From: Escherichia coli
GTDB lineage: Bacteria > Pseudomonadota > Gammaproteobacteria > Enterobacterales > Enterobacteriaceae
Assembly: GCF_011045215.1 (NCBI RefSeq)
Contig: NZ_CP049201.1
Reading direction: 5' to 3' (one strand)
DNA length: 64,000 nucleotides
Shown: positions 1-64,000 of the stretch, piece by piece
How the letters are laid out: every line of letters begins with the position of its first letter
Position numbering within the stretch: position 1 is the stretch's first letter
Translations under genes and position numbers: made by a program
Notes under the pieces: model-generated
The model's database searches: none
What the model was told of the DNA's origin: nothing
The model's input: only the letters and a program-made list of their open reading frames with translations

Positions 1-1437
1 CCTGCAGCTGGCGCAACTGGTCGATGCGCGCATCGTAACGCGCTTGTTGCAGGCTGCCTAATTTCACCTGCGAACTGGCGCTACTCAACAGCGAAATGGC
101 CTGATCGAGTCGCCCGGCGAGCGCATAACCTTCTGCTCGCGCAGCCAGTTCCTGATCGCGGTTATTTAGCGCGGCTTCCGCCTGTGCCAGCAAATCCCAG
201 CCGTTGCTGTCATCTTTATTATTAAAGGTGTAGCGATTCAGAATATTGGCCGCTTCTTGTGGTTGACCGCCTTGCAGATAAGCGTTCGCCAGGTTGAGCT
301 GCAACACAGGATTGGTGCGTAAATCGCGGGCATTTTTCAGACGATTGATCGCCTCATTGGCTTTGTTTTGCCCAAGATCGATATCAGTAGCCAGATCGAG
401 ATACCATGCGTTGCCAGGTTCTGCCGCCAGTAACGGTTGCAGCGTTTTACGCGCCTCGTCGTATTTATTGGCTTCCATTGCCTGTAAAGCACGACCATAT
501 TGTGCTGCTCGTTGCTGACGAACGTTTCCTTTCGCCCATTCATCCAGCAAATCACTGGTGAGCTGGTTACGTCCGGAATTATACATCCCCAGTGTGCGCG
601 CTTTCGCCAGATAGAAATCTTCCGACGACTGCACCACCATCGGGCGCATCTGATTAGCACGGTTGCGGGCATCTGCCAGACGACTTTCCGGCAACGGGTG
701 AGTCAATAAAATTTCCGGCGGGCGCGAGGAGTAACGCGCCTGATCGAGTAATTTTTCGAGGAAGGTTGGCATCGCCTGCGGATCGAATCCCGAGCGTTGC
801 AGCACCTGAATACCAATGCGGTCCGCTTCCTGTTCATTTTGCTGGGTGAAACTGATCATCCCCTGACGCGTTCCCGCCAGTGTACCGGTCAGCGCCGCCA
901 TCCCCGCCTGCGGACTGGCCATCGCCAGTAAAATAGAACCTAACGCGCCGACCCAGGTCAGCGGCGCGCTGCGCTGCTGATCTTCCATCGCTCGCGCCAG
1001 GTGACGTTGGGTGACGTGGGAGATTTCGTGCGCCATAACTGAAGCCAGTTGACTTTCGTTATCGGAATAACGGAACAGGGCAGAGTGCAGCACCACGTTG
1101 CCGCCAAAGAAAGCAAAGGCGTTAATTTCGTCGTTGTTGATCAGAAAAAAATGAAACGGTGTCTTAACCGAATTGGCATGCGAAACCAGACGCATCCCCA
1201 GCGAATTAATATATTGCGTTAACAGCGGGTCATTAATTAACGGCGCGCTGCCGCGTAGCTGGCGGACATAATAGTCGCCCATCTGCATTTCCTGACCAAT
1301 GGAAAGCGTGCTTCCTGCGGAGGTTCCCATATCCGGCAAGGTGTCTGCGCTGTCGGCAAACGCCGGGGCTACCTGACCAATGGTCATAGCAGCAATGAGG
1401 GTTGCAACCAGGTTTTTTTTCAACTGCCTGAACATAA
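1..1437 (-). CDS. bepA: Periplasmic TPR-containing M48 zinc metalloprotease BepA (YfgC); 3' end lies beyond window start
   Basis: Minus-strand ATG at 1437 reads [20 protein letters not shown] (signal peptide); HEISH (HExxH) zinc motif encoded around 1013-1027; not in ORF track because it runs off the window edge. Confidence 0.85.
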
Positions 1438-1647
1438 CCTCTATCCTGTATTTCTGGAGATAGTCATTTGACCGATACTGTGAAATATCGTTCCCACCGC
1501 GCCGCCTTTGAGTGTAACGGCGAAGATTAGCCCACTCAAATGACTTTTCAGTTTCCTGAATCCGTCATAAAAAGCGAAGTCTTTTTTGTGACATTTCGAT
1601 ACAATTGCGGATCGCAATCCCGCTCTTGAGGTTCAGGGAAGGTCTTT

Positions 1648-2709
1648 ATGCTCGAAATGTTGATGCAATGGTATCGCCGCCGTTTTAGCGACCCGGAAGC
1701 GATTGCCTTGCTGGTTATTTTAGTTGCCGGATTTGGCATTATCTTTTTCTTTAGTGGCCTGCTTGCTCCGTTGCTGGTGGCTATTGTGCTGGCCTATTTG
1801 CTGGAATGGCCAACCGTGCGCCTGCAATCTATTGGCTGCTCCCGCCGCTGGGCGACGTCGATTGTATTGGTGGTTTTTGTCGGTATATTGCTACTGATGG
1901 CGTTCGTGGTACTGCCTATCGCCTGGCAACAGGGCATCTACTTAATCCGCGATATGCCGGGGATGCTCAATAAGCTTTCTGACTTTGCCGCCACGTTGCC
2001 GCGCCGCTATCCGGCGTTAATGGATGCGGGCATTATTGATGCAATGGCCGAAAATATGCGCAGTCGGATGCTGACCATGGGCGATTCGGTGGTGAAAATT
2101 TCCCTCGTCTCGCTGGTCGGTTTGCTGACCATAGCCGTCTATCTGGTGCTGGTGCCATTGATGGTCTTCTTCCTGCTGAAAGACAAAGAGCAGATGCTGA
2201 ATGCCGTTCGCCGGGTACTGCCGCGTAACCGTGGACTGGCAGGACAGGTGTGGAAGGAGATGAATCAACAAATCACCAACTATATCCGCGGCAAAGTGCT
2301 GGAGATGATCGTGGTAGGGATCGCCACCTGGCTGGGGTTCTTGCTCTTCGGGCTGAACTATTCGCTGCTGCTGGCGGTGCTGGTCGGCTTCTCGGTACTT
2401 ATTCCGTACATTGGCGCATTTGTGGTGACCATTCCGGTGGTTGGCGTGGCGCTATTCCAGTTTGGTGCAGGCACGGAATTCTGGAGCTGCTTCGCAGTGT
2501 ATCTGATTATTCAGGCGCTGGACGGCAACCTGTTAGTACCGGTGTTGTTCTCCGAAGCGGTTAACCTGCATCCGCTGGTGATTATTTTATCGGTGGTGAT
2601 CTTCGGTGGTTTGTGGGGATTCTGGGGCGTATTCTTCGCCATTCCATTGGCGACGCTGATCAAAGCCGTGATCCACGCCTGGCCCGATGGGCAAATAGCG
2701 CAAGAATAA
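1648..2709 (+). CDS. perM: AI-2E family inner-membrane transporter PerM (YfgO)
   Basis: 353-aa ORF, multi-pass hydrophobic profile; divergent from bepA as in E. coli. Confidence 0.8.
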   Translation: MLEMLMQWYRRRFSDPEAIALLVILVAGFGIIFFFSGLLAPLLVAIVLAYLLEWPTVRLQSIGCSRRWATSIVLVVFVGILLLMAFVVLPIAWQQGIYLIRDMPGMLNKLSDFAATLPRRYPALMDAGIIDAMAENMRSRMLTMGDSVVKISLVSLVGLLTIAVYLVLVPLMVFFLLKDKEQMLNAVRRVLPRNRGLAGQVWKEMNQQITNYIRGKVLEMIVVGIATWLGFLLFGLNYSLLLAVLVGFSVLIPYIGAFVVTIPVVGVALFQFGAGTEFWSCFAVYLIIQALDGNLLVPVLFSEAVNLHPLVIILSVVIFGGLWGFWGVFFAIPLATLIKAVIHAWPDGQIAQE

Positions 2710-2713
2710 TCTT

Positions 2714-2747
2714 CAGCCCGACGAACTGTTTCGCCGGGCTGATTTTT
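2714..2747. terminator. Hairpin (cagcccg / cgggctg) plus T-tract between convergent perM and focB
   Basis: 7-bp inverted repeat 2714-2720 / 2735-2741 followed by atttt; sits between two convergent stop codons. Confidence 0.45.
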
Positions 2748-3595
2748 CAGGATTCCTGACGTAAATAAATAGCCCGATAACAAATACTCACCAGCACTGC
2801 ACCGCCGATAATATTACCCAGCATCACCGGGAGCAGATTGGCGGTAATAAAATGGCTGACCGTCAGTGCAGGAAAATTGTCTGCGCTACTGTGCGCCAGT
2901 TGCCAGAAGGGGCGTGGGGCAAAATGGCGAATGGCAATGGCGAACGGAATCACAAACAAATTGGCGATACAGTGCTCAAAGCCACTGGCGACAAACAGGG
3001 TGATGGGCAAAATCATGGCGACGATTTTGTCGCATAATGAACGCCCGCAATAACTCATCCACAGCGCCAGGCAAACCATCAGATTGCACATAATGCCGAG
3101 GCTGACAGATTCAGTAAATGTATGATGCATTTTGCCCTCGGCGCAGTGTAAAACCGCGACTCCCCACATCGCGTTTTCACTCATCACCAGCCCGGAAAAC
3201 CAGATTAACAAACTGAAACAGGCAATACCTGCCAGATTACCGCAGGCCACCAGAAGTGCGTTAATCAGCCAAGTTCGCCAACTAATAACGCCCCGACTTT
3301 TTGCCATCACCGTCATTACCGACGAGGTGAACAGGCTGGTGCCGCAAACCGCCAGCAAAATAAAGCCGAGTGTAAAGCAAAGGCCGCCCACCAGATGGGT
3401 TAATGCCTGTGAAGACGGGGCATCGGCGATAACGGAAAGGTAAAAAGTAAATCCGATCGCCATAAACACGCCAGCGGACATCGCCATTAAAAAGACCGAC
3501 ACTTTACTGCGGGCAATTTTATGGGCGGCAATCCGTTCAGCGATTGCCGCTTTTCTGGCGCTCAACTGCAAGTCGAAAGAGAGTTTGTTTCTCAT
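2747..3595 (-). CDS. focB: Formate channel FocB (FNT family)
   Basis: 282-aa membrane ORF at the distal end of the hyf operon; length and position match FocB. Confidence 0.85.
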   Translation of the reverse strand: MRNKLSFDLQLSARKAAIAERIAAHKIARSKVSVFLMAMSAGVFMAIGFTFYLSVIADAPSSQALTHLVGGLCFTLGFILLAVCGTSLFTSSVMTVMAKSRGVISWRTWLINALLVACGNLAGIACFSLLIWFSGLVMSENAMWGVAVLHCAEGKMHHTFTESVSLGIMCNLMVCLALWMSYCGRSLCDKIVAMILPITLFVASGFEHCIANLFVIPFAIAIRHFAPRPFWQLAHSSADNFPALTVSHFITANLLPVMLGNIIGGAVLVSICYRAIYLRQES

Positions 3596-3616
3596 GCATA
3601 CTCCTGCAAAAGCAGA

Positions 3617-5632
3617 TTACAACACCTCGCGAACCGAGATCCCCAGACGCTGCATTCGTGACAGCAGCGTGGTGCGCTTCATCCCTAATCGTGTCGCCGC
3701 GCCACGGGGCCCGGCAACAATGCCATTGGTTTCTCGCAATACCTGAACAATGCGCTGACGTTCTTCTTCGTCATTCTCTGGCGTCGTCGGGTGCAGCAAC
3801 TGCGCCATTGAACTGCGAAGCGCTGAATCTTCATTTAGCGTCGGCAGTAAACGGCTTTGTCGGACATTTAGATGTAAATTCAGACTGTTACCACGAGTCA
3901 ACAGTACCGCCCGCTCAATCACGTTTTCCAGCTCGCGCACGTTGCCCGGCCAATCCCACGACATCAACTGGCGTAGTGCCTCGGTCGGGATGGCGTCAAT
4001 TGCGCGATTCATATGGCGCGCCATTTTTTGCGTGAAATGCTTTGCTAAAAGAGGGATATCTTCCGGACGATCGCGTAGCGGCGGCAATTCCAGTGGGAAG
4101 ACATTCAGGCGATAAAAGAGATCGCTGCGAAACTGGCGATCTTCAACCATTTGCCACAAATCACGGTTGGTGGCGGCAATGACTCTGACATTCACCGGGA
4201 TCGTTCTACTCCCGCCGAGACGCTCAATCTCCCGCTCCTGCAATACGCGCAGCAATTTAGGCTGAAGTTCTAACGGCAGATCGCCAATTTCATCGAGAAA
4301 CAACGTGCCGCCATCGGCAATTTCAAAACGACCACGATGGGTATTAATCGCACCAGTAAACGCCCCTTTGTCATGACCGAATAACTCACTTTCCAGAAGA
4401 CTGGCGGGGATGGCAGCGCAGTTGATTTTGACCAGCGGCTTGTCGCGTCGCGGGCTAAGTTGATGGATCGCTCTGGCGATCACCTCTTTGCCAGTTCCGG
4501 TTTCACCGCAAATCAACACCGTACTGTCGCTCTTCGCCACAATATCTACCTGCTGGAGCAGGTCTTCCATTGCCTGGCTTTGATAGATAATGTCACCGAC
4601 GCCCAGATTCGAAAGGAGCTGCTCGCTAAGCTGGTGGTTTTCTTGCTGCAAACTTTCCTGCAAATCGGTCATGCTACGCCAGGCATCGGCATTGCCAACG
4701 GCAATAGCGATGCGATCGGCTATGTGTTGTAGTAGCTGGCAGTTTTCCTCACGAAAGAGAGTGGAAGAGGTATGCGCCAGCAACAATGCACCCGGTGTAT
4801 GGTTGCCAAAGGTAAGCGGTATCAGGAGCGCAGATTCGCAGCCGTTAGATGCAAGTAAGAGTAATAACGGGTCGCGTTGCCAGAGAAACAGATCGTCTGC
4901 ACGGTGCGTCAAGGTCGGTTGTCGGGTTTGTAGCGTTTGTGTCAGCAATACACTGTCGCCAGGCATATTGCGTGGCAGACACGCACAATGTGAGGCAGAA
5001 AGATCGCTGCACCACAGGCTGAACTTCTCGTTCTTTCGATGATCGCCCAGTACCATACTGACTGAAGCCAGACCGAAAAAATGATGGATCTCACGAGCGA
5101 CGTCAGCGATCAGATCGTCGAGATCAAGATGTGACAGCACTGCATTAGTGATATCCACCAGTACCCGATGATGATCGCGATCTTTCTCCAGCAAACGCAG
5201 CGCCACCTGTTGTTCTTCATCATTGAGCCATGATTGCAGAACCGGGGTGATAATGCGTGCCAGCCAGTTAAACAGTGTGCAATCCTGGGGAGTAAAACGG
5301 CTGCCGTGGGTACGAATAAAGCGTAGCTCCGCCATTCCACTACTGCCGAGAAGGACGGCGTGACGCGAATAATCGACCATCTCGCCCTGATACTCTACTG
5401 TTGCCGTCACATCGCTGCCATCATCATGGTAGCGGTAATAGAAGTTGCTTTTGAGAACATGCAGTTCAATAAGTTGTACCGGGCTGAACGGCGGCGGCAG
5501 CGGGATGAAGGCGCGTAATAAAGACGCCTTGCCGTGTTTCTGCGCTAACCGCTCCGCGAGCATTCCGTTTACCGCTTCAATTGTTATTCCTTGCGGCGGG
5601 GCAAACATCGCCTCGTCTGACATAGCCATCAA
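3617..5632 (-). CDS. hyfR: Sigma54-dependent transcriptional activator HyfR (FhlA-like)
   Basis: 671-aa ORF with AAA+ Walker A GETGTGKE and the sigma54-contact motif GAFTGA ([15 protein letters not shown]). Confidence 0.9.
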
Positions 5633-5658
5633 CAGTCCTTATTAATGAGAAATCCTTC

Positions 5659-6072
5659 TCACGCAATTTTTCTGGCCATCAGATAGATGGCCGGTTCCTG
5701 CACAATTTCATCCAACAGATGAATGAATTGAATGCTACGCGCCTGCCACACAGACGTCGCGTCATCTGCCAGTGGCGCGAATGCCCGGGTCAACAGGGCG
5801 GTGTGGCTGGTGTCAATAACAATCTCACCAAAAGTCATCACCCCCAGCATCTTACGTCGGGCTTGCTCCTCTTCGACCAGTGCAAGCCAATCTTTGTATT
5901 CCGTCAGTGGGCAGCGGAAGGCGACATTCAGACAATCAATCACGCCAACGTGATGGCCGATAGCTAGCGAGTAATACATTACCTGAGAGCTGTGTTCCGG
6001 CATCTCGTCGCTACTGGCGACAAACTTTTTTCGCAGCGTCCAGAAAACAATTTCCCCGCACTCTTCAGTCAT
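5659..6072 (-). CDS. hyfJ: Hydrogenase-4 component J (HycH-like maturation factor)
   Basis: Track ORF 5659-6135; start trimmed to internal ATG ([10 protein letters not shown]...) to give the 137 aa expected for HyfJ. Confidence 0.75.
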
Positions 6073-6823
6073 GTAACCCCCGGAGTACGCGAAAGAGTTG
6101 CTGAACGATACTATTGAGACGTGGATCGTCGGCATCGCGCAACCAGGTGTTAACCCGATTTCCTGTAGGATCGTCGCTTAAATGGCGCAGGAGCCGATCG
6201 CAAATTTCTCGCCCCTGACGATAGCCCGCCAGCCGCCGCGCTTCTCGCTCAATGGCGATACGCTGTGATGGCGGGATCTGCGGCCACAACGGTTGCATAG
6301 TCACCCCGGTGGGATCGCGATAATCCACCGCGTGAATCTTCTGTTGCAGCAAACCGAGCGCCACGGCGAAACCGTGAATGGTGGCGGCCGGTGTTGGCGG
6401 GCAGCCGGGGATCCAAACATCAATGGGGACAATGGTGTCGCTGCCGCCCCAGACGCTGTAGAGATCGTGGAAAATACCGCCGCCGACGCCGCACGCGCCG
6501 TAGGAAACACAGATTTTATGATCGGGGGCAGACTCATACGCCCGAAGTGCAGGCATACGCATCGCCCGGGTGACTGCGCCAGTAAATAACAAAATATCGG
6601 CGTGACGCGGTGATGAAACAACCTTAATGCCAAAACGTTCTGCATCGAATACTGGTGTGATGGCGGCAAAAATTTCGATTTCACAGGCGTTGCAGCCACC
6701 GCAATCGACGCGATAAACGTAAGCCGAGCGACGGATATCCTGTAGCAAATGCCGCTTCATCTTTTGCGTTTGCTCGTCCAGCGTGATGGGCTGGCTGACA
6801 TGTTGTGTAAGCACTGGACTCAT
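6065..6823 (-). CDS. hyfI: Hydrogenase-4 small subunit HyfI (NuoB-like Fe-S subunit)
   Basis: 252-aa ORF with a conserved cysteine pattern ([10 protein letters not shown]...CPPTP) typical of NuoB/HycG-like subunits. Confidence 0.85.
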
Positions 6824-7365
6824 AGCTGCTCCTTAGCCACCAGCGGTACATCTGTATCGTCGTTGATCAGCGTCGCGCGTTGTTTGCACTCGGGGCAGAC
6901 GCTCGCTTGCGCCCGCAACATTTCGCGGTTTTGTGGCGCATTTTGTTGCTGTGCCAACAATTCAGCAGCCAGTGCGACGGTTTTTTGCGGGGCAAACGGG
7001 CGTTCGCAACGGCTGCAACGTTGTAGATGGAACGTCGCGCGGGTATAGAGATCGGCTTTATTGGTGACGGTCAGTTCAAAGTTATTGGTAAGCTGGATGG
7101 CTCTGGTCGGGCACACTTCTTCACAACGTCCGCAGTAAATACAACGCCCCAGATAGAGCTGCCAGGTGCGCGAATTTTGCTGGTCGTCGGTCTGGATAGT
7201 CAGCGCATTTGCCGGACAAGCACAGGCGCAGGCACCGCAGGCAATACATTGGCTGGGCATCAGGTCCGGTTTCCCGCGAAAGCCTGGGCTGACCTCCAGT
7301 GGCGCGAAGGGATATTTCACCGTCGCGGTTCCGGCGCGCATAATAGTTTTCAGTAACTTCAGCAT
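6820..7365 (-). CDS. hyfH: Hydrogenase-4 4Fe-4S ferredoxin-type subunit HyfH
   Basis: 181-aa ORF with two CxxCxxCxxxCP ferredoxin motifs. Confidence 0.85.
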
Positions 7366-7374
7366 CTTCTGTCC

Positions 7375-9090
7375 TTACTTCAGCGGCGAACGGTTACGAT
7401 CAATGCCGTAGCGTTCGATCTCTTTATACGGCACGGTTTTTGACTGGCGCTTGCGCACATCAACCAGCGTCACACGGTCGGTACAGGAGTAGCAGGGATC
7501 AAGGCTACCGATAATCAGCGGTGCGTCAGAAACGGTATTGCCGCGCAGCATGTAACGCAACACCGGCCAGTTGGCGTAGGTGGCGGCACGGCAGCGCCAG
7601 CGGAACAATTTTTGGTTATCACCGAGCATGCTCCAGTGCACGTCTTCACCGCGTGGCGCTTCAACAAAGCCCAGCGCGAATGCGTGAGGTTTATAGCTAA
7701 AGCCTTCGGTCAGCAGTGGGGTATCCGGCATGTTGTCGAGAGCAAATTCCAGCATTGCCAGCGAATCAAACGTCTCTTTGACACGGACCATCACGCGGGA
7801 GAAAACATCGCCGCCGGTGAAGGTAAACAGTGTTTTTGGAATATTGCCGTAGTCGGCGTAGGGGTGATCAAAGCGCAAATCACGGGCAAAACCACTGCCG
7901 CGGATCAGCGGCCCTACAGGGCTATAATCACGGGCGATTTGTCGGTCGAGAATGCCAATGCCCTGAGTGCGTTGTTCCATATTCGGCGTGGCAAGCAGCA
8001 TCTCTACCAGCTCCGACACGTCGGCGCGCATCTCGCGCACCAGTTTCAGCGTTTGCAGACGTTGCTCTTTGAGAATATCGCGGCGAACACCACCAATCAG
8101 ATTCAGACCGTAGGTTTTACGCGACCCGGTCAGCAATTCCGCCATCGTCATCGACTTTTCCCGCACGCGGAAAAATTGCATAAAGCCGGTATCAAAACCA
8201 ACAAAATGGCAGGAGAGGCCAAGGTTGAGCAAATGACTGTGTAGCCGTTCGACTTCCAGCAGAATCGAGCGAATGGTATGCGCTCGTTGCGGCACCTCAA
8301 TCCCCAGTGCATTTTCAACCGAGTTGGTATAGGCCACACTGTGGGCAAAACCGCAAATCCCACACACGCGGTCCGATAAGAAGGTCACTTCGTTGTAGCC
8401 CATCCGCGTTTCTGCCAGTTTCTCCATGCCGCGATGGACATAAAACAGACGGTAATCAGCATCGACAATTTGCTCGCCATCCACAAACAAGCGGAAGTGA
8501 CCCGGTTCATCGGAGGTGATATGCAGCGGGCCGACAGGGATCACCCGCGCATCGCTGTTGCCCTCATTGATAAACGGATACGTTTCGGAATCAGTCGTCG
8601 GTTCAGGGCGCAGTCGATAATCCATCGCATCTTTGCGCAGCGGATGCATATCTTCCGGCCAGTCATCGGGCAACACCAGGCGACGCTGATCCGGCAGGCC
8701 AACCGGAATCAGCCCGTACATATCGCGAATTTCTCGCTCGCCCCAGACCGCGGCAGGGACGCGCGGTGTGACTGACGGAAACTCCCGACTGTCGGCATCG
8801 ACCAGTGCCTTCACCACGATCCAGCATTTTTCGGCCCCTTCCATAGAAAGGGCATAATAAACCGCGTAATGACCGTTAAGTGTCCGCTCGTCGTTGCCAA
8901 ACAGGACCGGAAGCCAGCCATCATGTTGATAATAAAGATACTGTACAACGTCAGGCAGCAGATTGATTTTCACCGTAATGGTGACCTGTTCAGGCGTTTG
9001 TCGCTCTTCATCCAGCACCGCGCCGGGGAACTGCGTTTTCAGGGCGGCGAGAATCGCTTCGCCACGATTTGACGATGAATTAACGTTCAC
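7375..9090 (-). CDS. hyfG: Hydrogenase-4 large catalytic subunit HyfG (NiFe)
   Basis: Track ORF 7375-9135; probable GTG start at 9090 giving [14 protein letters not shown]...; NuoD/HycE-like; C-terminal DPCxxCxDR Ni-binding motif. Start uncertain. Confidence 0.8.
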
Positions 9091-10660
9091 TTTGTTTCTC
9101 CGAAACAGATGCGGTGCCTGAAGGCAAAAAATCATGCCAGGTGCTACGTTGTGCAGACAGGTCGTGCGTCCCTGAGAGGACTATAGTGGAAGCGCCCGCC
9201 AGGATCCTGATGACAGGTTGTGGAATATGCGTTCCCATCGCCAGCATCATGACCAGCAGAATCACCATTGGCGAGGTGGTCAACCAGCCGAGATCACCCC
9301 GGTTAACGGCCTGCGGCGGTTTCGCCATTAACACCCGCGCAGCCATCCGTACCAGGCCCGCCAGCACCAGCGTTAACAGCAATAACAGCAGGACGATAAT
9401 CAGCAGATGATTACGTGCCAGTCCGGCGGTAACGGTCATAAATTCGCTAAGAAAAATGTTGAAGGGCGGCATCCCTGCCAGCGCCAGCGCACCGCCGCCA
9501 AACAGCACGGCGGTAAATGGCATGATTTTAAGCATTCCGCAGACGACGTTGAGATCGCGCGTGCCGTACTTGAGCAGTACATTGCCGGAACCGCAGAACA
9601 GCAGCGTTTTTGCCAGACTGTGGTTTAAGGTGTGCAGCAGCGCGGCAAAAATTCCCAGCGGCCCGCCAATGCCTAGCGCCACCGCGACCAGTCCCATGTT
9701 CTCCACGCTGGAGTACGCCAGCAGACGCTTAATGTCCCGCTGTACCAGAATGAAAAATGCCGCCACGGCAACCGACAACATGCCGAAGATGAGCAACAAC
9801 CGGTTGGGGAAATCGCTGCCGATGGCCTGGCAAATAATGATGTAATAGCGAATCAGTACCAACAGCGCACAGTTCAGCAATACGGCGGAGAGTAGTGCGC
9901 TGACCGGACTCGGCGCTTCACTGTGAGCATCCGGCAGCCAGGCGTGCATGGGAAATAGCCCGGTTTTGGTACCAAAGCCAATTAGCACAAACACAAAGGC
10001 CAACAGCATTAATGTTGGATCAAGCAAGGACGATTGCTTAAGAACCTCGCTCCAGAATATCGCCATTTCTGCCTGCGGCATAACGCTGGCGGCGTTGGCG
10101 TATACCAGCACGGTACCGAACAGACCAAAAGCGACACCAACAGTACAAATAATGATGTACTTCCATGCTGCTTCCAGCGATGAACGCTGACCGTAAATGC
10201 CTACCAGAAACGCCGAGCTTAAGGTGGTGGCTTCGATCGCCGCCCACATCACAATCAGGTTATTGCTGGTAACAACCAGCAGCATGGTGAACAAAAACAG
10301 ATGGAAGAAACCGTAGTAATCGCACAGCGTAACGGGTGAAAGCTCGCCGTGCTCAACTTCATGACGCATGTAGCCAATCGAGTAAACACCGGTGAGAAAG
10401 CCAATCACACCAAGAATGGCGAGGAACAAACCGCCCAGACCATCAATATGAAGCCACAGTCCCGCAGCGAATATTTCTCCTGCATCAGCGGCAGTTTGGA
10501 CCACCCAGAGTGCCAGAATCAGCAGCAGTGTGATCCCTAAGCTATGTAATACTGTCACCGTGCGAGTCGCAGAGTGCCCTCGTTTCCGGCAGGCAAAACA
10601 GAGCAGCGAAAAAAGCAGCGGAGTGAGCAGGAGTAAAGCGAACATCACAGAATAACTCAT
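9080..10660 (-). CDS. hyfF: Hydrogenase-4 membrane subunit HyfF (NuoN/Mrp-antiporter-like)
   Basis: 526-aa polytopic membrane ORF in operon position. Confidence 0.85.
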
Positions 10661-10664
10661 CTCA

Positions 10665-11314
10665 TTATCCCTTCAGCGCGGTCAAGTTGTTCACGTCCAG
10701 CGTGCCGTGGGTACGCCATATTTTTCTTGCCAGTAACACCATCACAATGACGGCGAAGATGGCGTCGGTAGCGATACCTATTTCCACCAGTTCCGGTGCT
10801 CGCCAGGCAAGAAGCGCCAGCACCAGATGGGAGCCGTTTTCCATCAGGCAGTAACCAAAAATTTGCCGCAGGATATTGCGCTGGCTGACAATGCACAGCA
10901 GGCCAAGCAGAAAATGACCTAACGCTACCGCCAGCGCTGGTTTCAGCCCGGTAGCCATCGGTAGCTTCACGGGCTGAACGACAAATGCGCAAAGCAGGAC
11001 AATTAACGCGCGAGCAGTGCCATCATTGCCGGACCGAATAACGCTTTTTCCGGGATGTTCTGGGGAATATTTCGTGCAGCGTAAGTCATGATTAACGGTA
11101 CCAGCAGCACTTTGGTGATAAAGGCGCTGGCGGACCAGATCAGCAGTTGCTCTGCGGCGAACAGGCACGAGAGGGTGGCGAAAATAGACACCAGCACCAG
11201 TGACTGGCAGGCGTAAAATCCGCATGACAGGCGATAGCTTTTGACGCTAATCACAAACAGCGATGTCAGCATCATCAGTCCCGCCAGATTATTTACGATC
11301 ATAGAACCGGTCAT
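10665..11314 (-). pseudogene. hyfE: hyfE (hydrogenase-4 membrane subunit) interrupted by an apparent 1-nt frameshift near 11003-11012
   Basis: Track splits it into 11003-11314 (103 aa, ...GPAMMALLAR*) and an overlapping different frame 10665-11225 whose last 114 aa (ALIVLLCAF...TALKG) continue HyfE; 102+114 = the 216 aa I recall for intact HyfE; break lies in a gcgcgcg run. Confidence 0.6.
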
Positions 11315-11325
11315 TCATCATCTCC

Positions 11326-12765
11326 TTACTGCAACCAGGTCGCGGCGATTACGCTGGAAATCAGCGACATCACAATCAGTACAATCAGCACCAGGCGCAT
11401 TGACCCTGGCAGCGGTGCGGCATCGGCGACGGCCTCGCTCGGTTTGCCGGGGACGACGCGACCAAACCAGCGAATAAACCAGGCGAAACTGGCGACCGAT
11501 TCAATCATCAGCAGAATCATGGCGGGCAGCAGGATCCAGTACTCCACTGACAACGCAAAACCGGCAGCAAACAGCGGGAATTTACTGAAGAAGCCGTTGA
11601 ACGGCGGTACGCCGGTAATCGCCAGCGCTGCCACGCAGAAACCCACGCCTGGCAACGGCAGGGTGTGCAATACGCCACGCAGACGCGGCAACAAGCGCGT
11701 GCCGCAGCTGTAACTCAGCGCACCTGCTACAAGGAAAAACAGGCTTTTAGCGAACGCGTGGTTGACGATGTAGGCGATGCTGCCCTCCAGCGCCAGCCGC
11801 GAGCCGAAGATGGAGAGCGACAAACCGAAGAACATCCAGCCAAGTTGAGTGATGGTCGACCAGGCCAGCAACCGCTTCATATCCTGCTGTGGCAAATACA
11901 TCAGAAATCCATAAAGAATGGTGACCAGTGCCATGACCATGCCAACGCCGCCAATCACATGCGGGATATTGCCGCCGTCGATAATGGCGCGGGCAAAAAT
12001 GTAAACGCCCACTTTCACCATCGATGCGGCGTGGAGATAGGCACTGATCGGTGTTGGTGCTTCCATTGCATCCGGTAGCCACGCTTGCATCGGTAGCTGG
12101 GCCGATTTCCCCCACGCGGCAAACAGGATGCCGCCATAAACCAGATAACGTGCGTCGCCGTGTAACTCGCTCATCGCGCTAAGCGCAAACGTTCCGGTCT
12201 GCAAAAACAGCGTGGCGGCGGCAAGATACAACCCCAACGAGCCGATATGAGTGATAAGTAACGCTTTTAGTGCTGAACGCTGCGCTTTATCGCTCTGGTA
12301 ATAACTGATCAACGCCCAGGAGCAGCCGCCCGTAATTTCAAAAAACAACAACTGACCGAGCAGCGTCGAGGAGAGTACCAGTCCCGCCATCGCGCCGATA
12401 AACACCAGCAAAAATGCGTAATAACGATTCGTGCCGTTATGCGGGTGTTCGCGATTTTTATCCGTCAGATAACCCGTGGAGTAGATCGTGACCAGCAAAC
12501 CGAGAAACACCACCACAAACAGAATCAGCGTACTCACGCGATCAATGACCAGGCCAAACAATGCCACATCCCCCACGTTGACCAACGTCAACGTGACGGC
12601 AACTTTATCGGCCTGATAAAACGCGGAGATCAGCGACAACATGCACAGTGTGGTCAGCGCGGCGAACAAAACCCCCCATTCGGCGGCCCGACGTTGTGGC
12701 GAAAACGAAACGACCAGTGCGCCGATAAAAGGCAGCATTAACGTCGTCAGAGCAAGATTTTCCAT
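11326..12765 (-). CDS. hyfD: Hydrogenase-4 membrane subunit HyfD (NuoL/M-like)
   Basis: 479-aa polytopic membrane ORF. Confidence 0.85.
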   Translation of the reverse strand: MENLALTTLMLPFIGALVVSFSPQRRAAEWGVLFAALTTLCMLSLISAFYQADKVAVTLTLVNVGDVALFGLVIDRVSTLILFVVVFLGLLVTIYSTGYLTDKNREHPHNGTNRYYAFLLVFIGAMAGLVLSSTLLGQLLFFEITGGCSWALISYYQSDKAQRSALKALLITHIGSLGLYLAAATLFLQTGTFALSAMSELHGDARYLVYGGILFAAWGKSAQLPMQAWLPDAMEAPTPISAYLHAASMVKVGVYIFARAIIDGGNIPHVIGGVGMVMALVTILYGFLMYLPQQDMKRLLAWSTITQLGWMFFGLSLSIFGSRLALEGSIAYIVNHAFAKSLFFLVAGALSYSCGTRLLPRLRGVLHTLPLPGVGFCVAALAITGVPPFNGFFSKFPLFAAGFALSVEYWILLPAMILLMIESVASFAWFIRWFGRVVPGKPSEAVADAAPLPGSMRLVLIVLIVMSLISSVIAATWLQ

Positions 12766-12781
12766 ATTCCGTCAGTGCTCC

Positions 12782-13729
12782 TTACAGACCGGTTAACCAG
12801 AAGACCCATGCAAGCGCAGCAAGGCTGAAGCCAAGCCAGGTCACATGGTGAATGAGTAAAAAACGCCCGCGTGCCAGCGTGTTTTCTGCGATAGAGGCCA
12901 GTACAAAAATCAGCAAAACCTTGAGCAGCGTAACGACAAGTGAAGTCAGCAGGCAGGCGAGAGAAAGTTCTTGCGCGCGCCCAAAGGGCAGAAACAGGGC
13001 CACAAACAGTGCTGCCATCACGACCTGTTTCAGCCCCAGCCCCCATTTCGCCAGCGCCAGCCCGGCACCGGAATATTCTGTCAGCGGGCCTTCCTGTACT
13101 TCCTGTTCTGCTTCAGCAACATCAAAGGGAATTTTTCCCATCTCAATGAAGCAGGCAAAACCACAGGCCAGTAACGCCAGTACGGTGGTTAGCGGCGAGT
13201 TCCAGCCCATCGCCAGCGTATTGCTGATCATCTCGATATGCGTGGAATCCGCTATCAGTGCCAATACCAGCAGTGAGAGAATGAGCATGGGTTCGACCAG
13301 AATGCCGAGCGTCAACTCGCGACTGGCACCGACTCCCGCAAACGGGCTTCCGGTATCCAGCCCGGAAAGAGCAAAGAAAAAACGAAACAGGGCAAGAAGA
13401 TAGATAAGGGTGATCAGATCGCCGCCGCCCGCAAAAGGGGAAACGGTAATAAATAGTGGTAGGGCCATCGCCAGCACCAGCATGCTGCTGATTAATACCC
13501 ACGGCATCAGGCGGAACATCAGACCTGAAGATGTCGGCGCAACTTCCTGGCGTTTAAACAGTTTGTGGATATCGCGATAATCCTGCCAGATCCCCGGTCC
13601 GCGGCGGGAGTGCATTCGCGCGCGTATCTGCCGGGAAATACCCGTAAAAAGTGGGGTTAGCATCAGCAGAATCACGGCCTGTGCTAACGCAAAAATGACC
13701 AGATATCCGTCGCACAGAGTTTGTCTCAT
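12782..13729 (-). CDS. hyfC: Hydrogenase-4 membrane subunit HyfC (NuoH-like)
   Basis: Track ORF 12782-13750; trimmed to ATG giving MRQTLCDGYLVIF... (315 aa). Confidence 0.8.
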   Translation of the reverse strand: MRQTLCDGYLVIFALAQAVILLMLTPLFTGISRQIRARMHSRRGPGIWQDYRDIHKLFKRQEVAPTSSGLMFRLMPWVLISSMLVLAMALPLFITVSPFAGGGDLITLIYLLALFRFFFALSGLDTGSPFAGVGASRELTLGILVEPMLILSLLVLALIADSTHIEMISNTLAMGWNSPLTTVLALLACGFACFIEMGKIPFDVAEAEQEVQEGPLTEYSGAGLALAKWGLGLKQVVMAALFVALFLPFGRAQELSLACLLTSLVVTLLKVLLIFVLASIAENTLARGRFLLIHHVTWLGFSLAALAWVFWLTGL

Positions 13730-13739
13730 GGTGATTTCC

Positions 13740-15758
13740 TTAGACGGCAATAGCGATTAGCAGCACAACCAGTGCGGCGACCACATACAGGCAATAGAGA
13801 CGAAAGTCGCCGCTTTGCAGATGCTGTATTTCTTTGGCCAGCCGTTGGGTGGCGCTCACGATGGGGCGGATCACCCGCTCATCCCAGAAGGGTTCTGTGC
13901 TCTGAGCCCTGGCGGTGACGTGCGCAAGACCTTTATTTAGCCTCAGCGTAGGGTCGAGCTGTTGTCGTAGACGAAATAGCGCAGAGAAGACCACACGCAG
14001 CGGCTGCATCACGCCATTGCCTGACGGGGCCATCGCATTTTCCCAGCCGTAGCCGCATGCCCAGGCATCTCCTGTGCGACGAAACGCTGCGCGGCGCGAA
14101 CGACACCACAGCCAGTAAAGGCCAGGCAGCAAAGGCATCGCCAGTAGTAACAGCAACAGTAATGAGGGAGTGACCCGTGTATGAAACGTGCCGGGTACAA
14201 GTGCTATTCCGCTGGCGACAGTGACGGGAGGGGTATCGGTAAACGCATGGGCAATATGCATTATCTTCGGTGCCAGCCAACTGGCACTAAGCGCAATTAA
14301 TACGCAGAGTGCCGCGAGCAGTAGCATGGCGACGATCATCGTATTTGGCACTTCCTGTGCCTCTTCAGCGTGTGTACTGCGCGGCGCACCACAGAAAGTA
14401 ATACCGTACATTTTTACGAAGCACATTACTGCCAGCCCACCAGTGACTGCCAGCATTACCATAGCAATAGGACCCGCAAGTTGTAGCGCTACGGCTTCCA
14501 CACGACTTAGTGAGAACAGCGACTGCCAGGTGTACCATTCGCTGATAAAACCATTCAGCGGAGGAATGGCTGATATCGCGAGGCAACCAATCAGGCATGC
14601 TGCGGCTGTCCACGGCATCCGTTTTGCCAGTGCCCCCATTTTTTCCATGTCGTGGGTATGCAAACGCGAAATAATCGCGCCCGCGCCGAGAAATAGCAGC
14701 CCTTTGAACAGCGCATGGTTGAGCAGATGAAACAGTGCGCCGAGCAGTCCAACCACGGTGAGCAGCGGGTCGTGCAGTGACAGACCGACCATCGCCACAC
14801 CGACTGCCAGCAAAATAATGCCGACGTTTTCGACGGTACTCCAGGCCAGCAGCCGTTTGATATCCTGTTCCGCCAGCGCATATAGCACGCCCAGGAGCGC
14901 GGAGATTGCGCCGATCGCCATCACCAGAATGCCCCACCACAGAGGCAAACCCGTTTGCGCCAGCAGATCCATCGCTACTTTCAGGATGCCGAAAATACCG
15001 ATTTTGACCATTACGCCAGACATCAACGCCGAAGCGTGCGATGGTGCGGCAGGGTGAGCGCGCGGCAACCAGCTGTGCAACGGCATCATCCCGGCTTTCG
15101 CGCCAAAACCGAAAAAGGCCAGCAGGAACACCGCCGACGCCAGCCCCGGAGAAAGTGAAAGCGTGCGGAAACTGGCAAAATCGAGGCTGCCGCTTTCGCG
15201 CCCCATCAGCAAGAAGGCGATCATAATCAGCACCGATCCGGCGTGGGCGATAAAAAAGTAGAGCATGCCAGCGTTGATTGACGTTTTATCCTGCCTGGCA
15301 ATGACCAGAAACCAGGAAGACAGCGACATCATTTCAAACAGCACGATGAACCAAAAAGCGTTGTCCATCACCAGCAGGGCAACCATCGATGCGATGAAAA
15401 GATTCATAAAGAAGCCCATCGCCGCCGCGCCTTTGCCCTCGTATTCGCGCATATAAGTCAATGAATAGAGCGAACAAACCACCACAAGCAAGGAGATAAC
15501 CAGCACCATAAATGCCGAGAGGCTATCTATTCGCAGGGTTAAATCGGCAAATTCAAAAGGGGTGGCAAAACGGGCGACTAAAGTTACGCCTGCATGTAAT
15601 TGCGTAATTCCGCTGATGATGCCAATCACGCCGCCCACCAGCGATGTGATGCCGGAAAGCTTAATAGCCAGTCTGTCCAGACCGAGTAAAAACAGCGAAG
15701 CCAGACTGGCAAACAGATAGAGGATCAGCGACCAGGTTAATAATTGCAGGGCATCCAT
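13740..15758 (-). CDS. hyfB: Hydrogenase-4 membrane subunit HyfB (NuoL-like)
   Basis: 672-aa polytopic membrane ORF. Confidence 0.85.
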   Translation of the reverse strand: MDALQLLTWSLILYLFASLASLFLLGLDRLAIKLSGITSLVGGVIGIISGITQLHAGVTLVARFATPFEFADLTLRIDSLSAFMVLVISLLVVVCSLYSLTYMREYEGKGAAAMGFFMNLFIASMVALLVMDNAFWFIVLFEMMSLSSWFLVIARQDKTSINAGMLYFFIAHAGSVLIMIAFLLMGRESGSLDFASFRTLSLSPGLASAVFLLAFFGFGAKAGMMPLHSWLPRAHPAAPSHASALMSGVMVKIGIFGILKVAMDLLAQTGLPLWWGILVMAIGAISALLGVLYALAEQDIKRLLAWSTVENVGIILLAVGVAMVGLSLHDPLLTVVGLLGALFHLLNHALFKGLLFLGAGAIISRLHTHDMEKMGALAKRMPWTAAACLIGCLAISAIPPLNGFISEWYTWQSLFSLSRVEAVALQLAGPIAMVMLAVTGGLAVMCFVKMYGITFCGAPRSTHAEEAQEVPNTMIVAMLLLAALCVLIALSASWLAPKIMHIAHAFTDTPPVTVASGIALVPGTFHTRVTPSLLLLLLLAMPLLPGLYWLWCRSRRAAFRRTGDAWACGYGWENAMAPSGNGVMQPLRVVFSALFRLRQQLDPTLRLNKGLAHVTARAQSTEPFWDERVIRPIVSATQRLAKEIQHLQSGDFRLYCLYVVAALVVLLIAIAV

Positions 15759-16375
15759 TAGCGTTGCTCCTGAGTGAGGGAAAGGGGATCCTCCCCGCCA
15801 TTGGCAAACCAGCTTGCGGCAAGGCGCTGTTTTTCTTTCATCTGGCGTTGCAGTCTATCGTCGGTGATCAGCCGTAACGCCTGATTCGGGCAAGCGCGAA
15901 CGCAGGCCGGACCTTCTGGCAAGAAATCACACAGGTCGCATTTCACCGCGACGGTCTGGACACCCGGTTCCCAGCGCAGCAAAGCATGTTGGGTTGGCGC
16001 GTTTTCTTCGCCGTCTTTGAGTGAGCCTTCAGCCTGAAAAACATATTGCGCAGGGGCATTCACCGGACGGCTTCCTGAAGCGCTGATTGCGCCAAATGGG
16101 CAGACCACGGCGCAAAGCTTGCAGCCAATACAGAGGCTTTCGTTGAGTTGGATCGCATCATCCCTCTGGGAGATGGCATTGACCGGGCAGACCTGCAGGC
16201 ACGGGGCTTCCTCACAGTGATGACACACGACAGGGGCAGTGAGTGTTGACGTCTTCGCCAGGGCCAGGCGCGGGTGTTGCTGTAAACCTTGCGTTTTATG
16301 CACGTCCGAACAGGCAGCGAGACAGGTATTACATCCTATACACCACAGTGGTTCGGCCACCACAAAGCGGTTCAT
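15758..16375 (-). CDS. hyfA: Hydrogenase-4 4Fe-4S ferredoxin subunit HyfA
   Basis: Track ORF 15758-16414 trimmed to MNRFVVAEPLWCIGCNTC (205 aa); multiple CxxCxxCxxxCP clusters. Confidence 0.85.
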   Translation of the reverse strand: MNRFVVAEPLWCIGCNTCLAACSDVHKTQGLQQHPRLALAKTSTLTAPVVCHHCEEAPCLQVCPVNAISQRDDAIQLNESLCIGCKLCAVVCPFGAISASGSRPVNAPAQYVFQAEGSLKDGEENAPTQHALLRWEPGVQTVAVKCDLCDFLPEGPACVRACPNQALRLITDDRLQRQMKEKQRLAASWFANGGEDPLSLTQEQR

Positions 16376-16412
16376 GTCGGCTCCTTGAAAATGATATGAA
16401 ACATTGCATTTC

Positions 16413-16430
16413 ATATTGCATAAAGGATGC
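16413..16430 (-). promoter_or_regulatory. Sigma54 (-24/-12) type promoter candidate for the hyf operon
   Basis: Minus strand reads TGGCATcctttATGCA (GG and GC elements at consensus spacing) about 40 nt upstream of hyfA ATG; operon ends with sigma54 activator hyfR. Confidence 0.5.
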
Positions 16431-16627
16431 CAGTATGATTAATTTAATATATTCAATAAGTTATGAATTAACTGGATTCTGAACGGTACAAAAATGATGG
16501 TCATTAACGTTCAGCAAAAAATGGATTCGACACCCGTGTCGCAGGGGAAAGCGAGAATGTGATCTTGATCACGATAAGTGAGGTGTGCTGACCGCAAGCG
16601 CAGCCAGCACGGAATGGAGCAAAGTAA

Positions 16628-17098
16628 TCAGGCGTGTTCTTTCAGCCAGTTCAGCACAACGTCGTGGTGATTGCTGGTTTTGAAATCGTCAAAGACATGT
16701 TCGATTTTGCCATCAGCGTCAATCAGGAAGCTGATGCGATGAATACCATCGTAGGTTTTGCCCATGAAGGACTTTTCACCCCAGACGCCGAATTGTTCGC
16801 ACACCTGGTGGTCCTCATCAGACAGGAGCGTAAAGTTAAGCAGCTCTTTTTCCGCAAAACGGGAGAGTTTTTCGGGTTTATCGGTGCTGATACCCAGCAC
16901 ATCAACGCCCGCTTTTTTCAACTCATCCATGTTATCGCGTAAGCCGCAGGCCTGTACGGTACAGCCGGGGGTCATGGCTTTCGGGTAGAAATAAACCAGA
17001 ACACGCTGTCCCTGGAAGTCGGTCAAATTAACTTGTTCTCCGTCTTGATCCGGCAAGCTAAATTTCGGTGCGATATCACCGGCTTTCAGTGGATTCAT
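16628..17098 (-). CDS. bcp: Thiol peroxidase Bcp (peroxiredoxin)
   Basis: 156-aa ORF with peroxiredoxin active-site context (FYPKAMTPGCT). Confidence 0.9.
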   Translation of the reverse strand: MNPLKAGDIAPKFSLPDQDGEQVNLTDFQGQRVLVYFYPKAMTPGCTVQACGLRDNMDELKKAGVDVLGISTDKPEKLSRFAEKELLNFTLLSDEDHQVCEQFGVWGEKSFMGKTYDGIHRISFLIDADGKIEHVFDDFKTSNHHDVVLNWLKEHA

Positions 17099-17670
17099 TA
17101 CTTAACTCCATCCTGTTCATCATGTTGGGAATAATTGACGACGTTAATACTGCCTTGTGCATTGAGTTCTGTACATAGGGCTTTGAACGCTTGCTCAATA
17201 TTTGCTGCGTCCGCAGATGCGGGGCTGTGGGCAGTAATCTGAATATGCAACTGCGCAGCCCGTTCATTTTCAGCAGGTTGTGTGCGCGACACCAGCTCCG
17301 CAATGTTCATATGATGCGCGTCGAAAAGTGCTGTGAAGCGTTCAATTAAATGCGGGGAGTCTGCCACATCGACCTGAACCCAGACAGATGCTGGCATTGG
17401 CGGACGCGGACGCGCCGTCGTGCGCTTCATCACGATTAAAAGATCCAGTTCTGCACCTTTCAACGGTAACGTTGATTCAATCAGAGTGATGGCATTCCAT
17501 GAACCGGAAAGCAGCATGATAAACGTGAACTCTTCTCCCAGCATCGCCAGGCGACTGTCTTCAATATTACAGCCGCAACTACTGACATGACGGGTGATGG
17601 TGTTCACAATTCCAGGGCGATCGGCACCCAACGCAGTGATCACCAGATAATGTTGCGATGACAGTGTCAA
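17098..17670 (-). CDS. gcvR: Glycine cleavage system transcriptional repressor GcvR
   Basis: Track ORF 17098-17736; start trimmed to TTG at 17670 giving (M)TLSSQHYLVITALGADRPG, 190 aa; two ACT-like domains. Confidence 0.8.
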   Translation of the reverse strand: MTLSSQHYLVITALGADRPGIVNTITRHVSSCGCNIEDSRLAMLGEEFTFIMLLSGSWNAITLIESTLPLKGAELDLLIVMKRTTARPRPPMPASVWVQVDVADSPHLIERFTALFDAHHMNIAELVSRTQPAENERAAQLHIQITAHSPASADAANIEQAFKALCTELNAQGSINVVNYSQHDEQDGVK

Positions 17671-17815
17671 ACTGGTTATTCCTTTAAGGGGTGAGTTGTT
17701 CTTAAGGAAAGCATAAAAAAAACATGCATACAACAATCAGAACGGTTCTGTCTGCTTGCTTTTAATGCCATACCAAACGTACCATTGAGACACTTGTTTG
17801 CACAGAGGATGGCCC

Positions 17816-18694
17816 ATGTTCACGGGAAGTATTGTCGCGATTGTTACTCCGATGGATGAAAAAGGTAATGTCTGTCGGGCTAGCTTGAAAAAACTGATTG
17901 ATTATCATGTCGCCAGCGGTACTTCGGCGATCGTTTCTGTTGGCACCACTGGCGAGTCCGCTACCTTAAATCATGACGAACATGCTGATGTGGTGATGAT
18001 GACGCTGGAGCTGGCTGACGGGCGCATTCCGGTGATTGCCGGGACCGGTGCTAACGCTACTGCGGAAGCCATTAGCCTGACGCAGCGCTTCAATGACAGT
18101 GGTATCGTCGGCTGCCTGACGGTAACCCCTTACTACAATCGTCCGTCGCAAGAAGGTTTGTATCAGCATTTCAAAGCCATCGCTGAGCATACTGACCTGC
18201 CGCAAATTCTGTATAATGTGCCGTCTCGTACTGGCTGCGATCTGCTCCCGGAAACGGTGGGCCGTCTGGCGAAAGTAAAAAATATTATCGGAATCAAAGA
18301 GGCAACAGGGAACTTAACGCGTGTAAACCAGATCAAAGAGCTGGTTTCAGATGATTTTGTTCTGCTGAGCGGCGATGATGCGAGCGCGCTGGACTTCATG
18401 CAATTAGGCGGTCATGGGGTTATTTCCGTTACGGCTAACGTCGCAGCGCGTGATATGGCCCAGATGTGCAAACTGGCAGCAGAAGGGCATTTTGCCGAGG
18501 CACGCGTTATTAATCAGCGTCTGATGCCATTACACAACAAACTATTTGTCGAACCCAATCCAATCCCGGTGAAATGGGCATGTAAGGAACTGGGTCTTGT
18601 GGCGACCGATACGCTGCGCCTGCCAATGACACCAATCACCGACAGTGGTCGTGAGACGGTCAGAGCGGCGCTTAAGCATGCCGGTTTGCTGTAA
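17816..18694 (+). CDS. dapA: 4-hydroxy-tetrahydrodipicolinate synthase DapA
   Basis: ATG at 17816 gives [19 protein letters not shown], 292 aa. Confidence 0.9.
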
Positions 18695-18710
18695 AGTTTA
18701 GGGAGATTTG

Positions 18711-19745
18711 ATGGCTTACTCTGTTCAAAAGTCGCGCCTGGCAAAGGTTGCGGGTGTTTCGCTTATTTTATTACTCGCTGCCTGTAGTTCTGACTCACGC
18801 TATAAGCGTCAGGTCAGTGGTGATGAAGCCTACCTGGAAGCGGCACCGCTTGCGGAGCTTCATGCCCCGGCTGGAATGATTTTGCCGGTGACCTCCGGTG
18901 ATTATGCAATCCCGGTGACCAACGGTAGTGGTGCTGTCGGTAAGGCGCTGGACATTCGTCCACCAGCCCAGCCGCTGGCACTGGTTTCTGGCGCGCGTAC
19001 CCAGTTCACGGGCGATACCGCTTCATTGCTGGTGGAAAATGGTCGTGGCAATACTCTGTGGCCGCAGGTGGTTAGCGTGCTGCAGGCGAAAAACTACACC
19101 ATCACCCAACGTGATGATGCTGGTCAGACACTGACCACCGATTGGGTACAATGGAACCGTCTGGACGAAGACGAGCAGTATCGTGGTCGTTATCAAATCT
19201 CTGTTAAGCCGCAGGGTTATCAGCAGGCGGTTACGGTTAAACTGTTGAACCTGGAACAGGCGGGCAAACCGGTTGCAGACGCGGCTTCCATGCAGCGTTA
19301 CAGCACGGAGATGATGAACGTTATTTCCGCCGGTCTGGATAAATCTGCCACTGACGCCGCGAACGCTGCGCAAAATCGTGCCTCCACCACTATGGACGTA
19401 CAAAGTGCAGCTGATGACACCGGTTTACCAATGCTGGTCGTACGCGGGCCGTTCAATGTGGTTTGGCAACGTCTGCCAGCGGCGCTGGAAAAAGTGGGCA
19501 TGAAAGTGACCGACAGCACCCGTTCGCAGGGCAACATGGCCGTAACTTATAAGCCGCTGTCTGACAGCGACTGGCAGGAACTGGGCGCGAGCGATCCAGG
19601 CCTGGCATCCGGTGACTATAAACTGCAGGTTGGCGATTTAGATAACCGCAGCAGCCTACAGTTCATCGATCCGAAAGGTCATACTCTGACTCAGAGTCAG
19701 AACGACGCGCTGGTAGCTGTCTTCCAGGCTGCGTTTAGCAAGTAA
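18711..19745 (+). CDS. bamC: Outer-membrane protein assembly lipoprotein BamC (NlpB)
   Basis: [27 protein letters not shown] lipobox signal; 344 aa; immediately downstream of dapA. Confidence 0.85.
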
Positions 19746-19848
19746 AAATACAGGGCTGGAATCATCCGGCCCTTTTTTCTGATATGATACGCAAACGTGT
19801 GCGTCGGCAGGAAAACGCGATTTTAGCGGTAATTCGCACGAAATTTGT

Positions 19849-19895
<47 letters not shown>

Positions 19896-19957
19896 CATCC
19901 GGCACACCAGACAGCAAAAGATTTTAAAACGTTAATTCACACCCAGGAGTGATAAAG

Positions 19958-20671
19958 ATGCAAAAGCAAGCTGAGTTGTATCGTGGTAAAGCGAAAACCG
20001 TATACAGCACGGAAAACCCGGACCTGTTGGTGCTCGAATTCCGCAATGATACGTCAGCAGGGGATGGCGCGCGCATTGAGCAGTTTGATCGCAAAGGTAT
20101 GGTGAACAACAAGTTCAACTACTTCATTATGAGCAAACTGGCTGAAGCGGGTATCCCGACTCAAATGGAGCGTCTGCTCTCCGATACCGAATGTCTGGTG
20201 AAAAAGCTGGATATGGTACCGGTTGAGTGTGTCGTGCGTAACCGTGCTGCGGGCTCTCTGGTGAAACGTCTTGGAATCGAAGAAGGTATTGAGCTGAACC
20301 CGCCGCTGTTCGATCTGTTTCTGAAAAACGACGCCATGCACGATCCGATGGTCAACGAATCTTACTGCGAAACCTTTGGCTGGGTAAGCAAAGAGAACCT
20401 GGCGCGTATGAAAGAGCTGACCTACAAAGCGAACGACGTGCTGAAAAAACTGTTCGATGATGCTGGTCTGATTCTGGTCGACTTCAAGCTGGAGTTTGGT
20501 CTGTACAAAGGTGAAGTGGTACTGGGCGATGAGTTCTCCCCGGACGGCAGCCGCCTGTGGGACAAAGAAACGCTGGAGAAAATGGACAAAGACCGTTTCC
20601 GCCAGAGCCTCGGTGGCCTGATCGAGGCCTATGAAGCCGTCGCCCGCCGCCTGGGTGTACAGCTGGACTGA
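19958..20671 (+). CDS. purC: SAICAR synthetase PurC
   Basis: ATG at 19958 gives [28 protein letters not shown], 237 aa. Confidence 0.9.
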
Positions 20672-20838
20672 TTTTTCTGTTCATCATCTTGCCGTGCTGC
20701 TGGCACGGCAAGACAACCATTCTCGTAAGATGTGCATTGAACGCTCATTCCTCCGCCATTTCATCCCGCTTTCCTGTGGTAATCTTCCTCTGAACCACCT
20801 ACGATCATTTCTATAATGAATATATTGTTGAGGTATCT

Positions 20839-21702
20839 ATGCGTTGGCAAGGGCGACGTGAAAGTGACAATGTTGAAGACAGGCGCAACAGCTCTGGTGG
20901 TCCGTCTATGGGCGGTCCCGGTTTTCGCCTGCCGAGCGGTAAAGGCGGGCTGATTTTACTGATAGTCGTGCTGGTTGCAGGCTACTATGGCGTTGATTTA
21001 ACCGGGTTGATGACCGGGCAGCCGGTTTCTCAACAGCAATCAACGCGGTCAATTAGCCCAAATGAAGACGAAGCCGCAAAATTCACCTCGGTGATTCTGG
21101 CAACCACGGAAGACACCTGGGGACAACAGTTCGAGAAGATGGGTAAGACCTATCAGCAACCGAAGCTGGTCATGTACCGTGGAATGACGCGTACCGGATG
21201 CGGGGCGGGCCAGTCCATAATGGGGCCGTTCTATTGCCCGGCGGATGGCACGGTTTATATCGATCTCTCCTTCTATGATGACATGAAAGACAAACTTGGC
21301 GCGGATGGCGATTTTGCCCAGGGGTACGTTATCGCCCATGAAGTCGGTCATCATGTGCAGAAACTGTTAGGCATCGAGCCGAAAGTTCGTCAACTGCAAC
21401 AAAACGCGACGCAGGCGGAAGTGAACCGCTTATCTGTGCGTATGGAACTCCAGGCCGACTGTTTTGCCGGTGTCTGGGGGCATAGTATGCAGCAGCAAGG
21501 CGTTCTGGAAACCGGCGATCTGGAAGAGGCGCTGAACGCGGCGCAGGCCATCGGCGATGACCGTTTACAACAGCAAAGTCAGGGGCGAGTAGTACCAGAC
21601 AGTTTCACTCATGGCACTTCTCAGCAACGCTACAGCTGGTTTAAACGTGGTTTCGACAGCGGCGATCCGGCACAATGCAATACTTTTGGTAAAAGCATTT
21701 AA
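20839..21702 (+). CDS. ypfJ: Putative zinc metalloprotease YpfJ
   Basis: 287-aa ORF with N-terminal TM segment and HExxH motif ([10 protein letters not shown]). Confidence 0.8.
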
Positions 21703-21716
21703 CTTCCGGGGCAGGG

Positions 21717-23732
21717 ATGGCTGAACTGACTGCGCTTCATACATTAACAGCGCAAATGAAACGTGAAGGGATCCGCCGCTTGCTGGTGTTGAGCGGGGAA
21801 GAGGGTTGGTGTTTTGATCATGCGCTTAAGTTACGTGGTGCCTTACCTGGCGACTGGCTGTGGATTTCGCCGCAGCCAGATGCTGAAAACCACTGTTCTC
21901 CCTCGGCACTACAAACTTTACTTGGGCGCGAGTTCCGGCATGCGGTATTCGACGCCCGCCACGGCTTTGATGCCGCTGCCTTTGCCGCACTTAGCGGAAC
22001 GTTGAAAGCGGGAAGCTGGCTGGTTTTGTTACTCCCTGTATGGGAAGAGTGGGAAAACCAACCTGATGCCGACTCGCTGCGCTGGAGTGATTGCCCTGAC
22101 CCTATTGCGACGCCGCATTTTGTCCAGCATTTCAAACGCGTACTTACGGCGGATAACGACGCTATCCTCTGGCGGCAAAACCAGCCGTTCTCGTTGGCGC
22201 ATTTTACTCCCCGTACTGACTGGCACCCCGCGACCGGCGCACCACAACCAGAACAACAGCAACTCTTACAGCAGCTACTGACCATGCCGTCGGGCGTGGC
22301 AGCGGTAACTGCTGCGCGTGGGCGCGGTAAATCGGCGCTGGCAGGGCAACTCATTTCTCGTATTGCGGGTAGTGCGATTGTCACTGCGCCCGCAAAAGCG
22401 GCAACGGATGTACTGGCACAATTTGCGGGCGAGAAGTTTCGCTTTATTGCGCCGGATGCCTTGTTAGCCAGCGATGAGCAAGCCGACTGGCTGGTGGTCG
22501 ACGAAGCCGCAGCCATACCTGCGCCGTTGTTGCATCAACTGGTATCGCGTTTTCCTCGAACGTTGTTAACCACTACGGTGCAGGGCTACGAAGGCACCGG
22601 ACGTGGTTTTTTGCTGAAATTTTGCGCTCGCTTTCCGCATTTACACCGTTTTGAACTGCAACAGCCGATCCGCTGGGCACAGGGATGCCCGCTGGAAAAA
22701 ATGGTTAGTAATGCACTGGTTTTTGACGATGAAAACTTCACCCATACACCGCAAGGCAATATTGTCATTTCCGCATTTGAACAGACGTTATGGCGAATCG
22801 AGCCAGAAACGCCGTTAAAGGTTTATCAGTTATTGTCTGGTGCGCACTACCGGACTTCGCCGCTGGATTTACGCCGCATGATGGATGCACCAGGGCAACA
22901 TTTTTTACAGGCGGCTGGCGAAAACGAGATTGCCGGAGCGCTGTGGCTGGTGGATGAGGGTGGATTATCTCAAGAACTCAGTCAGGCGGTATGGGCAGGT
23001 TTTCGTCGCCCGCGGGGTAATCTGGTGGCCCAGTCGCTGGCGGCGCACGGCAGCAATCCACTGGCGGCGACATTGCGTGGACGGCGGGTCAGCCGGATAG
23101 CAGTTCATCCGGCTCGTCAGCGGGAAGGCACAGGGCGGCAACTTATTGCTGGTGCTTTGCAATATATGCAAGACCTCGACTATCTTTCGGTAAGTTTTGG
23201 TTACACCGGGGAGTTATGGCGTTTCTGGCAACGCTGCGGTTTTGTGCTGGTGCGAATGGGTAATCATCGTGAAGCCAGCAGCGGTTGCTATACGGCGATG
23301 GCGCTGTTACCGATGAGTGATGCGGGTAAACAGCTGGCTGAACGTGAGCATTACCGTTTACGTCGCGATGCGCAAGCTCTCGCGCAGTGGAATGGCGAAA
23401 TGCTTCCTGTTGATCCACTAAACGATATCGTGCTTTCTGACGACGACTGGCTTGAACTGGCCGGTTTTGCTTTCGCTCATCGTCCGCTATTAACGTCGTT
23501 AGGTTGCTTATTGCGTCTGCTACAAACCAGTGAACTGGCATTACCGGCGCTGCGTGGGCGTTTACAGAAAAACGCCAGTGACGCGCAGTTATGTACCACA
23601 CTTAAACTTTCAGGCCGCAAGATGTTACTGGTCCGTCAGCGGGAAGAGGCCGCGCAGGCGCTGTTCGCACTTAATGATGTTCGCACTGAGCGTCTGCGCG
23701 ATCGCATAACGCAATGGCAATTTTTTCACTGA
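21717..23732 (+). CDS. tmcA: tRNA(Met) cytidine acetyltransferase TmcA (YpfI)
   Basis: 671-aa ORF with P-loop region (TAARGRGKSALAG) and a C-terminal GNAT-like region. Confidence 0.85.
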   Translation: MAELTALHTLTAQMKREGIRRLLVLSGEEGWCFDHALKLRGALPGDWLWISPQPDAENHCSPSALQTLLGREFRHAVFDARHGFDAAAFAALSGTLKAGSWLVLLLPVWEEWENQPDADSLRWSDCPDPIATPHFVQHFKRVLTADNDAILWRQNQPFSLAHFTPRTDWHPATGAPQPEQQQLLQQLLTMPSGVAAVTAARGRGKSALAGQLISRIAGSAIVTAPAKAATDVLAQFAGEKFRFIAPDALLASDEQADWLVVDEAAAIPAPLLHQLVSRFPRTLLTTTVQGYEGTGRGFLLKFCARFPHLHRFELQQPIRWAQGCPLEKMVSNALVFDDENFTHTPQGNIVISAFEQTLWRIEPETPLKVYQLLSGAHYRTSPLDLRRMMDAPGQHFLQAAGENEIAGALWLVDEGGLSQELSQAVWAGFRRPRGNLVAQSLAAHGSNPLAATLRGRRVSRIAVHPARQREGTGRQLIAGALQYMQDLDYLSVSFGYTGELWRFWQRCGFVLVRMGNHREASSGCYTAMALLPMSDAGKQLAEREHYRLRRDAQALAQWNGEMLPVDPLNDIVLSDDDWLELAGFAFAHRPLLTSLGCLLRLLQTSELALPALRGRLQKNASDAQLCTTLKLSGRKMLLVRQREEAAQALFALNDVRTERLRDRITQWQFFH

Positions 23733-23805
23733 CTCCTTCAATTTTCTCCCATGGTCATTGTGAGTCAGCGGCGTAAAATTAATGACATCAGTTAAGGAGT
23801 TCGCC

Positions 23806-24504
23806 ATGAAACATGACCATTTTGTTGTTCAAAGCCCGGATAAACCTGCGCAACAGTTGTTACTGCTTTTCCACGGTGTCGGGGATAACCCGGTGGCAAT
23901 GGGGGAAATAGGCAGCTGGTTTGCGCCGCTATTTCCTGATGCGCTGGTGGTGAGTGTCGGAGGCGCGGAGCCGAGCGGTAATCCGGCGGGGCGTCAGTGG
24001 TTTTCGGTGCAGGGTATTACGGAAGATAATCGCCAGGCGCGTGTGGATGCCATCATGCCGACGTTTATTGAAACGGTACGCTACTGGCAGAAACAGAGTG
24101 GAGTAGGGGCTAACGCCACGGCGCTAATTGGTTTCTCACAAGGCGCGATTATGGCGCTGGAGAGCATTAAAGCCGAACCGGGCCTTGCTTCGCGCGTCAT
24201 TGCCTTTAACGGACGCTATGCGAGCCTGCCGGAAACCGCGTCTACAGCCACGACAATTCACTTGATTCATGGTGGTGAAGATCCGGTTATCGATCTGGCG
24301 CATGCGGTTGCGGCGCAGGAAGCGTTAATCAGTGCCGGTGGTGACGTGACGCTGGATATCGTGGAGGATTTAGGCCATGCGATCGACAATCGCAGTATGC
24401 AATTTGCCCTGGATCACTTGCGTTATACCATTCCGAAACATTATTTCGACGAAGCGCTAAGCGGCGGTAAGCCTGGCGATGATGATGTGATTGAAATGAT
24501 GTAA
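23806..24504 (+). CDS. ypfH: Esterase YpfH (alpha/beta hydrolase)
   Basis: Track ORF trimmed to MKHDHFVVQ (232 aa); GFSQG nucleophile-elbow motif. Confidence 0.8.
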   Translation: MKHDHFVVQSPDKPAQQLLLLFHGVGDNPVAMGEIGSWFAPLFPDALVVSVGGAEPSGNPAGRQWFSVQGITEDNRQARVDAIMPTFIETVRYWQKQSGVGANATALIGFSQGAIMALESIKAEPGLASRVIAFNGRYASLPETASTATTIHLIHGGEDPVIDLAHAVAAQEALISAGGDVTLDIVEDLGHAIDNRSMQFALDHLRYTIPKHYFDEALSGGKPGDDDVIEMM

Positions 24505-24509
24505 TAATA

Positions 24510-24577
24510 GCCGGGTAGGCCTGATAAGACCGTATCAGGCATCATGGCCGGATGCGGCGTGAACGCCTTATCCGGCC
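24510..24577. repeat. REP element (ypfH-ypfN intergenic)
   Basis: gccggatgcggcgtgaacgccttatccggcc class palindromic unit. Confidence 0.6.
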
Positions 24578-24584
24578 ACTTAGC

Positions 24585-24785
24585 TTACTTCTTCGGTTGA
24601 TCCTTTTTCGGCCAGTCGTCGTCATCGTCCCACTTATCGTTGAAATCACGATGCGGGGGAAGCTCCGGCTTGTTGGCGAGAAATTTCTTATGGTCGACGC
24701 GCTTGAGATCTTTAATCACGTTCAGCAGGACGCCTACCAAAAAGACAATCACCAGAATCCACCAATATTTAGCCAGCCAGTCCAT
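24585..24785 (-). CDS. ypfN: Small membrane protein YpfN
   Basis: [25 protein letters not shown]... 66 aa with acidic C-terminal tail. Confidence 0.7.
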
Positions 24786-24812
24786 GCTTATTTCCTCTTG
24801 CAGAACCACTCA

Positions 24813-25940
24813 TCACGCGACGAGCTGTTCCATGATACGTTGATACATACGGGCAAGTAGCTGCAGGTCGGCAGCGTTCACACATTCATTAATTTTATGA
24901 ATAGTGGCATTGACCGGCCCGAGTTCCACCACCTGCGCCCCCATGCGGGCAATAAAGCGCCCGTCGGACGTTCCGCCTGTGGTCAGTAGCTGCGGTTTAA
25001 TTTCATTATAGTGCTCAACCGCGTTAACGACCGCATCCACCAGTTTACCGCGCGCGGTCAAAAATGGCTGCCCGGAAAGCCACCAGTCCACCGTATAACG
25101 CAGTTGATGTTTTTCAAGCAGGGCAAGCACCTGTGCTTTGATCATCTCATCAGTCAGTTCGGTGCTGAAGCGGAAGTTAAACTGCACAAACAGTTCACCC
25201 GGAATAACGTTGTTACTGCCCGTTCCCGCCTGAATATTGGCAATCTGCATACTGGTCGCCGGGAAGAATTCATTGCCCTGATCCCACTCAATAGCCACTA
25301 ATTCATTAAGGAAAGGTGCTGCGCGATGTACCGGATTGTCAGCCAGATGTGGGTAGGCAACATGCCCCTGCACGCCATGAATGGTTAGGTTGCAGGTTAA
25401 CGATCCGCGACGACCATTTTTCACTACATCACCTACCACTTCGATACTCGACGGTTCGCCGACCAGGCAGTAATCGAGACGCTCATTACGTGCCATTAAC
25501 GCTTCGACGACTTTTACCGTACCGTTGTGTGCACTGGCTTCTTCATCAGAGGTGATCAGAAATGCCAGTCGCCCCGTATGGTTGGGATGTTGTGCGACAA
25601 AACGTTCTGCCGCTACCACCATCGCCGCCAGCGAGCCTTTCATATCTGCCGCACCGCGCCCGAATAACATGCCGTCACGAATGGTTGGTTCAAACGGCGG
25701 ATTGATCCAACGGTCGGCGTCGCCAGGCGGCACCACGTCGGTATGCCCGGCAAAGGCTAACGTTTCACCTTGCCCACGCCATGCCCAAAAATTCTGCGTA
25801 TCGGCAAAGTCCATGCGTTCAACGGTAAAACCGATCGCCTGCAAACGTTCAATCAACAAAGCCTGGCATCCTGCGTCATCAGGACTCAGGGAAGGGCGGC
25901 GAATAAGCTGTTGTGTCAGCTCAATAACCGGGCACGACAT
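24813..25940 (-). CDS. dapE: Succinyl-diaminopimelate desuccinylase DapE
   Basis: 375-aa M20 peptidase-family ORF starting [17 protein letters not shown]. Confidence 0.9.
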
Positions 25941-25943
25941 AGA

Positions 25944-26318
<375 letters not shown>

Positions 26319-26680
26319 TTATGAGAATAAATACTCATTTAAGGGTGAAAACATTTTGCCTGCAAATGATTATCAGGAAATATAACATTATCGAAGTATT
26401 CAAATTAACAGCTATTAAATAATATTAAACATTTTTAACGTAAACATTAAGAATATTCATCTTGTTATCTGTCTGTATTTTAACCAGAATTAAATCAGTA
26501 TTAGATGCCGTATGAATATCTCGAAATGTTGCTGTGTATCACATACAAATTATCACCGCAGGACCATAGTATTTACATAAGGTTTGTCCCCCGGAGGTAG
26601 TCATCGCAGCAATCGAGTAAATTAGCTTCACCACGGTATATTGTTTCCGTAGAATACCCATAATTATAAGAGAGGTTGTT

Positions 26681-26740
26681 ATGATTGAACGTGAACTGGG
26701 GAACTGGAAAGACTTTATCGAAGTTATGCTTCGTAAGTAA
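26681..26740 (+). CDS. ypfM: Small protein YpfM (19 aa)
   Basis: atgattgaacgtgaactggggaactggaaagactttatcgaagttatgcttcgtaagtaa = MIERELGNWKDFIEVMLRK, preceded by SD-like gagagg; below the ORF-track length cutoff. Confidence 0.6.
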   Translation: MIERELGNWKDFIEVMLRK

Positions 26741-26804
26741 TTCCTGAGACAAAGTACAAACAGCAAGAACCCGCTGAGCAGGTTCTTAATCGGAAAGTTG
26801 AAAA

Positions 26805-26838
26805 AGGCGACACATTGGCATGTCGCCTTTTTTATTGC
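26805..26838. terminator. Bidirectional rho-independent terminator (ypfM / acrD)
   Basis: aaaaaGGCGACAcattggcaTGTCGCCttttttatt: GC stem flanked by A-run and T-run, between convergent ypfM and acrD. Confidence 0.65.
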
Positions 26839-29800
26839 TTATTCCGGGCGCGGCTTCAGCGGGAAGCGGCGGCGCACCAGCACAAAGAACAGCGGCACGA
26901 AGTAAATAGCCAGAATAGTAGCTGAAATCATCCCGCCCATTACGCCAGTACCCACCGCATGCTGACCACCGGAACCGGCACCCGTGCTGGTTGCCATTGG
27001 CAATACGCCGAAGATAAATGCCAGCGAGGTCATCAGAATCGGGCGTAAACGCTGACGGCAGGCGTGGAGCGTTGCTTCAAACAGGTCGTGGCCTTTTTGG
27101 TTCATCTCGTTAGCAAACTCGACGATCAGGATGGCGTTTTTCGCCGATAAACCAATGACCGTTAACAGACCCACCTGGAAGTAAACGTCGTTTTCCAGCC
27201 CGCGCATCCAGGTTGCCAGCAGCGCGCCGATTACCCCCAGCGGCACGACCAGCATTACCGAGAACGGTACCGACCAGCTTTCATACAATGCAGCCAGACA
27301 CAGGAATACCACCAGCAAGGAAATGGCGTACAGCGCCGGAGCCTGCGCGCCGGAAAGCCGCTCCTGATACGACATCGCCGTCCACTCCAGACCAAAGCCG
27401 TTTGGCAACTGCTTCACTAACGATTCCATAATATCCATCGCCGTACCGGTACTGACCCCCGGTGCGGCTTCCCCAACAATCTCAACCGCAGAATAACCGT
27501 TATAGCGTTCCAGACGCGGCGAGCCTGTCTCCCAGCGTGAGGTCGCGAAAGCAGAGAAGGGCACCATGCCGCCATCTTTATTTCGGACATACCAGAGATT
27601 GATGTCATCTGGCAGCATGCGATACGGCGCAGCTGCCTGCACATAGACTTTCTTCACGCGACCGCGATCCATAAAGTCATTCACATAGCTCGAACCCCAG
27701 GCGGTTTGCAGTGTGTCGTTAATATCGTCGATAGCAACGCCCAGCGCCTGAGCTTTACGCTGGTCGATATCAATCTGCAACTGCGGACTGTCGTCGAGGC
27801 CGTTATGGCGCACACGGGTTAGCTTCGGGTTTTCCGCCGCCAGCGCCAGCAACTGGTTACGTGCAGCCATCAGCGCATCGTGACCTGCTCCAGCGTGGTC
27901 CTGCAACTCCATATCAAAACCCGCAGAACTGCCAAGACCGCTAATTGCTGGCGGGCTGCTGGCGATAACGCGAGCTTCTTTAATCTTGTTAAACGCCTTC
28001 GTTGCACGCTCGATAATGGCAAACGAGGTGCCGGTCTTACTGTCGCGTTCGCTCCAGTCTTTCAGGCGGATAAACATTCGCGCCACGTTTTGCCCGTTGC
28101 CCCCAGGACCAGAGCCAACGGTGGCAAACACCGACATGATGTTGTCTTTTTCATGGGTGAAGTAATATTTCTCGATTTGCTCAACGACTTTCAGGGTCTG
28201 TTGTTGGGTTGAACCGCTGGGCAATTGTACCGAGGTAGTAAACATGCCACGGTCTTCCAGCGGTAAGAACGACGTCGGCAAACGCAGGAACAGGAACACC
28301 ATGCCGCCAAGCAGCAGGACATAAATCACAATCCAGCGCAGGCTACGGTGGAGAATTTTCGCCACCCCTTTTTCGTAGCGTTCGGCGTTGCGGTTAAACA
28401 TCTGGTTAAACCAGGCAAAAAAGCCTTTTTGCCCGTGATGCTCACCTTTTTTCAGTGGCTTAAGTAGCGTGGCACACAGAGCCGGAGTGAGGATCATCGC
28501 TACCAGTACTGACAGCACCATCGCCGCAACAATGGTAATAGAGAACTGGCGATAGATGGCACCGGTGGTGCCGCCGAAGAAGGCCATTGGTACAAATACC
28601 GCCGAAAGCACCATCGCAATCCCGACCAGTGCCCCCTGGATCTGCCCCATCGATTTACGTGTGGCTTCGCGAGGAGTGAGTCCTTCCTCACTCATAATAC
28701 GTTCGACGTTTTCCACCACCACGATGGCGTCATCCACCAGCAGACCGATCGCCAGTACCATCGCGAACATGGTTAAGGTGTTGACGCTGTAACCGAAGGC
28801 GTAAAGTACGGAGAAGGTTCCCATCAACACCACCGGCACGGCGATAGTGGGTATCAGCGTGGCGCGGAAGTTTTGCAGGAATAGATACATAACGAGGAAA
28901 ACCAGGGCGATAGCTTCCAGCAGCGTTTTCACCACGTCTTCAATGGAGGCTTTAACAAACGAGGTGGTTTCATACGCCACCTTGTATTCCAGTCCATGCG
29001 GGAAGTACTGCGCCAGCTCGTCGAGACGATTGAGCACCAGCTCCGCTGTCGCCATTTCGTTTGCGCCGGAGGCCAGTTTTACCCCCAACCCGGAGGCTGG
29101 CTTACCATTGAAGCGGCTAAGATAATCGTATTTCTCCGCCCCCATTTCGACGGTGGCGACATCGCCCAGCCTTACCTCTGAGCCGTCCTGATTCACCCGC
29201 AAGGTGATATCGCGGAACTGTTCTGGTGTTTGCAGCAGTGACTGGGCGTTAATGGTGGCGTTGAGCGCCTGCTTATCGACGGAAGGTGTACCACCAAGTT
29301 GCCCAACCGCAATCTGCGCGTTCTGTGACTCAATGGCATCAGTGACATCTTTAGCCGTCATCTGGAAACTGTTGAGTTTCGCCGGGTCCAGCCAGATACG
29401 CATGGAATATTGCGAACCATAGGCATCGATATCCCCGACGCCATTCACGCGGCTTAACGGGTCCTGAATATTACTGGCAACATAATCGGCAATATCCTGT
29501 TTATCCATCGAACCATCGGTAGAGACGAAAGCAATGGTCAGAATATTGGTATCGCCGGTTTTACGCACCGTCACGCCCTGATTTTGCACCGCCTGCGGTA
29601 ACTTTCGCATGGCTGATTGCAGCTGGTTTTGTACTTGCTGCACGGCTTCGTCCGGATCGGTGCCTGCTTTAAAACTTAAAGTGACAGATGCCTGACCGGT
29701 GCCACTGCTCTGAGATGACATATACATGAGATTATCGAGGCCGGTCATATTTTGCTCGATAACCTGGGTCACGGTGTTTTCCAGCGTCTGGGCCGATGCG

Positions 29801-29952
29801 CCGGGATAGTTAGCGGTCACTCGCACATTCGGTGGCGCGAGATCGGGGTATTGTTCAACGGGCAATGAAAAAATCGCCAGGGTCCCTGTCAGACACAACA
29901 GGATTGCCAGCACCCAGGCAAAAATGGGGCGATCAATAAAGAAATTCGCCAT
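26839..29952 (-). CDS. acrD: RND multidrug efflux pump AcrD
   Basis: 1037-aa ORF starting [23 protein letters not shown] (AcrB/AcrD family). Confidence 0.9.
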
Positions 29953-30115
29953 TAAAAGAGGACCTCGTGTTTCTGTGTATCGTTGTAGGCTTGACTTGCT
30001 TCACTGTAGCGGCAAGGTACGAGCCAATCGTGGAGAAAAAAAGGAGTTAATGTAAATTATCATGCCCTTTTATACTGAACCTTAAGTGCAAGTATTCTTT
30101 GGTCAGTAGGTGGCA

Positions 30116-31816
30116 TTACATCAACTGACTTTCCTCACCCTCCGCAGAGCGAAAGCTAATACTCACTAACGTGCCGCCGCCGGAAGGTTGTGAAAAAGTC
30201 AGCGTCCCACCCAGACGTTCCGCGCGTTCGCGCATGATATTCAGACCATAATGACCTTCGGGTTCTTTCGGTTCACCGATACCAATCCCGTTATCACGGA
30301 TATAAACCGTGTGATTGCCGTCCGGCGCGGTGACGCAACTGACGGCGATTTCGCTGGCGTTGGCGTGCTTCATCGCATTCAGCACCGCTTCGCGAATAAT
30401 TTGCAACAAATGCACCTGCATTTGCGCATCCAGTGCCAGGGTTGGCAGACGGCAGTCGAGGGTCAGTTTGGCGCTGGTTTGATTTTGTAACGTATCCAGC
30501 ATTTCCCTCAACGCGGAGGGGAGATCCGCCTGCTGCAGCGTCAGGCGAAAAGTAGTCAACAGCTCGCGTAACTGCCGATAAGCATCATTCAACGCCTGGG
30601 AAAAATCGGCCATGATACTTTGTGCGGTGGCGTTATCTTCCGGTATCGAACGCTTCAGTAACGTCAACTGGATACGTAAGTAAGAAAGTACCTGAGCCAG
30701 CGAGTCGTGCAATTCGCGGGCGATGGTTGCACGTTCTTCCATCAACAATAACTGCTGAAAATGCTTCTGCGCCTGATTAAAGTACAAACCACGTCCCAGC
30801 ATCGACGAAACGCTGTTAAGCAGCGGTTCTGATGATGAAACGTGACTATTTTGCCAGTGCAGTTCGCCGTAAACCGTCTCTTGCATTGTCACCGGTAAAA
30901 TCTGCATCGGCAATTCCGGGTTTGGTTGCCCTTCGCTAATCCGCCAGTTTTCACCGACATTTAACTCCAGATATTCAGCCGCTTCATTGTCGCGAACAAT
31001 CTGCAAAATATGGCGGAAACAATGCACATCAATCTGGCTGGTGTTCAGCGCCTGCGAACACTGATACAACACCTCCAGACGACGCTTGGCCTCGTGGAGA
31101 TCGCGGGTCTTTTCTTCTACTGACGCTTCCAGCGAACGGTACAATTTATGCAGCTCGCTCGACATCTGGTTAAAGGTTTTTGCAAGTAGACCAAGCTCAT
31201 TCGGCAGACTGGTATCCAGCGGCGGCGAGTCGAACTGCCCGTGTTCAATACGCTGACTGGCGGTAACCAGCTGATTCAGCGGGGCAACCACCTGATGGCG
31301 TATGCGGCGCAAAGTAAAAAAGACCAGCGTGAAAATACCGATGCCGCCAGCCAGGGAAATCGCCACCACCAGCAGCATTTTGCGTTCAGCGTAGTGCTGT
31401 AAAGCCAGCACGAACAGGTCTATCTGATTAACATAATTATTAATATTGGCCTGATACCACGGCAAATCGCCCTTGCTGAGCCGATTATTCATCTCCAGCC
31501 AGTTGGCATTCAGATGCGCATAGCGGGTTTTTACTGCTTCTGGCACATACCAGACGTTGAGATTGGTTAATACTGGTGAATGCAGTGCCTGCTGAAATAA
31601 CTGGCGATGTGCATTGAGTTGTGGACTGCCACTTTGCAAGTCGTAGCCCAGGCGGTAACTCTGCATACGCAGCGATCCGGCAATATTGATAGCCTCAGCG
31701 TCGCGCAAACTGCTCGCCAGAGTTAGCAGAGCGATACCCGTGGAAAGAATCGACAGCAGCACAATGTAAAAAAAGGCCCGGGCCAGACTGGCCGAGACGG
31801 GTCGTTTAACAATCAC
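30116..31816 (-). CDS. narQ: Nitrate/nitrite sensor histidine kinase NarQ
   Basis: Track ORF trimmed to GTG start giving (M)IVKRPVSASLARAFFYIV (566 aa); HAMP plus histidine kinase (ELHDSLAQ H-box). Confidence 0.9.
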   Translation of the reverse strand: MIVKRPVSASLARAFFYIVLLSILSTGIALLTLASSLRDAEAINIAGSLRMQSYRLGYDLQSGSPQLNAHRQLFQQALHSPVLTNLNVWYVPEAVKTRYAHLNANWLEMNNRLSKGDLPWYQANINNYVNQIDLFVLALQHYAERKMLLVVAISLAGGIGIFTLVFFTLRRIRHQVVAPLNQLVTASQRIEHGQFDSPPLDTSLPNELGLLAKTFNQMSSELHKLYRSLEASVEEKTRDLHEAKRRLEVLYQCSQALNTSQIDVHCFRHILQIVRDNEAAEYLELNVGENWRISEGQPNPELPMQILPVTMQETVYGELHWQNSHVSSSEPLLNSVSSMLGRGLYFNQAQKHFQQLLLMEERATIARELHDSLAQVLSYLRIQLTLLKRSIPEDNATAQSIMADFSQALNDAYRQLRELLTTFRLTLQQADLPSALREMLDTLQNQTSAKLTLDCRLPTLALDAQMQVHLLQIIREAVLNAMKHANASEIAVSCVTAPDGNHTVYIRDNGIGIGEPKEPEGHYGLNIMRERAERLGGTLTFSQPSGGGTLVSISFRSAEGEESQLM

Positions 31817-32021
31817 ACGCGTCTTCTCCACAAAAAATCATTAATGTTCCAGTTCGCTGAAACGCAATTTAGTCAGTGATGGGATTATTTGATCTGCCAC
31901 AGTTTATAGCGAAATAGTTACTTATTCTGGGCACATGAACATTGCCGATTCCCCTGTAAGTCGGGTAATAACAACACTCATATAAAGAATAAGGTTTTTA
32001 CAACCAAAAAAGAAGGTCGTT

Positions 32022-34001
32022 ATGAATCGTTTTATTATGGCCAACAGTCAGCAATGTCTGGGTTGTCATGCTTGTGAAATCGCTTGTGTCATGGCTCACA
32101 ATGATGAGCAACATGTCCTGAGCCAACATCATTTTCATCCCCGAATTACGGTTATCAAACATCAGCAGCAACGTAGTGCAGTGACCTGTCACCATTGTGA
32201 AGATGCGCCCTGCGCCCGTAGCTGCCCTAATGGCGCAATCAGCCACGTTGATGACAGCATTCAGGTCAATCAGCAAAAGTGTATTGGCTGTAAATCCTGC
32301 GTGGTGGCCTGTCCGTTTGGTACGATGCAAATCGTCCTGACACCCGTCGCAGCGGGCAAAGTTAAAGCCACGGCGCATAAATGCGACCTTTGTGCAGGGC
32401 GCGAAAACGGTCCTGCCTGTGTCGAGAATTGCCCGGCGGACGCGCTGCAACTGGTCACTGATGCCGCACTCTCCGGCATGGCGAAATCCCGCCGCTTGCG
32501 CACCGCACGTCAGGAACATCAACCGTGGCATGCCAGTACCGCTGCACAAGAAATGCCGGTAATGAGTAAAGTCGAACAAATGCAGGCAACGCCCGCGCGT
32601 GGCGAGCCGGATAAACTGGCGATTGAAGTGCGCAAAACCGGTTTTGATGAAATTTATCTGCCATTCCGTGCCGATCAGGCACAACGGGAAGCCTCGCGCT
32701 GCCTTAAATGCGGCGAGCACAGCGTTTGTGAATGGACCTGCCCGCTGCATAACCATATACCGCAGTGGATTGAACTGGTGAAAGCCGGAAACATCGACGC
32801 CGCCGTCGAGCTTTCTCACCTGACCAACACCCTGCCGGAAATTACCGGACGCGTTTGTCCGCAAGACCGTTTGTGTGAAGGTGCCTGTACTATTCGCGAT
32901 GAGCACGGTGCGGTAACTATCGGCAACATTGAACGCTACATTTCAGATCAGGCGTTGGCGAAAGGTTGGCGTCCTGACTTAAGCCATGTCACCAAAGTGG
33001 ACAAGCGGGTGGCGATTATCGGTGCTGGTCCGGCAGGGCTGGCCTGTGCGGATGTTCTGACCCGCAATGGCATGGCGGTGACGGTGTACGATCGCCATCC
33101 AGAAATCGGTGGCTTGCTCACTTTCGGCATTCCTTCTTTCAAACTGGATAAATCCCTGCTGGCACGCCGTCGGGAAATCTTCAGCGCGATGGGGATTCAC
33201 TTCGAACTCAATTGTGAAGTGGGTAAAGATGTCTCTTTGGATTCGCTTTTGGAACAATACGACGCGGTCTTCGTTGGCGTAGGCACTTACCGTTCCATGA
33301 AAGCGGGTTTACCCAATGAAGATGCGCCGGGCGTTTATGACGCGCTGCCGTTCCTCATCGCCAACACTAAACAGGTGATGGGGCTCGAAGAGCTACCGGA
33401 AGAGCCGTTTATCAATACCGCCGGACTTAACGTCGTGGTACTGGGCGGCGGCGACACCGCGATGGACTGTGTGCGTACTGCGCTGCGCCACGGCGCGAGT
33501 AACGTCACCTGCGCTTATCGTCGTGATGAAGCTAACATGCCAGGCTCGAAGAAAGAGGTGAAGAACGCCCGCGAAGAGGGGGCCAACTTCGAATTTAACG
33601 TCCAGCCGGTGGCGCTTGAGCTGAATGAACAAGGTCACGTTTGCGGGATTCGTTTCCTGCGTACGCGTCTTGGCGAGCCGGATGCCCAGGGGCGTCGGCG
33701 TCCAGTACCGGTGGAAGGCAGTGAATTTGTCATGCCAGCCGACGCGGTGATTATGGCGTTTGGCTTCAATCCGCACGGGATGCCGTGGCTGGAGTCGCAC
33801 GGTGTAACGGTAGACAAATGGGGCCGCATCATCGCGGATGTGGAAAGCCAGTACCGTTACCAGACCACCAATCCGAAAATCTTCGCCGGTGGCGACGCCG
33901 TGCGTGGTGCGGATCTGGTGGTTACCGCAATGGCAGAAGGACGTCATGCGGCACAGGGGATTATTGACTGGCTGGGGGTAAAATCAGTCAAATCTCACTG
34001 A
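32022..34001 (+). CDS. aegA: Fe-S/FAD-binding oxidoreductase AegA (GltD-like)
   Basis: 659-aa ORF with N-terminal 4Fe-4S clusters and a GltD-like NAD(P)/FAD domain; divergent from narQ. Confidence 0.85.
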   Translation: MNRFIMANSQQCLGCHACEIACVMAHNDEQHVLSQHHFHPRITVIKHQQQRSAVTCHHCEDAPCARSCPNGAISHVDDSIQVNQQKCIGCKSCVVACPFGTMQIVLTPVAAGKVKATAHKCDLCAGRENGPACVENCPADALQLVTDAALSGMAKSRRLRTARQEHQPWHASTAAQEMPVMSKVEQMQATPARGEPDKLAIEVRKTGFDEIYLPFRADQAQREASRCLKCGEHSVCEWTCPLHNHIPQWIELVKAGNIDAAVELSHLTNTLPEITGRVCPQDRLCEGACTIRDEHGAVTIGNIERYISDQALAKGWRPDLSHVTKVDKRVAIIGAGPAGLACADVLTRNGMAVTVYDRHPEIGGLLTFGIPSFKLDKSLLARRREIFSAMGIHFELNCEVGKDVSLDSLLEQYDAVFVGVGTYRSMKAGLPNEDAPGVYDALPFLIANTKQVMGLEELPEEPFINTAGLNVVVLGGGDTAMDCVRTALRHGASNVTCAYRRDEANMPGSKKEVKNAREEGANFEFNVQPVALELNEQGHVCGIRFLRTRLGEPDAQGRRRPVPVEGSEFVMPADAVIMAFGFNPHGMPWLESHGVTVDKWGRIIADVESQYRYQTTNPKIFAGGDAVRGADLVVTAMAEGRHAAQGIIDWLGVKSVKSH

Positions 34002-34068
34002 TAGCCTGCGCAGACAAACCCGACTTCACAGCGTAAGATAATTGTTCATTTCGCGCTGTGGAGTCGGT

Positions 34069-34644
34069 ATGACGCAACAAATCACCCTCATTAAAGACAA
34101 AATTCTCTCCGATAACTATTTCACCCTGCACAACATTACTTACGATCTCACGCGCAAAGATGGCGAAGTTATCCGCCATAAACGTGAAGTTTACGATCGC
34201 GGTAATGGTGCGACGATCCTCCTGTACAACGCGAAGAAAAAGACCGTGGTTCTGATTCGTCAGTTCCGTGTCGCTACCTGGGTTAATGGCAATGAAAGCG
34301 GGCAGCTGATTGAAACCTGCGCCGGGCTGCTGGATAACGACGAACCGGAAGTGTGTATTCGCAAAGAAGCGATTGAAGAGACGGGCTATGAAGTGGGCGA
34401 AGTGCGCAAATTATTTGAACTGTATATGTCGCCAGGCGGTGTGACTGAGCTAATCCACTTTTTTATCGCCGAATACAGTGACAATCAGCGCGCTAACGCC
34501 GGTGGCGGTGTCGAAGATGAAGATATTGAAGTGCTCGAGCTGCCGTTCAGCCAGGCGCTGGAGATGATCAAAACCGGCGAGATACGTGACGGTAAGACGG
34601 TGTTATTGCTTAACTATTTGCAAACGTCACATTTAATGGACTGA
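34069..34644 (+). CDS. nudK: GDP-mannose pyrophosphatase NudK (Nudix)
   Basis: Trimmed to [18 protein letters not shown] (191 aa); Nudix box region. Confidence 0.85.
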
Positions 34645-34769
34645 AAAATAACAATAATATTTCGTTGTTTATTGTTGGCTCAATCCGACAAATCCGATTG
34701 AGCCGCGCTACCTGCGCAACGAAGATACGACTTGTGCTGTTTGTTTGAACTTCTGGGGTCGTACCGTCC

Positions 34770-35813
34770 ATGCGCTATCGCATTTTCCTTCTCTTTTTTT
34801 TCGCTTTGTTGCCGACGTCTTTGGTGTGGGCGGCACCAGCGCAACGGGCGTTTTCCGACTGGCAGGTCACCTGTAATAACCAAAACTTCTGCGTGGCGCG
34901 TAATACGGGCGATCATAATGGACTGGTGATGACCCTGAGCCGCAGCGCCGGGGCGCATACCGATGCCGTTTTACGTATTGAGCGCGGCGGGTTGAAGTCG
35001 CCGGATGCGTCTGAAGGGGAGATAGCGCCACGGCTGCTGTTAGATGGTGAGCCGTTGGCGTTAAGTGGTGACAAGTGGCGGATTTCACCATGGTTATTAG
35101 TAACCGATGATACGGCAACCATCACCGAGTTTTTGCAGATGATTCAGGAAGGGAAGGCGATCACCTTACGCGACGGCAATCAGACCATTTCTCTGAGTGG
35201 CTTAAAAGCGGCGTTGTTGTTTATTGATGCTCAGCAAAAGCGCGTTGGCAGTGAAACCGCCTGGATAAAGAAAGGGGACGAACCGCCGCTCAGCGTACCG
35301 CCAGCGCCTGCGTTGAAAGAGGTCGCGGTGGTTAACCCAACGCCGACGCCACTCTCACTCGAAGAACGTAACGATTTGCTGGATTATGGAAACTGGCGGA
35401 TGAATGGTCTGCGCTGCTCGCTTGATCCGTTACGTCGTGAGGTGAATGTCACTGCGCTGACTGATGATAAAGCGCTGATGATGATTAGCTGTGAGGCAGG
35501 GGCCTATAACACCATTGATTTGGCATGGATTGTGTCGCGTAAAAAGCCACTAGCCTCGCGCCCGGTTCGGTTGCGTTTGCCGTTCAACAACGGTCAGGAG
35601 ACGAATGAACTGGAACTGATGAACGCAACATTTGATGAGAAATCGCGTGAACTGGTGACCTTAGCGAAAGGGCGCGGATTAAGCGATTGTGGCATTCAGG
35701 CGCGCTGGCGCTTTGACGGTCAGCGTTTTCGCCTAGTGCGTTACGCCGCAGAACCGACCTGCGATAACTGGCATGGGCCAGATGCCTGGCCCACGTTGTG
35801 GATCACCCGTTAA
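34770..35813 (+). CDS. ypfG: DUF1176-family periplasmic protein YpfG
   Basis: 347-aa ORF with signal peptide MRYRIFLLFFFALLPTSLVWA. Confidence 0.75.
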   Translation: MRYRIFLLFFFALLPTSLVWAAPAQRAFSDWQVTCNNQNFCVARNTGDHNGLVMTLSRSAGAHTDAVLRIERGGLKSPDASEGEIAPRLLLDGEPLALSGDKWRISPWLLVTDDTATITEFLQMIQEGKAITLRDGNQTISLSGLKAALLFIDAQQKRVGSETAWIKKGDEPPLSVPPAPALKEVAVVNPTPTPLSLEERNDLLDYGNWRMNGLRCSLDPLRREVNVTALTDDKALMMISCEAGAYNTIDLAWIVSRKKPLASRPVRLRLPFNNGQETNELELMNATFDEKSRELVTLAKGRGLSDCGIQARWRFDGQRFRLVRYAAEPTCDNWHGPDAWPTLWITR

Positions 35814-35820
35814 ACAAAAT

Positions 35821-35910
35821 AGCGGGACATGTAGGCCGGATAAGACGCTGTAGGCCGGATAAGACGCGTCAGCGTCGCATCCGGCAATCAGCGTCCGGCA
35901 ATCAGCATCT
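35821..35910. repeat. REP/BIME array (ypfG-tktB intergenic)
   Basis: Tandem gtaggccggataagacgc units and inverted gccggatgcgacgctgacgcgtcttatccggcc-type sequence. Confidence 0.65.
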
Positions 35911-35921
35911 GCCGGTCAGTA

Positions 35922-37925
35922 TCAGGCATCTTTCACTCCCAGCACCTTATGCGCTTTTGCCACAATATTCTCGGCGGTAAAGCCAAAGAACGGGAACAGC
36001 TTATCCGCCGGAGCAGATTCCCCGTAACCCGTCATCCCGACAATTGCCCCTTTCAGACCAACATACTTGTACCAGTAATCGGCAATACCTGCTTCCACCG
36101 CCACGCGAGCCGCAACGTTAGAAGGCAACACCGACTCCCGATATTCCTCATCCTGGGCGTCGAAAATATCGGTCGAGGGCAGGGAAACTACGCGAACATT
36201 GCGACCTTCTCCCGCTAATTTCTCTGCCGCTTGCAGGGTGATTTCCATCTCTGAACCGGTGGCAATCAAAATAATATCTGGCTTACCGCCGCTGTCTTTC
36301 AGCACATAACCGCCACGAGCAATCTCTTTAACCTGATCCGGCGTACGTTCCACCTGGGCCAGATTCTGCCTGGAGAGAATCAGTGCCGTCGGTCCGTTGT
36401 GGCGCTCAACCGCCAGCTTCCAGCCCACCGCCGCTTCCACCTGATCGCACGGTCGCCAGGTGCTGAAATTTGGCGTTAAGCGCAGGCTGGCCAGTTGCTC
36501 AACAGCCTGGTGCGTCGGACCATCTTCGCCCAGGCCAATTGAGTCGTGGGTATAAACCATAATCTGCCGCGCTTTCATCAGTGCCGCCATCCGCGCGGCG
36601 TTACGGGCGTATTCAACAAACATCAGGAACGTCGCGGTATACGGCACAAAGCCACCGTGGTGCGCAATGCCATTGGCGATAGCGGTCATGCCAAATTCAC
36701 GCACCCCGTAGTGAATGTAGTTGCCCGCCGGATCTTCCTTCAGCGAAACAGAACCTTTCCAGATGGTCAGGTTGCTGGGAGCCAGATCCGCCGAACCGCC
36801 GAGCAGCTCCGGTAGTATCGGCCCGTAAGCGTTAAGCGTATTTTGCGAAGCCTTACGGGTAGCGATTTTCGCCGGATTCGCCTGCAACTCATTGATATAT
36901 TTCTGAGTCGTTTTCTCCCAGTCCTTCGGTAAACCACCGCTCATCCGACGGGTAAACTCTTCTGCCAGTTGCGGATGAGCCTTTTTATAGGCGGCAAACT
37001 TCTCATTCCAGCTCTGCTGCGCTTTTTCGCCTTTTTCGCGGGCATCCCAGGCGTGATAAATCTCTTTAGGGATCTCAAATGGCGGATGGTGCCAGCCCAG
37101 TTTTTGCCGTGCCAGCGCCACTTCTTCTTCCCCCAGCGGTGCGCCGTGCGCCTCTTCCTTACCTGCTTTATTCGGCGAACCAAAACCAATCACCGTACGG
37201 CAGATAATCAGCGACGGCTTATCTTTCACGCTTTGCGCTTCAAGGATCGCTTCCTTCACCGCCTGCGGATCGTGACCGTCGATTTCATGGATCACATGCC
37301 AGTGATAGGCTTCAAAACGTTTTGCCGTATCGTCGGTAAACCAGCCTTCGGTTTCTCCATCAATCGAAATACCGTTGTGATCGTAAAAACCAATCAGCTT
37401 GCCCAGTCCCAGCGTGCCCGCCAGCGAACAGACTTCGTGGGAAATACCTTCCATCAGGCAGCCGTCGCCCATAAACACATAGGTGAAGTGATCGACGATC
37501 TCATGGTCTGGCTGGTTAAACTGTGCAGCCAGCGTACGTTCCGCTATCGCCAGCCCGACGGCGTTCGCCAAACCTTGTCCAAGAGGACCGGTGGTGGTTT
37601 CAACTCCGGGCGTATAGCCGATTTCCGGGTGGCCAGGGGTTTTCGAATGCAGTTGACGAAAGTTCTTCAGCTCTTCCAGCGGCAGGTCGTAACCGGTCAG
37701 ATGCAGCAAACTGTAGAGCAGCATCGATGCGTGACCGTTGGAAAGAATAAAGCGGTCGCGATCATACCAGGTTGGGTCGGTAGGGTTATGTTTAAGAAAA
37801 TCGTTCCACAGCACTTCAGCAATATCAGCCATGCCCATCGGCGCGCCGGGATGACCAGAATTGGCTTTTTGTACCGCATCCATACTGAGTGCGCGAATCG
37901 CATTGGCAAGGTCTTTTCGGGACAT
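35922..37925 (-). CDS. tktB: Transketolase 2 TktB
   Basis: Track ORF trimmed to [33 protein letters not shown] (667 aa). Confidence 0.9.
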
Positions 37926-37944
37926 ATAACACTCCGTGGCTGGT

Positions 37945-38895
37945 TTATAGTTTGGCGGCAAGAAGATCTTCCAGTTTGCGTTGATCAACGGCGAACAGAC
38001 GAATGCCTTCAGACAGTTTTTCTACCGCCATCGCATCCTGATTGTGCTCCCAACGGAACTCCGCTTCGCTCATGGGAGCTGGGCGTGGGAACGTCTGAGA
38101 AGGTGGGATTAATTTACGTACCACTGGCGAAACTTTTTCCTGCAGCTCCTTCAGCAAATTCGGTGCGATAGTCAGTCGATCGCAGCCGGTTAAGGCGAGG
38201 ATTTGTTCGGTGCGACGGAAGCTCGCGCCCATCACAATGGTTTCATAGTGGTGTTGCTTATAGTAGTCGTAGATATTGCGCACCGATTTAACGCCCGGAT
38301 CTTCTTCCACCACATATGGGTCCATCGGCTTGCGTGCCTGATACCAGTCATAAATACGCCCGACAAACGGCGAAATCAGAAAAACGCCCGCTTCTGCACA
38401 GGCCCGCGCCTGTGCAAAAGAAAACAGCAGCGTCAGGTTGCAGTTAATACCTTCTTTTTCCAGCTCTTCTGCCGCGCGAATTCCTTCCCAGGTCGAAGCC
38501 AGTTTGATCAGAATGCGTGATTTCTCAACGCCTTGTTGCTGATACAAGTCCACCAGATGGCGCGCCTTCTCAATACTCTTTTCTTTATCAAAAGAGAGGC
38601 GTGCATCAACTTCTGTTGACACGCGACCGGGTACGATTTTGAGAATTTCAGCACCGAAATTGACCGCCAGTTTGTCACACGCTGCGACCACCTGTTGTTC
38701 CTGGGTCTTGCCATTTTTTTTACCCCAGGCGATAGCATCGTCTATTAAATGCTCATATTGTGATAATCCGGCAGCCTTGAGTAACAGCGAAGGATTGGTG
38801 GTGGCATCCTGGGGATGATAATGGCGAATGGACTCAATATCGCCGCTGTCTGCCACGACAGTGGTGAACTGTTTGATGCCGTCTAACTCGTTCAT
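37945..38895 (-). CDS. talA: Transaldolase A TalA
   Basis: 316-aa [26 protein letters not shown], operon with tktB. Confidence 0.9.
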
Positions 38896-39183
38896 AGGAA
38901 ATACTCCTTGAAAAGTAAAGTGTTAGATGAGTGCGTTAATTCACACTTCTGAGAAATTTCGCTAAACGCATCAAAAAAGCATAGCAGACAGGCATGGTAT
39001 TGCTGGATTAAGCAGGTAACATCAGTGTTATAGGATTATTACCAAAACATTATATTAATGGTGAGAGTTTGGACTTGCTCAAAGTCTGTAGACTCCGGCA
39101 AGGTAATAATGTGCGCCACGTTGTGGGCAGGGGCTGTTGCCCACACACTTTATTTGTGAACGTTACGTGAAAGGAACAACCAA

Positions 39184-41463
39184 ATGGATGACCAGTTAAA
39201 ACAAAGTGCACTTGATTTCCATGAATTTCCAGTTCCAGGGAAAATCCAGGTTTCTCCAACCAAGCCTCTGGCAACGCAGCGCGATCTGGCGCTGGCCTAC
39301 TCACCAGGCGTTGCCGCACCTTGTCTTGAAATCGAAAAAGACCCGTTAAAAGCCTACAAATATACCGCGCGCGGTAACCTGGTGGCGGTGATCTCTAACG
39401 GTACGGCGGTGCTGGGGTTAGGCAACATTGGCGCGCTGGCAGGCAAACCGGTGATGGAAGGCAAGGGCGTTCTGTTTAAGAAATTCGCCGGGATTGATGT
39501 ATTTGACATTGAAGTTGATGAACTCGACCCGGACAAATTTATTGAAGTCGTCGCTGCGCTCGAACCGACCTTCGGCGGAATCAACCTCGAAGACATTAAA
39601 GCGCCAGAATGTTTCTATATTGAACAGAAACTGCGCGAGCGGATGAATATTCCGGTATTCCACGACGATCAGCACGGCACGGCAATTATCAGCACTGCCG
39701 CCATCCTCAACGGCTTGCGCGTGGTGGAGAAAAACATCTCTGACGTGCGGATGGTGGTTTCCGGCGCGGGCGCCGCAGCAATCGCCTGTATGAACCTGCT
39801 GGTAGCGCTGGGTCTGCAAAAACATAACATCGTGGTTTGCGATTCAAAAGGCGTTATCTATCAGGGCCGTGAGCCAAACATGGCGGAAACCAAAGCCGCA
39901 TATGCGGTGGTGGATGACGGCAAACGTACCCTCGATGATGTAATTGAAGGCGCGGATATTTTCCTCGGCTGTTCCGGCCCGAAAGTGCTGACCCAGGAAA
40001 TGGTGAAGAAAATGGCTCGGGCACCAATGATCCTGGCGCTGGCGAACCCGGAACCGGAAATTCTGCCGCCGCTGGCGAAAGAAGTGCGTCCGGATGCCAT
40101 CATCTGTACCGGCCGTTCCGACTACCCGAACCAGGTGAACAACGTCCTTTGCTTCCCGTTCATCTTCCGTGGCGCGCTGGACGTTGGCGCAACCGCCATC
40201 AACGAAGAGATGAAACTGGCGGCGGTACGCGCGATTGCAGAACTGGCCCATGCGGAACAGAGTGAAGTGGTGGCTTCAGCGTATGGCGATCAGGATCTGA
40301 GCTTTGGTCCGGAATACATCATTCCAAAACCGTTTGATCCGCGCTTGATCGTTAAGATCGCTCCTGCGGTCGCGAAAGCGGCGATGGAGTCGGGCGTGGC
40401 GACGCGTCCGATTGCTGATTTCGACGTATACATCGACAAGCTGACTGAGTTCGTTTACAAAACCAACCTGTTTATGAAGCCGATTTTCTCCCAGGCTCGC
40501 AAAGCGCCGAAGCGCGTAGTTCTGCCGGAAGGGGAAGAGGCGCGCGTTCTGCATGCCACTCAGGAACTGGTAACGCTGGGACTGGCGAAACCGATCCTTA
40601 TCGGTCGTCCGAACGTGATCGAAATGCGCATTCAGAAACTGGGCTTGCAGATCAAAGCGGGCGTTGATTTTGAGATCGTCAATAACGAATCCGATCCGCG
40701 CTTTAAAGAGTACTGGACCGAATACTTCCAGATCATGAAGCGTCGCGGCGTCACTCAGGAACAGGCGCAGCGGGCGTTGATCAGTAACCCGACAGTGATC
40801 GGCGCGATCATGGTTCAGCGTGGCGAAGCCGATGCAATGATTTGCGGTACGGTGGGTGATTATCATGAACATTTTAGCGTGGTGAAAAATGTCTTTGGTT
40901 ATCGCGATGGCGTTCACACCGCAGGTGCCATGAACGCGCTGCTGCTGCCGAGTGGTAACACCTTTATTGCCGATACATATGTTAATGATGAACCGGATGC
41001 AGAAGAGCTGGCGGAGATCACCTTGATGGCGGCAGAAACTGTCCGTCGTTTTGGTATTGAGCCGCGCGTTGCTTTGTTGTCGCACTCCAACTTTGGTTCT
41101 TCTGACTGCCCGTCGTCGAGCAAAATGCGTCAGGCGCTGGAACTGGTCAGGGAACGTGCACCAGAACTGATGATTGATGGTGAAATGCACGGCGATGCAG
41201 CGCTGGTGGAAGCGATTCGCAACGACCGTATGCCGGACAGCTCTTTGAAAGGTTCCGCCAATATTCTGGTGATGCCGAACATGGAAGCTGCCCGCATTAG
41301 TTACAACTTACTGCGTGTTTCCAGCTCGGAAGGTGTGACTGTCGGCCCGGTGCTGATGGGTGTGGCGAAACCGGTTCACGTGTTAACGCCGATCGCATCG
41401 GTGCGTCGTATCGTCAACATGGTGGCGCTGGCCGTGGTAGAAGCGCAAACCCAACCGCTGTAA
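39184..41463 (+). CDS. maeB: NADP-dependent malic enzyme MaeB (malic enzyme + PTA-like domain)
   Basis: 759-aa [38 protein letters not shown]. Confidence 0.9.
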
Positions 41464-41755
41464 TTTTTTTTAACTCTCACGCTTACCCTGAATATTCAGG
41501 GTAAGCAGTTTAGCTGCAATATATTAGTAAAGCTTATTACTGAGTTTGCGAATAATAAAAAAAAGCAGTCTATATAATATCTCGATATTATTTTATTTAT
41601 ATTCATGCGTTGCATATGAAAGTTTATGCACCACAGCGAATATCTCTCCATTCTTAGTGATCTACCTCACCTTTTAAACGCGCTTGCCGAATTTTGTTAT
41701 TTACTCTGACGAAAAATTGTCACGATACACGCAAGTTTTTCACAGGCGGCGACTC

Positions 41756-42091
41756 ATGGATAAAGAACGCATCATTCAGGAATTTGTGCCCGGCAAACAG
41801 GTCACGCTGGCGCATCTCATCGCGCATCCCGGCGAGGAACTGGCGAAGAAAATCGGCGTTCCGGATGCTGGCGCAATCGGCATTATGACGCTAACTCCTG
41901 GCGAAACGGCGATGATCGCCGGTGATTTAGCATTGAAAGCCGCCGATGTGCATATCGGTTTTCTCGACCGTTTTAGCGGCGCGCTGGTGATTTATGGCTC
42001 GGTGGGTGCAGTAGAAGAAGCGTTATCACAAACCGTCAGTGGTTTAGGTCGCTTATTAAATTATACGCTTTGTGAAATGACCAAAAGTTAA
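41756..42091 (+). CDS. eutS: Ethanolamine microcompartment shell protein EutS (BMC domain)
   Basis: ATG at 41756 gives [25 protein letters not shown] (111 aa); first gene of eut operon. Confidence 0.85.
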
Positions 42092-42103
42092 TACGAGGCA
42101 TTC

Positions 42104-42583
42104 ATGAAACGAATTGCGTTTGTGGGTACCGTCGGGGCAGGGAAAACAACGTTATTTAATGCGTTGCAGGGGAATTATACCCTCGCCAGAAAAACACAGG
42201 CCGTGGAATTTAATGATAAGGGCGATATTGATACGCCGGGTGAATATTTTAGCCATCCCCGCTGGTATCACGCCTTAATTACCACGCTACAGGATGTGGA
42301 CATGCTGATCTATGTCCACGGCGCGAATGACCCGGAAAGTCGGTTGCCTGCCGGGTTGCTGGATATTGGCGTCAGCAAACGGCAAATCGCCGTCATCAGT
42401 AAAACGGACATGCCAGATGCTGACGTCGCCGCAACGCGAAAGTTATTGCTTGAGACTGGCTTCGAAGAGCCGATTTTCGAGCTAAACAGCCACGACCCGC
42501 AAAGCGTGCAGCAACTGGTGGATTATCTGGCATCTCTCACCAAACAGGAGGAAGCAGGTGAAAAAACTCATCACAGCGAATGA
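42104..42583 (+). CDS. eutP: Ethanolamine utilisation acetate kinase/GTPase-like protein EutP
   Basis: 159 aa with P-loop GTVGAGKTT. Confidence 0.85.
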   Translation: MKRIAFVGTVGAGKTTLFNALQGNYTLARKTQAVEFNDKGDIDTPGEYFSHPRWYHALITTLQDVDMLIYVHGANDPESRLPAGLLDIGVSKRQIAVISKTDMPDADVAATRKLLLETGFEEPIFELNSHDPQSVQQLVDYLASLTKQEEAGEKTHHSE

Positions 42584-43259
42584 TATTCGTGAAGCACACG
42601 CGCGCGGCGAACAGGCAATGTCCGTGGTTCTGCGCGCCAGCATTATTACCCCGGAAGCCCGTGAAGTGGCGGATCTACTGGGTTTTACCATCACCGAATG
42701 TGATGAATCGTCCCCGGTAACGGCGTCCGTTCCCGCCAGCGTGCCAGCCGATAAAACCGAAAGCCAGCGCATCCGCGAAACCATTATCGCCCAACTGCCG
42801 GAAGGCCAGTTTACCGAAAGCCTGGTCGCGCAGCTGATGGAAAAAGTGATGAGGGAAAAACAGTCGCTGGAGCAGGGTGCAATGCAGTCGAGCTTTAAAT
42901 CGGTGACCGGCAAAGGCGGCATCAAAGTGATTGATGGCAGCAGCGTCAAGTTTGGTCGTTTCGATGGCGCAGAGCCGCATTGCGTGGGCTTAACTGATCT
43001 TGTGACCGGAGACGACGGCAGCAGCATGGCCGCTGGTTTTATGCAGTGGGACAACGCATTCTTCCCGTGGACCCTGAACTACGACGAAATCGATATGGTG
43101 CTGGAAGGGGAGCTGCATGTTCGCCACGCAGGAGAAACCATGATCGCCAAAGCGGGCGATGTGATGTTTATCCCGAAAGGCTCCAGCATCGAATTTGGTA
43201 CGACATCCAGCGTGAAATTCCTGTATGTCGCCTGGCCGGCTAACTGGCAATCCCTATGA
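42558..43259 (+). CDS. eutQ: Ethanolamine utilisation cupin-domain protein EutQ
   Basis: 233-aa ORF overlapping eutP 3' end; operon position. Confidence 0.8.
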   Translation: MKKLITANDIREAHARGEQAMSVVLRASIITPEAREVADLLGFTITECDESSPVTASVPASVPADKTESQRIRETIIAQLPEGQFTESLVAQLMEKVMREKQSLEQGAMQSSFKSVTGKGGIKVIDGSSVKFGRFDGAEPHCVGLTDLVTGDDGSSMAAGFMQWDNAFFPWTLNYDEIDMVLEGELHVRHAGETMIAKAGDVMFIPKGSSIEFGTTSSVKFLYVAWPANWQSL

Positions 43260-44059
43260 AAGATTTCATCACCGAAGCATGGCTAAGAGCGAACCATACG
43301 CTCAGCGAAGGCGCAGAGATCCATCTCCCTGCGGACAGTCGCCTGACGCCCTCTGCCCGGGAGTTACTGGAAAGCCGCCATCTGCGCATCAAGTTTATTG
43401 ACGAGCAGGGCCGCCTGTTTGTTGACGATGAGCAGCAGCAGCCACAGCCCGTTCACGGGCTGACCAGTAGCGATGAACATCCGCAGGCGTGCTGCGAACT
43501 GTGCCGCCAGCCGGTGGCAAAAAAGCCGGATACGCTGACTCATCTGTCGGCGGAAAAAATGGTTGCCAAAAGCGATCCGCGTCTGGGTTTTCGCGCGGTT
43601 CTCGACAGCACCATTGCGCTGGCTGTGTGGCTGCAAATTGAACTGGCGGAACCGTGGCAGCCGTGGCTGGCGGATATCCGTTCGCGTCTTGGCAACATTA
43701 TGCGTGCCGATGCGCTGGGGGAACCGCTGGGCGATCAAGCGATTGTCGGGCTTTCTGACGAAGATCTGCATCGGCTTTCTCACCAGCCGCTGCGCTATCT
43801 CGACCACGATCATCTGGTGCCGGAAGCCAGCCACGGGCGCGATGCTGCGTTGCTCAATCTGCTACGCACCAAAGTGCGGGAAACCGAAACCGTAGCGGCG
43901 CAGGTGTTTATCACCCGCAGCTTTGAAGTATTACGCCCGGACATCTTGCAGGCGCTGAACCGCCTTTCGAGCACGGTCTACGTGATGATGATCCTGAGCG
44001 TAACGAAGCAGCCGCTAACGGTGAAGCAGATCCAACAACGACTGGGGGAAACGCAATGA
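43256..44059 (+). CDS. eutT: Cob(I)alamin adenosyltransferase EutT
   Basis: 267-aa ORF, ATGA overlap with eutQ. Confidence 0.8.
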
Positions 44060-45072
44060 TTATTGAACGTTGTCGTGAACTGGCGTTGCGAGCGCCCGCC
44101 AGAGTGGTTTTTCCGGATGCGTTAGATCAACGTGTGCTGAAAGCTGCGCAATATTTACATCAACAAGGTCTGGCAACGCCCATTCTGGTCGCCAATCCGT
44201 TTGAACTTCGTCAGTTTGCGCTCAGTCATGGCGTAGCGATGGACGGGCTACAGGTTATTGATCCGCATGGCAACCTCGCAATGCGGGAAGAATTTGCTCA
44301 TCGCTGGCTGGCCCGCGCGGGCGAAAAAACGCCGCCGGATGCGCTGGAAAAACTTACCGATCCGCTGATGTTCGCCGCCGCAATGGTCAGCGCCGGTAAA
44401 GCGGATGTCTGTATCGCGGGCAACCTCTCTTCCACGGCGAATGTGCTGCGTGCCGGATTACGCATTATCGGCTTGCAGCCAGGCTGTAAAACGCTCTCAT
44501 CCATTTTCCTGATGCTGCCACAGTACAGCGGTCCGGCGTTGGGCTTTGCCGATTGCAGCGTGGTACCACAGCCGACGGCGGCGCAGCTGGCGGATATCGC
44601 GCTTGCCAGCGCCGAAACCTGGCGCGCCATCACCGGAGAAGAGCCGCGCGTGGCGATGCTGTCGTTTTCCAGTAACGGTAGCGCCCGTCACCCCTGCGTT
44701 GCCAATGTCCAGCAGGCGACAGAAATCGTCCGTGAGCGCGCACCAAAGCTGGTAGTCGATGGCGAGTTGCAGTTTGACGCCGCCTTCGTGCCGGAAGTGG
44801 CGGCGCAAAAAGCGCCTGCCAGCCCGCTACAGGGCAAGGCCAATGTGATGGTTTTTCCGTCGCTGGAAGCCGGAAATATTGGCTACAAAATCGCACAACG
44901 ACTCGGCGGATATCGTGCCGTCGGGCCATTGATACAAGGACTTGCCGCGCCGATGCACGATCTCTCTCGTGGTTGTAGCGTGCAGGAAATTATCGAGCTG
45001 GCGCTGGTGGCAGCTGTGCCGCGTCAGACAGAAGTAAACCGTGAAAGCAGTTTACAAACACTGGTTGAATGA
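44056..45072 (+). CDS. eutD: Phosphotransacetylase EutD
   Basis: 338-aa PTA-family ORF, ATGA overlap with eutT. Confidence 0.85.
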
Positions 45073-45110
45073 ACGGTCCCGTTCTGGACCCTGATAAAGA
45101 GGAAAGCACA

Positions 45111-45404
45111 ATGGAAGCATTAGGAATGATCGAAACCCGGGGCCTGGTTGCACTGATTGAGGCTTCTGACGCGATGGTGAAAGCTGCGCGCGTCAAGCTG
45201 GTTGGTGTTAAGCAGATTGGCGGCGGCCTGTGTACTGCCATGGTTCGTGGTGATGTTGCAGCCTGTAAAGCGGCGACCGATGCCGGTGCCGCAGCGGCAC
45301 AGCGTATCGGCGAGCTGGTATCTGTACACGTTATCCCGCGTCCGCACGGCGACCTGGAAGAAGTGTTCCCGATCGGCCTGAAAGGCGATAGCAGCAACCT
45401 GTAA
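45111..45404 (+). CDS. eutM: Microcompartment major shell protein EutM (BMC hexamer)
   Basis: ATG at 45111 gives [26 protein letters not shown] (97 aa). Confidence 0.9.
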
Positions 45405-45510
45405 TCACCCTGTGTGACGTCGATTCGGGCGTCACGCTCTCTCATTTTTCATTTTACCTTCCGCGGAGGGTAGGGGGAGCTTTTACCTGAAATACGCCAC
45501 GGAGGCGGGT

Positions 45511-45798
45511 ATGAAACTGGCAGTCGTCACTGGACAAATTGTTTGTACCGTACGCCATCACGGACTGGCGCATGACAAATTGCTGATGGTGGAAATGATT
45601 GATCCACAAGGTAATCCTGACGGGCAATGCGCCGTCGCCATCGACAATATTGGCGCGGGAACCGGGGAGTGGGTGTTACTGGTGAGTGGCAGTTCCGCCC
45701 GCCAGGCGCATAAAAGCGAAACGTCACCGGTCGATCTGTGCGTGATTGGCATTGTCGATGAGGTGGTGTCTGGCGGTCAGGTAATTTTCCACAAATAA
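45511..45798 (+). CDS. eutN: Microcompartment vertex protein EutN
   Basis: 95-aa ORF MKLAVVTGQIVCTVRHHGL (EutN/CcmL family). Confidence 0.85.
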   Translation: MKLAVVTGQIVCTVRHHGLAHDKLLMVEMIDPQGNPDGQCAVAIDNIGAGTGEWVLLVSGSSARQAHKSETSPVDLCVIGIVDEVVSGGQVIFHK

Positions 45799-45809
45799 GG
45801 CAGAACATC

Positions 45810-47213
45810 ATGAATCAACAGGATATTGAACAGGTGGTGAAAGCGGTACTGCTGAAAATGCAAAGCAGTGACACGCCGCCCGCCGCCGTTCATGAGATGG
45901 GCGTTTTCGCGTCCCTGGATGACGCTGTTGCGGCAGCCAAAATTGCCCAGCAAGGGTTAAAGAGCGTGGCAATGCGCCAGTTAGCCATTGCTGCCATTCG
46001 TGAAGCAGGCGAAAAACACGCCAGAGATTTAGCGGAACTTGCCGTCAGTGAAACCGGCATGGGTCGCGTTGAAGATAAATTTGCCAAAAACGTCGCTCAG
46101 GCACGCGGCACGCCAGGCGTTGAGTGTCTCTCTCCGCAAGTGCTGACGGGCGACAACGGCCTGACTTTAATTGAAAACGCGCCATGGGGCGTGGTGGCTT
46201 CGGTGACGCCGTCCACTAACCCGGCGGCAACCGTAATTAATAACGCCATCAGCCTGATTGCCGCGGGCAACAGCGTCATTTTTGCCCCGCATCCGGCGGC
46301 GAAAAAAGTCTCCCAGCGGGCGATCACGCTGCTCAACCAGGCGATTGTTGCCGCAGGCGGGCCGGAAAACTTACTGGTTACTGTGGCAAATCCGGATATC
46401 GAAACCGCGCAACGCTTGTTCAAGTTTCCGGGTATCGGCATGCTGGTGGTGACCGGCGGCGAAGCGGTAGTAGAAGCGGCGCGTAAACACACCAATAAAC
46501 GTCTGATTGCCGCAGGCGCTGGCAACCCGCCGGTAGTGGTGGATGAAACCGCTGACCTCGCCCGTGCTGCTCAGTCCATCGTCAAAGGCGCGTCTTTCGA
46601 TAACAACATCATTTGTGCCGACGAAAAGGTACTGATTGTTGTTGATAGCGTAGCCGATGAACTGATGCGTCTGATGGAAGGCCAGCACGCGGTGAAACTG
46701 ACCGCAGAACAGGCGCAGCAGCTGCAACCGGTGTTGCTGAAAAATATCGACGAGCGCGGAAAAGGCACCGTCAGCCGTGACTGGGTTGGTCGCGACGCAG
46801 GCAAAATCGCGGCGGCAATCGGCCTTAAAGTTCCGCAAGAAACGCGCCTGCTGTTTGTGGAAACCACCGCAGAACATCCGTTTGCCGTGACTGAACTGAT
46901 GATGCCGGTGTTGCCCGTCGTGCGCGTCGCCAACGTGGCGGATGCCATTGCGCTAGCGGTGAAACTGGAAGGCGGTTGCCACCACACGGCGGCAATGCAC
47001 TCGCGCAACATCGAAAACATGAACCAGATGGCGAATGCTATTGATACCAGCATTTTCGTTAAGAACGGACCGTGCATTGCCGGGCTGGGGCTGGGCGGGG
47101 AAGGCTGGACCACCATGACCATCACCACGCCAACCGGTGAAGGGGTAACCAGCGCGCGTACGTTTGTCCGTCTGCGTCGCTGTGTATTAGTCGATGCGTT
47201 TCGCATTGTTTAA
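45810..47213 (+). CDS. eutE: CoA-acylating acetaldehyde dehydrogenase EutE
   Basis: 467-aa aldehyde dehydrogenase-family ORF. Confidence 0.85.
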   Translation: MNQQDIEQVVKAVLLKMQSSDTPPAAVHEMGVFASLDDAVAAAKIAQQGLKSVAMRQLAIAAIREAGEKHARDLAELAVSETGMGRVEDKFAKNVAQARGTPGVECLSPQVLTGDNGLTLIENAPWGVVASVTPSTNPAATVINNAISLIAAGNSVIFAPHPAAKKVSQRAITLLNQAIVAAGGPENLLVTVANPDIETAQRLFKFPGIGMLVVTGGEAVVEAARKHTNKRLIAAGAGNPPVVVDETADLARAAQSIVKGASFDNNIICADEKVLIVVDSVADELMRLMEGQHAVKLTAEQAQQLQPVLLKNIDERGKGTVSRDWVGRDAGKIAAAIGLKVPQETRLLFVETTAEHPFAVTELMMPVLPVVRVANVADAIALAVKLEGGCHHTAAMHSRNIENMNQMANAIDTSIFVKNGPCIAGLGLGGEGWTTMTITTPTGEGVTSARTFVRLRRCVLVDAFRIV

Positions 47214-47223
47214 GGAGTAACAG

Positions 47224-48060
47224 ATGGCGCACGACGAACAATGGCTCACCCCACGTCTGCAAACGGCGGCAACGCTGTGTAACCAGACGCCCGCCGCGAC
47301 GGAATCTCCGCTGTGGCTGGGGGTGGATCTGGGCACCTGCGATGTGGTGTCGATGGTTGTCGACCGCGACGGTCAGCCAGTGGCGGTATGCCTCGACTGG
47401 GCCGATGTGGTTCGCGACGGCATCGTCTGGGATTTCTTCGGCGCTGTCACCATTGTTCGTCGCCATCTCGACACGCTCGAGCAGCAATTCGGTCGTCGTT
47501 TTAGCCATGCGGCGACTTCATTTCCTCCAGGTACGGACCCGCGTATTTCCATCAACGTGCTGGAATCTGCCGGACTGGAAGTGAGCCATGTGCTGGATGA
47601 GCCAACCGCAGTTGCGGATCTGCTGCAACTGGACAACGCCGGTGTAGTGGATATCGGCGGCGGCACTACCGGCATTGCCATCGTGAAAAAGGGCAAGGTG
47701 ACGTACTCGGCGGATGAAGCCACCGGCGGACATCACATCTCTCTGACTCTCGCCGGAAATCGCCGTATTTCGCTGGAAGAGGCGGAGCAGTACAAGCGCG
47801 GTCACGGTGACGAGATTTGGCCTGCGGTGAAACCGGTGTACGAAAAAATGGCGGACATTGTCGCCCGGCATATTGAAGGGCAGGGCATTACTGATTTATG
47901 GCTGGCGGGCGGCTCTTGTATGCAACCGGGCGTGGCGGAACTGTTTCGCAAACAATTCCCGGCGTTACAGGTGCATTTACCGCAGCACAGTTTGTTTATG
48001 ACCCCGCTGGCGATCGCCAGTAGTGGGCGAGAGAAAGCGGAGGGGCTATATGCAAAATGA
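47224..48060 (+). CDS. eutJ: Ethanolamine utilisation chaperone-like protein EutJ (Hsp70/actin fold)
   Basis: 278 aa with DLGTCDV and DIGGGTTG ATPase-fold motifs. Confidence 0.85.
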   Translation: MAHDEQWLTPRLQTAATLCNQTPAATESPLWLGVDLGTCDVVSMVVDRDGQPVAVCLDWADVVRDGIVWDFFGAVTIVRRHLDTLEQQFGRRFSHAATSFPPGTDPRISINVLESAGLEVSHVLDEPTAVADLLQLDNAGVVDIGGGTTGIAIVKKGKVTYSADEATGGHHISLTLAGNRRISLEEAEQYKRGHGDEIWPAVKPVYEKMADIVARHIEGQGITDLWLAGGSCMQPGVAELFRKQFPALQVHLPQHSLFMTPLAIASSGREKAEGLYAK

Positions 48061-49237
48061 ATTGCAGACCGCGCTCTTTCAGGCGTTCGATACCCTGAAT
48101 CTGCAACGGGTAAAAACATTTAGCGTTCCACCGGTGACGCTTTGCGGTCCGGGCTCGGTGAGCAGTTGCGGACAGCAAGCGCAAACGCGTGGGCTGAAAC
48201 ATCTGTTCGTGATGGCAGACAGCTTTTTGCATCAGGCAGGGATGACCGCCGGGCTGACGCGTAGCCTGGCCGTTAAAGGTATCGCCATGACGCTCTGGCC
48301 ATGTCCGGTGGGCGAACCGTGCATTACCGACGTGTGTGCAGCCGTGGCGCAGTTGCGTGAGTCAGGTTGTGACGGGGTGATCGCATTTGGCGGCGGCTCG
48401 GTGCTGGATGCGGCGAAAGCCGTGGCGTTGCTGGTGACGAACCCGGATAGCACGCTGGCAGAGATGTCAGAAACCAGCGTTCTGCAACCGCGCTTGCCGC
48501 TGATTGCCATTCCAACTACCGCCGGAACCGGCTCTGAAACCACCAATGTAACGGTGATTATCGACGCGGTGAGCGGGCGCAAGCAGGTGTTAGCCCATGC
48601 CTCGCTGATGCCGGATGTGGCGATCCTCGACGCCGCATTGACCGAAGGTGTGCCGTCGCATGTCACGGCGATGACCGGCATTGATGCGTTAACCCATGCC
48701 ATTGAAGCATACAGCGCCCTGAACGCTACACCGTTTACCGACAGTCTGGCGATTGGTGCCATTGCGATGATTGGCAAATCGCTGCCGAAAGCGGTGGGCT
48801 ACGGTCACGACCTTGCCGCGCGCGAGAGCATGTTGCTGGCTTCATGTATGGCGGGAATGGCGTTTTCCAGTGCGGGTCTTGGGTTGTGCCACGCGATGGC
48901 GCATCAGCCGGGCGCGGCGCTGCATATTCCGCACGGTCTCGCGAACGCTATGTTGCTGCCAACGGTGATGGAGTTTAACCGGATGGTTTGTCGTGAACGC
49001 TTTAGTCAGATTGGTCGGGCACTGCGAACTAAAAAATCCGACGATCGTGACGCTATTAACGCGGTAAGTGAGCTGATTGCGGAAGTTGGGATTGGTAAAC
49101 GACTGGGCGATGTTGGCGCGACATCTGCGCATTACGGTGCATGGGCGCAGGCCGCGCAGGAAGATATTTGTCTGCGCAGCAACCCGCGTACCGCCAGCCT
49201 GGAGCAGATTGTCGGCCTGTACGCAGCGGCGCAATAA
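48050..49237 (+). CDS. eutG: Iron-containing alcohol dehydrogenase EutG
   Basis: Trimmed to MQNELQTALFQAFDTL (395 aa); overlaps eutJ 3' end. Confidence 0.85.
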   Translation: MQNELQTALFQAFDTLNLQRVKTFSVPPVTLCGPGSVSSCGQQAQTRGLKHLFVMADSFLHQAGMTAGLTRSLAVKGIAMTLWPCPVGEPCITDVCAAVAQLRESGCDGVIAFGGGSVLDAAKAVALLVTNPDSTLAEMSETSVLQPRLPLIAIPTTAGTGSETTNVTVIIDAVSGRKQVLAHASLMPDVAILDAALTEGVPSHVTAMTGIDALTHAIEAYSALNATPFTDSLAIGAIAMIGKSLPKAVGYGHDLAARESMLLASCMAGMAFSSAGLGLCHAMAHQPGAALHIPHGLANAMLLPTVMEFNRMVCRERFSQIGRALRTKKSDDRDAINAVSELIAEVGIGKRLGDVGATSAHYGAWAQAAQEDICLRSNPRTASLEQIVGLYAAAQ

Positions 49238-49238
49238 A

Positions 49239-49420
49239 TGCCGGATGCGACGCTTGCCGCGTCTTATCCGGCCTACGGGATTGCACATGTAGAGCGGATA
49301 AAGCGTTCACGCCGCATCCGCCAGTGGCGCGGTGCAATTGCCGGATGCGACGCTTGCCGCGTCTTATCCGGCCTACGGGATTGCACATGTAGTGCGGATA
49401 AGGCTTCACGCCGCATCCGC
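49239..49420. repeat. BIME/REP array between eutG and eutH
   Basis: Two identical 54-bp copies tgccggatgcgacgcttgccgcgtcttatccggcctacgggattgcacatgtag (49239-49292, 49339-49392), each followed by a gcggataa..gccgcatccg unit. Confidence 0.8.
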
Positions 49421-49452
49421 TAATAAATAACAACTAACAGGGAGTAAAGGCG

Positions 49453-50679
49453 ATGGGAATTAACGAAATCATCATGTACATCATGATGTTCTTTATGCTG
49501 ATAGCTGCCGTAGACAGGATCCTGTCGCAGTTCGGCGGTTCTGCTCGTTTCCTCGGTAAGTTCGGTAAAAGTATCGAAGGATCAGGCGGTCAGTTCGAAG
49601 AAGGCTTTATGGCAATGGGCGCACTGGGCCTGGCGATGGTCGGTATGACCGCGCTGGCACCGGTACTGGCTCACGTACTCGGGCCGGTAATTATCCCGGT
49701 TTACGAAATGCTCGGCGCAAACCCGTCAATGTTCGCCGGAACGCTGCTGGCGTGCGATATGGGCGGCTTCTTCCTCGCCAAAGAGCTGGCGGGCGGCGAC
49801 GTAGCAGCGTGGCTATACTCTGGGTTAATTCTCGGGTCGATGATGGGGCCAACGATTGTGTTTTCCATTCCGGTGGCGCTCGGCATTATCGAACCTTCTG
49901 ACCGTCGTTATCTGGCGCTCGGCGTGCTGGCGGGCATTGTGACCATTCCGATTGGTTGTATCGCTGGTGGTCTGGTAGCTATGTACTCCGGTGTGCAGAT
50001 CAACGGCCAGCCGGTGGAATTCACTTTCGCCCTGATCCTGATGAACATGATCCCGGTGATCATTGTTGCGATTCTGGTGGCGCTGGGGCTGAAATTCATC
50101 CCGGAAAAAATGATCAACGGCTTCCAGATCTTCGCCAAATTCCTCGTTGCATTGATCACCCTCGGTCTTGCCGCTGCGGTAGTGAAATTCCTGCTTGGCT
50201 GGGAACTGATCCCCGGTCTGGATCCTATCTTTATGGCCCCTGGCGATAAACCCGGTGAGGTGATGCGCGCCATTGAAGTTATCGGTTCTATCTCCTGCGT
50301 TCTGTTAGGGGCGTATCCGATGGTGCTGCTGCTGACCCGCTGGTTTGAAAAACCGCTGATGAGCGTCGGTAAAGTGCTGAATATGAACAACATCGCGGCA
50401 GCCGGCATGGTGGCAACGCTTGCCAACAACATCCCGATGTTCGGCATGATGAAGCAGATGGATACCCGCGGCAAAGTCATCAACTGCGCCTTCGCCGTTT
50501 CTGCTGCTTTCGCCCTGGGCGACCACTTAGGGTTCGCCGCTGCCAACATGAATGCCATGATCTTCCCGATGATTGTCGGCAAGTTGATCGGCGGCGTAAC
50601 GGCGATTGGCGTGGCGATGATGCTGGTGCCAAAAGACGACGCGACCGCAGCTAAAACCGAAGCGGAGGCACAATCGTGA
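49453..50679 (+). CDS. eutH: Ethanolamine permease EutH
   Basis: 408-aa polytopic membrane ORF. Confidence 0.85.
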   Translation: MGINEIIMYIMMFFMLIAAVDRILSQFGGSARFLGKFGKSIEGSGGQFEEGFMAMGALGLAMVGMTALAPVLAHVLGPVIIPVYEMLGANPSMFAGTLLACDMGGFFLAKELAGGDVAAWLYSGLILGSMMGPTIVFSIPVALGIIEPSDRRYLALGVLAGIVTIPIGCIAGGLVAMYSGVQINGQPVEFTFALILMNMIPVIIVAILVALGLKFIPEKMINGFQIFAKFLVALITLGLAAAVVKFLLGWELIPGLDPIFMAPGDKPGEVMRAIEVIGSISCVLLGAYPMVLLLTRWFEKPLMSVGKVLNMNNIAAAGMVATLANNIPMFGMMKQMDTRGKVINCAFAVSAAFALGDHLGFAAANMNAMIFPMIVGKLIGGVTAIGVAMMLVPKDDATAAKTEAEAQS

Positions 50680-52079
50680 ACACTCGCCAGCTACTGAGCG
50701 TCGGTATCGATATCGGCACTACCACCACCCAGGTGATTTTCTCCCACCTGGAACTGGTTAACCGTGCGGCGGTGTCGCAGGTGCCGCGCTACGAATTCAT
50801 CAAACGCGAAATTAGCTGGCAAAGCCCGGTGTTCTTTACCCCTGTCGATAAACAGGGTGATTTAAAAGAAGCGGAACTGAAATCGCTGATTTTAGAGCAA
50901 TATCAGGCTGCGGGCATTGCACCGGAAAGCGTTGATTCTGGTGCCATCATCATCACCGGTGAAAGCGCGAAAACCCGCAATGCTCGCCCGGCGGTGATGG
51001 CGCTCTCTCAGTCGCTGGGCGATTTTGTCGTTGCCAGCGCCGGGCCGCACCTCGAATCCGTGATCGCCGGTCACGGAGCCGGGGCACAAACCCTTTCTGA
51101 ACAACGGCTGTGTCGGGTACTGAATATCGACATCGGCGGTGGCACCGCGAACTACGCCCTGTTCGATGCCGGAAAAATCAGCGGCACTGCCTGCCTCAAC
51201 GTCGGTGGTCGCCTGCTGGAAACCGACAGCCAGGGGCGCGTGGTTTACGCTCATAAACCGGGGCAGATGATTGTGGATGAGTGCTTCGGCGCAGGCACCG
51301 ACGCCCGTTCGCTGACCGGCGCGCAGCTGGTGCAGGTTACCCGGCGGATGGCAGAGCTGATTGTCGAAGTGATTGACGGAACGCTCTCGCCGCTCGCGCA
51401 GGCATTGATGCAAACCGGTTTGCTGCCCGCAGGTGTTACGCCCGAAATCATTACGCTTTCTGGCGGCGTGGGCGAATGTTATCGCCACCAGCCCGCCGAC
51501 CCGTTCTGTTTTGCCGATATTGGCCCGCTTCTGGCAACGGCGCTGCATGACCATCCGCGCCTGCGTGAGATGAACGTGCAGTTTCCGGCGCAAACCGTGC
51601 GTGCCACGGTGATTGGCGCGGGGGCACATACCCTTTCGCTCTCTGGCAGCACAATCTGGCTTGAGGGCGTACAACTGCCGCTGCGCAATTTGCCGGTGGC
51701 GATCCCGATTGATGAAACGGATCTGGTGAGTGCCTGGCAACAGGCGCTGATTCAACTGGATCTTGATCCCAAAACTGACGCGTACGTGCTGGCGCTTCCC
51801 GCCTCGCTGCCTGTGCGTTACGCCGCGGTACTGACGGTCATCAACGCGTTGGTCGATTTCGTCGCGCGTTTTCCGAATCCGCATCCCCTGCTGGTGGTGG
51901 CCGGGCAGGACTTTGGTAAAGCTCTGGGCATGTTGTTGCGCCCACAGCTACAACAACTCCCGTTGGCAGTCATTGACGAAGTGATTGTCCGCGCGGGGGA
52001 CTATATCGACATTGGTACGCCTCTTTTTGGCGGATCGGTTGTGCCGGTGACGGTGAAATCACTCGCATTTCCTTCCTGA
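50676..52079 (+). CDS. eutA: Ethanolamine ammonia-lyase reactivase EutA
   Basis: 467-aa ORF, ATGA overlap with eutH; ends at the island junction. Confidence 0.85.
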   Translation: MNTRQLLSVGIDIGTTTTQVIFSHLELVNRAAVSQVPRYEFIKREISWQSPVFFTPVDKQGDLKEAELKSLILEQYQAAGIAPESVDSGAIIITGESAKTRNARPAVMALSQSLGDFVVASAGPHLESVIAGHGAGAQTLSEQRLCRVLNIDIGGGTANYALFDAGKISGTACLNVGGRLLETDSQGRVVYAHKPGQMIVDECFGAGTDARSLTGAQLVQVTRRMAELIVEVIDGTLSPLAQALMQTGLLPAGVTPEIITLSGGVGECYRHQPADPFCFADIGPLLATALHDHPRLREMNVQFPAQTVRATVIGAGAHTLSLSGSTIWLEGVQLPLRNLPVAIPIDETDLVSAWQQALIQLDLDPKTDAYVLALPASLPVRYAAVLTVINALVDFVARFPNPHPLLVVAGQDFGKALGMLLRPQLQQLPLAVIDEVIVRAGDYIDIGTPLFGGSVVPVTVKSLAFPS

Positions 52080-52172
52080 ATACTGTAGTTATCAGGCGTG
52101 GCGCTGGGTTGCGGGGTGTTAGTGGGATTATATCCGGCTGTGTATCCGGTCGGGGTGATTGGTCTGTATAGC

Positions 52173-52198
52173 AAAACCCGGCGCGGGGCCGGGTGAAC
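52173..52198 (-). terminator. Rho-independent terminator after island gene 52201-52764
   Basis: Minus strand reads ACCCGGCcccgcGCCGGGTTTTG; an identical hairpin recurs at 53821-53843. Confidence 0.55.
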
Positions 52199-52200
52199 TA

Positions 52201-52764
52201 TCATTCAGGGAACAAGTTGATTTGAAGCAAACTGCCAATGTATTTACCAGTGCTTTTAATTTTTCGCTTTGATGGCTTACACGAATTCAGGTTGACACCA
52301 GCCTGGCTAGATATTGGCTTGTATTGCCGCTCCGCCAGTACGATCAGGTCTGCCGCGTCTTTTAGCTTTCCATCGTTAGCCAGTTCCAATGCTCGATCCG
52401 CCATTTGCCCGCATTGTTGAATCAGCTTAAGTTGCGATACCTCCAGTCGCAATTGCTGGATTCGTTCTACCACTTTCGCCCTAATGCGCTTAGTTTCACG
52501 CATTCCCATTCTTAATGCCTGGTTGCCAGTAAGTGAGTAAACCTCTTTTTCTTTCCTGAAGTTTGCGGCTTTACCGTCAGCTTGGACGCGCATTTTATGC
52601 GCTTCCAAGAATTCGCCCTCCAATTCATCCCTGATCTTCGCGTTGAATCTGTCGTTCTTGAGTTCATTTAACCCTTCCGCCTTGCGGATCTGGTTGATTA
52701 ACTCCAACAATTCATCACTGCGGATACGCCACTCGCTATCAACCTGTACCAAGTCAAACATGTT
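52201..52764 (-). CDS. Hypothetical island protein (about 187 aa from ATG MFDLVQVD; track ORF extends to a TTG at 52854)
   Basis: ORF track; SD-like gggag upstream of the internal ATG; coiled-coil-rich; no confident family assignment. Confidence 0.5.
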   Translation of the reverse strand, partial: NMFDLVQVDSEWRIRSDELLELINQIRKAEGLNELKNDRFNAKIRDELEGEFLEAHKMRVQADGKAANFRKEKEVYSLTGNQALRMGMRETKRIRAKVVERIQQLRLEVSQLKLIQQCGQMADRALELANDGKLKDAADLIVLAERQYKPISSQAGVNLNSCKPSKRKIKSTGKYIGSLLQINLFPE

Positions 52765-52920
52765 GTTGCTCCCGTTTTGCTGCCATAGGGCAACGGCTCG
52801 CCAGCCTTTATCACCTCCTTTAGTTGTTGCGATTCTTAACTGAATGGTTATCAAAACGCTGCGTTAATATCATTGATATGTATCAAATTTGTTTTGTGAC
52901 GCGACAATGCCTTGTGAATA

Positions 52921-52948
52921 TCAATAAAAAACCCAGCGCTATGGCTGG
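52921..52948 (-). terminator. Rho-independent terminator after island gene 52995-53723
   Basis: Minus strand CCCAGCcatagcGCTGGG followed by TTTTTTATTG. Confidence 0.55.
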
Positions 52949-52994
52949 GCTTCTCTTGATGGCTGGTTTTGTAGCTAATCGTTGGCTTTAAGGG

Positions 52995-53723
52995 TTAAGC
53001 AACAATATTAATCCCGCTCCTTGTCGCTGCCTCTTTGGCAATTTTCCCCTCGTCCTCCAGTTTAGCTAACGCCTTGTACATCCAGTGGCGGCCCGGTGCG
53101 CCATGCAGCTTGCCATCTTTGCCGATCTTACCGAACGCATGTAACGCCAAATCGTCGATAGTCCCCTTGTATCCGCCTTGCTCCTTAAGCCATTGCTCAA
53201 GCTGTTCTACTTTGAATTTTGCCGGACGTCCGCCAGCCGCTTTTTGTTGTTTAGCTGGTTCTTCTGCAATATCGCTTTTGTTGTTTAAGTCCGTCATGAC
53301 TGGTTCTCCTACAATAGCGTCGCCCTTGGTCTCGATTTGTTGATTAACTGGTTTGTCTACAATATCGATTTTGTTGTTTAGCTGGTTTTTCAACATATCA
53401 ATCTCAGCCTTTAGCGCCTCGTTTTCTCTGGCTAGTTCTTCGCAACGCTTGATAAATTTTTGTTCCATGCCGTCCGGGCTATCAACGTGCGCCGTACCCA
53501 TTACGATCTTCCCGTTGCTATCGAAGATGACAGCTTGCCAACCGACTGCGGCGAGCATTTTAAACACATCATCAGCGGTCTTGTTTGTTGTATCGCGACG
53601 CCCTTTAAACTTGTGGCTAGCAGCGCCTTTGCCTTTGAAGCCCATTGCCTCAGCGACATCTTGCCGCGTCATCTTGCGAGCGCGCTTGTTCATGCCTAAC
53701 TCAACCCAATCCATGTATTCCAT
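52995..53723 (-). CDS. Hypothetical island protein, basic N-terminus plus coiled-coil and internal repeats
   Basis: 242-aa ORF; repeated NNKIDIVDKPVNQQ / NNKSDIAEEPAKQQ segments, mirrored by imperfect DNA tandem repeats around 53280-53400. Confidence 0.55.
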   Translation of the reverse strand: MEYMDWVELGMNKRARKMTRQDVAEAMGFKGKGAASHKFKGRRDTTNKTADDVFKMLAAVGWQAVIFDSNGKIVMGTAHVDSPDGMEQKFIKRCEELARENEALKAEIDMLKNQLNNKIDIVDKPVNQQIETKGDAIVGEPVMTDLNNKSDIAEEPAKQQKAAGGRPAKFKVEQLEQWLKEQGGYKGTIDDLALHAFGKIGKDGKLHGAPGRHWMYKALAKLEDEGKIAKEAATRSGINIVA

Positions 53724-53820
53724 ACATTACCTCATTTTGTCGCTAAACGTTTTGCTTTCTAATTTATCAACAAAAAAGCGGGTGATGGTAGCCGCTTTGA
53801 TGGGGAAGTTGACAGGGATC

Positions 53821-53843
53821 AAAAACCCGGCGCGGGGCCGGGT
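53821..53843 (-). terminator. Rho-independent terminator (second copy of the 52173 hairpin)
   Basis: Minus strand ACCCGGCcccgcGCCGGGTTTTTGATC, just downstream of gene 53861-54091. Confidence 0.55.
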
Positions 53844-53860
53844 ATTAGCAAGTTAGATGA

Positions 53861-54091
53861 TTACTGGGTATCGCTGTCAGAAAGTAGTCCAATTGATTTA
53901 AAGAATTTCATCACATCCTGATAGCGATACATGACGCCCCGCCCGGTTCCCAGCACATCAACAGGGTCGGGGAATGGAGTTCCGTTCTGTTCCCATTTCT
54001 TACGCCACGAATAAAACGTTCCCCTGCTAATTCCGCCCAGCATCCGGCAGATGGCAGGGCGGCTAAGAAGGATTACTTCATTTTTATCCAT
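53861..54091 (-). CDS. AlpA/excisionase-like HTH DNA-binding protein
   Basis: 76 aa; LSRPAICRMLGGISRGTFYSWRKKW resembles the AlpA-family HTH. Confidence 0.5.
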   Translation of the reverse strand: MDKNEVILLSRPAICRMLGGISRGTFYSWRKKWEQNGTPFPDPVDVLGTGRGVMYRYQDVMKFFKSIGLLSDSDTQ

Positions 54092-54110
54092 TGTTTAATC
54101 TCCCGTGTGT

Positions 54111-54299
54111 TTATTTTGCGTAGATTAAGGCAAATGCTCTTTTGGCTTTGCTTAGTTCGTATTCGCGTTTTTCTATGATTGCCATCAGTTCTTGTGCGGT
54201 GGCTGGCACGCCCGCTCTTATCAGCGCAATCTTAGTATCCATAGCGCACACTCTTTCACGCACCATATCGAAGATAATTTCCGCTCTATCGTGTTTCAT
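54111..54299 (-). CDS. Small hypothetical island protein (62 aa)
   Basis: ORF track; co-directional and closely spaced with the AlpA-like gene. Confidence 0.4.
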   Translation of the reverse strand: MKHDRAEIIFDMVRERVCAMDTKIALIRAGVPATAQELMAIIEKREYELSKAKRAFALIYAK

Positions 54300-54502
54300 G
54301 ATTTCACCTCATATTTGTTGCTAAACCTTGTAAACCCTTGTTTGACTACAAAATACACCTGGTTAAGCGACTGATAAAATGATTTAGGTCAATTTATTGG
54401 TTGATGATTTATGTCTGATTGGATTTGTCTACAAATGGCAGGTTAGTCAACAAATGATGAAACCAGGGAATGGCGGTTATAATGTCAGCGGGGATTGTGA
54501 GA

Positions 54503-54545
54503 AAGGCCCGGGTAGGTTGCTAACTGCCTGGGCCTTTATTTTTGG
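54503..54545 (+). terminator. Plus-strand rho-independent terminator candidate inside the minus-strand gene array
   Basis: aaaggcccgggtagg..cctgggccttt hairpin (about 14 bp stem with two G-U pairs) followed by atttttgg; on the minus strand no U-tract follows. Confidence 0.45.
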
Positions 54546-54648
54546 CGCGTGTACGTGAAATCTGGAAAATTTGCAGGGTAGTTGTTGAGGGATTTTTCGC
54601 GTAGGAGCGTGAAGGGTCCGCCAGTCATCGCCCTGACGTAGCGGTGAA

Positions 54649-55050
54649 TTACTTGCGAGGCTCACCCATCGGCCAGGCACCTTCATTGCGACGATAACCA
54701 ATCCGGTACTCTTCCGGCAGCGGCAAGCCCTGCTCACGATATGGACGCAGATCGAAGCCAAAAACAGGATCGTCGTCGTAGGCGAGGAATAGCCCGGCAG
54801 GCTCTGCCACGCGTTCGATAATCAGTTCCCCATCTTCAACGAAGAAGATCAGATTATCGCGAAAGTCCGTTACCTCACTGACGTGATAACATTCGGCATG
54901 TGCGTCCAGCCAGGCTTCTCGGTATTCCTGAATCTCGGCTTCTGACCATGTTGAAACAGGACGCTCCCAAATTCCCAGGCTGGATTTGCCCTGGCGGGAG
55001 AATAATTTTGCCTCTTTGCTCTGCTCTGGTTTTCTGTTTAAAAAGCTCAT
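54649..55050 (-). CDS. Hypothetical island protein (133 aa)
   Basis: ORF track; SD ggagaa upstream of ATG; start overlaps a TAA of an upstream open frame (TAATG). Confidence 0.5.
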   Translation of the reverse strand: MSFLNRKPEQSKEAKLFSRQGKSSLGIWERPVSTWSEAEIQEYREAWLDAHAECYHVSEVTDFRDNLIFFVEDGELIIERVAEPAGLFLAYDDDPVFGFDLRPYREQGLPLPEEYRIGYRRNEGAWPMGEPRK

Positions 55051-55186
55051 TATTCTTCTCCTTTGAACGGATTGTTCTTGCTCTCTAATAACTTAGCGCG
55101 ACCCAGTAACGTCCGGGCAAGCGCCTCCGCCTTCCTTAGCCTAAGCCCTGCGTCTTCTGCGTCCAGATCTACATTCCTGATAGCCT

Positions 55187-55450
55187 CTACAGCCTGCTCC
55201 GCTGCGTCCGGGCGTGAATCCACTTAAATATGCCGATATGCTCACGAAAGTCTGGATGCTCATATTGCCAGCGGCAGATTGTTCTGAAGCTCGGCATGTC
55301 AGGCATGTTGCCAATCTCTCTGAGACTATGGCCTTCAGCTACCAGCAAGCAGATTTCTTCAGCGATAGCGACCCCATACTTAGCGCTTTTTCTGCTTAAA
55401 CTTGTGACATCAACAGGTAAGTTATTGATTTCTTTATCATCACCCTTCAT
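55187..55450 (-). CDS. Hypothetical HTH-like island protein (87 aa)
   Basis: ORF track; SLREIGNMPDMPSFRTICRWQ segment is HTH-like; preceded by the 11-bp repeat array. Confidence 0.45.
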   Translation of the reverse strand: MKGDDKEINNLPVDVTSLSRKSAKYGVAIAEEICLLVAEGHSLREIGNMPDMPSFRTICRWQYEHPDFREHIGIFKWIHARTQRSRL

Positions 55451-55522
55451 AATTACCCCCGAATTGATAGCGAATTGATAGCGAATTACCCCGAATTACC
55501 CCCGAATTACCCCCGAATCACC
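55450..55522. repeat. Array of seven 10-11 bp direct repeats (gaattaccccc / gaattgatagc)
   Basis: taattaccccc, gaattgatagc x2, gaattacccc, gaattaccccc x2, gaatcacc, read directly from sequence. Confidence 0.9.
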
Positions 55523-55527
55523 ATCAT

Positions 55528-55809
55528 TTAACCCTCGCCTACGTCTGCGTCGATGCTTGCTAACTGGCTGTGTAGATCGCGTTCAATCATTTTTACCTTT
55601 TTCACAAAATCCCTTTCCTCGGCGGTGGCGGGCGCGCCCTGGGCTATGTTTTTCGTGAGGTCGTGGAAAGTGCCGAAAACATAAAGGGAGAACAGCCTTA
55701 ATTGTTGCCGCTTCATTGGCAAATCACTGTTGCTATGTTTGATCTCAGCGACGCCTTTCGAAATAACACGGGCCATCCCATGACAAATTCTTAACGTAAG
55801 CGCAGACAT
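55528..55809 (-). CDS. Hypothetical island protein (93 aa)
   Basis: ORF track only. Confidence 0.4.
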   Translation of the reverse strand: MSALTLRICHGMARVISKGVAEIKHSNSDLPMKRQQLRLFSLYVFGTFHDLTKNIAQGAPATAEERDFVKKVKMIERDLHSQLASIDADVGEG

Positions 55810-55930
55810 GATATTTACTCCCCGACTGGTATAATGAACGTGGTTTTAAACGTTGCTATTTGCTAACCATTTAATCTGTTAACTCAATTTCGCATTGTTG
55901 GCCCGGCACGAACACCGGGCTTTTCTTTAC

Positions 55931-56272
55931 CTATTCGAAATAGCTTCCAATATCCGGTGTCCGGGTATCAGTTTTCCGGGTCGGCTCGAAGTACGATTCC
56001 AGATCCGGCGTTTTCGGCCCACGCTGGGCGTTGGCGGCGGGTTGCTTTTCTTCTGGCTGTTCCGGCTGTTTACTACCAAATCGGCGCTCCAGTTGGTCCA
56101 TCAGCACTACCATCATTTCCTGGACCAGCTTTTCATCGGCTTTATCAAGGTTCTCCAATACCATCGCCATCCCTTTGCGGAATTTAAGCTCAGCGTCGTC
56201 CGGTTCCGGTGCTGATTCGTTTGCTTTAACTGCCAGGGCGATCCGGCGTTTTGCTTCATCCAAAAAATTCAT
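55931..56272 (-). CDS. Hypothetical acidic island protein ending in SYFE motifs (113 aa)
   Basis: ORF track; C-terminus DLESYFEPTRKTDTRTPDIGSYFE. Confidence 0.5.
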   Translation of the reverse strand: MNFLDEAKRRIALAVKANESAPEPDDAELKFRKGMAMVLENLDKADEKLVQEMMVVLMDQLERRFGSKQPEQPEEKQPAANAQRGPKTPDLESYFEPTRKTDTRTPDIGSYFE

Positions 56273-56277
56273 TTTGT

Positions 56278-56721
56278 TTATTCCCCCATGTGGAAATAGT
56301 CATCTAAGCGGCGATTAAACTCGTCGCTGCCATCGAAATATTCACGGATACTTTTATTGACCAGATCATCACCGTCGAAATACTGGCGCGTGAAATCGTC
56401 CAATTCCCCATCGAAGTATTGACGTGTGAAATCGTCTAATTCCCCTTCAAAATATTGACGCGCATCAGGCGCTCTGTTTGGCGCTGTAGCAATCTCAGAT
56501 TGATTGCCCTGTAACTTATCGACGTTTGCTAAATACACGCCCAGTGAGCTGTTTGTTCCCATTACCGCAAGCATTTTCCGGCGATCTGCCATGTTCGGCG
56601 CGAGCGATGATAATTGAGCTTTAATTTTGTCCACTTCCTGATTAACAATACGGTCAATCAGTGGTTGATTCGTGCGAATAATTTCCTGTGCCAACTGGCG
56701 AATATATTCTTTGCGTGTCAT
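56278..56721 (-). CDS. Hypothetical island protein with tandem QYF[ED]GELDDFTR repeats (147 aa)
   Basis: ORF track; encoded by 36-bp tandem DNA repeats at about 56376-56463. Confidence 0.5.
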   Translation of the reverse strand: MTRKEYIRQLAQEIIRTNQPLIDRIVNQEVDKIKAQLSSLAPNMADRRKMLAVMGTNSSLGVYLANVDKLQGNQSEIATAPNRAPDARQYFEGELDDFTRQYFDGELDDFTRQYFDGDDLVNKSIREYFDGSDEFNRRLDDYFHMGE

Positions 56722-56739
56722 TTCTTATCTCCGTTCATC

Positions 56740-57123
56740 TCATTTCTGTAAAAAACCCATACCGTGGCCCAGGCGATTTGAAATTTTCCCGGCAAGCATC
56801 CGGCGAATATGTTTTTCGTTGATGATGTCGTGAGTGACCGGATCTTCACCTTTCATACATTCCGGCATCTGGTCAAACAATACGGAAGCGCCTTCATCAA
56901 TAATCTCAGTTAAGACTGCTGGCAGCATATTAATGATGCGTTCTGCTTCGTCGTTCATTGCTTTATCGAACGCTTTTTTATCCATTGCTTCGGCGGATGG
57001 TTTGTAATTGTCGCCAGTCAGGTTAAGGTAAGTGTTGTTTGGGTGATACATGGCATTCACTCCTTTTACTTTGATTGTTGCGATTTCTTTGTTTTTGTTA
57101 ATTGTGGTGCCTTTGACTTTCAT
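56740..57123 (-). CDS. Hypothetical island protein (127 aa)
   Basis: ORF track; ATGA start/stop overlap with the upstream HNH-like gene. Confidence 0.45.
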   Translation of the reverse strand: MKVKGTTINKNKEIATIKVKGVNAMYHPNNTYLNLTGDNYKPSAEAMDKKAFDKAMNDEAERIINMLPAVLTEIIDEGASVLFDQMPECMKGEDPVTHDIINEKHIRRMLAGKISNRLGHGMGFLQK

Positions 57124-57539
57124 GCTGCTTCTTCCTTCAATAATTGTGGCAATTTGCCTGTTAGTTCGATTTCTTCATTAATAGATGCAAGTAACTGTCT
57201 CAGTTTGCGATGTAATAGCTGGTGACGCTCTCTCGGCATTTTTACCAGGTTGCTTAAGCGGTTATTCTGCGGATCGTAGTCCCGGTGATGGATATCATAT
57301 TTTCGCTCATCGTAAACACCGTAGCACCATAACCAGGCAGCCTTTTCTATTGTCATGCAGGTACGTTTTCCGTTGCTTAAACAAATGGTTATACTCAGGT
57401 GACCGCGATGTTTTTCGTTTAAGCTGCCTTTAATTACCTGGCCTGTGCTGCGGTTGTGAAATAAACCAGTTTCAGGGTCGTAGTGATATTTCTGTCGTAA
57501 TATATCAACTGATAACCGTAGTCTTGTAAGATTGTCCAT
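57120..57539 (-). CDS. HNH-family endonuclease-like protein
   Basis: 139 aa; AAWLWCYGVYDERKYDIHHRDYDPQNNRLSNL resembles the phage HNH_3 pattern (from memory). Confidence 0.55.
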   Translation of the reverse strand: MDNLTRLRLSVDILRQKYHYDPETGLFHNRSTGQVIKGSLNEKHRGHLSITICLSNGKRTCMTIEKAAWLWCYGVYDERKYDIHHRDYDPQNNRLSNLVKMPRERHQLLHRKLRQLLASINEEIELTGKLPQLLKEEAA

Positions 57540-57571
57540 GATGTTCTACCTCAATGTGATTGCTGTGTTAA

Positions 57572-57757
57572 TTATCTTTCTTCTTGTGGCCTATTCAGCC
57601 AGGCCTCGATCTCGCTACGCCAGAATAATAAACGACAATTTCGCGGCGTAAATGGTTGGGGTATTGTCTTATCTTTTAATAGCCATCTTCGAATCGTTCT
57701 TGTTGATACCCCCGCTATTAATGCGAAAGCTCGCAGATCTATAACTTCATCTCTCAT
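57572..57757 (-). CDS. AlpA-family transcriptional regulator
   Basis: Internal ATG with SD gaggt; MRDEVIDLRAFALIAGVSTRTIRRWL...LFWRSEIEAWL matches the AlpA HTH signature; the track's N-terminal extension is low-complexity repeat translation. Confidence 0.6.
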   Translation of the reverse strand: MRDEVIDLRAFALIAGVSTRTIRRWLLKDKTIPQPFTPRNCRLLFWRSEIEAWLNRPQEER

Positions 57758-57780
57758 GTTCTTACCTCGATTAAAAAGGA

Positions 57781-57839
57781 CCGCCCCCAGGGAAAGAAGA
57801 AAGAGGAAAGAGGAAAGAGGAAAAACTTCCTGGAGGCGG
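57781..57839. repeat. Homopurine heptamer repeat (GAAAGAR x4) inside an 11-bp inverted repeat
   Basis: ccgcccccagg [agggaaagaagaaagaggaaagaggaaagaggaaaaa] cttcctggaggcgg; 24-82 nt upstream of the AlpA-like start codon. Confidence 0.85.
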
Positions 57840-58537
57840 GTAATTCGGATTCCTTGAATCAATATCCCATGTGATACTTAATATTATAAAGGGCGGCGGG
57901 CTATGTCGCTATTTTTGCCATAGTGTGACACCATTAATTTATTAACAAAAAGTGCTATTTATTAAATCTTTTTTCGGCAGGTGCAAGAAAAATAATTGCG
58001 ACACGGTAGGGTAGCGGGCGATAATAATCATGTAAGGAGTAGCCACCTTACGCCTCCAAATGTGATCGATAAAAATAATAGTCTCAATTCTTTCTCCCGC
58101 TTCTCGGCGGTTTTTTTGCCTGCAATCACACATCAAAAAAACACATCGAATTGATATGCCTTTAAAACGCAATATAACGCATTTTGACGGCCTTAATTTT
58201 TGCCTATCCACTCGGAAGCGTAAGCCTGTTTTGATTCGTCTGGCGTGGAATGGTGCGGCGGTAATATCAGATCTCAGCGTTCTGTGTGGTGGGATGGAAT
58301 AGCCTGGCAGGATCTGCGTGTGATTTCATTCATCCAACCTTGGATGAATGGTCCGATCTGGTCAGTAGTCCGGCACAAATAAAAAGCGCCTGCGGGCGTA
58401 GCAGACGCTTTGTGTACAGGCTTATCAGTACGGGATGTGCACGAATGATTATACCACCCTCAGAAAAACGTTTGCTTTTGCACTTAAACGGATAAGTGGT
58501 ATTTCTTGGTCTTCATTGGTTTTAGCTCACCATAGGC

Positions 58538-58765
58538 TCATTTAGGTGCGCCCCTGTCGATAATTCGGTACATGTTCTCGGTATATCTCCCGTTAATCAC
58601 CGTTCTGGTAACAACAATCACACCGTTTTCCTCCAGAAAGGCAATGGCCCGCTTCACTCCCTGGCGGCTTACACCGGATAGCTGCGCCAGCCTGTCAATG
58701 GAGATGTTGTATTTGTCCGGCTGGCTTGTCAGGATCTGGAATACCGCTCGTGCTGTTTTCGTCAT
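58538..58765 (-). CDS. Winged-helix/HTH DNA-binding protein (75 aa), candidate island regulator
   Basis: ISIDRLAQLSGVSRQGVKRAIAFLEENGVIV HTH-like segment; divergent from the plus-strand cargo module. Confidence 0.5.
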   Translation of the reverse strand: MTKTARAVFQILTSQPDKYNISIDRLAQLSGVSRQGVKRAIAFLEENGVIVVTRTVINGRYTENMYRIIDRGAPK

Positions 58766-59037
58766 GGCAAAAACTCATTGAAATTGGATACCCTTAGAAC
58801 GCTCTCAAACGCTCCGTAATGCGATGAGAATTTTACCTAAGCAAGTGTAGCTCTTTATTAGTTTTATGATGCCGTAGGCCGATAGAAGGTGCGCTCTCTG
58901 AAGTTTCATTGTCTATCAGTGGTGGGTAATGCTGCCTTTACTATTGGCGTCAAGAAAATCACTGGTGTAGATTGGGCGAATAGTTTACTATTCAAACAAG
59001 GCACAATGGCCTTAGCGGATTGATGTCAGGAGATACC

Positions 59038-59385
59038 ATGTCAAAAATAGTTACTTTGTTTGCGACTAAGCGAGAAGGGAAATCCCTTTCTGTGCGCACT
59101 CGTAAGCCAAAAGCTATGACTGGCTTGCGTAAAACAAATCGTCTGACGCATCTTGACGCGTTAGCGTATCGACTAGGATACCAGTTGGTGCGCGGTAAAA
59201 GTGTCATGTTTCGCTACACTGCTACTCTCGATCACGAAGAAAACAAAGTGATGAATGCGGCCTCGCCTATGGCTGTACCACGAGTAAAAAAAATGACGTT
59301 CACACAAGCGTGTGATTTATCAAAAGATTTATTCGATTCACGAGAAGAACGCTTAAAGAGTGTAAGCTTTGATGGTCCAGAATGA
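59038..59385 (+). CDS. Hypothetical basic protein (115 aa), candidate antitoxin or partner of downstream gene
   Basis: ATG at 59038 with SD aggaga 5 nt upstream; stop overlaps the downstream start by 14 nt; AT-rich. Confidence 0.5.
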   Translation: MSKIVTLFATKREGKSLSVRTRKPKAMTGLRKTNRLTHLDALAYRLGYQLVRGKSVMFRYTATLDHEENKVMNAASPMAVPRVKKMTFTQACDLSKDLFDSREERLKSVSFDGPE

Positions 59386-59887
59386 ATTTATTGGTAAGGT
59401 CTACAGTGATAACAAGTTTAAAACAAACGATGAATTAAAGAGCTTTAAGGATTCGTTTATTTATCATTGGAGATATGGACATCATCCTGATTTTGGAAAG
59501 GATACTCTTTTCCATAAACCCCCGTGTGTATATCCTATCCATTTACGTAAAGTCCATGTAAATATTGGTCTTTATACCAATCAGTACGGCTATAGCGGGA
59601 CAGAACAATGCTGGGATGACTGGTCTACTGGTCGTTATGGTCCCGGTGGTTTCGAAAAAGTTACCCCTACATCTGATGCTTATCTTATATACGCTGTATG
59701 TAAAAATAGAAATGCTGGCGTGTTAGACTTCTGGTTTCCTCCCGCACACAAAAACGCTGAGTTCGAATCCTCTGTACAGTTTGTGGCTGAGATGGCTGAT
59801 AAGTTTTATGAGTCTATCAAGGCGGACCCGATGCCGCGCGATCAGAATCCTTGGCATACGGGGTATATAGTTAAAAAACCAGCCTGA
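59372..59887 (+). CDS. YafO-like toxin-domain candidate (171 aa)
   Basis: FIYHWRYGHHPDFGKDTLF...HLRKVHVN...SDAYLIYAV resembles remembered YafO motifs (FISYKRDG..PDTFGRDALY, HIHL, AHLVYC); family assignment unverified. Confidence 0.45.
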   Translation: MVQNEFIGKVYSDNKFKTNDELKSFKDSFIYHWRYGHHPDFGKDTLFHKPPCVYPIHLRKVHVNIGLYTNQYGYSGTEQCWDDWSTGRYGPGGFEKVTPTSDAYLIYAVCKNRNAGVLDFWFPPAHKNAEFESSVQFVAEMADKFYESIKADPMPRDQNPWHTGYIVKKPA

Positions 59888-60438
59888 TCCACGCAATACT
59901 GATTGTTTTTGGCCTTGTATGGTGTGGTCTGATTTGAGGCAAAATTATTTAATCCCTTAAAAAACTAACTTCAAAAGACTAAAACCAGGGGGATGGTCCC
60001 TCTCGCTCCGCTCCAGGTACCATCCCTGTCGGGATGGGTTTATTGTAGAGTTAAAATTAATTACTCACATCGTCACACCTTGCGAAAGTTTTGCTCAATT
60101 ATCATTCAAACATAGCACAAAAAATATTCGATTTAGTTAGTGTGCACTGACTTTTTTATCAATTTACTTTCATTCGAAAGTCATGGGTTAAATATTAATC
60201 ATCTGGCTGTGGCACGCATGGATTCACCGAGGGTATTTTGGACCATTTGGTCAAAATTCATAAGTACATGATTTCATGGTGATTTATTTTTCTGTATCTT
60301 GCTTTCATTCGAAAGTGGAAACGAAGAATTGGCAATTTATTGATTCAGATCATTGACATTGCATATTTGTGGCGGTTGTCACGGTTGTTTTTTGAGCGCT
60401 TCAACCGTCGATATTGAGTATAAACCCGGCCTTATAGT

Positions 60439-61644
60439 TCACGGTTCAAGTGGATTACCGTCACCAGCCAATATTGAATCAATAGCGTCGGCGTAATCCT
60501 GCATCATTGCTCGCCGTTGCTTCAGGTAGGCCGCCTGGTTATAAACGCCGCGCACACCTTTCGGGACGTGGGCCAATTGGATTTCGATCCAGTCTGGTGA
60601 GTATCTGCCAGACTCATTAAGCGCCGTTGAAAAGGTGGTCCGCCAGCCATGACCAGTGGCAATGGATTTATAGCCGATCCTCTCAAGCGCCTTCAGTATC
60701 GCGCTGGCTGAAAGTGGCTTATCCATGAATCGACCAGGGAAGACGAAAGCACTGTATCCGCTCCTTGTAAACTGGTCCTGTAATAGCTCCACCGCCTGCC
60801 GTGATAGCGGGACCACATGCGGGCGGCGGGCCTTCATGACTTCAGCGGGCAATGTGATTGTTGCGTCCTCCAGGTTTATCCATTCCCAACGGCACAAACG
60901 CAGTTCTGCGGTCCTTAATGCCGTTAATATAAGCAAACGTATTGCCGTCTGAATCTGGACGCTCCCGGCCCTCTCAAGGGCTTTGTAGAAGGCCGGAATT
61001 TCACTAATCGGTATCCACGCGTTGTGACCAGGTCGGCGGGCCTTCAGTGCCGTATCAAGATCTGCAACCGGATTCCTCGTTACCAGTTCGGTGATAACGG
61101 CAAACTTGAAGATCTCACCGATGCGCTGGCGTAGCTTGCGGGCCTGCTCCGGTGCGGTACGTTCTTTCTTCTGGAGTAATGCCAGCACGTCACGGGCGGT
61201 TATATCGACAATCGACCGCTTGCCAAGTACCGGATAGACGTCTTTTTCTAGGGCCGATCTGACCTGTTTTGCATAGGATTCCGACCACCCTCCAACCCTA
61301 GTAGCAAACCAGTCTTCCGCCACCTTCTTAAATCCTGCCGCCATGTTGAGCGCATCAATGGCTTTTTCCTTGCGGGCTTGTTCCACTGGGTTAATTCCAT
61401 TGGCAATAAGGGATCTGCTCTCCGTGGCGCGCCTGCGTGCTTCTTTGAGTGTGATTAGCGGGTAAACACCAATAGCCTGCAAAAACTCTCGTTTATTCAA
61501 CCAATACCTGAATCGCCAGTATTTCGAACCGTTGGGATGCACCAGCAAAAACAGCCCCGGCGTCAGTGAATCGGTGAGTTTATAGGGCTTGTCCTGCGGC
61601 TGTGCGGCGTCTATGGCCTTTGCTGTGAGTGGTGTCTTGCTCAA
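60439..61644 (-). CDS. intZ: P4-type tyrosine integrase
   Basis: 401-aa ORF; N-terminal arm-binding-like domain plus catalytic region (HGWRTT...RGVYN); at the island edge next to eutB as for CPZ-55 IntZ. Confidence 0.85.
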   Translation of the reverse strand: MSKTPLTAKAIDAAQPQDKPYKLTDSLTPGLFLLVHPNGSKYWRFRYWLNKREFLQAIGVYPLITLKEARRRATESRSLIANGINPVEQARKEKAIDALNMAAGFKKVAEDWFATRVGGWSESYAKQVRSALEKDVYPVLGKRSIVDITARDVLALLQKKERTAPEQARKLRQRIGEIFKFAVITELVTRNPVADLDTALKARRPGHNAWIPISEIPAFYKALERAGSVQIQTAIRLLILTALRTAELRLCRWEWINLEDATITLPAEVMKARRPHVVPLSRQAVELLQDQFTRSGYSAFVFPGRFMDKPLSASAILKALERIGYKSIATGHGWRTTFSTALNESGRYSPDWIEIQLAHVPKGVRGVYNQAAYLKQRRAMMQDYADAIDSILAGDGNPLEP

Positions 61645-61832
61645 AACCGGATACCTTGATTTAACGACTGGATAACCCCGATCATGTATCCGGCGCGTTC
61701 GGTTGCGTTCGGCAGGATAAGTAACGGGCGTATTAAGTGGAACACCTTACAGGACAAGGGCTAACGATGAAATAGAATTGTTTGCAGGCTGTGAGAAATG
61801 TTAATCGTCACTTCTTCCTGAGGGAACGACTT

Positions 61833-63194
61833 ATGAAACTAAAGACCACATTGTTCGGCAATGTATATCAGTTTAAGGATGTAAAAGAGGTGCTGGCTAA
61901 AGCCAACGAACTGCGTTCGGGGGATGTGCTGGCGGGCGTCGCAGCGGCAAGCTCACAGGAGCGCGTGGCGGCAAAGCAGGTGTTGTCGGAAATGACCGTA
62001 GCGGACATCCGCAATAATCCGGTGATTGCCTATGAAGATGACTGCGTGACGCGGCTGATTCAGGACGATGTTAACGAAACGGCCTACAACCAGATTAAAA
62101 ACTGGAGCATCAGCGAACTGCGTGAGTATGTGCTGAGCGATGAAACCAGCGTGGACGACATTGCCTTTACCCGCAAAGGGCTGACCTCGGAAGTGGTCGC
62201 GGCGGTAGCGAAGATTTGCTCCAACGCGGACCTGATCTACGGCGCGAAGAAAATGCCGGTAATCAAAAAGGCCAATACCACCATCGGTATTCCGGGCACC
62301 TTCAGCGCCCGTTTGCAGCCAAATGACACTCGTGACGACGTGCAAAGTATCGCCGCGCAAATCTACGAAGGGCTTTCCTTCGGGGTGGGCGATGCGGTGA
62401 TCGGCGTTAACCCGGTGACTGACGACGTGGAAAACTTAAGCCGCGTGCTGGATACCATTTATGGCGTGATCGACAAATTCAACATCCCAACTCAGGGCTG
62501 CGTACTGGCGCACGTCACCACTCAGATCGAAGCGATTCGTCGTGGCGCACCAGGCGGGCTGATTTTCCAGAGTATCTGTGGCAGTGAAAAAGGGCTGAAA
62601 GAGTTTGGCGTGGAACTTGCGATGCTCGACGAAGCGCGCGCAGTGGGTGCAGAGTTCAACCGTATCGCCGGGGAAAACTGCCTCTACTTCGAAACCGGAC
62701 AAGGTTCAGCGCTATCCGCTGGCGCTAACTTCGGCGCAGACCAGGTGACGATGGAAGCACGTAACTATGGGCTGGCGCGTCATTACGATCCGTTTATCGT
62801 CAACACCGTGGTCGGCTTTATTGGGCCGGAGTATCTCTACAACGACCGCCAGATTATCCGTGCGGGCTTAGAAGATCACTTTATGGGCAAGCTGAGCGGC
62901 ATCTCTATGGGCTGTGACTGCTGTTACACCAACCACGCTGACGCTGACCAGAACCTCAACGAAAACCTGATGATCCTGCTCGCCACCGCAGGCTGCAACT
63001 ACATCATGGGGATGCCGTTGGGCGATGACATCATGCTCAACTACCAGACCACGGCCTTCCACGACACTGCCACTGTGCGTCAGTTACTCAACCTGCGCCC
63101 GTCACCGGAGTTTGAACGCTGGCTGGAAAGCATGGGCATTATGGCAAACGGTCGCTTGACCAAACGGGCGGGCGATCCGTCACTGTTCTTCTGA
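61833..63194 (+). CDS. eutB: Ethanolamine ammonia-lyase large subunit EutB
   Basis: ATG at 61833 gives MKLKTTLFGNVYQFKDVKEVLAKANE (453 aa); SD gaggga. Confidence 0.9.
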   Translation: MKLKTTLFGNVYQFKDVKEVLAKANELRSGDVLAGVAAASSQERVAAKQVLSEMTVADIRNNPVIAYEDDCVTRLIQDDVNETAYNQIKNWSISELREYVLSDETSVDDIAFTRKGLTSEVVAAVAKICSNADLIYGAKKMPVIKKANTTIGIPGTFSARLQPNDTRDDVQSIAAQIYEGLSFGVGDAVIGVNPVTDDVENLSRVLDTIYGVIDKFNIPTQGCVLAHVTTQIEAIRRGAPGGLIFQSICGSEKGLKEFGVELAMLDEARAVGAEFNRIAGENCLYFETGQGSALSAGANFGADQVTMEARNYGLARHYDPFIVNTVVGFIGPEYLYNDRQIIRAGLEDHFMGKLSGISMGCDCCYTNHADADQNLNENLMILLATAGCNYIMGMPLGDDIMLNYQTTAFHDTATVRQLLNLRPSPEFERWLESMGIMANGRLTKRAGDPSLFF

Positions 63195-63215
63195 TGACGC
63201 GGAGATAACACATCA

Positions 63216-64000
63216 TGGATCAAAAACAGATTGAAGAAATTGTACGCAGCGTGATGGCGTCAATGGGACAAACGGCCACCGCGCCGTCAGAAGCAAAGTG
63301 CACCACCACCACCTGTGCGGCACCGGTGACCTCGGAAAGCTGCGCGCTGGATTTAGGTTCTGCGGAAGCAAAAGCGTGGATTGGTGTTGAAAACCCACAT
63401 CGTGCGGATGTGTTAACAGAACTGCGTCGCAGCACCGTGGCCCGCGTTTGTACCGGTCGTGCCGGTCCGCGTCCGCGTACCCAGGCGTTGCTGCGTTTCC
63501 TGGCCGATCACTCTCGTTCGAAAGATACCGTACTTAAAGAAGTGCCGGAAGAGTGGGTGAAAGCGCAGGGCTTGCTGGAAGTACGCTCTGAAATTAGCGA
63601 CAAAAATCTCTACCTGACTCGCCCGGATATGGGCCGCCGCCTGTGTGCAGAAGCTGTTGAAGCGCTGAAAGCACAGTGTGTTGCTAATCCGGACGTACAG
63701 GTCGTTATTTCTGATGGCCTGTCAACTGATGCCATCACTGTGAACTACGAAGAGATCCTGCCGCCGCTGATGGCGGGCCTGAAACAGGCCGGGCTGAAAG
63801 TCGGCACGCCATTCTTTGTTCGTTATGGTCGCGTGAAGATTGAAGATCAGATCGGTGAGATCCTCGGCGCGAAAGTGGTGATCCTGCTGGTGGGGGAACG
63901 TCCGGGGTTAGGGCAGTCAGAAAGCCTCTCCTGCTACGCCGTTTACTCGCCGCGTATGGCGACCACCGTTGAGGCCGATCGCACCTGTATCTCTAACATT
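63216..64000 (+). CDS. eutC: Ethanolamine ammonia-lyase small subunit EutC (3' end beyond window)
   Basis: ATG at 63216 gives [18 protein letters not shown]; open to window end. Confidence 0.85.

Follow-up and report, generated by a model that had tools for sequence, protein, structure and literature searches.

Why should two different genes of one genomic island end in exactly the same hairpin? The question is raised by 64,000 nucleotides of Escherichia coli DNA (GCF_011045215.1, NZ_CP049201.1; the whole stretch is called the window below), in which an earlier note saw one hairpin core behind the genes at 52201-52764 and 53861-54091 and suggested either a modular shuffling of terminator cassettes or a small mobile hairpin. 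The two copies are indeed identical: the 64 kb window contains two, and only two, copies of the perfect repeat AAAACCCGGCGCGGGGCCGGGT, at 52173-52194 (T1) and 53822-53843 (T3). The repeat is 22 bp long, not 21 as that note had it (the string typed there has 20 nt), and a pattern search of the window with the 20-mer AACCCGGCGCGGGGCCGGGT returned only two matches, at 52175-52194 and 53824-53843. Allowing up to three mismatches revealed no third copy of the 20-mer in the 64 kb, and 100 dinucleotide-preserving shuffles gave 0 matches. Outside the 22-bp repeat the flanks of T1 and T3 are unrelated except for the preceding C and one extra A, and we found no longer homology between them past this C and the A-run.

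Read on the minus strand, each copy is ACCCGGC-CCCGC-GCCGGGT, with TTTTGCTATAC behind it at T1 and TTTTTGATCCC at T3. ViennaRNA folds them into a 7-bp stem with six G-C pairs and a 5-nt loop, the stem-loop alone being worth about -13 kcal/mol; in T1 the two arms of the stem lie at 52176-52182 and 52188-52194, the loop at 52183-52187 and the U-tract at 52172-52175. After the stem, the minus-strand RNA would run into UUUU(GCUAU) at T1 (UUUUGCUAU), a short tract in which four U are followed by GC, and into UUUUU(GAUC) at T3 (UUUUUGAUC). A consensus scan, too, classes the two minus-strand hairpins as terminator-like. T1 stands 6 nt past the stop codon of the gene at 52201-52764 (g1), and T3 stands 17 nt past that of the gene at 53861-54091 (g3); in related loci the hairpin follows the stop of alternative alleles by 10-13 nt, and the number of U in its copies is 4-6, with 3 in one variant (L004). 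On the plus strand, no U-tract follows either hairpin. With a G+C-rich stem-loop, a U-tract, a stop codon close by and a pairing kept in evolution, T1 and T3 have the features that define predicted intrinsic terminators, and their structure and position suggest that they terminate transcription in vivo. The Term-seq supplement of PMC7815308 (eLife 2021; K-12) contains no entry for yffS, yffR, yffQ or eutA, and a permissive Rfam scan of 52000-62000 yielded two chance-level matches, neither at the hairpins. The view that a terminator hairpin stands behind two different genes in unrelated flanks is thus upheld by anatomy, by position and by homology to annotated phage terminators.

The island that carries these hairpins belongs to the CPZ-55 family, is about 9.7 kb long and lies between eutA and eutB, the order being eutG, eutH, eutA (50676-52079), island and eutB (starting near 61833), with intZ at the far end of the island. 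RefSeq genomes containing related DNA are annotated in the same layout, intZ adjoining eutB. An 8-bp sequence, CTTCCTGA, closes eutA (52072-52079) and recurs just upstream of eutB (61814-61821); it is the reported target duplication of the K-12 cryptic prophage CPZ-55 (PMC6379469), and we take the two occurrences as the left and right att copies. From the left att core to T1 runs a conserved eutA-proximal arm (52080-52172) with repeated TATCCGG motifs, and T1 is its last conserved element, approximately 95 nt from the core. At the eutB-proximal end, 60439-61644 on the minus strand encodes an intZ-type tyrosine integrase with an arm-binding domain. TGTATCCGG / TATCCGG motifs occur near both ends of the island (52131-52149 and 61685-61693) and may be arm-type sites bound by the IntZ integrase. 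In one strain, CFIAFB20180540 (L349, NZ_CM143725.1 776246-781475), the arm, T1, g1, g2 and g3 adjoin a truncated yghO, not eutA, which points either to another site of insertion or to a rearrangement.

All leftward genes of the island are on the minus strand. The gene nearest to eutA, g1 (52201-52764), is a 187-aa ORF with weak anti-repressor-like PHROG matches that forms a replaceable cassette. It is followed, away from eutA, by g2 (52995-53723), a 242-aa ORF in the yffS position whose homologues carry an HTH-domain protein annotation in RefSeq, by g3 (53861-54091), a 76-aa HTH_23 DNA-binding protein and the last gene of a g4-g3 unit, and by g4 (54111-54299), a 62-aa ORF upstream of g3 for which annotated homologues exist. 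Searched against Pfam and PHROGs, the cassette genes gave only the HTH_23 match of g3 and the weak anti-repressor-like matches of g1, and PADLOC, run on them for a defence function, found nothing significant. For the promoters of the island units the consensus scan offers weak matches only; the terminators are present. Inside g2, a 45-nt repeat occurs three times at 53243-53414 (its copies being 100%, 87% and 60% identical to the reference copy) and encodes a recurring NNK(I/S)DI..P..QQ peptide segment. Farther into the island, the intergenic region 55451-55519, just upstream of a terminase-small-subunit-like ORF (55187-55450), is dense in short direct repeats, with AATTACCCC(C)GAATT present 3-4 times and CGAATTGATAG twice; this iteron- or operator-like array may serve as a pac site, as an origin or for the binding of a regulator. 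An overlapping pair of plus-strand ORFs fills 59020-59887, the second of which, 172 aa long, matches YafO_toxin below threshold (E 2.6e-4); the pair is likely toxin-antitoxin cargo, since related islands have an annotated YafO-family toxin at the same place.

T1 and T3 are accompanied by other hairpins. After g2, scan, fold and comparison point to a third terminator, T2 (AAAAAACCCAGCGCTATGGCTGGGC, 52926-52955, minus strand), which is laid out like T1 and T3 but has CCCAGC/GCTGGG where their stem is CCCGGC/GCCGGG. T3 is followed on the minus strand, about 25 nt downstream at 53772-53798, by a second hairpin, AAAGCGG-N10-CCGCUUUUUU, so that g3 has tandem terminator-like structures behind it; this hairpin is kept in several related islands and replaced by other sequence in two (L002 and L351). 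Upstream of g4, at 54502-54537, a strong hairpin with a 14-bp stem has A-runs and T-runs on both sides and therefore looks like a bidirectional terminator. It is kept in K-12 CPZ-55 and in most related islands, with the compensatory variants GGCCCGGG, GGCTCGGG and GGGTCGGG.

What happens to the hairpin when the island changes? From complete E. coli genomes we took 15 related loci, K-12 CPZ-55 among them, and read them in detail; breakpoints beyond these 15 are BLAST endpoints taken from sampled matches. This search of related islands, which the earlier note had proposed, found the hairpin kept in nearly all 15 loci both at slot 1, behind the terminal gene, and at slot 3, behind g3; KSC9 (L355) is a case without it at slot 1. 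The DNA to its right is anything but kept. At slot 1 there are at least five unrelated right flanks, namely three alleles of g1, g2 directly (TUM10008) and yffS (K-12), and slot 3 has at least seven among the 15 loci. As for g1 itself, it is absent from L004, L354 and K-12, and unrelated alleles take its place in L348, L350, L351 and L352. In fact, one type of hairpin stands behind a dozen different genes within the CPZ-55 island family. Every combination of left and right flank type is found, and for this recombination must have taken place across the hairpin. In many relatives a gene of about 2.2 kb annotated as 'tape measure' follows g4; it is missing from the window's island.

The edges of homology tell a similar story. 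Aligned by BLAST with other islands, the window loses homology at 52193 (T1), at 52947-52961 (T2) and at 53803 and 53842 (T3). The island arm is found in 470 genomes, and the alignment extends past T1 in only 16 of them; among the matches listed, partial alignments of the arm stop at query position 114-116, the right edge of T1 (which occupies 94-115 of this query), or just before it, at 87. Around T3, where the hairpin is query 123-144, many of the alignments listed end at 143-147 or start at 121. The window's own island provides an example of such a join. Its segment 52000-52961, an L005-like block, is 99% identical to strain H9Ecoli, and its segment 52947-54506, an L004-like block, is 98% identical to TUM10008, a strain with no g1; by type, the g1 block is 99-99.9% identical to H9Ecoli and the g2-g4 block 98-100% to TUM10008/AR_452. 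The two blocks overlap at 52947-52961, and the point of joining falls within T2. Judged from these alignments, the window's island is a recombinant in which two known variants meet at the predicted terminator T2, and its exact mosaic (52000-54506) is absent from the 5,426 complete genomes. Three linkers are conserved beside the changing genes: the att arm left of T1, the region upstream of g2 left of T3, and 52809-52925 upstream of g1. The last contains, at 52873-52886, the perfect palindrome TTGATATGTATCAA, operator-like and with related half-sites nearby. The proposed modular shuffling thus has to be turned around: modules are shuffled, and breakpoints cluster at the edge of the hairpin in the search of 5,426 genomes, but in the 15 islands it is the terminator that stays fixed in both slots and the genes beside it that change.

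Among related copies of the hairpin the differences are concentrated in the loop, and NCTC9967 carries a double compensatory change in the stem, GGC/GCC having become GTC/GAC; changes on both sides are seen in two pairs. Pairing is kept in 92.9% of cells as against at most 57% in slid controls, in a small sample of related sequences. Loop-centred variation combined with a compensated stem points to selection on pairing and not on a recognition sequence. This bears on the notion that the hairpin is first of all a site for a protein or an RNA, such as an island regulator, an accessory Xis/Int binding site or a packaging signal, with its terminator look being secondary. T1 is indeed part of the conserved arm and just 95 nt away from the att core, as such a site might be; yet the loop is its most variable part, the stem is compensated, the same hairpin is annotated as a terminator in unrelated phages and no Rfam family matches it, and we consider this reading very improbable. 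The identity of T1 and T3, 22 of 22 positions in the window, could likewise be ascribed to an event within this strain, a local duplication or gene conversion of recent date. In that case the two copies should evolve in concert, and they do the opposite: each slot has its own loop substitutions from strain to strain (gcggg, gctgg, gcagg, gaggg, gcggt), and the same consensus occupies both slots of divergent islands, including K-12 CPZ-55. Nor does any of the 5,426 genomes cover the junction of arm, hairpin and g3 that a T1-by-T3 deletion product would have, and there is thus no sign of T1 recombining with T3. Since the slots drift independently, their identity in the window would be a retained shared consensus. 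Recent duplication or conversion was largely refuted by this comparison of slots in 15 loci and can be given hardly any credence.

How the hairpin is distributed decides much of the rest. A sensitive BLAST search with the hairpin and short flanks placed it in 380 of 5,426 complete E. coli genomes, the median being 1 place per genome and the highest number 4, and its E. coli occurrences are confined to CPZ-55-type islands and prophages. On these figures a genome-wide repeat in E. coli was rejected. Elsewhere the exact 20-mer is widespread: it occurs in 108 IMG/VR viral contigs with GC contents of 0.44 to 0.68, within about 61 unrelated types of left flank and 65 of right flank, and, among the matches listed, in the genomes of at least 120 species of Alpha-, Beta- and Gammaproteobacteria and a few others. 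Among these bacterial copies, as far as listed, an A-run precedes nearly all and a T-run often stands behind. No conserved sequence extends beyond the hairpin in the viral or bacterial copies, so nothing larger travels along with it. The stem CCCGGC-N5-GCCGGG is far more numerous when any 5-nt loop is allowed, GCGGG making up a few percent, and on this stem the loops GCTTG, ACAAG and GCGCG are commoner than GCGGG in viral contigs; a special signal in the loop was ruled out by these counts. A stem so frequent with such varied loops looks like a generic terminator sequence that arises repeatedly. The possibility that the hairpin might prove a common genomic repeat unrelated to the island, which the earlier note had held against its own proposal, is therefore half true: it is not an E. 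coli repeat, yet it is a very widespread generic terminator among phages and Proteobacteria unconnected with the island.

Could the hairpin then be an element of its own, of REP, MITE or attC type, which inserts downstream of genes? An identical short palindrome in unrelated flanks of many unrelated genomes is what such an element would leave. But with two copies in 64 kb, and one place as the median of the 380 E. coli genomes (of 5,426) that have it, there is no multi-copy spread, the genuine REP/BIME of the same window looks quite different, and for an attC a 19-nt stem-loop is far too short. We saw no target duplication, and the 15 loci include no colinear pair that differs by the hairpin alone; where the hairpin does differ among them, the neighbouring gene differs too. 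No RAYT, Y1 transposase or integron integrase was found, only the lambda-type arm-binding integrase. The small mobile hairpin is thus the part of the earlier proposal that we abandon, as scarcely credible. Convergence deserves more weight. In this scenario T1 and T3 arose separately, a G+C-only stem with an A/U tract being the generic form of a strong terminator, and the exact 20-mer in unrelated viral contexts and in many species' genomes, there nearly always behind an A-run, is in its favour, as is the abundance of the stem, of which GCGGG loops make up a few percent. Indeed, because the hairpin arises independently very often, 22 bp cannot prove a common ancestry of T1 and T3. Against separate origins, within a single 9.7 kb element the two copies, separated by 1.6 kb, are identical down to the preceding CAAAA, for which shared descent is simpler, and the same type of hairpin stands after a dozen genes in a single island family. 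We therefore hold convergence to be unlikely, though it is the strongest of the rivals.

The explanation that we think probable is that T1 and T3 are terminators of the phage lambda T_IMM type which were ancestral to both slots and have remained there as fixed linkers while the adjacent coding sequences were exchanged. T1, T2 and T3 would act as unidirectional intrinsic terminators that cut the left end of the island into small units: T3 would stop leftward transcription of the g4-g3 unit and T1 would end g1, the last gene of the island. Placed there, T1 would keep island transcription from running antisense into eutA. Read-through from eut, coming along the plus strand where the U-tract is lacking, would not be stopped by T1 or T3. 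The consensus hairpin, being ancestral to both slots, would form the fixed linker together with the conserved intergenic sequence next to it, and the gene-proximal coding sequences would be replaced by homologous exchange through these conserved flanks, among island variants and possibly also with lambdoid prophages that have the same terminator. Swapping coding sequences beside a fixed linker would explain why so many unrelated genes share one terminator.

The conserved linker may play a causal part in this recombination. Selection for intact genes would by itself place the exchange points of any mosaic phage where genes end, so the breakpoints do not demonstrate a role of the hairpin. Minimal efficient pairing requires 23-27 bp for Red-beta and 31-34 bp for RecA (PMC3945230); the 22-24 bp of hairpin identity are at or below the lower limit of Red-beta and below that of RecA. 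A bolder version, which we put forward as a speculation with the odds clearly against it, would make of the hairpin and its adjoining intergenic sequence a selected 'universal linker', common to CPZ-55-type islands and lambdoid phages, for the capture of accessory genes from co-resident prophages. If it were true, 22-25 bp of identity, at the pairing limit of Red-beta/RecT-type proteins, would permit gene capture, and the same terminator on a dozen unrelated genes would be explained. Under the reading we prefer, with fixed terminators and exchanged genes, the repeat is an ordinary T_IMM-type terminator and no new mobile element, and it matters little alone. What it offers is a tidy, small illustration of how regulatory linkers may be held fixed in mosaic islands and prophages while the genes between them are exchanged. 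For annotation, the hairpin can serve as a mark of the variable cargo slots of CPZ-55-family islands beside eutA.

How does this compare with known systems? The REP/BIME sequences of E. coli share several traits with the hairpin, since they are short, G+C-rich, palindromic, extragenic and placed after genes; they differ in being spread genome-wide, in following another consensus and in having no U-tail. The window has an example at 49238-49425, in the eutG-eutH intergenic region: a BIME with two copies of GCCGGATGCGACGCTTGCCGCGTCTTATCCGGCCTAC, each with an inverted partner REP, which accounts for the stack of spurious ORFs called there. An integron attC is an imperfect palindrome of 57-141 bp with R and L boxes (GTTRRRY core) and an integron integrase next to it, as against a stem-loop of 19 nt here; no GTTRRRY was found at the T1 and T3 junctions, and the sole recombinase is the lambda-type integrase with its arm-binding domain.

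The close relatives are phage terminators. Searched against a phage collection, the hairpin matches sites that carry a terminator annotation. In phage lambda, AACCCGGC-GCTGAG-GCCGGGTT (sequence AACCCGGCGCTGAGGCCGGGTT) stands immediately downstream of rexB, in the 35,800 region; this is T_IMM, which bioRxiv 10.1101/2021.04.19.439022 describes as the immunity region's intrinsic terminator. The two hairpins have in common the stem CCCGGC/GCCGGG, an A-tract on one side that becomes the U-tail of the RNA, the orientation relative to the upstream genes, and a place directly after variable accessory genes and beside a conserved regulatory region. They differ in the loop, GCTGAG (6 nt) in lambda and GCGGG (5 nt) in the island, and in the host element, a lambdoid phage there and a CPZ-55-type island of about 9.7 kb here, in which the hairpin occupies two slots (three in some relatives). 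In HK639, AAAAAACCCGGCGCGGGGCCGGG is found in an annotated terminator that is adjacent to pL and follows the genes located downstream of cI, and mEp010/mEp013 have an exact copy of the hairpin at a terminator predicted by ARNold; in HK639 and mEp010/mEp013 alike, stem and loop are identical to those of the island. The 'Timm' of HK106 is 1-2 bases different. With its stem matching the terminators of lambda, HK639, HK106 and mEp010/mEp013, the island hairpin belongs to a well-known type, and by sequence and predicted fold T1 and T3 are generic intrinsic terminators of the lambda T_IMM type.

The exchange of genes beside them recalls the morons and mosaic module junctions of temperate phages. A moron is an independently expressed inserted gene unit. 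What the island shares with these systems are small, independently terminated units that are present, absent or replaced between conserved neighbours, and exchange points at the ends of genes, in agreement with how PMC2629481 defines a moron and with the exchange by way of flanking partial homology in PMC3945230; the g1 unit comes and goes between conserved neighbours just as a moron does. The difference lies in what is kept, for in the CPZ-55-type islands the terminator is conserved and the coding sequence varies.

What the first reader, a model, noticed from the sequence alone, without database searches (positions are those of the whole stretch)
52201..57757. AlpA-led array of about 14 small co-directional genes with translational coupling and no structural genes
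From the AlpA-like gene at 57757 down to 52201 every gene is on the minus strand with tight spacing or overlaps (ATGA at 57120-57123, TAATG at 55048-55052). It includes a second AlpA-like gene and an HNH-like nuclease, but no capsid, terminase or primase. This is more like a satellite or PICI-like regulatory remnant than a conventional prophage, and most products have no family I can assign.
Basis: inference. Interest (0 to 1): 0.5.

Follow-up and report, generated by a model that had tools for sequence, protein, structure and literature searches.

The report
Decayed CPZ-55-type satellite-like island
The gene array belongs to a 9.7-kb mobile island wedged between two ethanolamine-utilisation genes of E. 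coli; it is a broken copy of a poorly studied family (it includes K-12's 'cryptic prophage' CPZ-55) that looks like a phage parasite carrying its own DNA-packaging and tail-ruler genes.

Summary
The co-directional array is real. It is the main operon, plus three downstream genes, of an IntZ-type integrative island (window 52,072-61,821) inserted at the eutA stop codon. This is the site and integrase (99% identical) of K-12's CPZ-55.

Two of the "small genes" are halves of an Sf6-type small terminase split by a 1-nt deletion. A private ~2.5-kb deletion has also removed a tape measure gene, so this copy is defective.

Intact relatives are 11-13 kb and keep a fixed order: HTH_17 regulator, HNH, four orphan proteins, 11-bp iterons, TerS, an orphan protein, sometimes an HK97 gp10-like gene, a 726-790-aa tape measure, p62, and an Xis-like gene. 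None has a large terminase, capsid, tail tube or lysis genes.

Core genes are under purifying selection (dN/dS 0.06-0.38). Six of them have no homologue in 50,697 phage genomes. The same module also sits on integrase-less circular 11.4-kb replicons. The phage-derived parts are closest to temperate siphophage mEp021.

My best reading is a decayed member of an undescribed satellite-like family. No mobilisation has been shown.

The parts
52072..52079 (.). attL core CTTCCTGA, which contains the eutA stop codon
   Evidence: Read. The same 8 bp recurs at 61,814-61,821. K-12 CPZ-55 has the same junctions. The literature reports an 8-bp duplication TCAGGAAG for CPZ-55 (PMC6379469).
52201..52854 (-). 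p217, with weak anti-repressor (Ant)-like similarity. The likely start is the ATG at 52,761, giving 186 aa as annotated in the relative.
   Evidence: phrog_8235 at 1e-5 and phrog_1726 at 2e-5. It is 99% identical to its L001 homologue. Its own terminator lies at 52,176-52,194.
52995..53723 (-). p242: N-terminal HTH, repeat-containing coiled middle, conserved C-terminal domain. It is distantly YffS-like.
   Evidence: It is 86% identical to the L004 homologue and 54% to the L001 homologue. The L001 homologue hits regulator PHROGs. YffS matches the L001 homologue at 22% identity, E 1e-7. Terminator at 52,926-52,955.
53861..54091 (-).
   Evidence: phrog_4745 at 2.6e-11. It is 86.5% identical to mEp021_02, which lies next to the mEp021 integrase. 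A terminator follows at 53,825-53,843.
54111..54299 (-). p62, a conserved orphan protein
   Evidence: 100% identical to the L001 homologue and 87% to the L005 homologue. No family hit.
54617..54626 (.). Deletion junction where about 2.5 kb, including the tape measure gene, is missing
   Evidence: Window 54,293-54,626 aligns to L001 4,782-5,111, and window 54,617-57,053 aligns to L001 7,603-10,031. The missing L001 ORF hits phrog_1538 tape measure at 1e-105. None of 5,426 E. coli genomes spans this junction.
54649..55050 (-). p133, a core orphan whose start overlaps the TerS stop (TAATG). YffP is a distant relative.
   Evidence: Alignment A7 shows a conserved N-terminal ~90 aa across 7 family members. 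No Pfam, PHROG, NCBIfam or PDB hit.
55050..55450 (-). Small terminase (Sf6 type), a pseudogene split by a 1-nt deletion near 55,209/55,210
   Evidence: Alignment A1. The intact 133-aa homologue matches Sf6 gp1 structures at 3.6e-8 and Pfam PF20901 at 1.3e-11. phrog_1482 at 8e-12. K-12 YffO is 50% identical.
55454..55522 (-). Six phased 11-bp iterons immediately 5' of the TerS ATG. This is a candidate packaging (TerS-binding) site.
   Evidence: Tandem Repeats Finder gives two period-11 arrays. Three exact ATTCGGGGGTA copies lie within 65 bp, against 0.74 expected in the whole window. Analogous 11-bp arrays sit in front of terS in L004/L005, L006 and L008.
55528..55809 (-). p93, a core orphan (YffM family)
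   Evidence: 100% identical to the L001 homologue, 68% to L004 and 41% to L006. YffM is 37% identical to the L004 homologue of p93. dN/dS 0.06.
55931..56272 (-). p113, an acidic core orphan with C-terminal SYFE motifs
   Evidence: 70-82% identical in L001, L004, L005 and L006. dN/dS 0.15-0.26.
56278..56721 (-). p147, a core orphan with four to five YF(D/E)G repeats
   Evidence: Only 8 cluster representatives among 1.84 billion proteins. A 49%-identical homologue lies in the same gene order. dN/dS 0.08-0.24. Alignment A8.
56740..57051 (-). p103, a core orphan. The mechanical ORF extends to 57,123.
   Evidence: Homologues are 103 aa. An AAGGAG site lies before the ATG at 57,051. dN/dS 0.08-0.21.
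57120..57539 (-). HNH_3 endonuclease of 139 aa
   Evidence: Pfam HNH_3 at 1e-6, phrog_99 at 9e-11, PADLOC homing endonuclease at 2e-5. An HNH gene occupies the same position in L005-L008, L014 and L016.
57572..57757 (-). Small MerR/excisionase-type HTH protein of 61 aa that heads the operon ('AlpA-like')
   Evidence: phrog_66 (excisionase and transcriptional regulator) at 3e-7. Pfam HTH_17 at 9.7e-4. An HTH_17 protein holds the same position in all relatives.
58538..58765 (-). 75-aa winged-helix protein, the most conserved island gene. It is found only on IntZ-type backbones and may be the repressor.
   Evidence: Pfam HTH_11, HTH_24 and HTH_36. Its PHROG hits are to the N-terminal domains of replication initiators. 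It is 99-100% identical in L001 and L004 and absent from L006. The repressor role is inference.
59020..59887 (+). Cargo pair next to the integrase: a 121-aa protein followed by a 172-aa YafO-like toxin
   Evidence: RefSeq labels the homologue 'YafO family toxin'. phrog_1651 at 9e-43. Pfam YafO_toxin is weak at 9e-3. No PADLOC hit.
60439..61644 (-). IntZ tyrosine integrase (P4 type)
   Evidence: 99% identical to K-12 IntZ. phrog_1 at 4e-68. NCBIfam PRK09692 at 3e-73.
61814..61821 (.). attR core CTTCCTGA, 12 bp upstream of the eutB ATG at 61,833
   Evidence: Read. Homology with the yghO-borne copy L001 stops at 61,814.

Best explanation
**Shown**
- The array is the regulator-headed operon, plus three downstream genes, of a 9.7-kb IntZ island in an E. 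coli chromosome.
- The island sits in the 8-bp site CTTCCTGA at the end of eutA. K-12's CPZ-55 uses the same site and integrase.
- It belongs to a conserved family whose intact members are 11-13 kb and carry, in fixed order:
  - an HTH_17 regulator;
  - an HNH_3 nuclease;
  - four orphan proteins (p103, p147, p113, p93);
  - an array of phased 11-bp iterons;
  - an Sf6-type small terminase;
  - the orphan p133;
  - sometimes an HK97 gp10-like tail-completion protein;
  - a 726-790-aa tape measure protein;
  - p62 and an Xis-like protein.
- No family member read has a large terminase, portal, capsid, tail tube or lysis gene.
- The module occurs behind the IntZ integrase. It also occurs on integrase-less circular 11.4-kb replicons.
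- In this window TerS carries a frameshift and the tape measure gene is deleted.

**Inferred mechanism for the family**
1. A helper siphophage related to mEp021 infects the cell or is induced.
2. The small HTH regulator switches on the operon and, together with the Xis-like protein, directs IntZ to excise the island.
3. The island's TerS binds the iterons and recruits the helper's large terminase, so island DNA is packaged into helper capsids.
4. The island's tape measure and tail-completion proteins are built into helper tails through their helper-like N- and C-termini. This may alter DNA delivery or evade helper-encoded exclusion.

**Inferred for this copy**
It can no longer direct its own packaging or supply a tape measure, so it is a grounded remnant. 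The integrase, both HTH genes, the toxin pair and the orphan genes remain intact.
For: - **Site and integrase.** IntZ is 99% identical to K-12's and the flanks are 98% identical. The att core matches K-12 and the published 8-bp duplication.
- **Decay of this copy.** The TerS frameshift is seen. The tape measure deletion has a junction that none of 5,426 genomes spans.
- **Family architecture.** The fixed gene order was read in 9 further loci beyond the window: L001, L004, L005, L014, L015, L016, L006/7, L008/9 and L010/11. K-12's CPZ-55 keeps the TerS-centred part of the order.
- **TerS.** It matches Sf6 gp1 structures at 3.6e-8 and Pfam PF20901.
- **Tail genes.**
  - The tape measure covers phrog_1538 full-length at 1e-105.
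  - The gp10-like gene hits phrog_5 and Pfam PF04883.
- **Selection.** dN/dS is 0.06-0.38 in all core genes, including the orphans and the tape measure.
- **Not phage debris.**
  - The six orphans have no hit in 50,697 phage genomes.
  - p147 has 8 cluster representatives in 1.84 billion proteins, and these keep the same gene order.
- **Two backbones.**
  - The circular contigs are exact permutations, and one has a 30-bp terminal overlap.
  - They carry a DUF5906/P4-alpha-like helicase, or a 336-aa orphan next to iterons, and no integrase.
- **A second chromosomal site.** One copy lies in yghO.
- **Link to mEp021.**
  - The Xis-like protein is 86% identical.
  - The gp10-like protein is 45% identical (E 2e-41).
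  - The tape measure N-terminus is 60% identical and the C-terminus 65%, with an unrelated middle.
  - The TerS HTH region is 35% identical.
- **Iterons.** They lie in front of terS on both backbones.
Against: - No excision, replication, packaging or transfer has been observed here or in the literature I could search.
- The family is absent from IMG/VR viral contigs.
- IntZ-type islands have no recognisable replication module.
- The helper is not identified.
  - The mEp021 integrase is only 27% identical.
  - The mEp021 TerS C-terminus is unlike the island's invariant ...NPF.G tail.
  - mEp021 has no iterons before its terS.
- The iteron sequence does not simply co-vary with the TerS sequence. 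The iterons could be an operator rather than a pac site.
- HNH_3 is the usual homing-endonuclease family.
- Many family members are decayed: the window copy, K-12 and ATCC 8739.
- The paper on the O157 Sakai prophage pool lists two untypable small prophages as not excising. I could not establish whether either is this island.
Confidence: 0.6

Rival explanations
1. It is an ordinary cryptic prophage: what remains after an mEp021-like temperate phage lost most of its genome. No satellite life cycle is involved, and the family resemblance reflects vertical inheritance of one old remnant at the eut site.
For: - TerS, the gp10-like gene, the tape measure termini and the Xis-like gene are all homologous to mEp021 genes and occur in the same relative order.
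- The element is annotated and discussed as a 'cryptic' or 'grounded' prophage.
- Several copies are visibly decaying.
Against: - The same reduced gene set is kept while TerS diverges to about 50% and the tape measures to 33-39% amino-acid identity, with dN/dS of 0.06-0.38.
- The set occurs on three unrelated backbones: IntZ, a DUF5906 circle and a Rep-plus-iteron circle. It also occurs at a second chromosomal site.
- Six core genes, the HNH gene and the iterons have no counterpart in mEp021 or any of 50,697 phages.
- The integrase is only 27% identical to that of mEp021.
- Random decay would not repeatedly remove exactly TerL-to-connector, tube-to-chaperone and tip-to-fibre.
Confidence: 0.2
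2. It is a defence or competition island. The TerS and tape measure copies would act as poisons or decoys that sabotage packaging and tail assembly of invading mEp021-like siphophages, in the manner of tail-assembly interference. The island would spread by ordinary integrase, plasmid or transduction routes rather than by dedicated hijacking.
For: - A toxin-like cargo pair sits in the integrase-proximal hot spot.
- Tail-assembly interference systems are known on PICIs, P4-like elements and prophages (PMC11364771).
- The tape measure keeps helper-like termini around a foreign middle, as a dominant-negative subunit might.
- An HNH nuclease is present.
Against: - No PADLOC hit apart from a generic homing-endonuclease model.
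- The tape measure is full-length against the phage profile and under purifying selection along its whole length. That is more than a decoy needs.
- A TerS with its own phased iteron array argues for packaging of the island itself.
- Interference and satellite transfer are not mutually exclusive.
Confidence: 0.1
3. It is a small integrative or plasmid element unrelated to phage particles, for example one mobilised by conjugation or not mobile at all. The phage-like genes would be incidental cargo.
For: - Integrase-less circular relatives carry plasmid-style replication genes and iterons.
- A review suggested that cryptic prophages spread by conjugation (PMC6379469).
Against: - No relaxase, oriT or transfer gene was found in any family member by PHROG, Pfam or NCBIfam.
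- The conserved part of the family is precisely the TerS-to-tape-measure module, while the backbone is the part that varies.
- The circles are absent from 72,556 PLSDB plasmids.
Confidence: 0.05

Closest known systems
CPZ-55 cryptic prophage of E. coli K-12 (intZ, yffL-yffS)
   Same: - Same integrase (99% identity), same insertion point after the eutA stop codon, and the same 8-bp core.
- TerS corresponds to YffO (50% identity), p93 to YffM, p133 to the N-terminus of YffP, and the p242 family distantly to YffS.
- Both copies lack the tape measure gene.
   Different: - K-12's copy is 6.8 kb and lacks the HNH gene, p103, p147 and p113.
- It carries YffL, YffN, YffQ and YffR instead. YffQ has a homologue on the circular relative L006.
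- The window copy is 9.7 kb, and its closest relative is a 12.4-kb island with a tape measure gene.
Gram-negative PICIs (EcCI type, e.g. EcCICFT073) and SaPIs that carry their own TerS
   Same: - A P4-type integrase with a specific att site.
- A small excisionase-type regulator at the head of a one-directional operon.
- A size of 10-13 kb.
- A small terminase without a large one, which is the classic SaPI way of redirecting helper packaging (established knowledge).
- Accessory cargo next to the integrase.
   Different: - The IntZ islands have no primase-replicase or recognisable ori.
- Intact members encode tail proteins (a tape measure, and in some a tail-completion protein). SatelliteFinder treats tail genes as forbidden components for PICI and cfPICI (PMC10085698).
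- Some members are integrase-less circles, whereas that paper describes all known satellites as integrated.
- The regulator hits HTH_17, not Pfam Phage_AlpA.
Capsid-forming PICIs (cf-PICI)
   Same: These are satellites that encode some virion structural proteins themselves and take the rest from a helper.
   Different: - cf-PICIs encode capsid, portal, protease, connectors and TerL, and they take the tails from the helper.
- This family does the reverse. It has no head genes or TerL, but it has a tape measure and sometimes a tail-completion protein.
Satellite phage P4 and P4-like elements
   Same: - About 11 kb, found in E. coli, with a P4-family integrase.
- P4 can exist integrated or as a plasmid.
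- The circular relative L006 has a P4-alpha-like helicase domain (phrog_1156 at 3e-30, DUF5906).
   Different: - There are no homologues of sid, psu, delta or epsilon, and no C4/CI RNA (Rfam found nothing).
- Packaging specificity comes from an Sf6-type TerS rather than a P2-type cos site.
- The family carries a tape measure gene.
Temperate siphophage mEp021 (mEpimmI group)
   Same: It is the closest phage source of the phage-derived parts:
- the Xis-like protein is 86% identical;
- the gp10-like protein is 45% identical;
- the tape measure termini are 60-65% identical and the proteins are of similar length (781 aa against 726-790 aa);
- both have an Sf6-type TerS.
   Different: - mEp021 is a complete 54.7-kb phage.
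- Its integrase is 27% identical.
- Its TerS is 161 aa with an unrelated C-terminus.
- It has no terS iterons.
- None of the six orphan genes is present in it.

Membership tests
CPZ-55 / IntZ island family | IntZ integrase | tested here: met
   401 aa, 99.0% identical to K-12 IntZ. 92-93% identical to the integrases of L001 and L004.
CPZ-55 / IntZ island family | Insertion right after the eutA stop codon, with an 8-bp duplication | tested here: met
   CTTCCTGA at 52,072-52,079 and at 61,814-61,821. This matches the published TCAGGAAG.
CPZ-55 / IntZ island family | Internal genes shared with K-12 CPZ-55 | tested here: met
   Matches between K-12 genes and the family:
- YffO to TerS at 50% identity.
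- YffM to p93 homologues at 36-37%.
- YffP to p133 homologues, weak at 28%.
- YffS to the L001 p242 homologue at 22%.

The other K-12 genes are not shared with the window.
PICI (Gram-negative type) | Integrase plus a site-specific att | tested here: met
PICI (Gram-negative type) | AlpA regulator heading the operon | tested here: inconclusive
   A 61-aa HTH protein sits in the right position. It hits phrog_66 at 3e-7 and HTH_17 at 1e-3 but not Pfam Phage_AlpA.
PICI (Gram-negative type) | Primase-replicase and ori | tested here: not met
   No primase, helicase or Rep hit in any island ORF. Only the circular relative L006 has a DUF5906 helicase.
PICI (Gram-negative type) | Packaging-redirection function (TerS, Rpp or cos) | tested here: inconclusive
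   An Sf6-type TerS is present in the family and is preceded by iterons. In the window it is a frameshifted pseudogene.
PICI (Gram-negative type) | No tail, holin or other virion structural genes | tested here: not met
   The feature is met in the window only because of a deletion. Intact relatives encode a tape measure and sometimes a gp10-like protein.
PICI (Gram-negative type) | Induction and transfer by a helper phage | not testable with these tools
   This needs lysate, qPCR or transduction experiments.
P4-like satellite | Alpha primase together with sid, psu and delta, and a P2-type cos site | tested here: not met
   No such hits in PHROG, Pfam or NCBIfam. No C4 RNA in Rfam.
cf-PICI | Own capsid, portal, protease, TerL and head-tail adaptors | tested here: not met
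   None is present in the window or in any relative read.
Complete or merely truncated mEp021-like prophage | Gene content derived from that phage, including early, lysis and head genes | tested here: not met
   Only Xis, TerS, the gp10-like gene and the tape measure are homologous. Six core genes are absent from all phages searched, and the integrase is 27% identical.

The most novel reading that the evidence does not exclude
CPZ-55 of E. coli K-12, the eut-site islands found in about 8% of E. coli (including O157:H7), and a set of integrase-less 11.4-kb circles would together form an undescribed family of phage satellites.

This family would redirect packaging with its own Sf6-type small terminase and iteron site. 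Unlike any characterised satellite, it would also supply its own tape measure protein, and in some members a tail-completion protein, to helper tails of mEp021-like siphophages.

That would be the mirror image of capsid-forming PICIs. A satellite-specific tape measure could set tail length. It could also let satellite DNA enter cells that exclude the helper.
Probability: 0.4. Interest if true: 0.8.

Novelty: new variant of a known kind. Interest (0 to 1): 0.6.

Why it matters
- **A new reading of a familiar locus.** CPZ-55 has been annotated in K-12 as a 'cryptic prophage' and is treated in the papers I read as phage debris. The comparison here suggests it is a worn copy of a compact, selected element with its own packaging specificity.
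- **A blind spot in satellite detection.** Current tools forbid tail genes and expect an integrase (PMC10085698). Elements like these are therefore excluded by design, so the known satellite repertoire may be biased.
- **A new hijacking strategy, if confirmed.** A satellite that brings its own tape measure would be new, and it is directly testable in E. coli.
- **A consequence for the host.** The island splits the eut operon between eutA and eutB. Published work says this impairs ethanolamine use in K-12 (PMC6379469).

Tried and rejected
**Protein-family and structure searches that gave nothing**
- NCBIfam gave nothing for the 10 operon proteins.
- PADLOC gave only a generic homing-endonuclease hit.
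- Pfam and PDB sequence searches gave nothing for p133.
- AlphaFold2 on a 7-sequence p133 alignment reached a mean pLDDT of 52.8, so I ran no fold search. The idea that p133 is a tail assembly chaperone remains untested.

**Collection scans that gave nothing**
- Rfam found no RNA family in the island, and no P4-type C4 RNA.
- IMG/VR scans with p133 and with a p147 alignment found no relative.
- A GTDB species-representative scan with a TerS alignment found none. The peptide patterns were narrow, so this says little about host range.
- PLSDB has no complete match to the 11.4-kb circles.

**Regulatory signals**
- The sigma-70 promoter scan was not above chance, with 13 sites found against 15.7 expected. 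I make no promoter claim.
- Terminator-like sites were enriched, with 25 found against 12.2 expected.

**Tests of the mEp021 helper idea**
- The island's HNH protein is not related to either mEp021 HNH protein.
- The mEp021 TerS C-terminus and its terS upstream region do not resemble the island's.
- mEp021 itself is therefore not shown to be the helper.
- I looked for simple co-variation between the iteron sequence and the TerS recognition-helix sequence and did not find it.

**Other leads that ended**
- A 98%-identical tape measure C-terminus in strain 2012C-4431 looked like a helper prophage. It was another eut-site island.
- Literature searches found nothing for CPZ-55, intZ or eutB combined with satellite or PICI, or for satellites with tape measures. 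One search was wasted on word-start matches to 'euta'.
- I could not tell which O157 Sakai 'Sp' element is this island.

Full report
**1. What is at the coordinates**

ORF listing shows an unbroken run of minus-strand ORFs from 57,757 to 52,201. The run lies in a block of GC 0.41-0.48, while the flanks are at 0.55-0.61. The flanks are eutJ, eutG, eutH and eutA on one side and eutB on the other, and they are 98% identical to E. coli K-12. There is no tRNA in the window.

A 401-aa tyrosine integrase at 60,439-61,644 is 99% identical to K-12 IntZ.

Homology with a copy of the same element inserted elsewhere (L001, inside yghO) runs from 52,072 to 61,814. That defines the mobile unit.

The ends carry the direct repeat CTTCCTGA, at 52,072-52,079 and 61,814-61,821. 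The left copy contains the eutA stop codon. The right copy lies 12 bp before the eutB ATG. K-12 has the same junctions. The literature reports the same 8-bp duplication for CPZ-55 and a prevalence of 8% (PMC6379469). I found matching DNA in 456 of 5,426 complete E. coli genomes, or 8.4%, always on the chromosome.

**2.

- The TAATG overlap at 55,048-55,052 is real and conserved.
- The ATGA at 57,120-57,123 is in the sequence. Homologues of the downstream protein are 103 aa and begin at the ATG at 57,051, which has an AAGGAG site in front of it. That overlap is probably an ORF extension.
- The two ORFs at 55,187-55,450 and 55,050-55,223 are one gene. Against two relatives the window lacks a single base (CACGCCC-GGACGC against CATGCCCAGGACGC), and this splits a 133-aa protein.
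- The intact protein is a small terminase. It matches Sf6 gp1 crystal structures at 3.6e-8 over residues 23-107, Pfam Sf6_terminase at 1.3e-11, and phrog_1482.
- The 349-bp gap between p133 and p62 is a scar. Window 54,293-54,626 and 54,617-57,053 align to L001 4,782-5,111 and 7,603-10,031, so about 2.5 kb is missing.
- In L001 the missing stretch holds a 729-aa ORF that covers the tape measure profile phrog_1538 end to end at 1e-105.
- None of 5,426 genomes spans the window's junction, and the two halves always match separately. The deletion is therefore private to this lineage.
- The first 'AlpA-like' protein (61 aa from the ATG at 57,757) hits phrog_66 (excisionase and transcriptional regulator) at 3e-7 and Pfam HTH_17 at 1e-3. 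It does not hit Phage_AlpA.
- The second (76 aa) is 86.5% identical to the small HTH gene that abuts the integrase of phage mEp021. It is best called Xis-like.
- The HNH protein belongs to Pfam HNH_3.

**3. The family**

I read 9 further loci, and K-12's CPZ-55 as a tenth comparison.

| Locus | Backbone and site | Tape measure |
|---|---|---|
| L001 | IntZ, in yghO | 729 aa |
| L002/L004 | IntZ, eut | 729 aa, plus gp10-like |
| L005 | IntZ, eut | 732 aa |
| L014 (O157:H7) | IntZ, eut | 732 aa |
| L015 | IntZ, eut | 790 aa |
| L016 (ATCC 8739) | IntZ, eut | 726 aa; no TerS annotated |
| L006/L007 | 11.4-kb circle | 788 aa |
| L008/L009 | 11.4-kb circle | 787 aa, plus gp10-like |
| L010/L011 | metagenome fragments | not covered |
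| K-12 CPZ-55 | IntZ, eut | none |

The order is constant: HTH_17 regulator, HNH, p103, p147, p113, sometimes a 60-aa ORF, p93, TerS, p133, sometimes an HK97 gp10-like protein, tape measure, p62, Xis-like protein. K-12's CPZ-55 keeps YffM (p93), YffO (TerS), YffP (p133) and YffS (distantly p242-like).

No member has a large terminase, portal, capsid, tube, tip, fibre or lysis gene.

Divergence is mosaic. Between L001 and L004, p147 is 83% identical, TerS 51%, p133 23% and the tape measure 88%. The tape measures of L001, L005 and L006 are only 33-39% identical to each other, yet all are full length.

Nei-Gojobori dN/dS is 0.06-0.38 for every core gene, orphans included. The gene set is being maintained by selection, not merely inherited.

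**4. Not phage debris**

A concatenation of p103, p147, p113, p93, p133, p62 and the Xis-like protein was searched against 50,697 phage genomes by tblastn. Only the Xis-like part gave hits.

A full HMMER pass of p147 over 1.84 billion cluster representatives found 8 proteins. The most distant full-length one (49% identity) sits in the same gene order, ending in an Sf6-type TerS.

TerS has no phage relative above 41% identity. The tape measure has none above 43%.

**5. Two kinds of backbone**

TerS homologues P0008 and P0009 lie on contigs of 11,404-11,467 bp from E. coli isolates. These carry the whole module but no integrase.

- L006 and L007 are exact circular permutations. The gene offsets are +9,909 and -1,495, which sum to 11,404. 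L006 also has a 30-bp terminal overlap.
- L008 and L009 behave the same way, with offsets that sum to about 11,446.
- One type carries an 83-aa HTH protein plus a 529-aa DUF5906/P4-alpha-like helicase (phrog_1156 at 3e-30).
- The other type carries a 336-aa orphan next to five ~22-bp iterons.

Each pair of contigs may come from a single isolate. The pairs therefore support circularity, not prevalence. These circles are absent from PLSDB and from the plasmids of complete E. coli genomes. Only the HTH-to-tape-measure module is shared with the chromosomal islands.

**6. Candidate packaging site**

The 77-bp spacer before the TerS ATG in the window consists of six 11-bp units: ATTCGGGGGTA (three exact copies and one 10-nt variant) and ATTCGCTATCA (two copies). 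L004/L005, L006 and L008 have three to seven TTAGCGA-type units at the same place and with the same period.

The array follows the module onto both backbones and is distinct from the plasmid-type iterons of L008. I infer it is the site where the ring-forming TerS binds. An operator function is not excluded. The iteron sequence does not track the TerS sequence in any simple way.

**7. Link to a phage group**

mEp021 is a 54.7-kb temperate siphophage of the mEpimmI group (PMC11893012, seen). It is the nearest phage for every phage-derived part:

- the Xis-like protein is 86% identical;
- the gp10-like protein is 45% identical (E 2e-41);
- the tape measure N-terminal 58 aa are 60% identical and the C-terminal 107 aa are 65% identical, around an unrelated middle;
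- the TerS HTH region is 35% identical.

The weaker nucleotide matches to the island tape measure's 3' end, where I cross-checked genomes, fall next to mEp021-like TerL and portal genes, for example in STEC306. Such prophages occur in 44 of 5,426 genomes.

Several points argue against mEp021 itself being the helper. Its integrase is 27% identical. Its TerS C-terminus differs from the island's invariant NPF-containing tail. It has no terS iterons.

**8. Interpretation**

The most economical reading is a satellite-like family. It has its own excision module, its own packaging specificity and its own internal tail components. It depends on a siphophage for everything else.

The tape measure's helper-like ends and free middle fit a protein that must dock to helper tail-tip and tail-completion partners while differing elsewhere. 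Whether this changes tail length, the entry route or exclusion sensitivity is speculation.

The window copy has lost TerS function and the tape measure gene, so it is a remnant.

The rival readings are plain prophage decay, a defence island using decoy subunits, and a non-phage mobile element. They are weighed in the rival section. None explains as well the conserved reduced gene set on three backbones under purifying selection. None is excluded without experiments.

**9. Novelty**

I found no paper that treats CPZ-55 or eut-site islands as satellites, and none describing a satellite with a tape measure. SatelliteFinder forbids tail genes in its PICI and cfPICI models. Its authors state that all known satellites are integrated. 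They also set aside more than 6,000 'Type C' elements with only three core genes (PMC10085698).

My literature access is limited to open-access text, so prior description elsewhere is possible.

I rate the locus itself as a decayed member of a new variant of a known kind (phage satellite). Interest comes mainly from the family context.

Noticed in passing
window 56375-56462 (inside p147, 56278-56721, minus strand); also the p113 C-terminus at 55931-56000: A 36-bp tandem repeat (2.4 copies) encodes repeated [RQ][EQ]YF[DE]G motifs, with four to five per protein. The motif persists in a homologue that is only 21% identical (L008). The neighbouring p113 ends in two SYFE motifs. This looks like a multivalent short linear motif, and its partner is unknown.
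   Followed up: partly
L006 (11,434 bp), L007, L008, L009: These are integrase-less circular ~11.4-kb contigs from E. coli isolates. They carry the same HTH-HNH-orphans-TerS-tape measure module. One type has a DUF5906 helicase and the other has a 336-aa orphan with ~22-bp iterons. They are not present in PLSDB.
   Followed up: partly
window 52173-52194 and 53822-53843: Two identical 22-nt terminator hairpins (AAAACCCGGCGCGGGGCCGGGT) follow two different island genes, p217 and the Xis-like gene.
   Followed up: no
window 57791-57823: GGAAAGA repeated 4.7 times (TCTTTCC on the coding strand) lies just upstream of the start codon of the operon-leading HTH gene. It may be a regulatory site.
   Followed up: no
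window 59020-59887 (+): An overlapping gene pair (121 aa, then a 172-aa YafO-like protein; phrog_1651 at 9e-43) lies next to the integrase on the opposite strand. It is a likely toxin-antitoxin or defence cargo in the integrase-proximal hot spot. PADLOC gives no hit.
   Followed up: partly
window 58538-58765 (-): A 75-aa winged-helix gene is 99-100% identical between islands whose integrases differ by 7%. It is absent from the circular relatives. It may be the maintenance repressor of the integrated form.
   Followed up: partly
L003 4954-5043 (K-12 CPZ-55, between yffL and yffM): A 23-bp unit is repeated 3.9 times (AGGTGGGTCAAAAGTTGCCGTTA) at 95% match. These iterons in K-12's own copy have no known function.
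   Followed up: no
L001 2493-15003 (NZ_CM143725.1): The closest relative of the window island is inserted in yghO, not in eut. Its core is imperfect: CTTCCTGA on one side and CTTCAATCAGGA on the other. This indicates use of a secondary site.
   Followed up: partly
L001, L005 and L006 tape measure genes compared with L013 37726-40071: The island tape measures are mosaics. The N-terminal ~60 aa and the C-terminal 100-360 aa resemble the mEp021 tape measure at 46-65% identity, while the middle is unrelated. Two islands with otherwise dissimilar tape measures share a 98%-identical 3' end.
   Followed up: yes
RefSeq annotations under hits H174-H208: The portal gene of mEp021-like prophages is labelled 'anti-CBASS protein Acb1 family protein' in many RefSeq genomes. 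This is either a fused domain or a transferred annotation.
   Followed up: no
window 49237-49453: The spacer between eutG and eutH contains repeated palindromic sequence. The same peptide strings recur in several overlapping spurious ORFs, which is consistent with ordinary REP elements.
   Followed up: no

Follow-up and report, generated by a model that had tools for sequence, protein, structure and literature searches.

A candidate small RNA gene in a CPZ-55-type island at the eutA/eutB site of Escherichia coli

Why does a strong hairpin with a U-tract, oriented for plus-strand transcription, lie between minus-strand genes of an integrated element? We addressed this question for the 349-bp gap at positions 54300-54648 of a 64-kb stretch of E. 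coli DNA (the window), which is flanked by minus-strand ORFs of 62 and 133 amino acids. A preliminary description had listed the hairpin, a perfect TATAAT and the extended -10-like element TGATAAAAT in this gap, and had offered two explanations, a small antisense RNA of about 60 to 170 nt or a stop for readthrough from the eut operon. Gap, hairpin, U-tract and both -10-like elements were found where it had placed them. It had also seen no plus-strand protein gene, which held up: the sole plus-strand ORF of the gap is a mechanical call of 53 aa with a TTG start (54397-54558), and it cannot be conserved because K-12-type relatives have unrelated sequence in the left half of the gap.

The island and the gap

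The last 12 kb of the window run from eutA, which ends at 52079, through a 9.6-kb island to eutB. The island occupies the same insertion site as the CPZ-55 cryptic prophage of E. coli K-12, and the eutA/eutB site has been named a prophage insertion hot spot (PMC6652756). The island extends from a tyrosine integrase gene (60439-61644, minus strand) back towards eutA. Its genes are all on the minus strand except for a two-gene cargo on the plus strand at 59020-59887; all of those from 52201 to 58765 are minus-strand genes, and the RNA unit described below lies on the plus strand, convergent with the 133-aa gene. In PHROG scans of the island we found the integrase, a short replication-initiator-like winged-helix protein, an AlpA/excisionase-like regulator, an HNH endonuclease and a truncated small-terminase-like protein of 87 aa, and to the left of the gap a DNA-binding protein of 76 aa and an antirepressor-like protein of 217 aa (52201-52854, PHROG anti-repressor matches). 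Besides the antirepressor-like protein, the distal module has the 62-aa protein, an AlpA-like DNA binder and an XRE-like protein. We call the island mosaic because none of the complete E. coli genomes covers at least 80% of 52080-58000.

Some features of the gene array are recorded here in their own right. The distal 62-aa and 76-aa genes end at a canonical minus-strand terminator (53843-53825). The same 19-nt minus-strand hairpin, ACCCGGCCCCGCGCCGGGT followed by a T-run, is found in two identical copies at 53825-53843 and 52176-52194, after the 76-aa gene and the 217-aa gene, i.e. one terminator is used twice within the distal module. The small-terminase-like gene (55187-55450) is shortened, with 87 aa versus about 138 aa in relatives, and next to it are the 57-aa and 133-aa ORFs (54649-55223), which are unrelated to the YffP and 727-aa proteins in that position elsewhere. 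The packaging module of this island appears to be rearranged. On comparison, we rejected the view that the 133-aa protein might be a piece of YffP or of the 727-aa neighbour. An acidic motif, RQYFEGELDDFTRQYFDGELDDFTRQYFDG..., is repeated in tandem in a 147-aa protein (56278-56721, minus strand) that matches no family. Finally, the plus-strand genes beside the integrase code for proteins of 121 and 172 aa, the latter matching phrog_1651 (unknown function), and may be a cargo or defence pair.

The gap itself is modular. At least three unrelated alleles exist of its A+T-rich left half (54300-54470), which presumably controls the 62-aa/76-aa operon. Operator-like repeats lie between the promoter of the putative small RNA and the 62-aa gene at 54313-54326, 54341-54354, 54423-54436 and 54443-54456. 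They are of two kinds, TTTG(A/T)CTACAAA and GTTAG(T)CAACAAAT, the latter in inverted copies. Together with a promoter-like site on the minus strand (TAGACA-16-AATCAT, 54431-54404) they form a segment that looks like a regulated divergent promoter region. The left-half allele of K-12 differs and has a CRP site (Footprint-seq preprint). The element TGATAAAAT (54372-54380, plus strand) also lies inside the left half. For 54346-54474 we obtained a consensus fold of -16.7 kcal/mol with a covariation term of -0.2, on account of which a conserved structured RNA in this segment was rejected.

Anatomy and conservation of the RNA unit

The right half of the gap contains the elements of a short transcription unit. 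A -10 element, TATAAT, is located on the plus strand at 54478-54483, 18 nt ahead of a 14-bp hairpin. The predicted start is a G 7 nt past the -10 element, with which an unpaired 5' segment of 12 nt begins in the predicted folds (GGGGAUUGUGAG, 54490-54501). The hairpin (54502-54537) is made up of the left arm AAAGGCCCGGGTAG (54502-54515), an 8-nt loop GUUGCUAA (54516-54523) and a right arm (54524-54537); its stem has two G·U pairs. Behind it follow an A and TTTTT (54538-54543). The U-tract UUUAUUUUU (54535-54543) has its first three U inside the stem, and the 3' end is predicted at about 54541-54543. The predicted small RNA of about 54 nt, GGGGAUUGUGAGAAAGGCCCGGGUAGGUUGCUAACUGCCUGGGCCUUUAUUUUU, would thus extend from 54490 to about 54543. 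A covariance model built from 14 variants found a single copy in the window (54478-54543, 96 bits) and one per related locus.

Homologues of the gap were present in about 300 of 5426 complete E. coli genomes, in one place per genome, and all loci that were read at full length adjoin eutA. A metagenome scan added 12 loci, and three small circular E. coli elements of 8 to 9.6 kb in a plasmid collection also carry the unit. Its right-hand neighbours are four unrelated genes, i.e. those of the 133-aa protein, of YffP in K-12, of the 727-aa protein and of a serine recombinase. One locus beside a serine recombinase gene (L034) carries only the conserved block that adjoins the unit elsewhere. In K-12 the RNA unit is identical base for base to that of the window (NC_000913.3, about 2,563,241-2,563,294, minus strand, in the yffP-yffQ spacer), with 94% identity overall in the right half of the gap; the RefSeq annotation of NC_000913.3 has no RNA gene at this site.

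The three plasmid-type relatives are E. coli 'plasmids' of 8.0 to 9.65 kb (L036, CP057168.1; L037, CP057337.1; L038, NZ_CP062859.1), two of them deposited as circular and the 8.0-kb one as linear. They are non-mobilizable and no replicon typing is shown for them. Their gene set is like that of the eut islands (HTH, HNH, small unknowns, TerS-like and YffP-like), a serine recombinase replaces the tyrosine integrase, and the small RNA unit sits directly behind its stop codon. Possibly they are relatives of CPZ-55-type islands that have been excised or are autonomous. A K-12-type right half with 94% identity also occurs on a 110,970-bp plasmid of Klebsiella pneumoniae (NZ_KY751926.1, 90870-91026), which may have been captured from the E. 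coli K-12 chromosome or may be an artefact of assembly or cloning.

How good is the promoter? TATAAT has the A at position 2 and the T at position 6 of a sigma-70 -10 element. On the other hand, the window allele has neither a -35 element at 16-18 bp nor a TGn: at 17 bp it reads TGATGA (2/6), and GGT stands in place of TGn. The consensus scan made no promoter call at 54478 because the -35 is absent, and it found 6 promoter-like sites versus 7.4 expected. A lone TATAAT is insignificant, and the case therefore rests on comparison. K-12-type copies have the extended -10 element TGATATAAT with CTGAAA, a 4/6 match to the -35, 17 bp upstream and are predicted to be good extended -10 promoters, while the promoter of the window allele may be weak, with no -35 and no TG extension. 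RpoD holoenzyme binds the yffP-yffQ spacer of K-12 in vitro as a SELEX peak (PMC3946193). The motif given by the authors, CTCACA-16-TATCAC, is directed towards yffQ and overlaps the -10 element and start described here on the opposite strand, so that the orientation is ambiguous.

Across about 20 variants the -10 element is TATAAT, TAAAAT or TATAGT in all but one (TGTAGT), and it is retained in at least three unrelated upstream contexts. The similarity of the alleles begins at about the -35 of the proposed promoter, and the conserved unit comprises about 35 bp before the predicted start and everything from there to the U-tract. The nine bases GATTGTGAG, 4 to 12 nt past the predicted start, were unchanged across the variants. 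This core, also written GAUUGUGAG, is unpaired in every predicted fold and more conserved than the hairpin. Variation is found instead in the discriminator, i.e. the six bases that precede the start, and in the spacer that leads to the hairpin, which has 0 to 10 extra nt. While a single TATAAT is not beyond chance, the combination of a conserved -10 element, an invariant core and a terminator is, judged from these alignments.

The terminator is the interchangeable part. In the relatives the U-tract is UUUGUUU(U) and stands behind three different, unrelated hairpins (GGCCCGGGUAG..., GGGGCUGGCG... and GGGGAACAGGC..., each followed by UUUGUUU), i.e. the hairpin has been swapped twice for an unrelated one with the U-tract retained. 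A conserved -10 element, an invariant unpaired core and an interchangeable terminator are the anatomy expected of a small base-pairing RNA gene. Like Hfq-type sRNAs the unit has a conserved single-stranded seed, the core, ahead of a terminator. The tail is interrupted and differs in this from the long uninterrupted 3' U-tail of that class, and the K-12 Hfq-CLASH tables show no entry for it.

We then asked which strand the hairpin serves. No other terminator-like site within 52000-57000 is as strong; its stem has 14 pairs, of which 8 are G-C. The 57-nt plus-strand RNA folds with -27.2 kcal/mol (z = -4.0; none of 200 shuffles was as good), the hairpin of the opposite strand with -16.4 kcal/mol (z = -2.8). 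On the plus strand it has the properties of an intrinsic terminator, namely a G+C-rich stem with a short loop, a U-tract, and pairing that is kept in evolution on this strand. In an alignment of the 14 variants with the commonest hairpin type, 99.5% of the cells are paired, 7 of the 14 pairs vary and two of these changes are double compensations. All four sites at which a Watson-Crick pair became a wobble pair are C-to-U changes on the plus strand, which give G·U in the plus-strand RNA versus A·C on the opposite strand. The plus-strand hairpin was the more stable one in 20 of 20 variants by 1.4 to 17 kcal/mol, with 2 to 5 G·U pairs versus 0 to 1 on the minus strand. As far as sequence can tell, this asymmetry speaks against both a DNA palindrome and a main role on the minus strand.

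Searches for a transcript, known families and targets

For the Term-seq check suggested in the preliminary description, published K-12 tables were consulted at the equivalent of the U-tract. The tables of Adams et al. 2021 have no 3' end in 2,563,2xx-2,563,3xx, hence none near 2,563,241, and no yffO-R entry; silence of the locus is a possible reason. The K-12 Hfq-CLASH tables (Iosub 2020) have no entry for yffP or yffQ. In the texts of the Cappable-seq and SMRT-Cappable-seq studies, whose coverage of start sites is possibly incomplete, no start site was found. Either the gene is silent under laboratory conditions or there is no gene, and this is the weakest point of the argument.

Rfam scans at E <= 1 for the window and E <= 0.1 for six relatives, including the C4 antisense RNA family (RF01695), gave no relevant match. 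When the gap, the RNA unit and the adjacent block were compared by BLAST with 50,697 phage records, nothing significant was returned, and no likeness to any phage cos or pac region was seen. A pattern scan of genome contigs yielded chance matches only, the sole enterobacterial one being inside an ABC-transporter gene, and two scans of viral contigs gave nothing apart from one chance match in a coding region. A full-text literature search for the sequence found no paper that contains it. Thus the gene would be new in that we found no Rfam family, no annotation and no paper with its sequence; the design, in which a mobile element encodes a small RNA with a promoter of its own and an intrinsic terminator, is a familiar one.

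Seed complements in the window were at chance level, and duplex scans in nine elements revealed no conserved target beyond the own locus of the RNA and the adjacent block. The block is the second-best seed-complementary site in several elements; it does not co-vary with the seed. A plus-strand site at 55596-55613 lies inside a coding region and not on an mRNA, and was judged to be a chance match. For a type I toxin-antitoxin pair, the only candidate was a 30-aa minus-strand ORF (54536-54628), the ATG and frame of which are lost in relatives by single-base indels.

The adjacent block is a conserved non-coding segment next to the terminator (54544-54626) that is present in all alignments of the intergenic region, even at loci without the small RNA unit (L026, L034). 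As sequence GGCGCGTGTACGTGAAATCTGGnAAATTnGCAGGGTAGTTGTGAGGGATTTTTCGCGTAG it was found in all relatives (window 54544-54626; L026; L034; L036, 7130-7200), and the phage BLAST search had no match to it. The block resembles a duplicate of the RNA gene without the hairpin, having a similar -10-like element, a paralogous 5' motif GGGTAGTTGTTGAGGGA (54576-54592, direct repeat D2) and a copy of the post-terminator sequence, ATTTTTCGCGTAGGAGCGTGAA (54592-54613). The copy of the 5' motif is about 85 bp away from the original; it reads GGGTAGTTGTGAGGGA in most loci and GGGGGATTGTGAGGAAGA in L005, where it matches the RNA 5' end of other loci over 17 nt. The two copies point to an ancient tandem duplication, possibly with protein binding for packaging or replication control. 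Readings of the block as a sigma-54, CRP or LexA site were rejected, as we infer from the spacing.

Many relatives (L004, 4250-4300; L006; L023; L024; L026) have 2 to 4 copies of TATCCGG(TA) between terminator and block, and further to the right a site, AATCAATGACTTAG, that fits the IHF consensus perfectly. Both have been lost from the window. Repeats and IHF site are reminiscent of a cos/pac or origin region.

Competing explanations and possible function

We favor the view that the unit is a discrete transcription unit, i.e. a self-contained sRNA gene of about 54 nt with a sigma-70 -10 promoter and an intrinsic terminator, which is common to CPZ-55-family islands and circular elements. From the comparison of the relatives we put its probability at roughly 0.6. 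Of the small RNA in the preliminary description, the short form, which runs from TATAAT to the U-tract, is the one that stood: -10 element, core and plus-strand terminator are conserved as a unit. The long form of about 170 nt from TGATAAAAT found no support. It appears very improbable that a longer structured RNA of about 165 nt starts there and shares the same terminator. The -10-like element is extended and the plus-strand fold of 211 nt has a z-score of -3.95; yet most of this score stems from the terminator, the TG of the element is not conserved and reads GG in most relatives, the consensus fold of the segment is weak with its covariation term of -0.2, and those K-12-type and circular relatives which have the short unit lack the segment.

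The hairpin could also be a terminator only, which blocks plus-strand transcription from eut or from spurious antisense promoters; TATAAT would then be incidental, and a discrete small RNA would not be made. Among the plus-strand intrinsic terminators after eutA the hairpin is the first strong one, and CPZ-55 has been reported to prevent functional eut expression (PMC7617246; PMC6379469); moreover, the K-12 Term-seq data show no sRNA 3' end and the window allele is devoid of a -35. A terminator alone, including the readthrough stop of the preliminary description, nevertheless leaves the adjacent -10 and core unexplained. It does not account for a -10 that keeps its fixed, short distance where three unrelated sequences lie upstream, for the extended -10 with its 4/6 -35 in K-12, for a 9-nt core that surpasses the hairpin in conservation, or for the unit in circular elements outside eut. 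We consider it unlikely, and hold that stopping eut readthrough is a plausible but secondary role. About as improbable is a bidirectional terminator that acts mainly for the convergent minus-strand genes, with the plus-strand transcript as a by-product. There is no minus-strand terminator between the 133-aa gene and the RNA unit, while canonical ones are found behind other minus-strand genes of the island; in the circular elements the recombinase stop codon lies directly against the hairpin and the opposite tail is moderately U-rich (UUUAAUCUU, UUUCUUGU), and even the reverse hairpin of the window retains its -16.4 kcal/mol and z = -2.8. However, the minus-strand hairpin is the weaker one in every variant, down to -6 kcal/mol in L002 and L015, the substitutions that create wobble pairs spare the plus strand only, and the minus-strand tail in the window is CUCACAAU. 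Little credence is due to an element acting at the DNA level, be it for packaging, as an origin or as an array of operators. Here proteins would bind to GGGGATTGTGAG and its copy in the block as repeats, and the inverted repeat would form a cruciform or be bound by a protein, with transcription irrelevant or only activating. The hairpin-less paralogue of the motif about 85 bp away, the conservation of the block without the RNA unit, the IHF-consensus site and (TATCCGG)n repeats near it in relatives, the TerS-like protein and HNH endonuclease of the island and the A+T-rich left half of the gap are in line with such an element. But a palindrome should be strand-symmetric, and here pairing is preserved only in the plus-strand RNA; in addition, the hairpin sequence was swapped twice with retention of the U-tract, and the phage records searched showed no likeness to a cos or pac region.

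If the discrete sRNA gene is real, its product would be a base-pairing regulatory RNA with the 5' core as its working part. It would be transcribed back-to-back with the promoter region of the distal module and convergently with the upstream module, and would be perfectly complementary to leftward transcripts that pass the upstream gene; no minus-strand terminator precedes the unit. In an OOP-like mechanism the RNA would pair with readthrough or 3'-UTR transcripts of the upstream genes and then destabilise or stop them, with the result that the two modules are uncoupled. The hairpin would at the same time halt plus-strand transcription, including that from eut. It is just as possible that the RNA acts in trans, on a target of a helper phage or of the host. 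The RNA has a predicted promoter of its own opposite to the operon and is convergent, as a cis-antisense RNA would be; an overlap with a coding region or ribosome-binding site of a target was not found in the window. About 105 nt separate the RNA 3' end (54543) from the stop codon of the 133-aa gene (54649), and about 190 nt separate the RNA start (54490) from the start codon of the 62-aa gene (54299); in the circular relatives the terminator directly adjoins the recombinase stop codon. The 'antisense' of the preliminary description thus applies in a loose sense, that of an RNA on the opposite strand, but no coding sequence is overlapped in the window.

The closest known arrangement is that of the lambda OOP RNA, with P22 sar and P1 c4 as a looser parallel. 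OOP RNA has 77 nt, its own promoter on the strand opposite to a long operon, and an intrinsic terminator. The predicted RNA shares the short length, the own promoter, the convergence with the upstream gene, the back-to-back position to the next module and the intrinsic terminator. Unlike the RNA of the window, OOP covers the 3' end of the cII coding region, with a proven RNase III-dependent cleavage; there is no sequence similarity between the two. We therefore offer an OOP-like mechanism specifically as a tentative analogy, with odds clearly below even. The antisense RNAs of antirepressor and immunity systems (P22 sar, P1/P7 c4, P4 CI RNA) are likewise small RNAs by an antirepressor-like module with DNA-binding regulators. 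Yet sar covers the ribosome-binding site of ant, while the RNA described here is located some 190 nt upstream of the closest start codon, and c4 and CI RNAs are processed from the target transcript, while this RNA has its own predicted promoter. DicF (Qin), IpeX (DLP12) and IsrC (CP4-44) resemble it as RNAs of K-12 cryptic elements with a 5' or internal seed and an intrinsic terminator; in contrast to it they have been detected and annotated, whereas it is unannotated in NC_000913.3 and absent from the Term-seq and Hfq-CLASH tables. With bidirectional terminators it has in common a single hairpin between a plus-strand unit and convergent minus-strand genes, but the hairpin is asymmetric in stability and substitution pattern in favor of the plus strand.

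A further reading, which we consider rather doubtful, takes the RNA as a trans-acting regulator of an undescribed family of satellite-like elements, the seed GAUUGUGAG of which hits a helper-phage or host transcript or, together with the paralogue in the block, controls replication or packaging. Such elements would be integrated at eutA/eutB, integrated by a serine recombinase or present as circles of 8 to 9.6 kb, with HNH and TerS-like genes, and CPZ-55 of K-12 would then carry an intact, silent copy of the regulator.

What the locus means depends on its transcription. If it is not transcribed, it would be merely a strong strand-specific terminator in a cryptic element. If it is transcribed, E. 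coli K-12 would have an unannotated sRNA gene, the sole conserved non-coding gene of a mosaic island family, and its seed with a swappable terminator would be a handle on the self-regulation of these elements or on their interaction with helper phages. It would also bear on the questions whether CPZ-55 is a degraded satellite and which sequence makes the island polar on eutBCLKR.

What the first reader, a model, noticed from the sequence alone, without database searches (positions are those of the whole stretch)
55053..55223. Unannotated open frame between two island genes, coupled by TAATG to the downstream gene
The 136-bp apparent gap between the 87-aa and 133-aa genes is open in a different minus-strand frame for 57 codons (stop at 55224-55226 to TAA at 55050-55052) and has no ATG (only GTG at 55223). 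Its TAA overlaps the ATG of the 133-aa gene. Either it is the frameshifted C-terminus of the 87-aa HTH-like protein (fusion of about 130 aa) or a small GTG-initiated coupled ORF.
Basis: seen in the sequence. Interest (0 to 1): 0.4.

Follow-up and report, generated by a model that had tools for sequence, protein, structure and literature searches.

The report
Frameshifted small-terminase-like gene, not a new ORF
The "unannotated open frame" is the displaced back half of a phage small-terminase-like gene (a relative of E. coli K-12 yffO) that one missing base splits in this sequence, so it is an ordinary broken gene or a sequencing slip, not a new small gene.

Summary
On the minus strand a 57-codon frame (55050-55223) is open, has only a GTG start, and its TAA overlaps the ATG of the 133-aa gene.

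It is not an independent gene. In 18 related E. coli loci that were checked, the 87-aa ORF and this frame form one 402-bp, 133-aa gene, named "terminase small subunit-like protein" in some records (Pfam PF20901). The window lacks one A (CACGCCC[A]GGACGC, between 55210 and 55209).

- With the A restored, the protein matches Sf6 terminase small subunit gp1 across the break in both sequence and predicted fold. It is 48% identical to K-12 YffO.
- The gene lies in a 9.7-kb island of the CPZ-55 type, inserted between eutA and eutB.
- 52 of the 57 codons are native C-terminal codons, with 7 synonymous and 0 non-synonymous differences from diverged alleles.
- The GTG has no Shine-Dalgarno sequence, and there is no slippery site for programmed frameshifting.

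Whether the deletion is a real mutation (my estimate about 0.6) or an assembly error (about 0.3) is unresolved. All 34 core genes checked in the window are intact. However, a second unique 1-bp deletion lies 285 bp away. The same SRA sample also holds a paralogous island copy in which this gene is intact.

Interest is low.

The parts
55210..55450 (-). 5' part of the terS-like (yffO-family) gene. It holds codons 1-80 in the native frame plus the first base of codon 81, and encodes the HTH DNA-binding domain and the first half of long helix 66-92.
   Evidence: Pfam PF20901 positions 4-47. tblastn of the intact homologue places residues 1-81 at 55450-55208 in frame -2. Alignment with four homologues. 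AF2 helices at 27-38, 43-47, 55-64 and 66-92.
55209..55210 (-). Site of the 1-bp deletion. The window reads CACGCCC|GGACGC where relatives read CACGCCCAGGACGC, so the A of codon 81 (CAG) is missing. In relatives the site contains CCAGG.
   Evidence: alignment; 16 loci carry the version with the A and only the window lacks it; the paralogous copy in the same sample has the A.
55187..55209 (-). Out-of-frame tail of the 87-aa ORF: seven aberrant residues (RTQRSRL) and then TAG.
   Evidence: Translation, compared with the intact proteins.
55050..55223 (-). The reported 57-codon open frame. Codons 6-57 (55208-55053) are native codons 82-133 of the terS-like gene (end of helix 66-92, helix 101-126, C-terminal tail), followed by the native TAA. 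Codons 1-5 (GTG GAT TCA CGC CCG) are out-of-frame readings of the upstream part.
   Evidence: tblastn places residues 82-133 at 55208-55053 in frame -1 with 100% identity. There are 7 synonymous and 0 non-synonymous codon differences against the L006 and L010 alleles. The Pfam match extends to profile position 91 once the gene is repaired. PDB Sf6 gp1 aligns over residues 23-107.
54649..55050 (-). Downstream 133-aa gene of unknown function. In intact relatives its start overlaps the terS-like stop by 1 nt (TAATG). It has its own AAGGAG Shine-Dalgarno sequence.
55460..55522 (-). Array of 11-bp tandem repeats (ATTCGGGGGTA and ATTCGCTATCA) that fills the space between the upstream gene and the terS-like ATG. 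The last unit supplies the Shine-Dalgarno sequence. The window's third unit is a unique 10-bp unit (G4 instead of G5).
   Evidence: 4 matches in the window against 0.14 expected by chance.
55528..55809 (-). Upstream 93-aa island gene of unknown function, intact.
   Evidence: 100% identical to the homologue in L006.
52080..61804 (.). CPZ-55-type island inserted between eutA (ends at 52079) and eutB (starts at 61833). It carries an IntZ-type integrase (60439-61644, minus strand), an HNH endonuclease (57120-57539, minus strand), HTH proteins, and a YafO-family toxin gene on the plus strand together with the gene that overlaps its start.
   Evidence: PMC6379469 for the CPZ-55 site.

Best explanation
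The 57-codon frame is not a gene of its own. It is the 3' third of a 402-bp gene for a 133-aa Sf6-type terminase-small-subunit-like protein of the same family as E. coli K-12 YffO, carried on a CPZ-55-type island between eutA and eutB. In this sequence one A is missing between 55210 and 55209, so translation from the ATG at 55450 leaves the native frame after residue 80. It adds seven wrong residues and stops at the TAG at 55189-55187. The native C-terminal 52 codons and the native TAA, which overlaps the next gene's ATG, are left stranded in the -1 frame. I take the deletion to be a genuine, recent inactivating mutation. If so, the cell makes an 87-aa product that keeps the N-terminal helix-turn-helix domain. 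It loses the end of the first long helix and all of the second, which form the helical hairpin that builds the ring in terminase small subunits. Termination-reinitiation coupling to the downstream 133-aa gene is also lost, and that gene must rely on its own AAGGAG ribosome-binding site. Shown here: the deletion, the single ORF in relatives, and the Sf6 gp1-like sequence and fold. Inferred: that the truncated product cannot oligomerise, that the deletion is real rather than an error, and any role of the intact protein in DNA packaging.
For: In all 8 close matches in complete E. coli genomes, the 87-aa ORF and this frame are one 402-bp CDS that abuts the next gene. The same holds in 10 of 10 loci found through the exact downstream protein. 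The window differs from four of them by a single missing A. 16 loci carry CACGCCCAGGACGC and only the window lacks the A. The repaired protein hits PF20901 at profile positions 4-91, against 4-47 for the 87-aa ORF. It also hits phrog_1482 terS and PDB Sf6 gp1 at E about 3e-8 over residues 23-107, spanning the break. The AF2 model (pLDDT 83) has an HTH plus two long helices, and Foldseek returns only Sf6 gp1 (probability 1.0, TM about 0.55). It is 48% identical to K-12 YffO at the same chromosomal site. The C-terminal part is conserved across the family, with 7 synonymous and 0 non-synonymous differences. This is the only island gene split across two frames; 14 others are collinear. In favour of a real mutation: all 34 core genes checked are intact. 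No indel occurs in 35.5 kb of core CDS that holds 95 CCWGG sites and 118 homopolymers of 5 or more. The island also shows other loss, a missing 2.5-kb gene whose junction is confirmed by an independent short-read assembly.
Against: A real mutation cannot be told from a consensus error using the sequence alone. A second 1-bp deletion unique to the window (G5 to G4) lies 285 bp away in the repeat array. The missing A sits in a CCAGG site. Both deletions fall in the 434 bp not covered by the two Logan contigs of the same strain. That sample also holds a roughly 98%-similar paralogous copy, a setting in which assembly or polishing can fail. The stranded C-terminal codons have acquired no further damage, which fits either a very recent mutation or an artefact. 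Neither the 87-aa product nor the allele lacking the A was found in any other dataset.
Confidence: 0.62

Rival explanations
1. Sequencing or assembly error. The gene is intact (133 aa) in the cell, and the missing A, like the nearby G5-to-G4 change, is a consensus error in a locally difficult, duplicated stretch.
For: The window has two unique single-base deletions within 300 bp. One is in a G5 run and the other is inside CCAGG. Both lie in 55150-55583, the only part of the island region not covered by the two 100%-identical Logan contigs of the same strain. The same sample contains a paralogous copy of this stretch with the A present and only 4 synonymous differences. There is no secondary decay of the C-terminal codons. 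The 87-aa product is not on record even for that sample.
Against: No indel occurs in 35.5 kb of core coding sequence, which includes 95 CCWGG sites and 118 homopolymers of 5 or more, so the assembly is not generally indel-prone. The missing A is not within a homopolymer. The window keeps its own copy-specific SNPs, so the two copies were resolved. The repeat array varies naturally among strains, and the paralogue also has a point change in a G run.
Confidence: 0.3
2. An independent small protein of 57 aa is initiated at the GTG at 55223 and translationally coupled to the downstream gene through TAATG.
For: The frame is open, begins with GTG, and ends in TAATG. The peptide would be a helical fragment.
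Against: There is no Shine-Dalgarno sequence upstream of the GTG (-1.9 kcal/mol against -8.7 and -9.9 for the adjacent real starts). The GTG lies inside the translated 87-aa ORF. In none of the 18 related loci checked is this stretch separate from the 133-aa gene. The conservation pattern is that of the C-terminus of the long protein. The TAATG overlap is inherited from the intact gene.
Confidence: 0.03
3. Programmed -1 ribosomal frameshifting or transcriptional slippage joins the two frames to give the full-length protein from this template.
For: The two frames overlap by 12 codons and the shift required is -1.
Against: The gene contains no X XXY YYZ heptamer, and the overlap has no homopolymer of 4 or more. 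Rfam gives no hit. All relatives encode the protein in one frame, so the two-frame layout is not conserved.
Confidence: 0.02

Closest known systems
E. coli K-12 YffO (b2446), cryptic prophage CPZ-55
   Same: Same chromosomal site (between eutA and eutB, with an IntZ-type integrase) and similar size (138 against 133 aa). It is 48% identical (E 7e-29) and hits the same Pfam family. Its stop also overlaps the start of the next gene. The homology of YffO to Sf6 gp1 is already published (PMC10380284).
   Different: This is a different allele group, found at DNA level in only 14 of 5426 complete genomes. The downstream partner is an unrelated 133-aa protein rather than YffP. The window's copy is frameshifted.
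Shigella phage Sf6 terminase small subunit gp1 (PDB 3HEF, 4DZJ, 4DZP; Pfam PF20901)
   Same: The sequence match is above the Pfam cut-off (47.6 against 27 bits). The predicted fold is the same: an N-terminal HTH followed by a two-helix hairpin. General TerS architecture is described in PMC9611059.
   Different: The protein ends about 7 residues after the second long helix, and no beta-strands are predicted. It therefore appears to lack the beta-barrel stalk and C-terminal tail of gp1. The island has no large-terminase gene. Identity is only about 27%.
Rpp proteins of E. coli PICIs (PMC6739421) and SaPI-encoded TerS
   Same: These are small DNA-binding proteins, carried on an integrase-bearing island, that are related to or mimic a phage TerS. 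They provide the model for how an island-borne TerS-like protein could redirect helper-phage packaging.
   Different: The PDB sequence search down to E = 10 returned no Rpp match. The fold is Sf6-like rather than winged-HTH plus coiled coil. No PICI-type primase or replicase was recognised in the island. The functional parallel is inference only.

Membership tests
Pfam PF20901 Sf6_terminase / YffO family | Whole-protein HMM score above the curated cut-off | tested here: met
   The repaired protein scores 47.6 bits against a cut-off of 27, over profile positions 4-91. The 87-aa fragment scores 44.3 bits over positions 4-47 only. YffO scores 37.5 bits.
Pfam PF20901 Sf6_terminase / YffO family | N-terminal HTH followed by a helical-hairpin oligomerisation core | tested here: met
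   AF2 pLDDT is 83, with helices at 27-38, 43-47, 55-64, 66-92 and 101-126. Foldseek returns only Sf6 gp1 chains, at probability 1.0.
Functional phage terminase small subunit (TerS) | C-terminal stalk or tail that binds TerL | tested here: not met
   The model predicts no strand. The protein ends 7 residues after helix 101-126, and its alignment with gp1 ends near gp1 residue 96-122 of 140.
Functional phage terminase small subunit (TerS) | Adjacent large-terminase gene or other packaging genes | tested here: not met
   The downstream gene is a 133-aa protein of unknown family. No TerL, portal or capsid hits were found in the island ORFs scanned.
Functional phage terminase small subunit (TerS) | Ring oligomer that binds a pac or cos site and stimulates TerL | not testable with these tools
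   This needs biochemistry. The phased 11-bp repeats upstream are only a candidate binding site.
Programmed -1 ribosomal frameshift | Slippery X XXY YYZ heptamer in the overlap, and a two-frame layout conserved in relatives | tested here: not met
   No heptamer and no homopolymer of 4 or more. All relatives encode the protein in a single frame.
Independent small ORF | Own start codon with a ribosome-binding site, and conservation as a separate unit | tested here: not met
   Anti-SD pairing is -1.9 kcal/mol. The stretch is not separate from the 133-aa gene in any of the 18 related loci checked.
Rpp (PICI redirecting-phage-packaging protein) | Sequence or fold similarity to RppA or RppC | tested here: not met
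   The PDB sequence search down to E = 10 lists only Sf6 gp1 and one unrelated chain. Foldseek finds no Rpp among its significant hits.
CPZ-55-type island | IntZ-type integrase and insertion between eutA and eutB | tested here: met
   The window breaks collinearity with an island-free genome at 52079 and 61805. intZ is annotated in homologous islands. The K-12 layout is shown, and the site is described in PMC6379469.

The most novel reading that the evidence does not exclude
CPZ-55/YffO-type islands may be an undescribed family of phage satellites. On this reading, the intact 133-aa Sf6-like protein, which seems to lack a TerL-binding tail, assembles on the phased 11-bp repeat array just upstream of its gene. 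That array has 5-8 units with a period of about one helical turn. The array would serve as an island-specific packaging signal, and the protein would divert a helper phage's terminase. The HNH endonuclease and, in relatives, a tape-measure-like protein would be further hijacking factors. The window's copy would then be a recently disabled element that the intact paralogue in the same strain could still serve in trans.
Probability: 0.2. Interest if true: 0.55.

Novelty: already known. Interest (0 to 1): 0.12.

Why it matters
This matters mainly for annotation. The 87-aa ORF and the "gap" should be called as one frameshifted pseudogene of the yffO / terminase-small-subunit-like family, or as an intact 133-aa gene if resequencing restores the A. 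They should not be called as two genes or as a new small ORF.

It also gives a dated example of decay in a CPZ-55-type island: a frameshift plus loss of a 2.5-kb gene. The wider island family, with its TerS-like protein, phased repeat array, HNH endonuclease and tape-measure-like gene, is uncharacterised. It may deserve study in its own right, but that goes beyond this finding.

Tried and rejected
- **Exact-protein look-ups.** Neither the 87-aa product nor the repaired 133-aa protein is on record.
- **Pattern scans for the deletion site.** A pattern covering the site with or without the A found nothing in metagenome contigs or viral contigs. The repeat-array pattern is also absent from viral contigs. 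A peptide-pattern scan of viral contigs gave only two distant relatives. Nothing therefore shows the island in viral collections.
- **Programmed frameshift or slippage.** Rejected: no slippery heptamer, no homopolymer, and the two-frame layout is not conserved.
- **Independent GTG ORF.** Rejected: no Shine-Dalgarno sequence, and the stretch is never separate from the 133-aa gene in the related loci checked.
- **Rpp membership.** Rejected: no sequence or fold match.
- **Rfam.** No hit anywhere in the island.
- **Literature.** No paper holds both "CPZ-55" and "satellite", and I found no functional work on yffL-yffS beyond the YffO/Sf6 gp1 homology note.
- **Recovering the site from the independent Logan assembly of the same strain.** The two matching contigs stop at 55584 and 55149, on either side of the site. 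The contig that does cover this stretch belongs to a paralogous island copy.

Full report
**1. The observation.** Reading the minus strand of window 54500-55700 and translating it confirms every stated detail.
- TAA lies at 55226-55224 and GTG at 55223-55221.
- 57 sense codons follow, containing no ATG.
- TAA lies at 55052-55050, and its last A is the first base of the ATG of the 133-aa gene (54649-55050), giving TAATG.
- The 87-aa ORF occupies 55187-55450, and the apparent gap is 136 bp.

An open stretch of 57 codons is only mildly unusual here. From base composition P is about 0.04, and 6.5% of shuffles of the segment stay open. Length alone therefore proves nothing.

**2. What the two ORFs are.** The 87-aa ORF hits Pfam PF20901 (Sf6_terminase), but only over profile positions 4-47 of 106, so it looks like a truncated protein.

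A megablast of the region against 5426 complete E. coli genomes found 8 close matches (93-99% identity), each 2 bases longer than the query. In all 8 the annotation shows one 402-bp CDS of 133 aa, called "terminase small subunit-like protein" in some records. Its last base is the first base of a second 402-bp CDS.

Aligning four of them with the window shows one difference that matters. The window reads CACGCCC-GGACGC where the others read CACGCCCAGGACGC. The missing A lies between window positions 55210 and 55209.

Inserting it gives a 133-aa protein that matches:
- PF20901 over profile positions 4-91;
- PHROG 1482, "terminase small subunit";
- the solved Sf6 gp1 structures, at E about 3e-8 over residues 23-107, straight across the break.

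The 87-aa product therefore consists of 80 native residues plus 7 wrong ones (RTQRSRL). Codons 6-57 of the "new" frame are native codons 82-133, and its first five codons are out-of-frame readings of upstream sequence. tblastn with the proteins of a homologous island shows the same split: residues 1-81 fall in one frame (55450-55208) and residues 82-133 in the next (55208-55053). The 14 other shared island genes are collinear and unbroken.

**3. Wider support.** The exact downstream 133-aa protein is recorded in 1359 blocks of the assembly collection. In all 10 places displayed, the gene just upstream is a 133-aa Sf6_terminase protein overlapping it by one base. Sixteen fetched loci carry the motif with the A, and only the window lacks it.

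Protein searches find a small family restricted to E. coli. There are 9 clusters, all of 133-134 aa, and 14 of 5426 genomes carry the gene at DNA level. There are also 880 more distant representatives.

The C-terminal part is strongly conserved, even in the 40-48% identical relatives. Between the window and the 93%-identical alleles, codons 82-133 show 7 synonymous and 0 non-synonymous differences. That frame has therefore been under purifying selection as part of the long protein.

An AlphaFold model of the repaired protein (pLDDT 83) has three short helices forming the HTH (27-38, 43-47, 55-64) and two long helices (66-92, 101-126). Foldseek against the PDB returns only Sf6 gp1 chains at probability 1.0. 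The break after residue 80 falls in the middle of the first long helix.

In terminase small subunits this helical hairpin forms the oligomerisation core (PMC9611059). From this I infer that the 87-aa product could keep DNA binding but could not form the ring.

**4. Context.** The window is E. coli chromosome running from hyfA to eutC. Positions 52080-61804 are a 9.7-kb island of lower G+C content, inserted between eutA and eutB. This is the site of the K-12 cryptic prophage CPZ-55 (PMC6379469).

The island carries:
- an IntZ-type integrase;
- an HNH endonuclease;
- several HTH proteins;
- a YafO-family toxin gene together with the gene that overlaps its start, per the annotation of related islands;
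- genes of unknown function.

The repaired protein is 48% identical to K-12 YffO (E 7e-29). YffO also hits PF20901, and its stop also overlaps the next gene. That YffO resembles Sf6 gp1 has already been published (PMC10380284).

The protein is not an Rpp, since there is no sequence or fold match (PMC6739421). It also differs from a working phage TerS. It ends 7 residues after the second long helix with no predicted beta-strands, and the island has no large-terminase gene. Two defining TerS features are therefore not met. Its function in the intact state is unknown. Redirecting a helper phage's packaging, as island-borne TerS proteins and Rpp do, is only an analogy.

**5. Rivals to "displaced C-terminus".**
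- *Independent initiation at the GTG* is unlikely. Pairing of the upstream 20 nt with the anti-SD sequence is -1.9 kcal/mol, against -8.7 and -9.9 for the two neighbouring genuine starts. The GTG also lies inside the translated 87-aa ORF.
- *Programmed -1 frameshifting or slippage* is unlikely. There is no X XXY YYZ heptamer and no homopolymer of 4 or more in the overlap, Rfam gives no hit, and relatives encode the protein in a single frame.
- The TAATG overlap is simply the original junction of the intact gene with its downstream partner.

**6. Real mutation or error?** This question remains open.

For a real mutation:
- All 34 core genes compared with the closest complete genome are full length with no gaps.
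- Every indel in 37 kb of aligned core sequence is intergenic. None falls in the 35.5 kb of core CDS, although it holds 95 CCWGG sites and 118 homopolymers of 5 or more.
- The island also lacks a roughly 2.5-kb tape-measure-like gene that relatives carry. Two contigs from SRA run SRR11014969, assembled independently, are 100% identical to the window over 8.3 kb, and one of them spans that junction.

For an error:
- A second 1-bp deletion unique to the window (G5 to G4) lies 285 bp away in the repeat array.
- The missing A sits within CCAGG.
- Both deletions fall in the 434 bp (55150-55583) that those two contigs do not cover.
- The same sample contains a second, paralogous island copy. There the gene has the A, and its partial product equals the first 110 residues of my repaired protein. 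It differs from the window's gene at only 4 synonymous positions. A near-duplicate stretch like this is where assembly and polishing can go wrong.
- The stranded codons show no further decay.

I estimate about 0.6 for a real mutation and about 0.3 for an error. Either way, the reported frame is the C-terminus of the terS-like gene.

**7. Verdict.** The feature is a frameshifted copy (or mis-sequenced copy) of a known but functionally uncharacterised gene family, inside a known kind of cryptic island. It is ordinary and scores low.

The more interesting material lies outside the finding:
- the phased 11-bp repeat array that always precedes this allele group of the gene;
- the apparent lack of a TerL-binding tail;
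- the variable tape-measure-like cassette.

Together these leave open, at roughly 0.2 probability, that these islands are an undescribed type of phage satellite.

Noticed in passing
window 55460-55522 (minus strand); same position in L001-L004, L006, L008-L010, L012-L021, L024: An array of exact 11-bp tandem units (ATTCGGGGGTA and ATTCGCTATCA) fills the space between the upstream gene and the terS-like ATG. Across 20 related loci it has 4-7 units in varying combinations. Only the window has a 10-bp unit (G4 instead of G5). A period of about one helical turn next to a TerS-like gene suggests a binding or packaging site, but this is untested. The more distant yffO-type alleles (K-12, K99B) lack the array.
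   Followed up: partly
window 54617-54626; L006 3110-3120 and 5611-5620: The window lacks a cassette of about 2.5 kb that relatives carry just downstream of the 133-aa gene. The cassette encodes a 726-790-aa tape-measure-like or coiled-coil protein (PF10145/PF20155). In L006 a 9-bp direct repeat, CCGCCAGTC, flanks the cassette, and the window has a single copy of it. An independent Logan contig confirms the junction.
   Followed up: partly
L024 (Logan SRR11014969 contig 424), compared with window 55120-55874: The sample whose contigs are 100% identical to the window also holds a second, paralogous island copy. Its terS-like gene is intact and encodes the same first 110 residues, with 4 synonymous differences. 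Its upstream 93-aa gene aligns at well under 80% nucleotide identity (81% over the whole 764-column alignment). It could complement the broken copy in trans, and it complicates assembly of this stretch.
   Followed up: partly
window 52063-52079 and 61805-61821; island 52080-61804: The island splits the eut operon between eutA and eutB, as CPZ-55 does in K-12. It is flanked by imperfect repeats ending in TTCCTGA. eutA and eutB themselves are intact.
   Followed up: partly
window 56375-56462, 57791-57823, 53332-53399: The island holds further tandem repeats. A 36-bp in-frame repeat (2.4 copies) lies inside the 147-aa gene and gives a repeated QYFDGELDDFTR peptide. A 7-bp GGAAAGA repeat (4.7 copies) lies upstream of an HTH gene. 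A 34-bp repeat (2 copies) lies inside the 242-aa gene.
   Followed up: no
window 57120-57539 (minus strand): An HNH endonuclease gene (PF13392) overlaps the next gene by 4 nt, in the same operon as the terS-like gene. HNH proteins assist terminases in some cos phages. Its role here is unknown.
   Followed up: no
protein library, e.g. P0049, P0053, P0054: Many distant relatives of the query are 200-340 aa long and contain 2-4 tandem copies of the Sf6-like HTH module. This architecture differs from the single-module TerS-like proteins.
   Followed up: no
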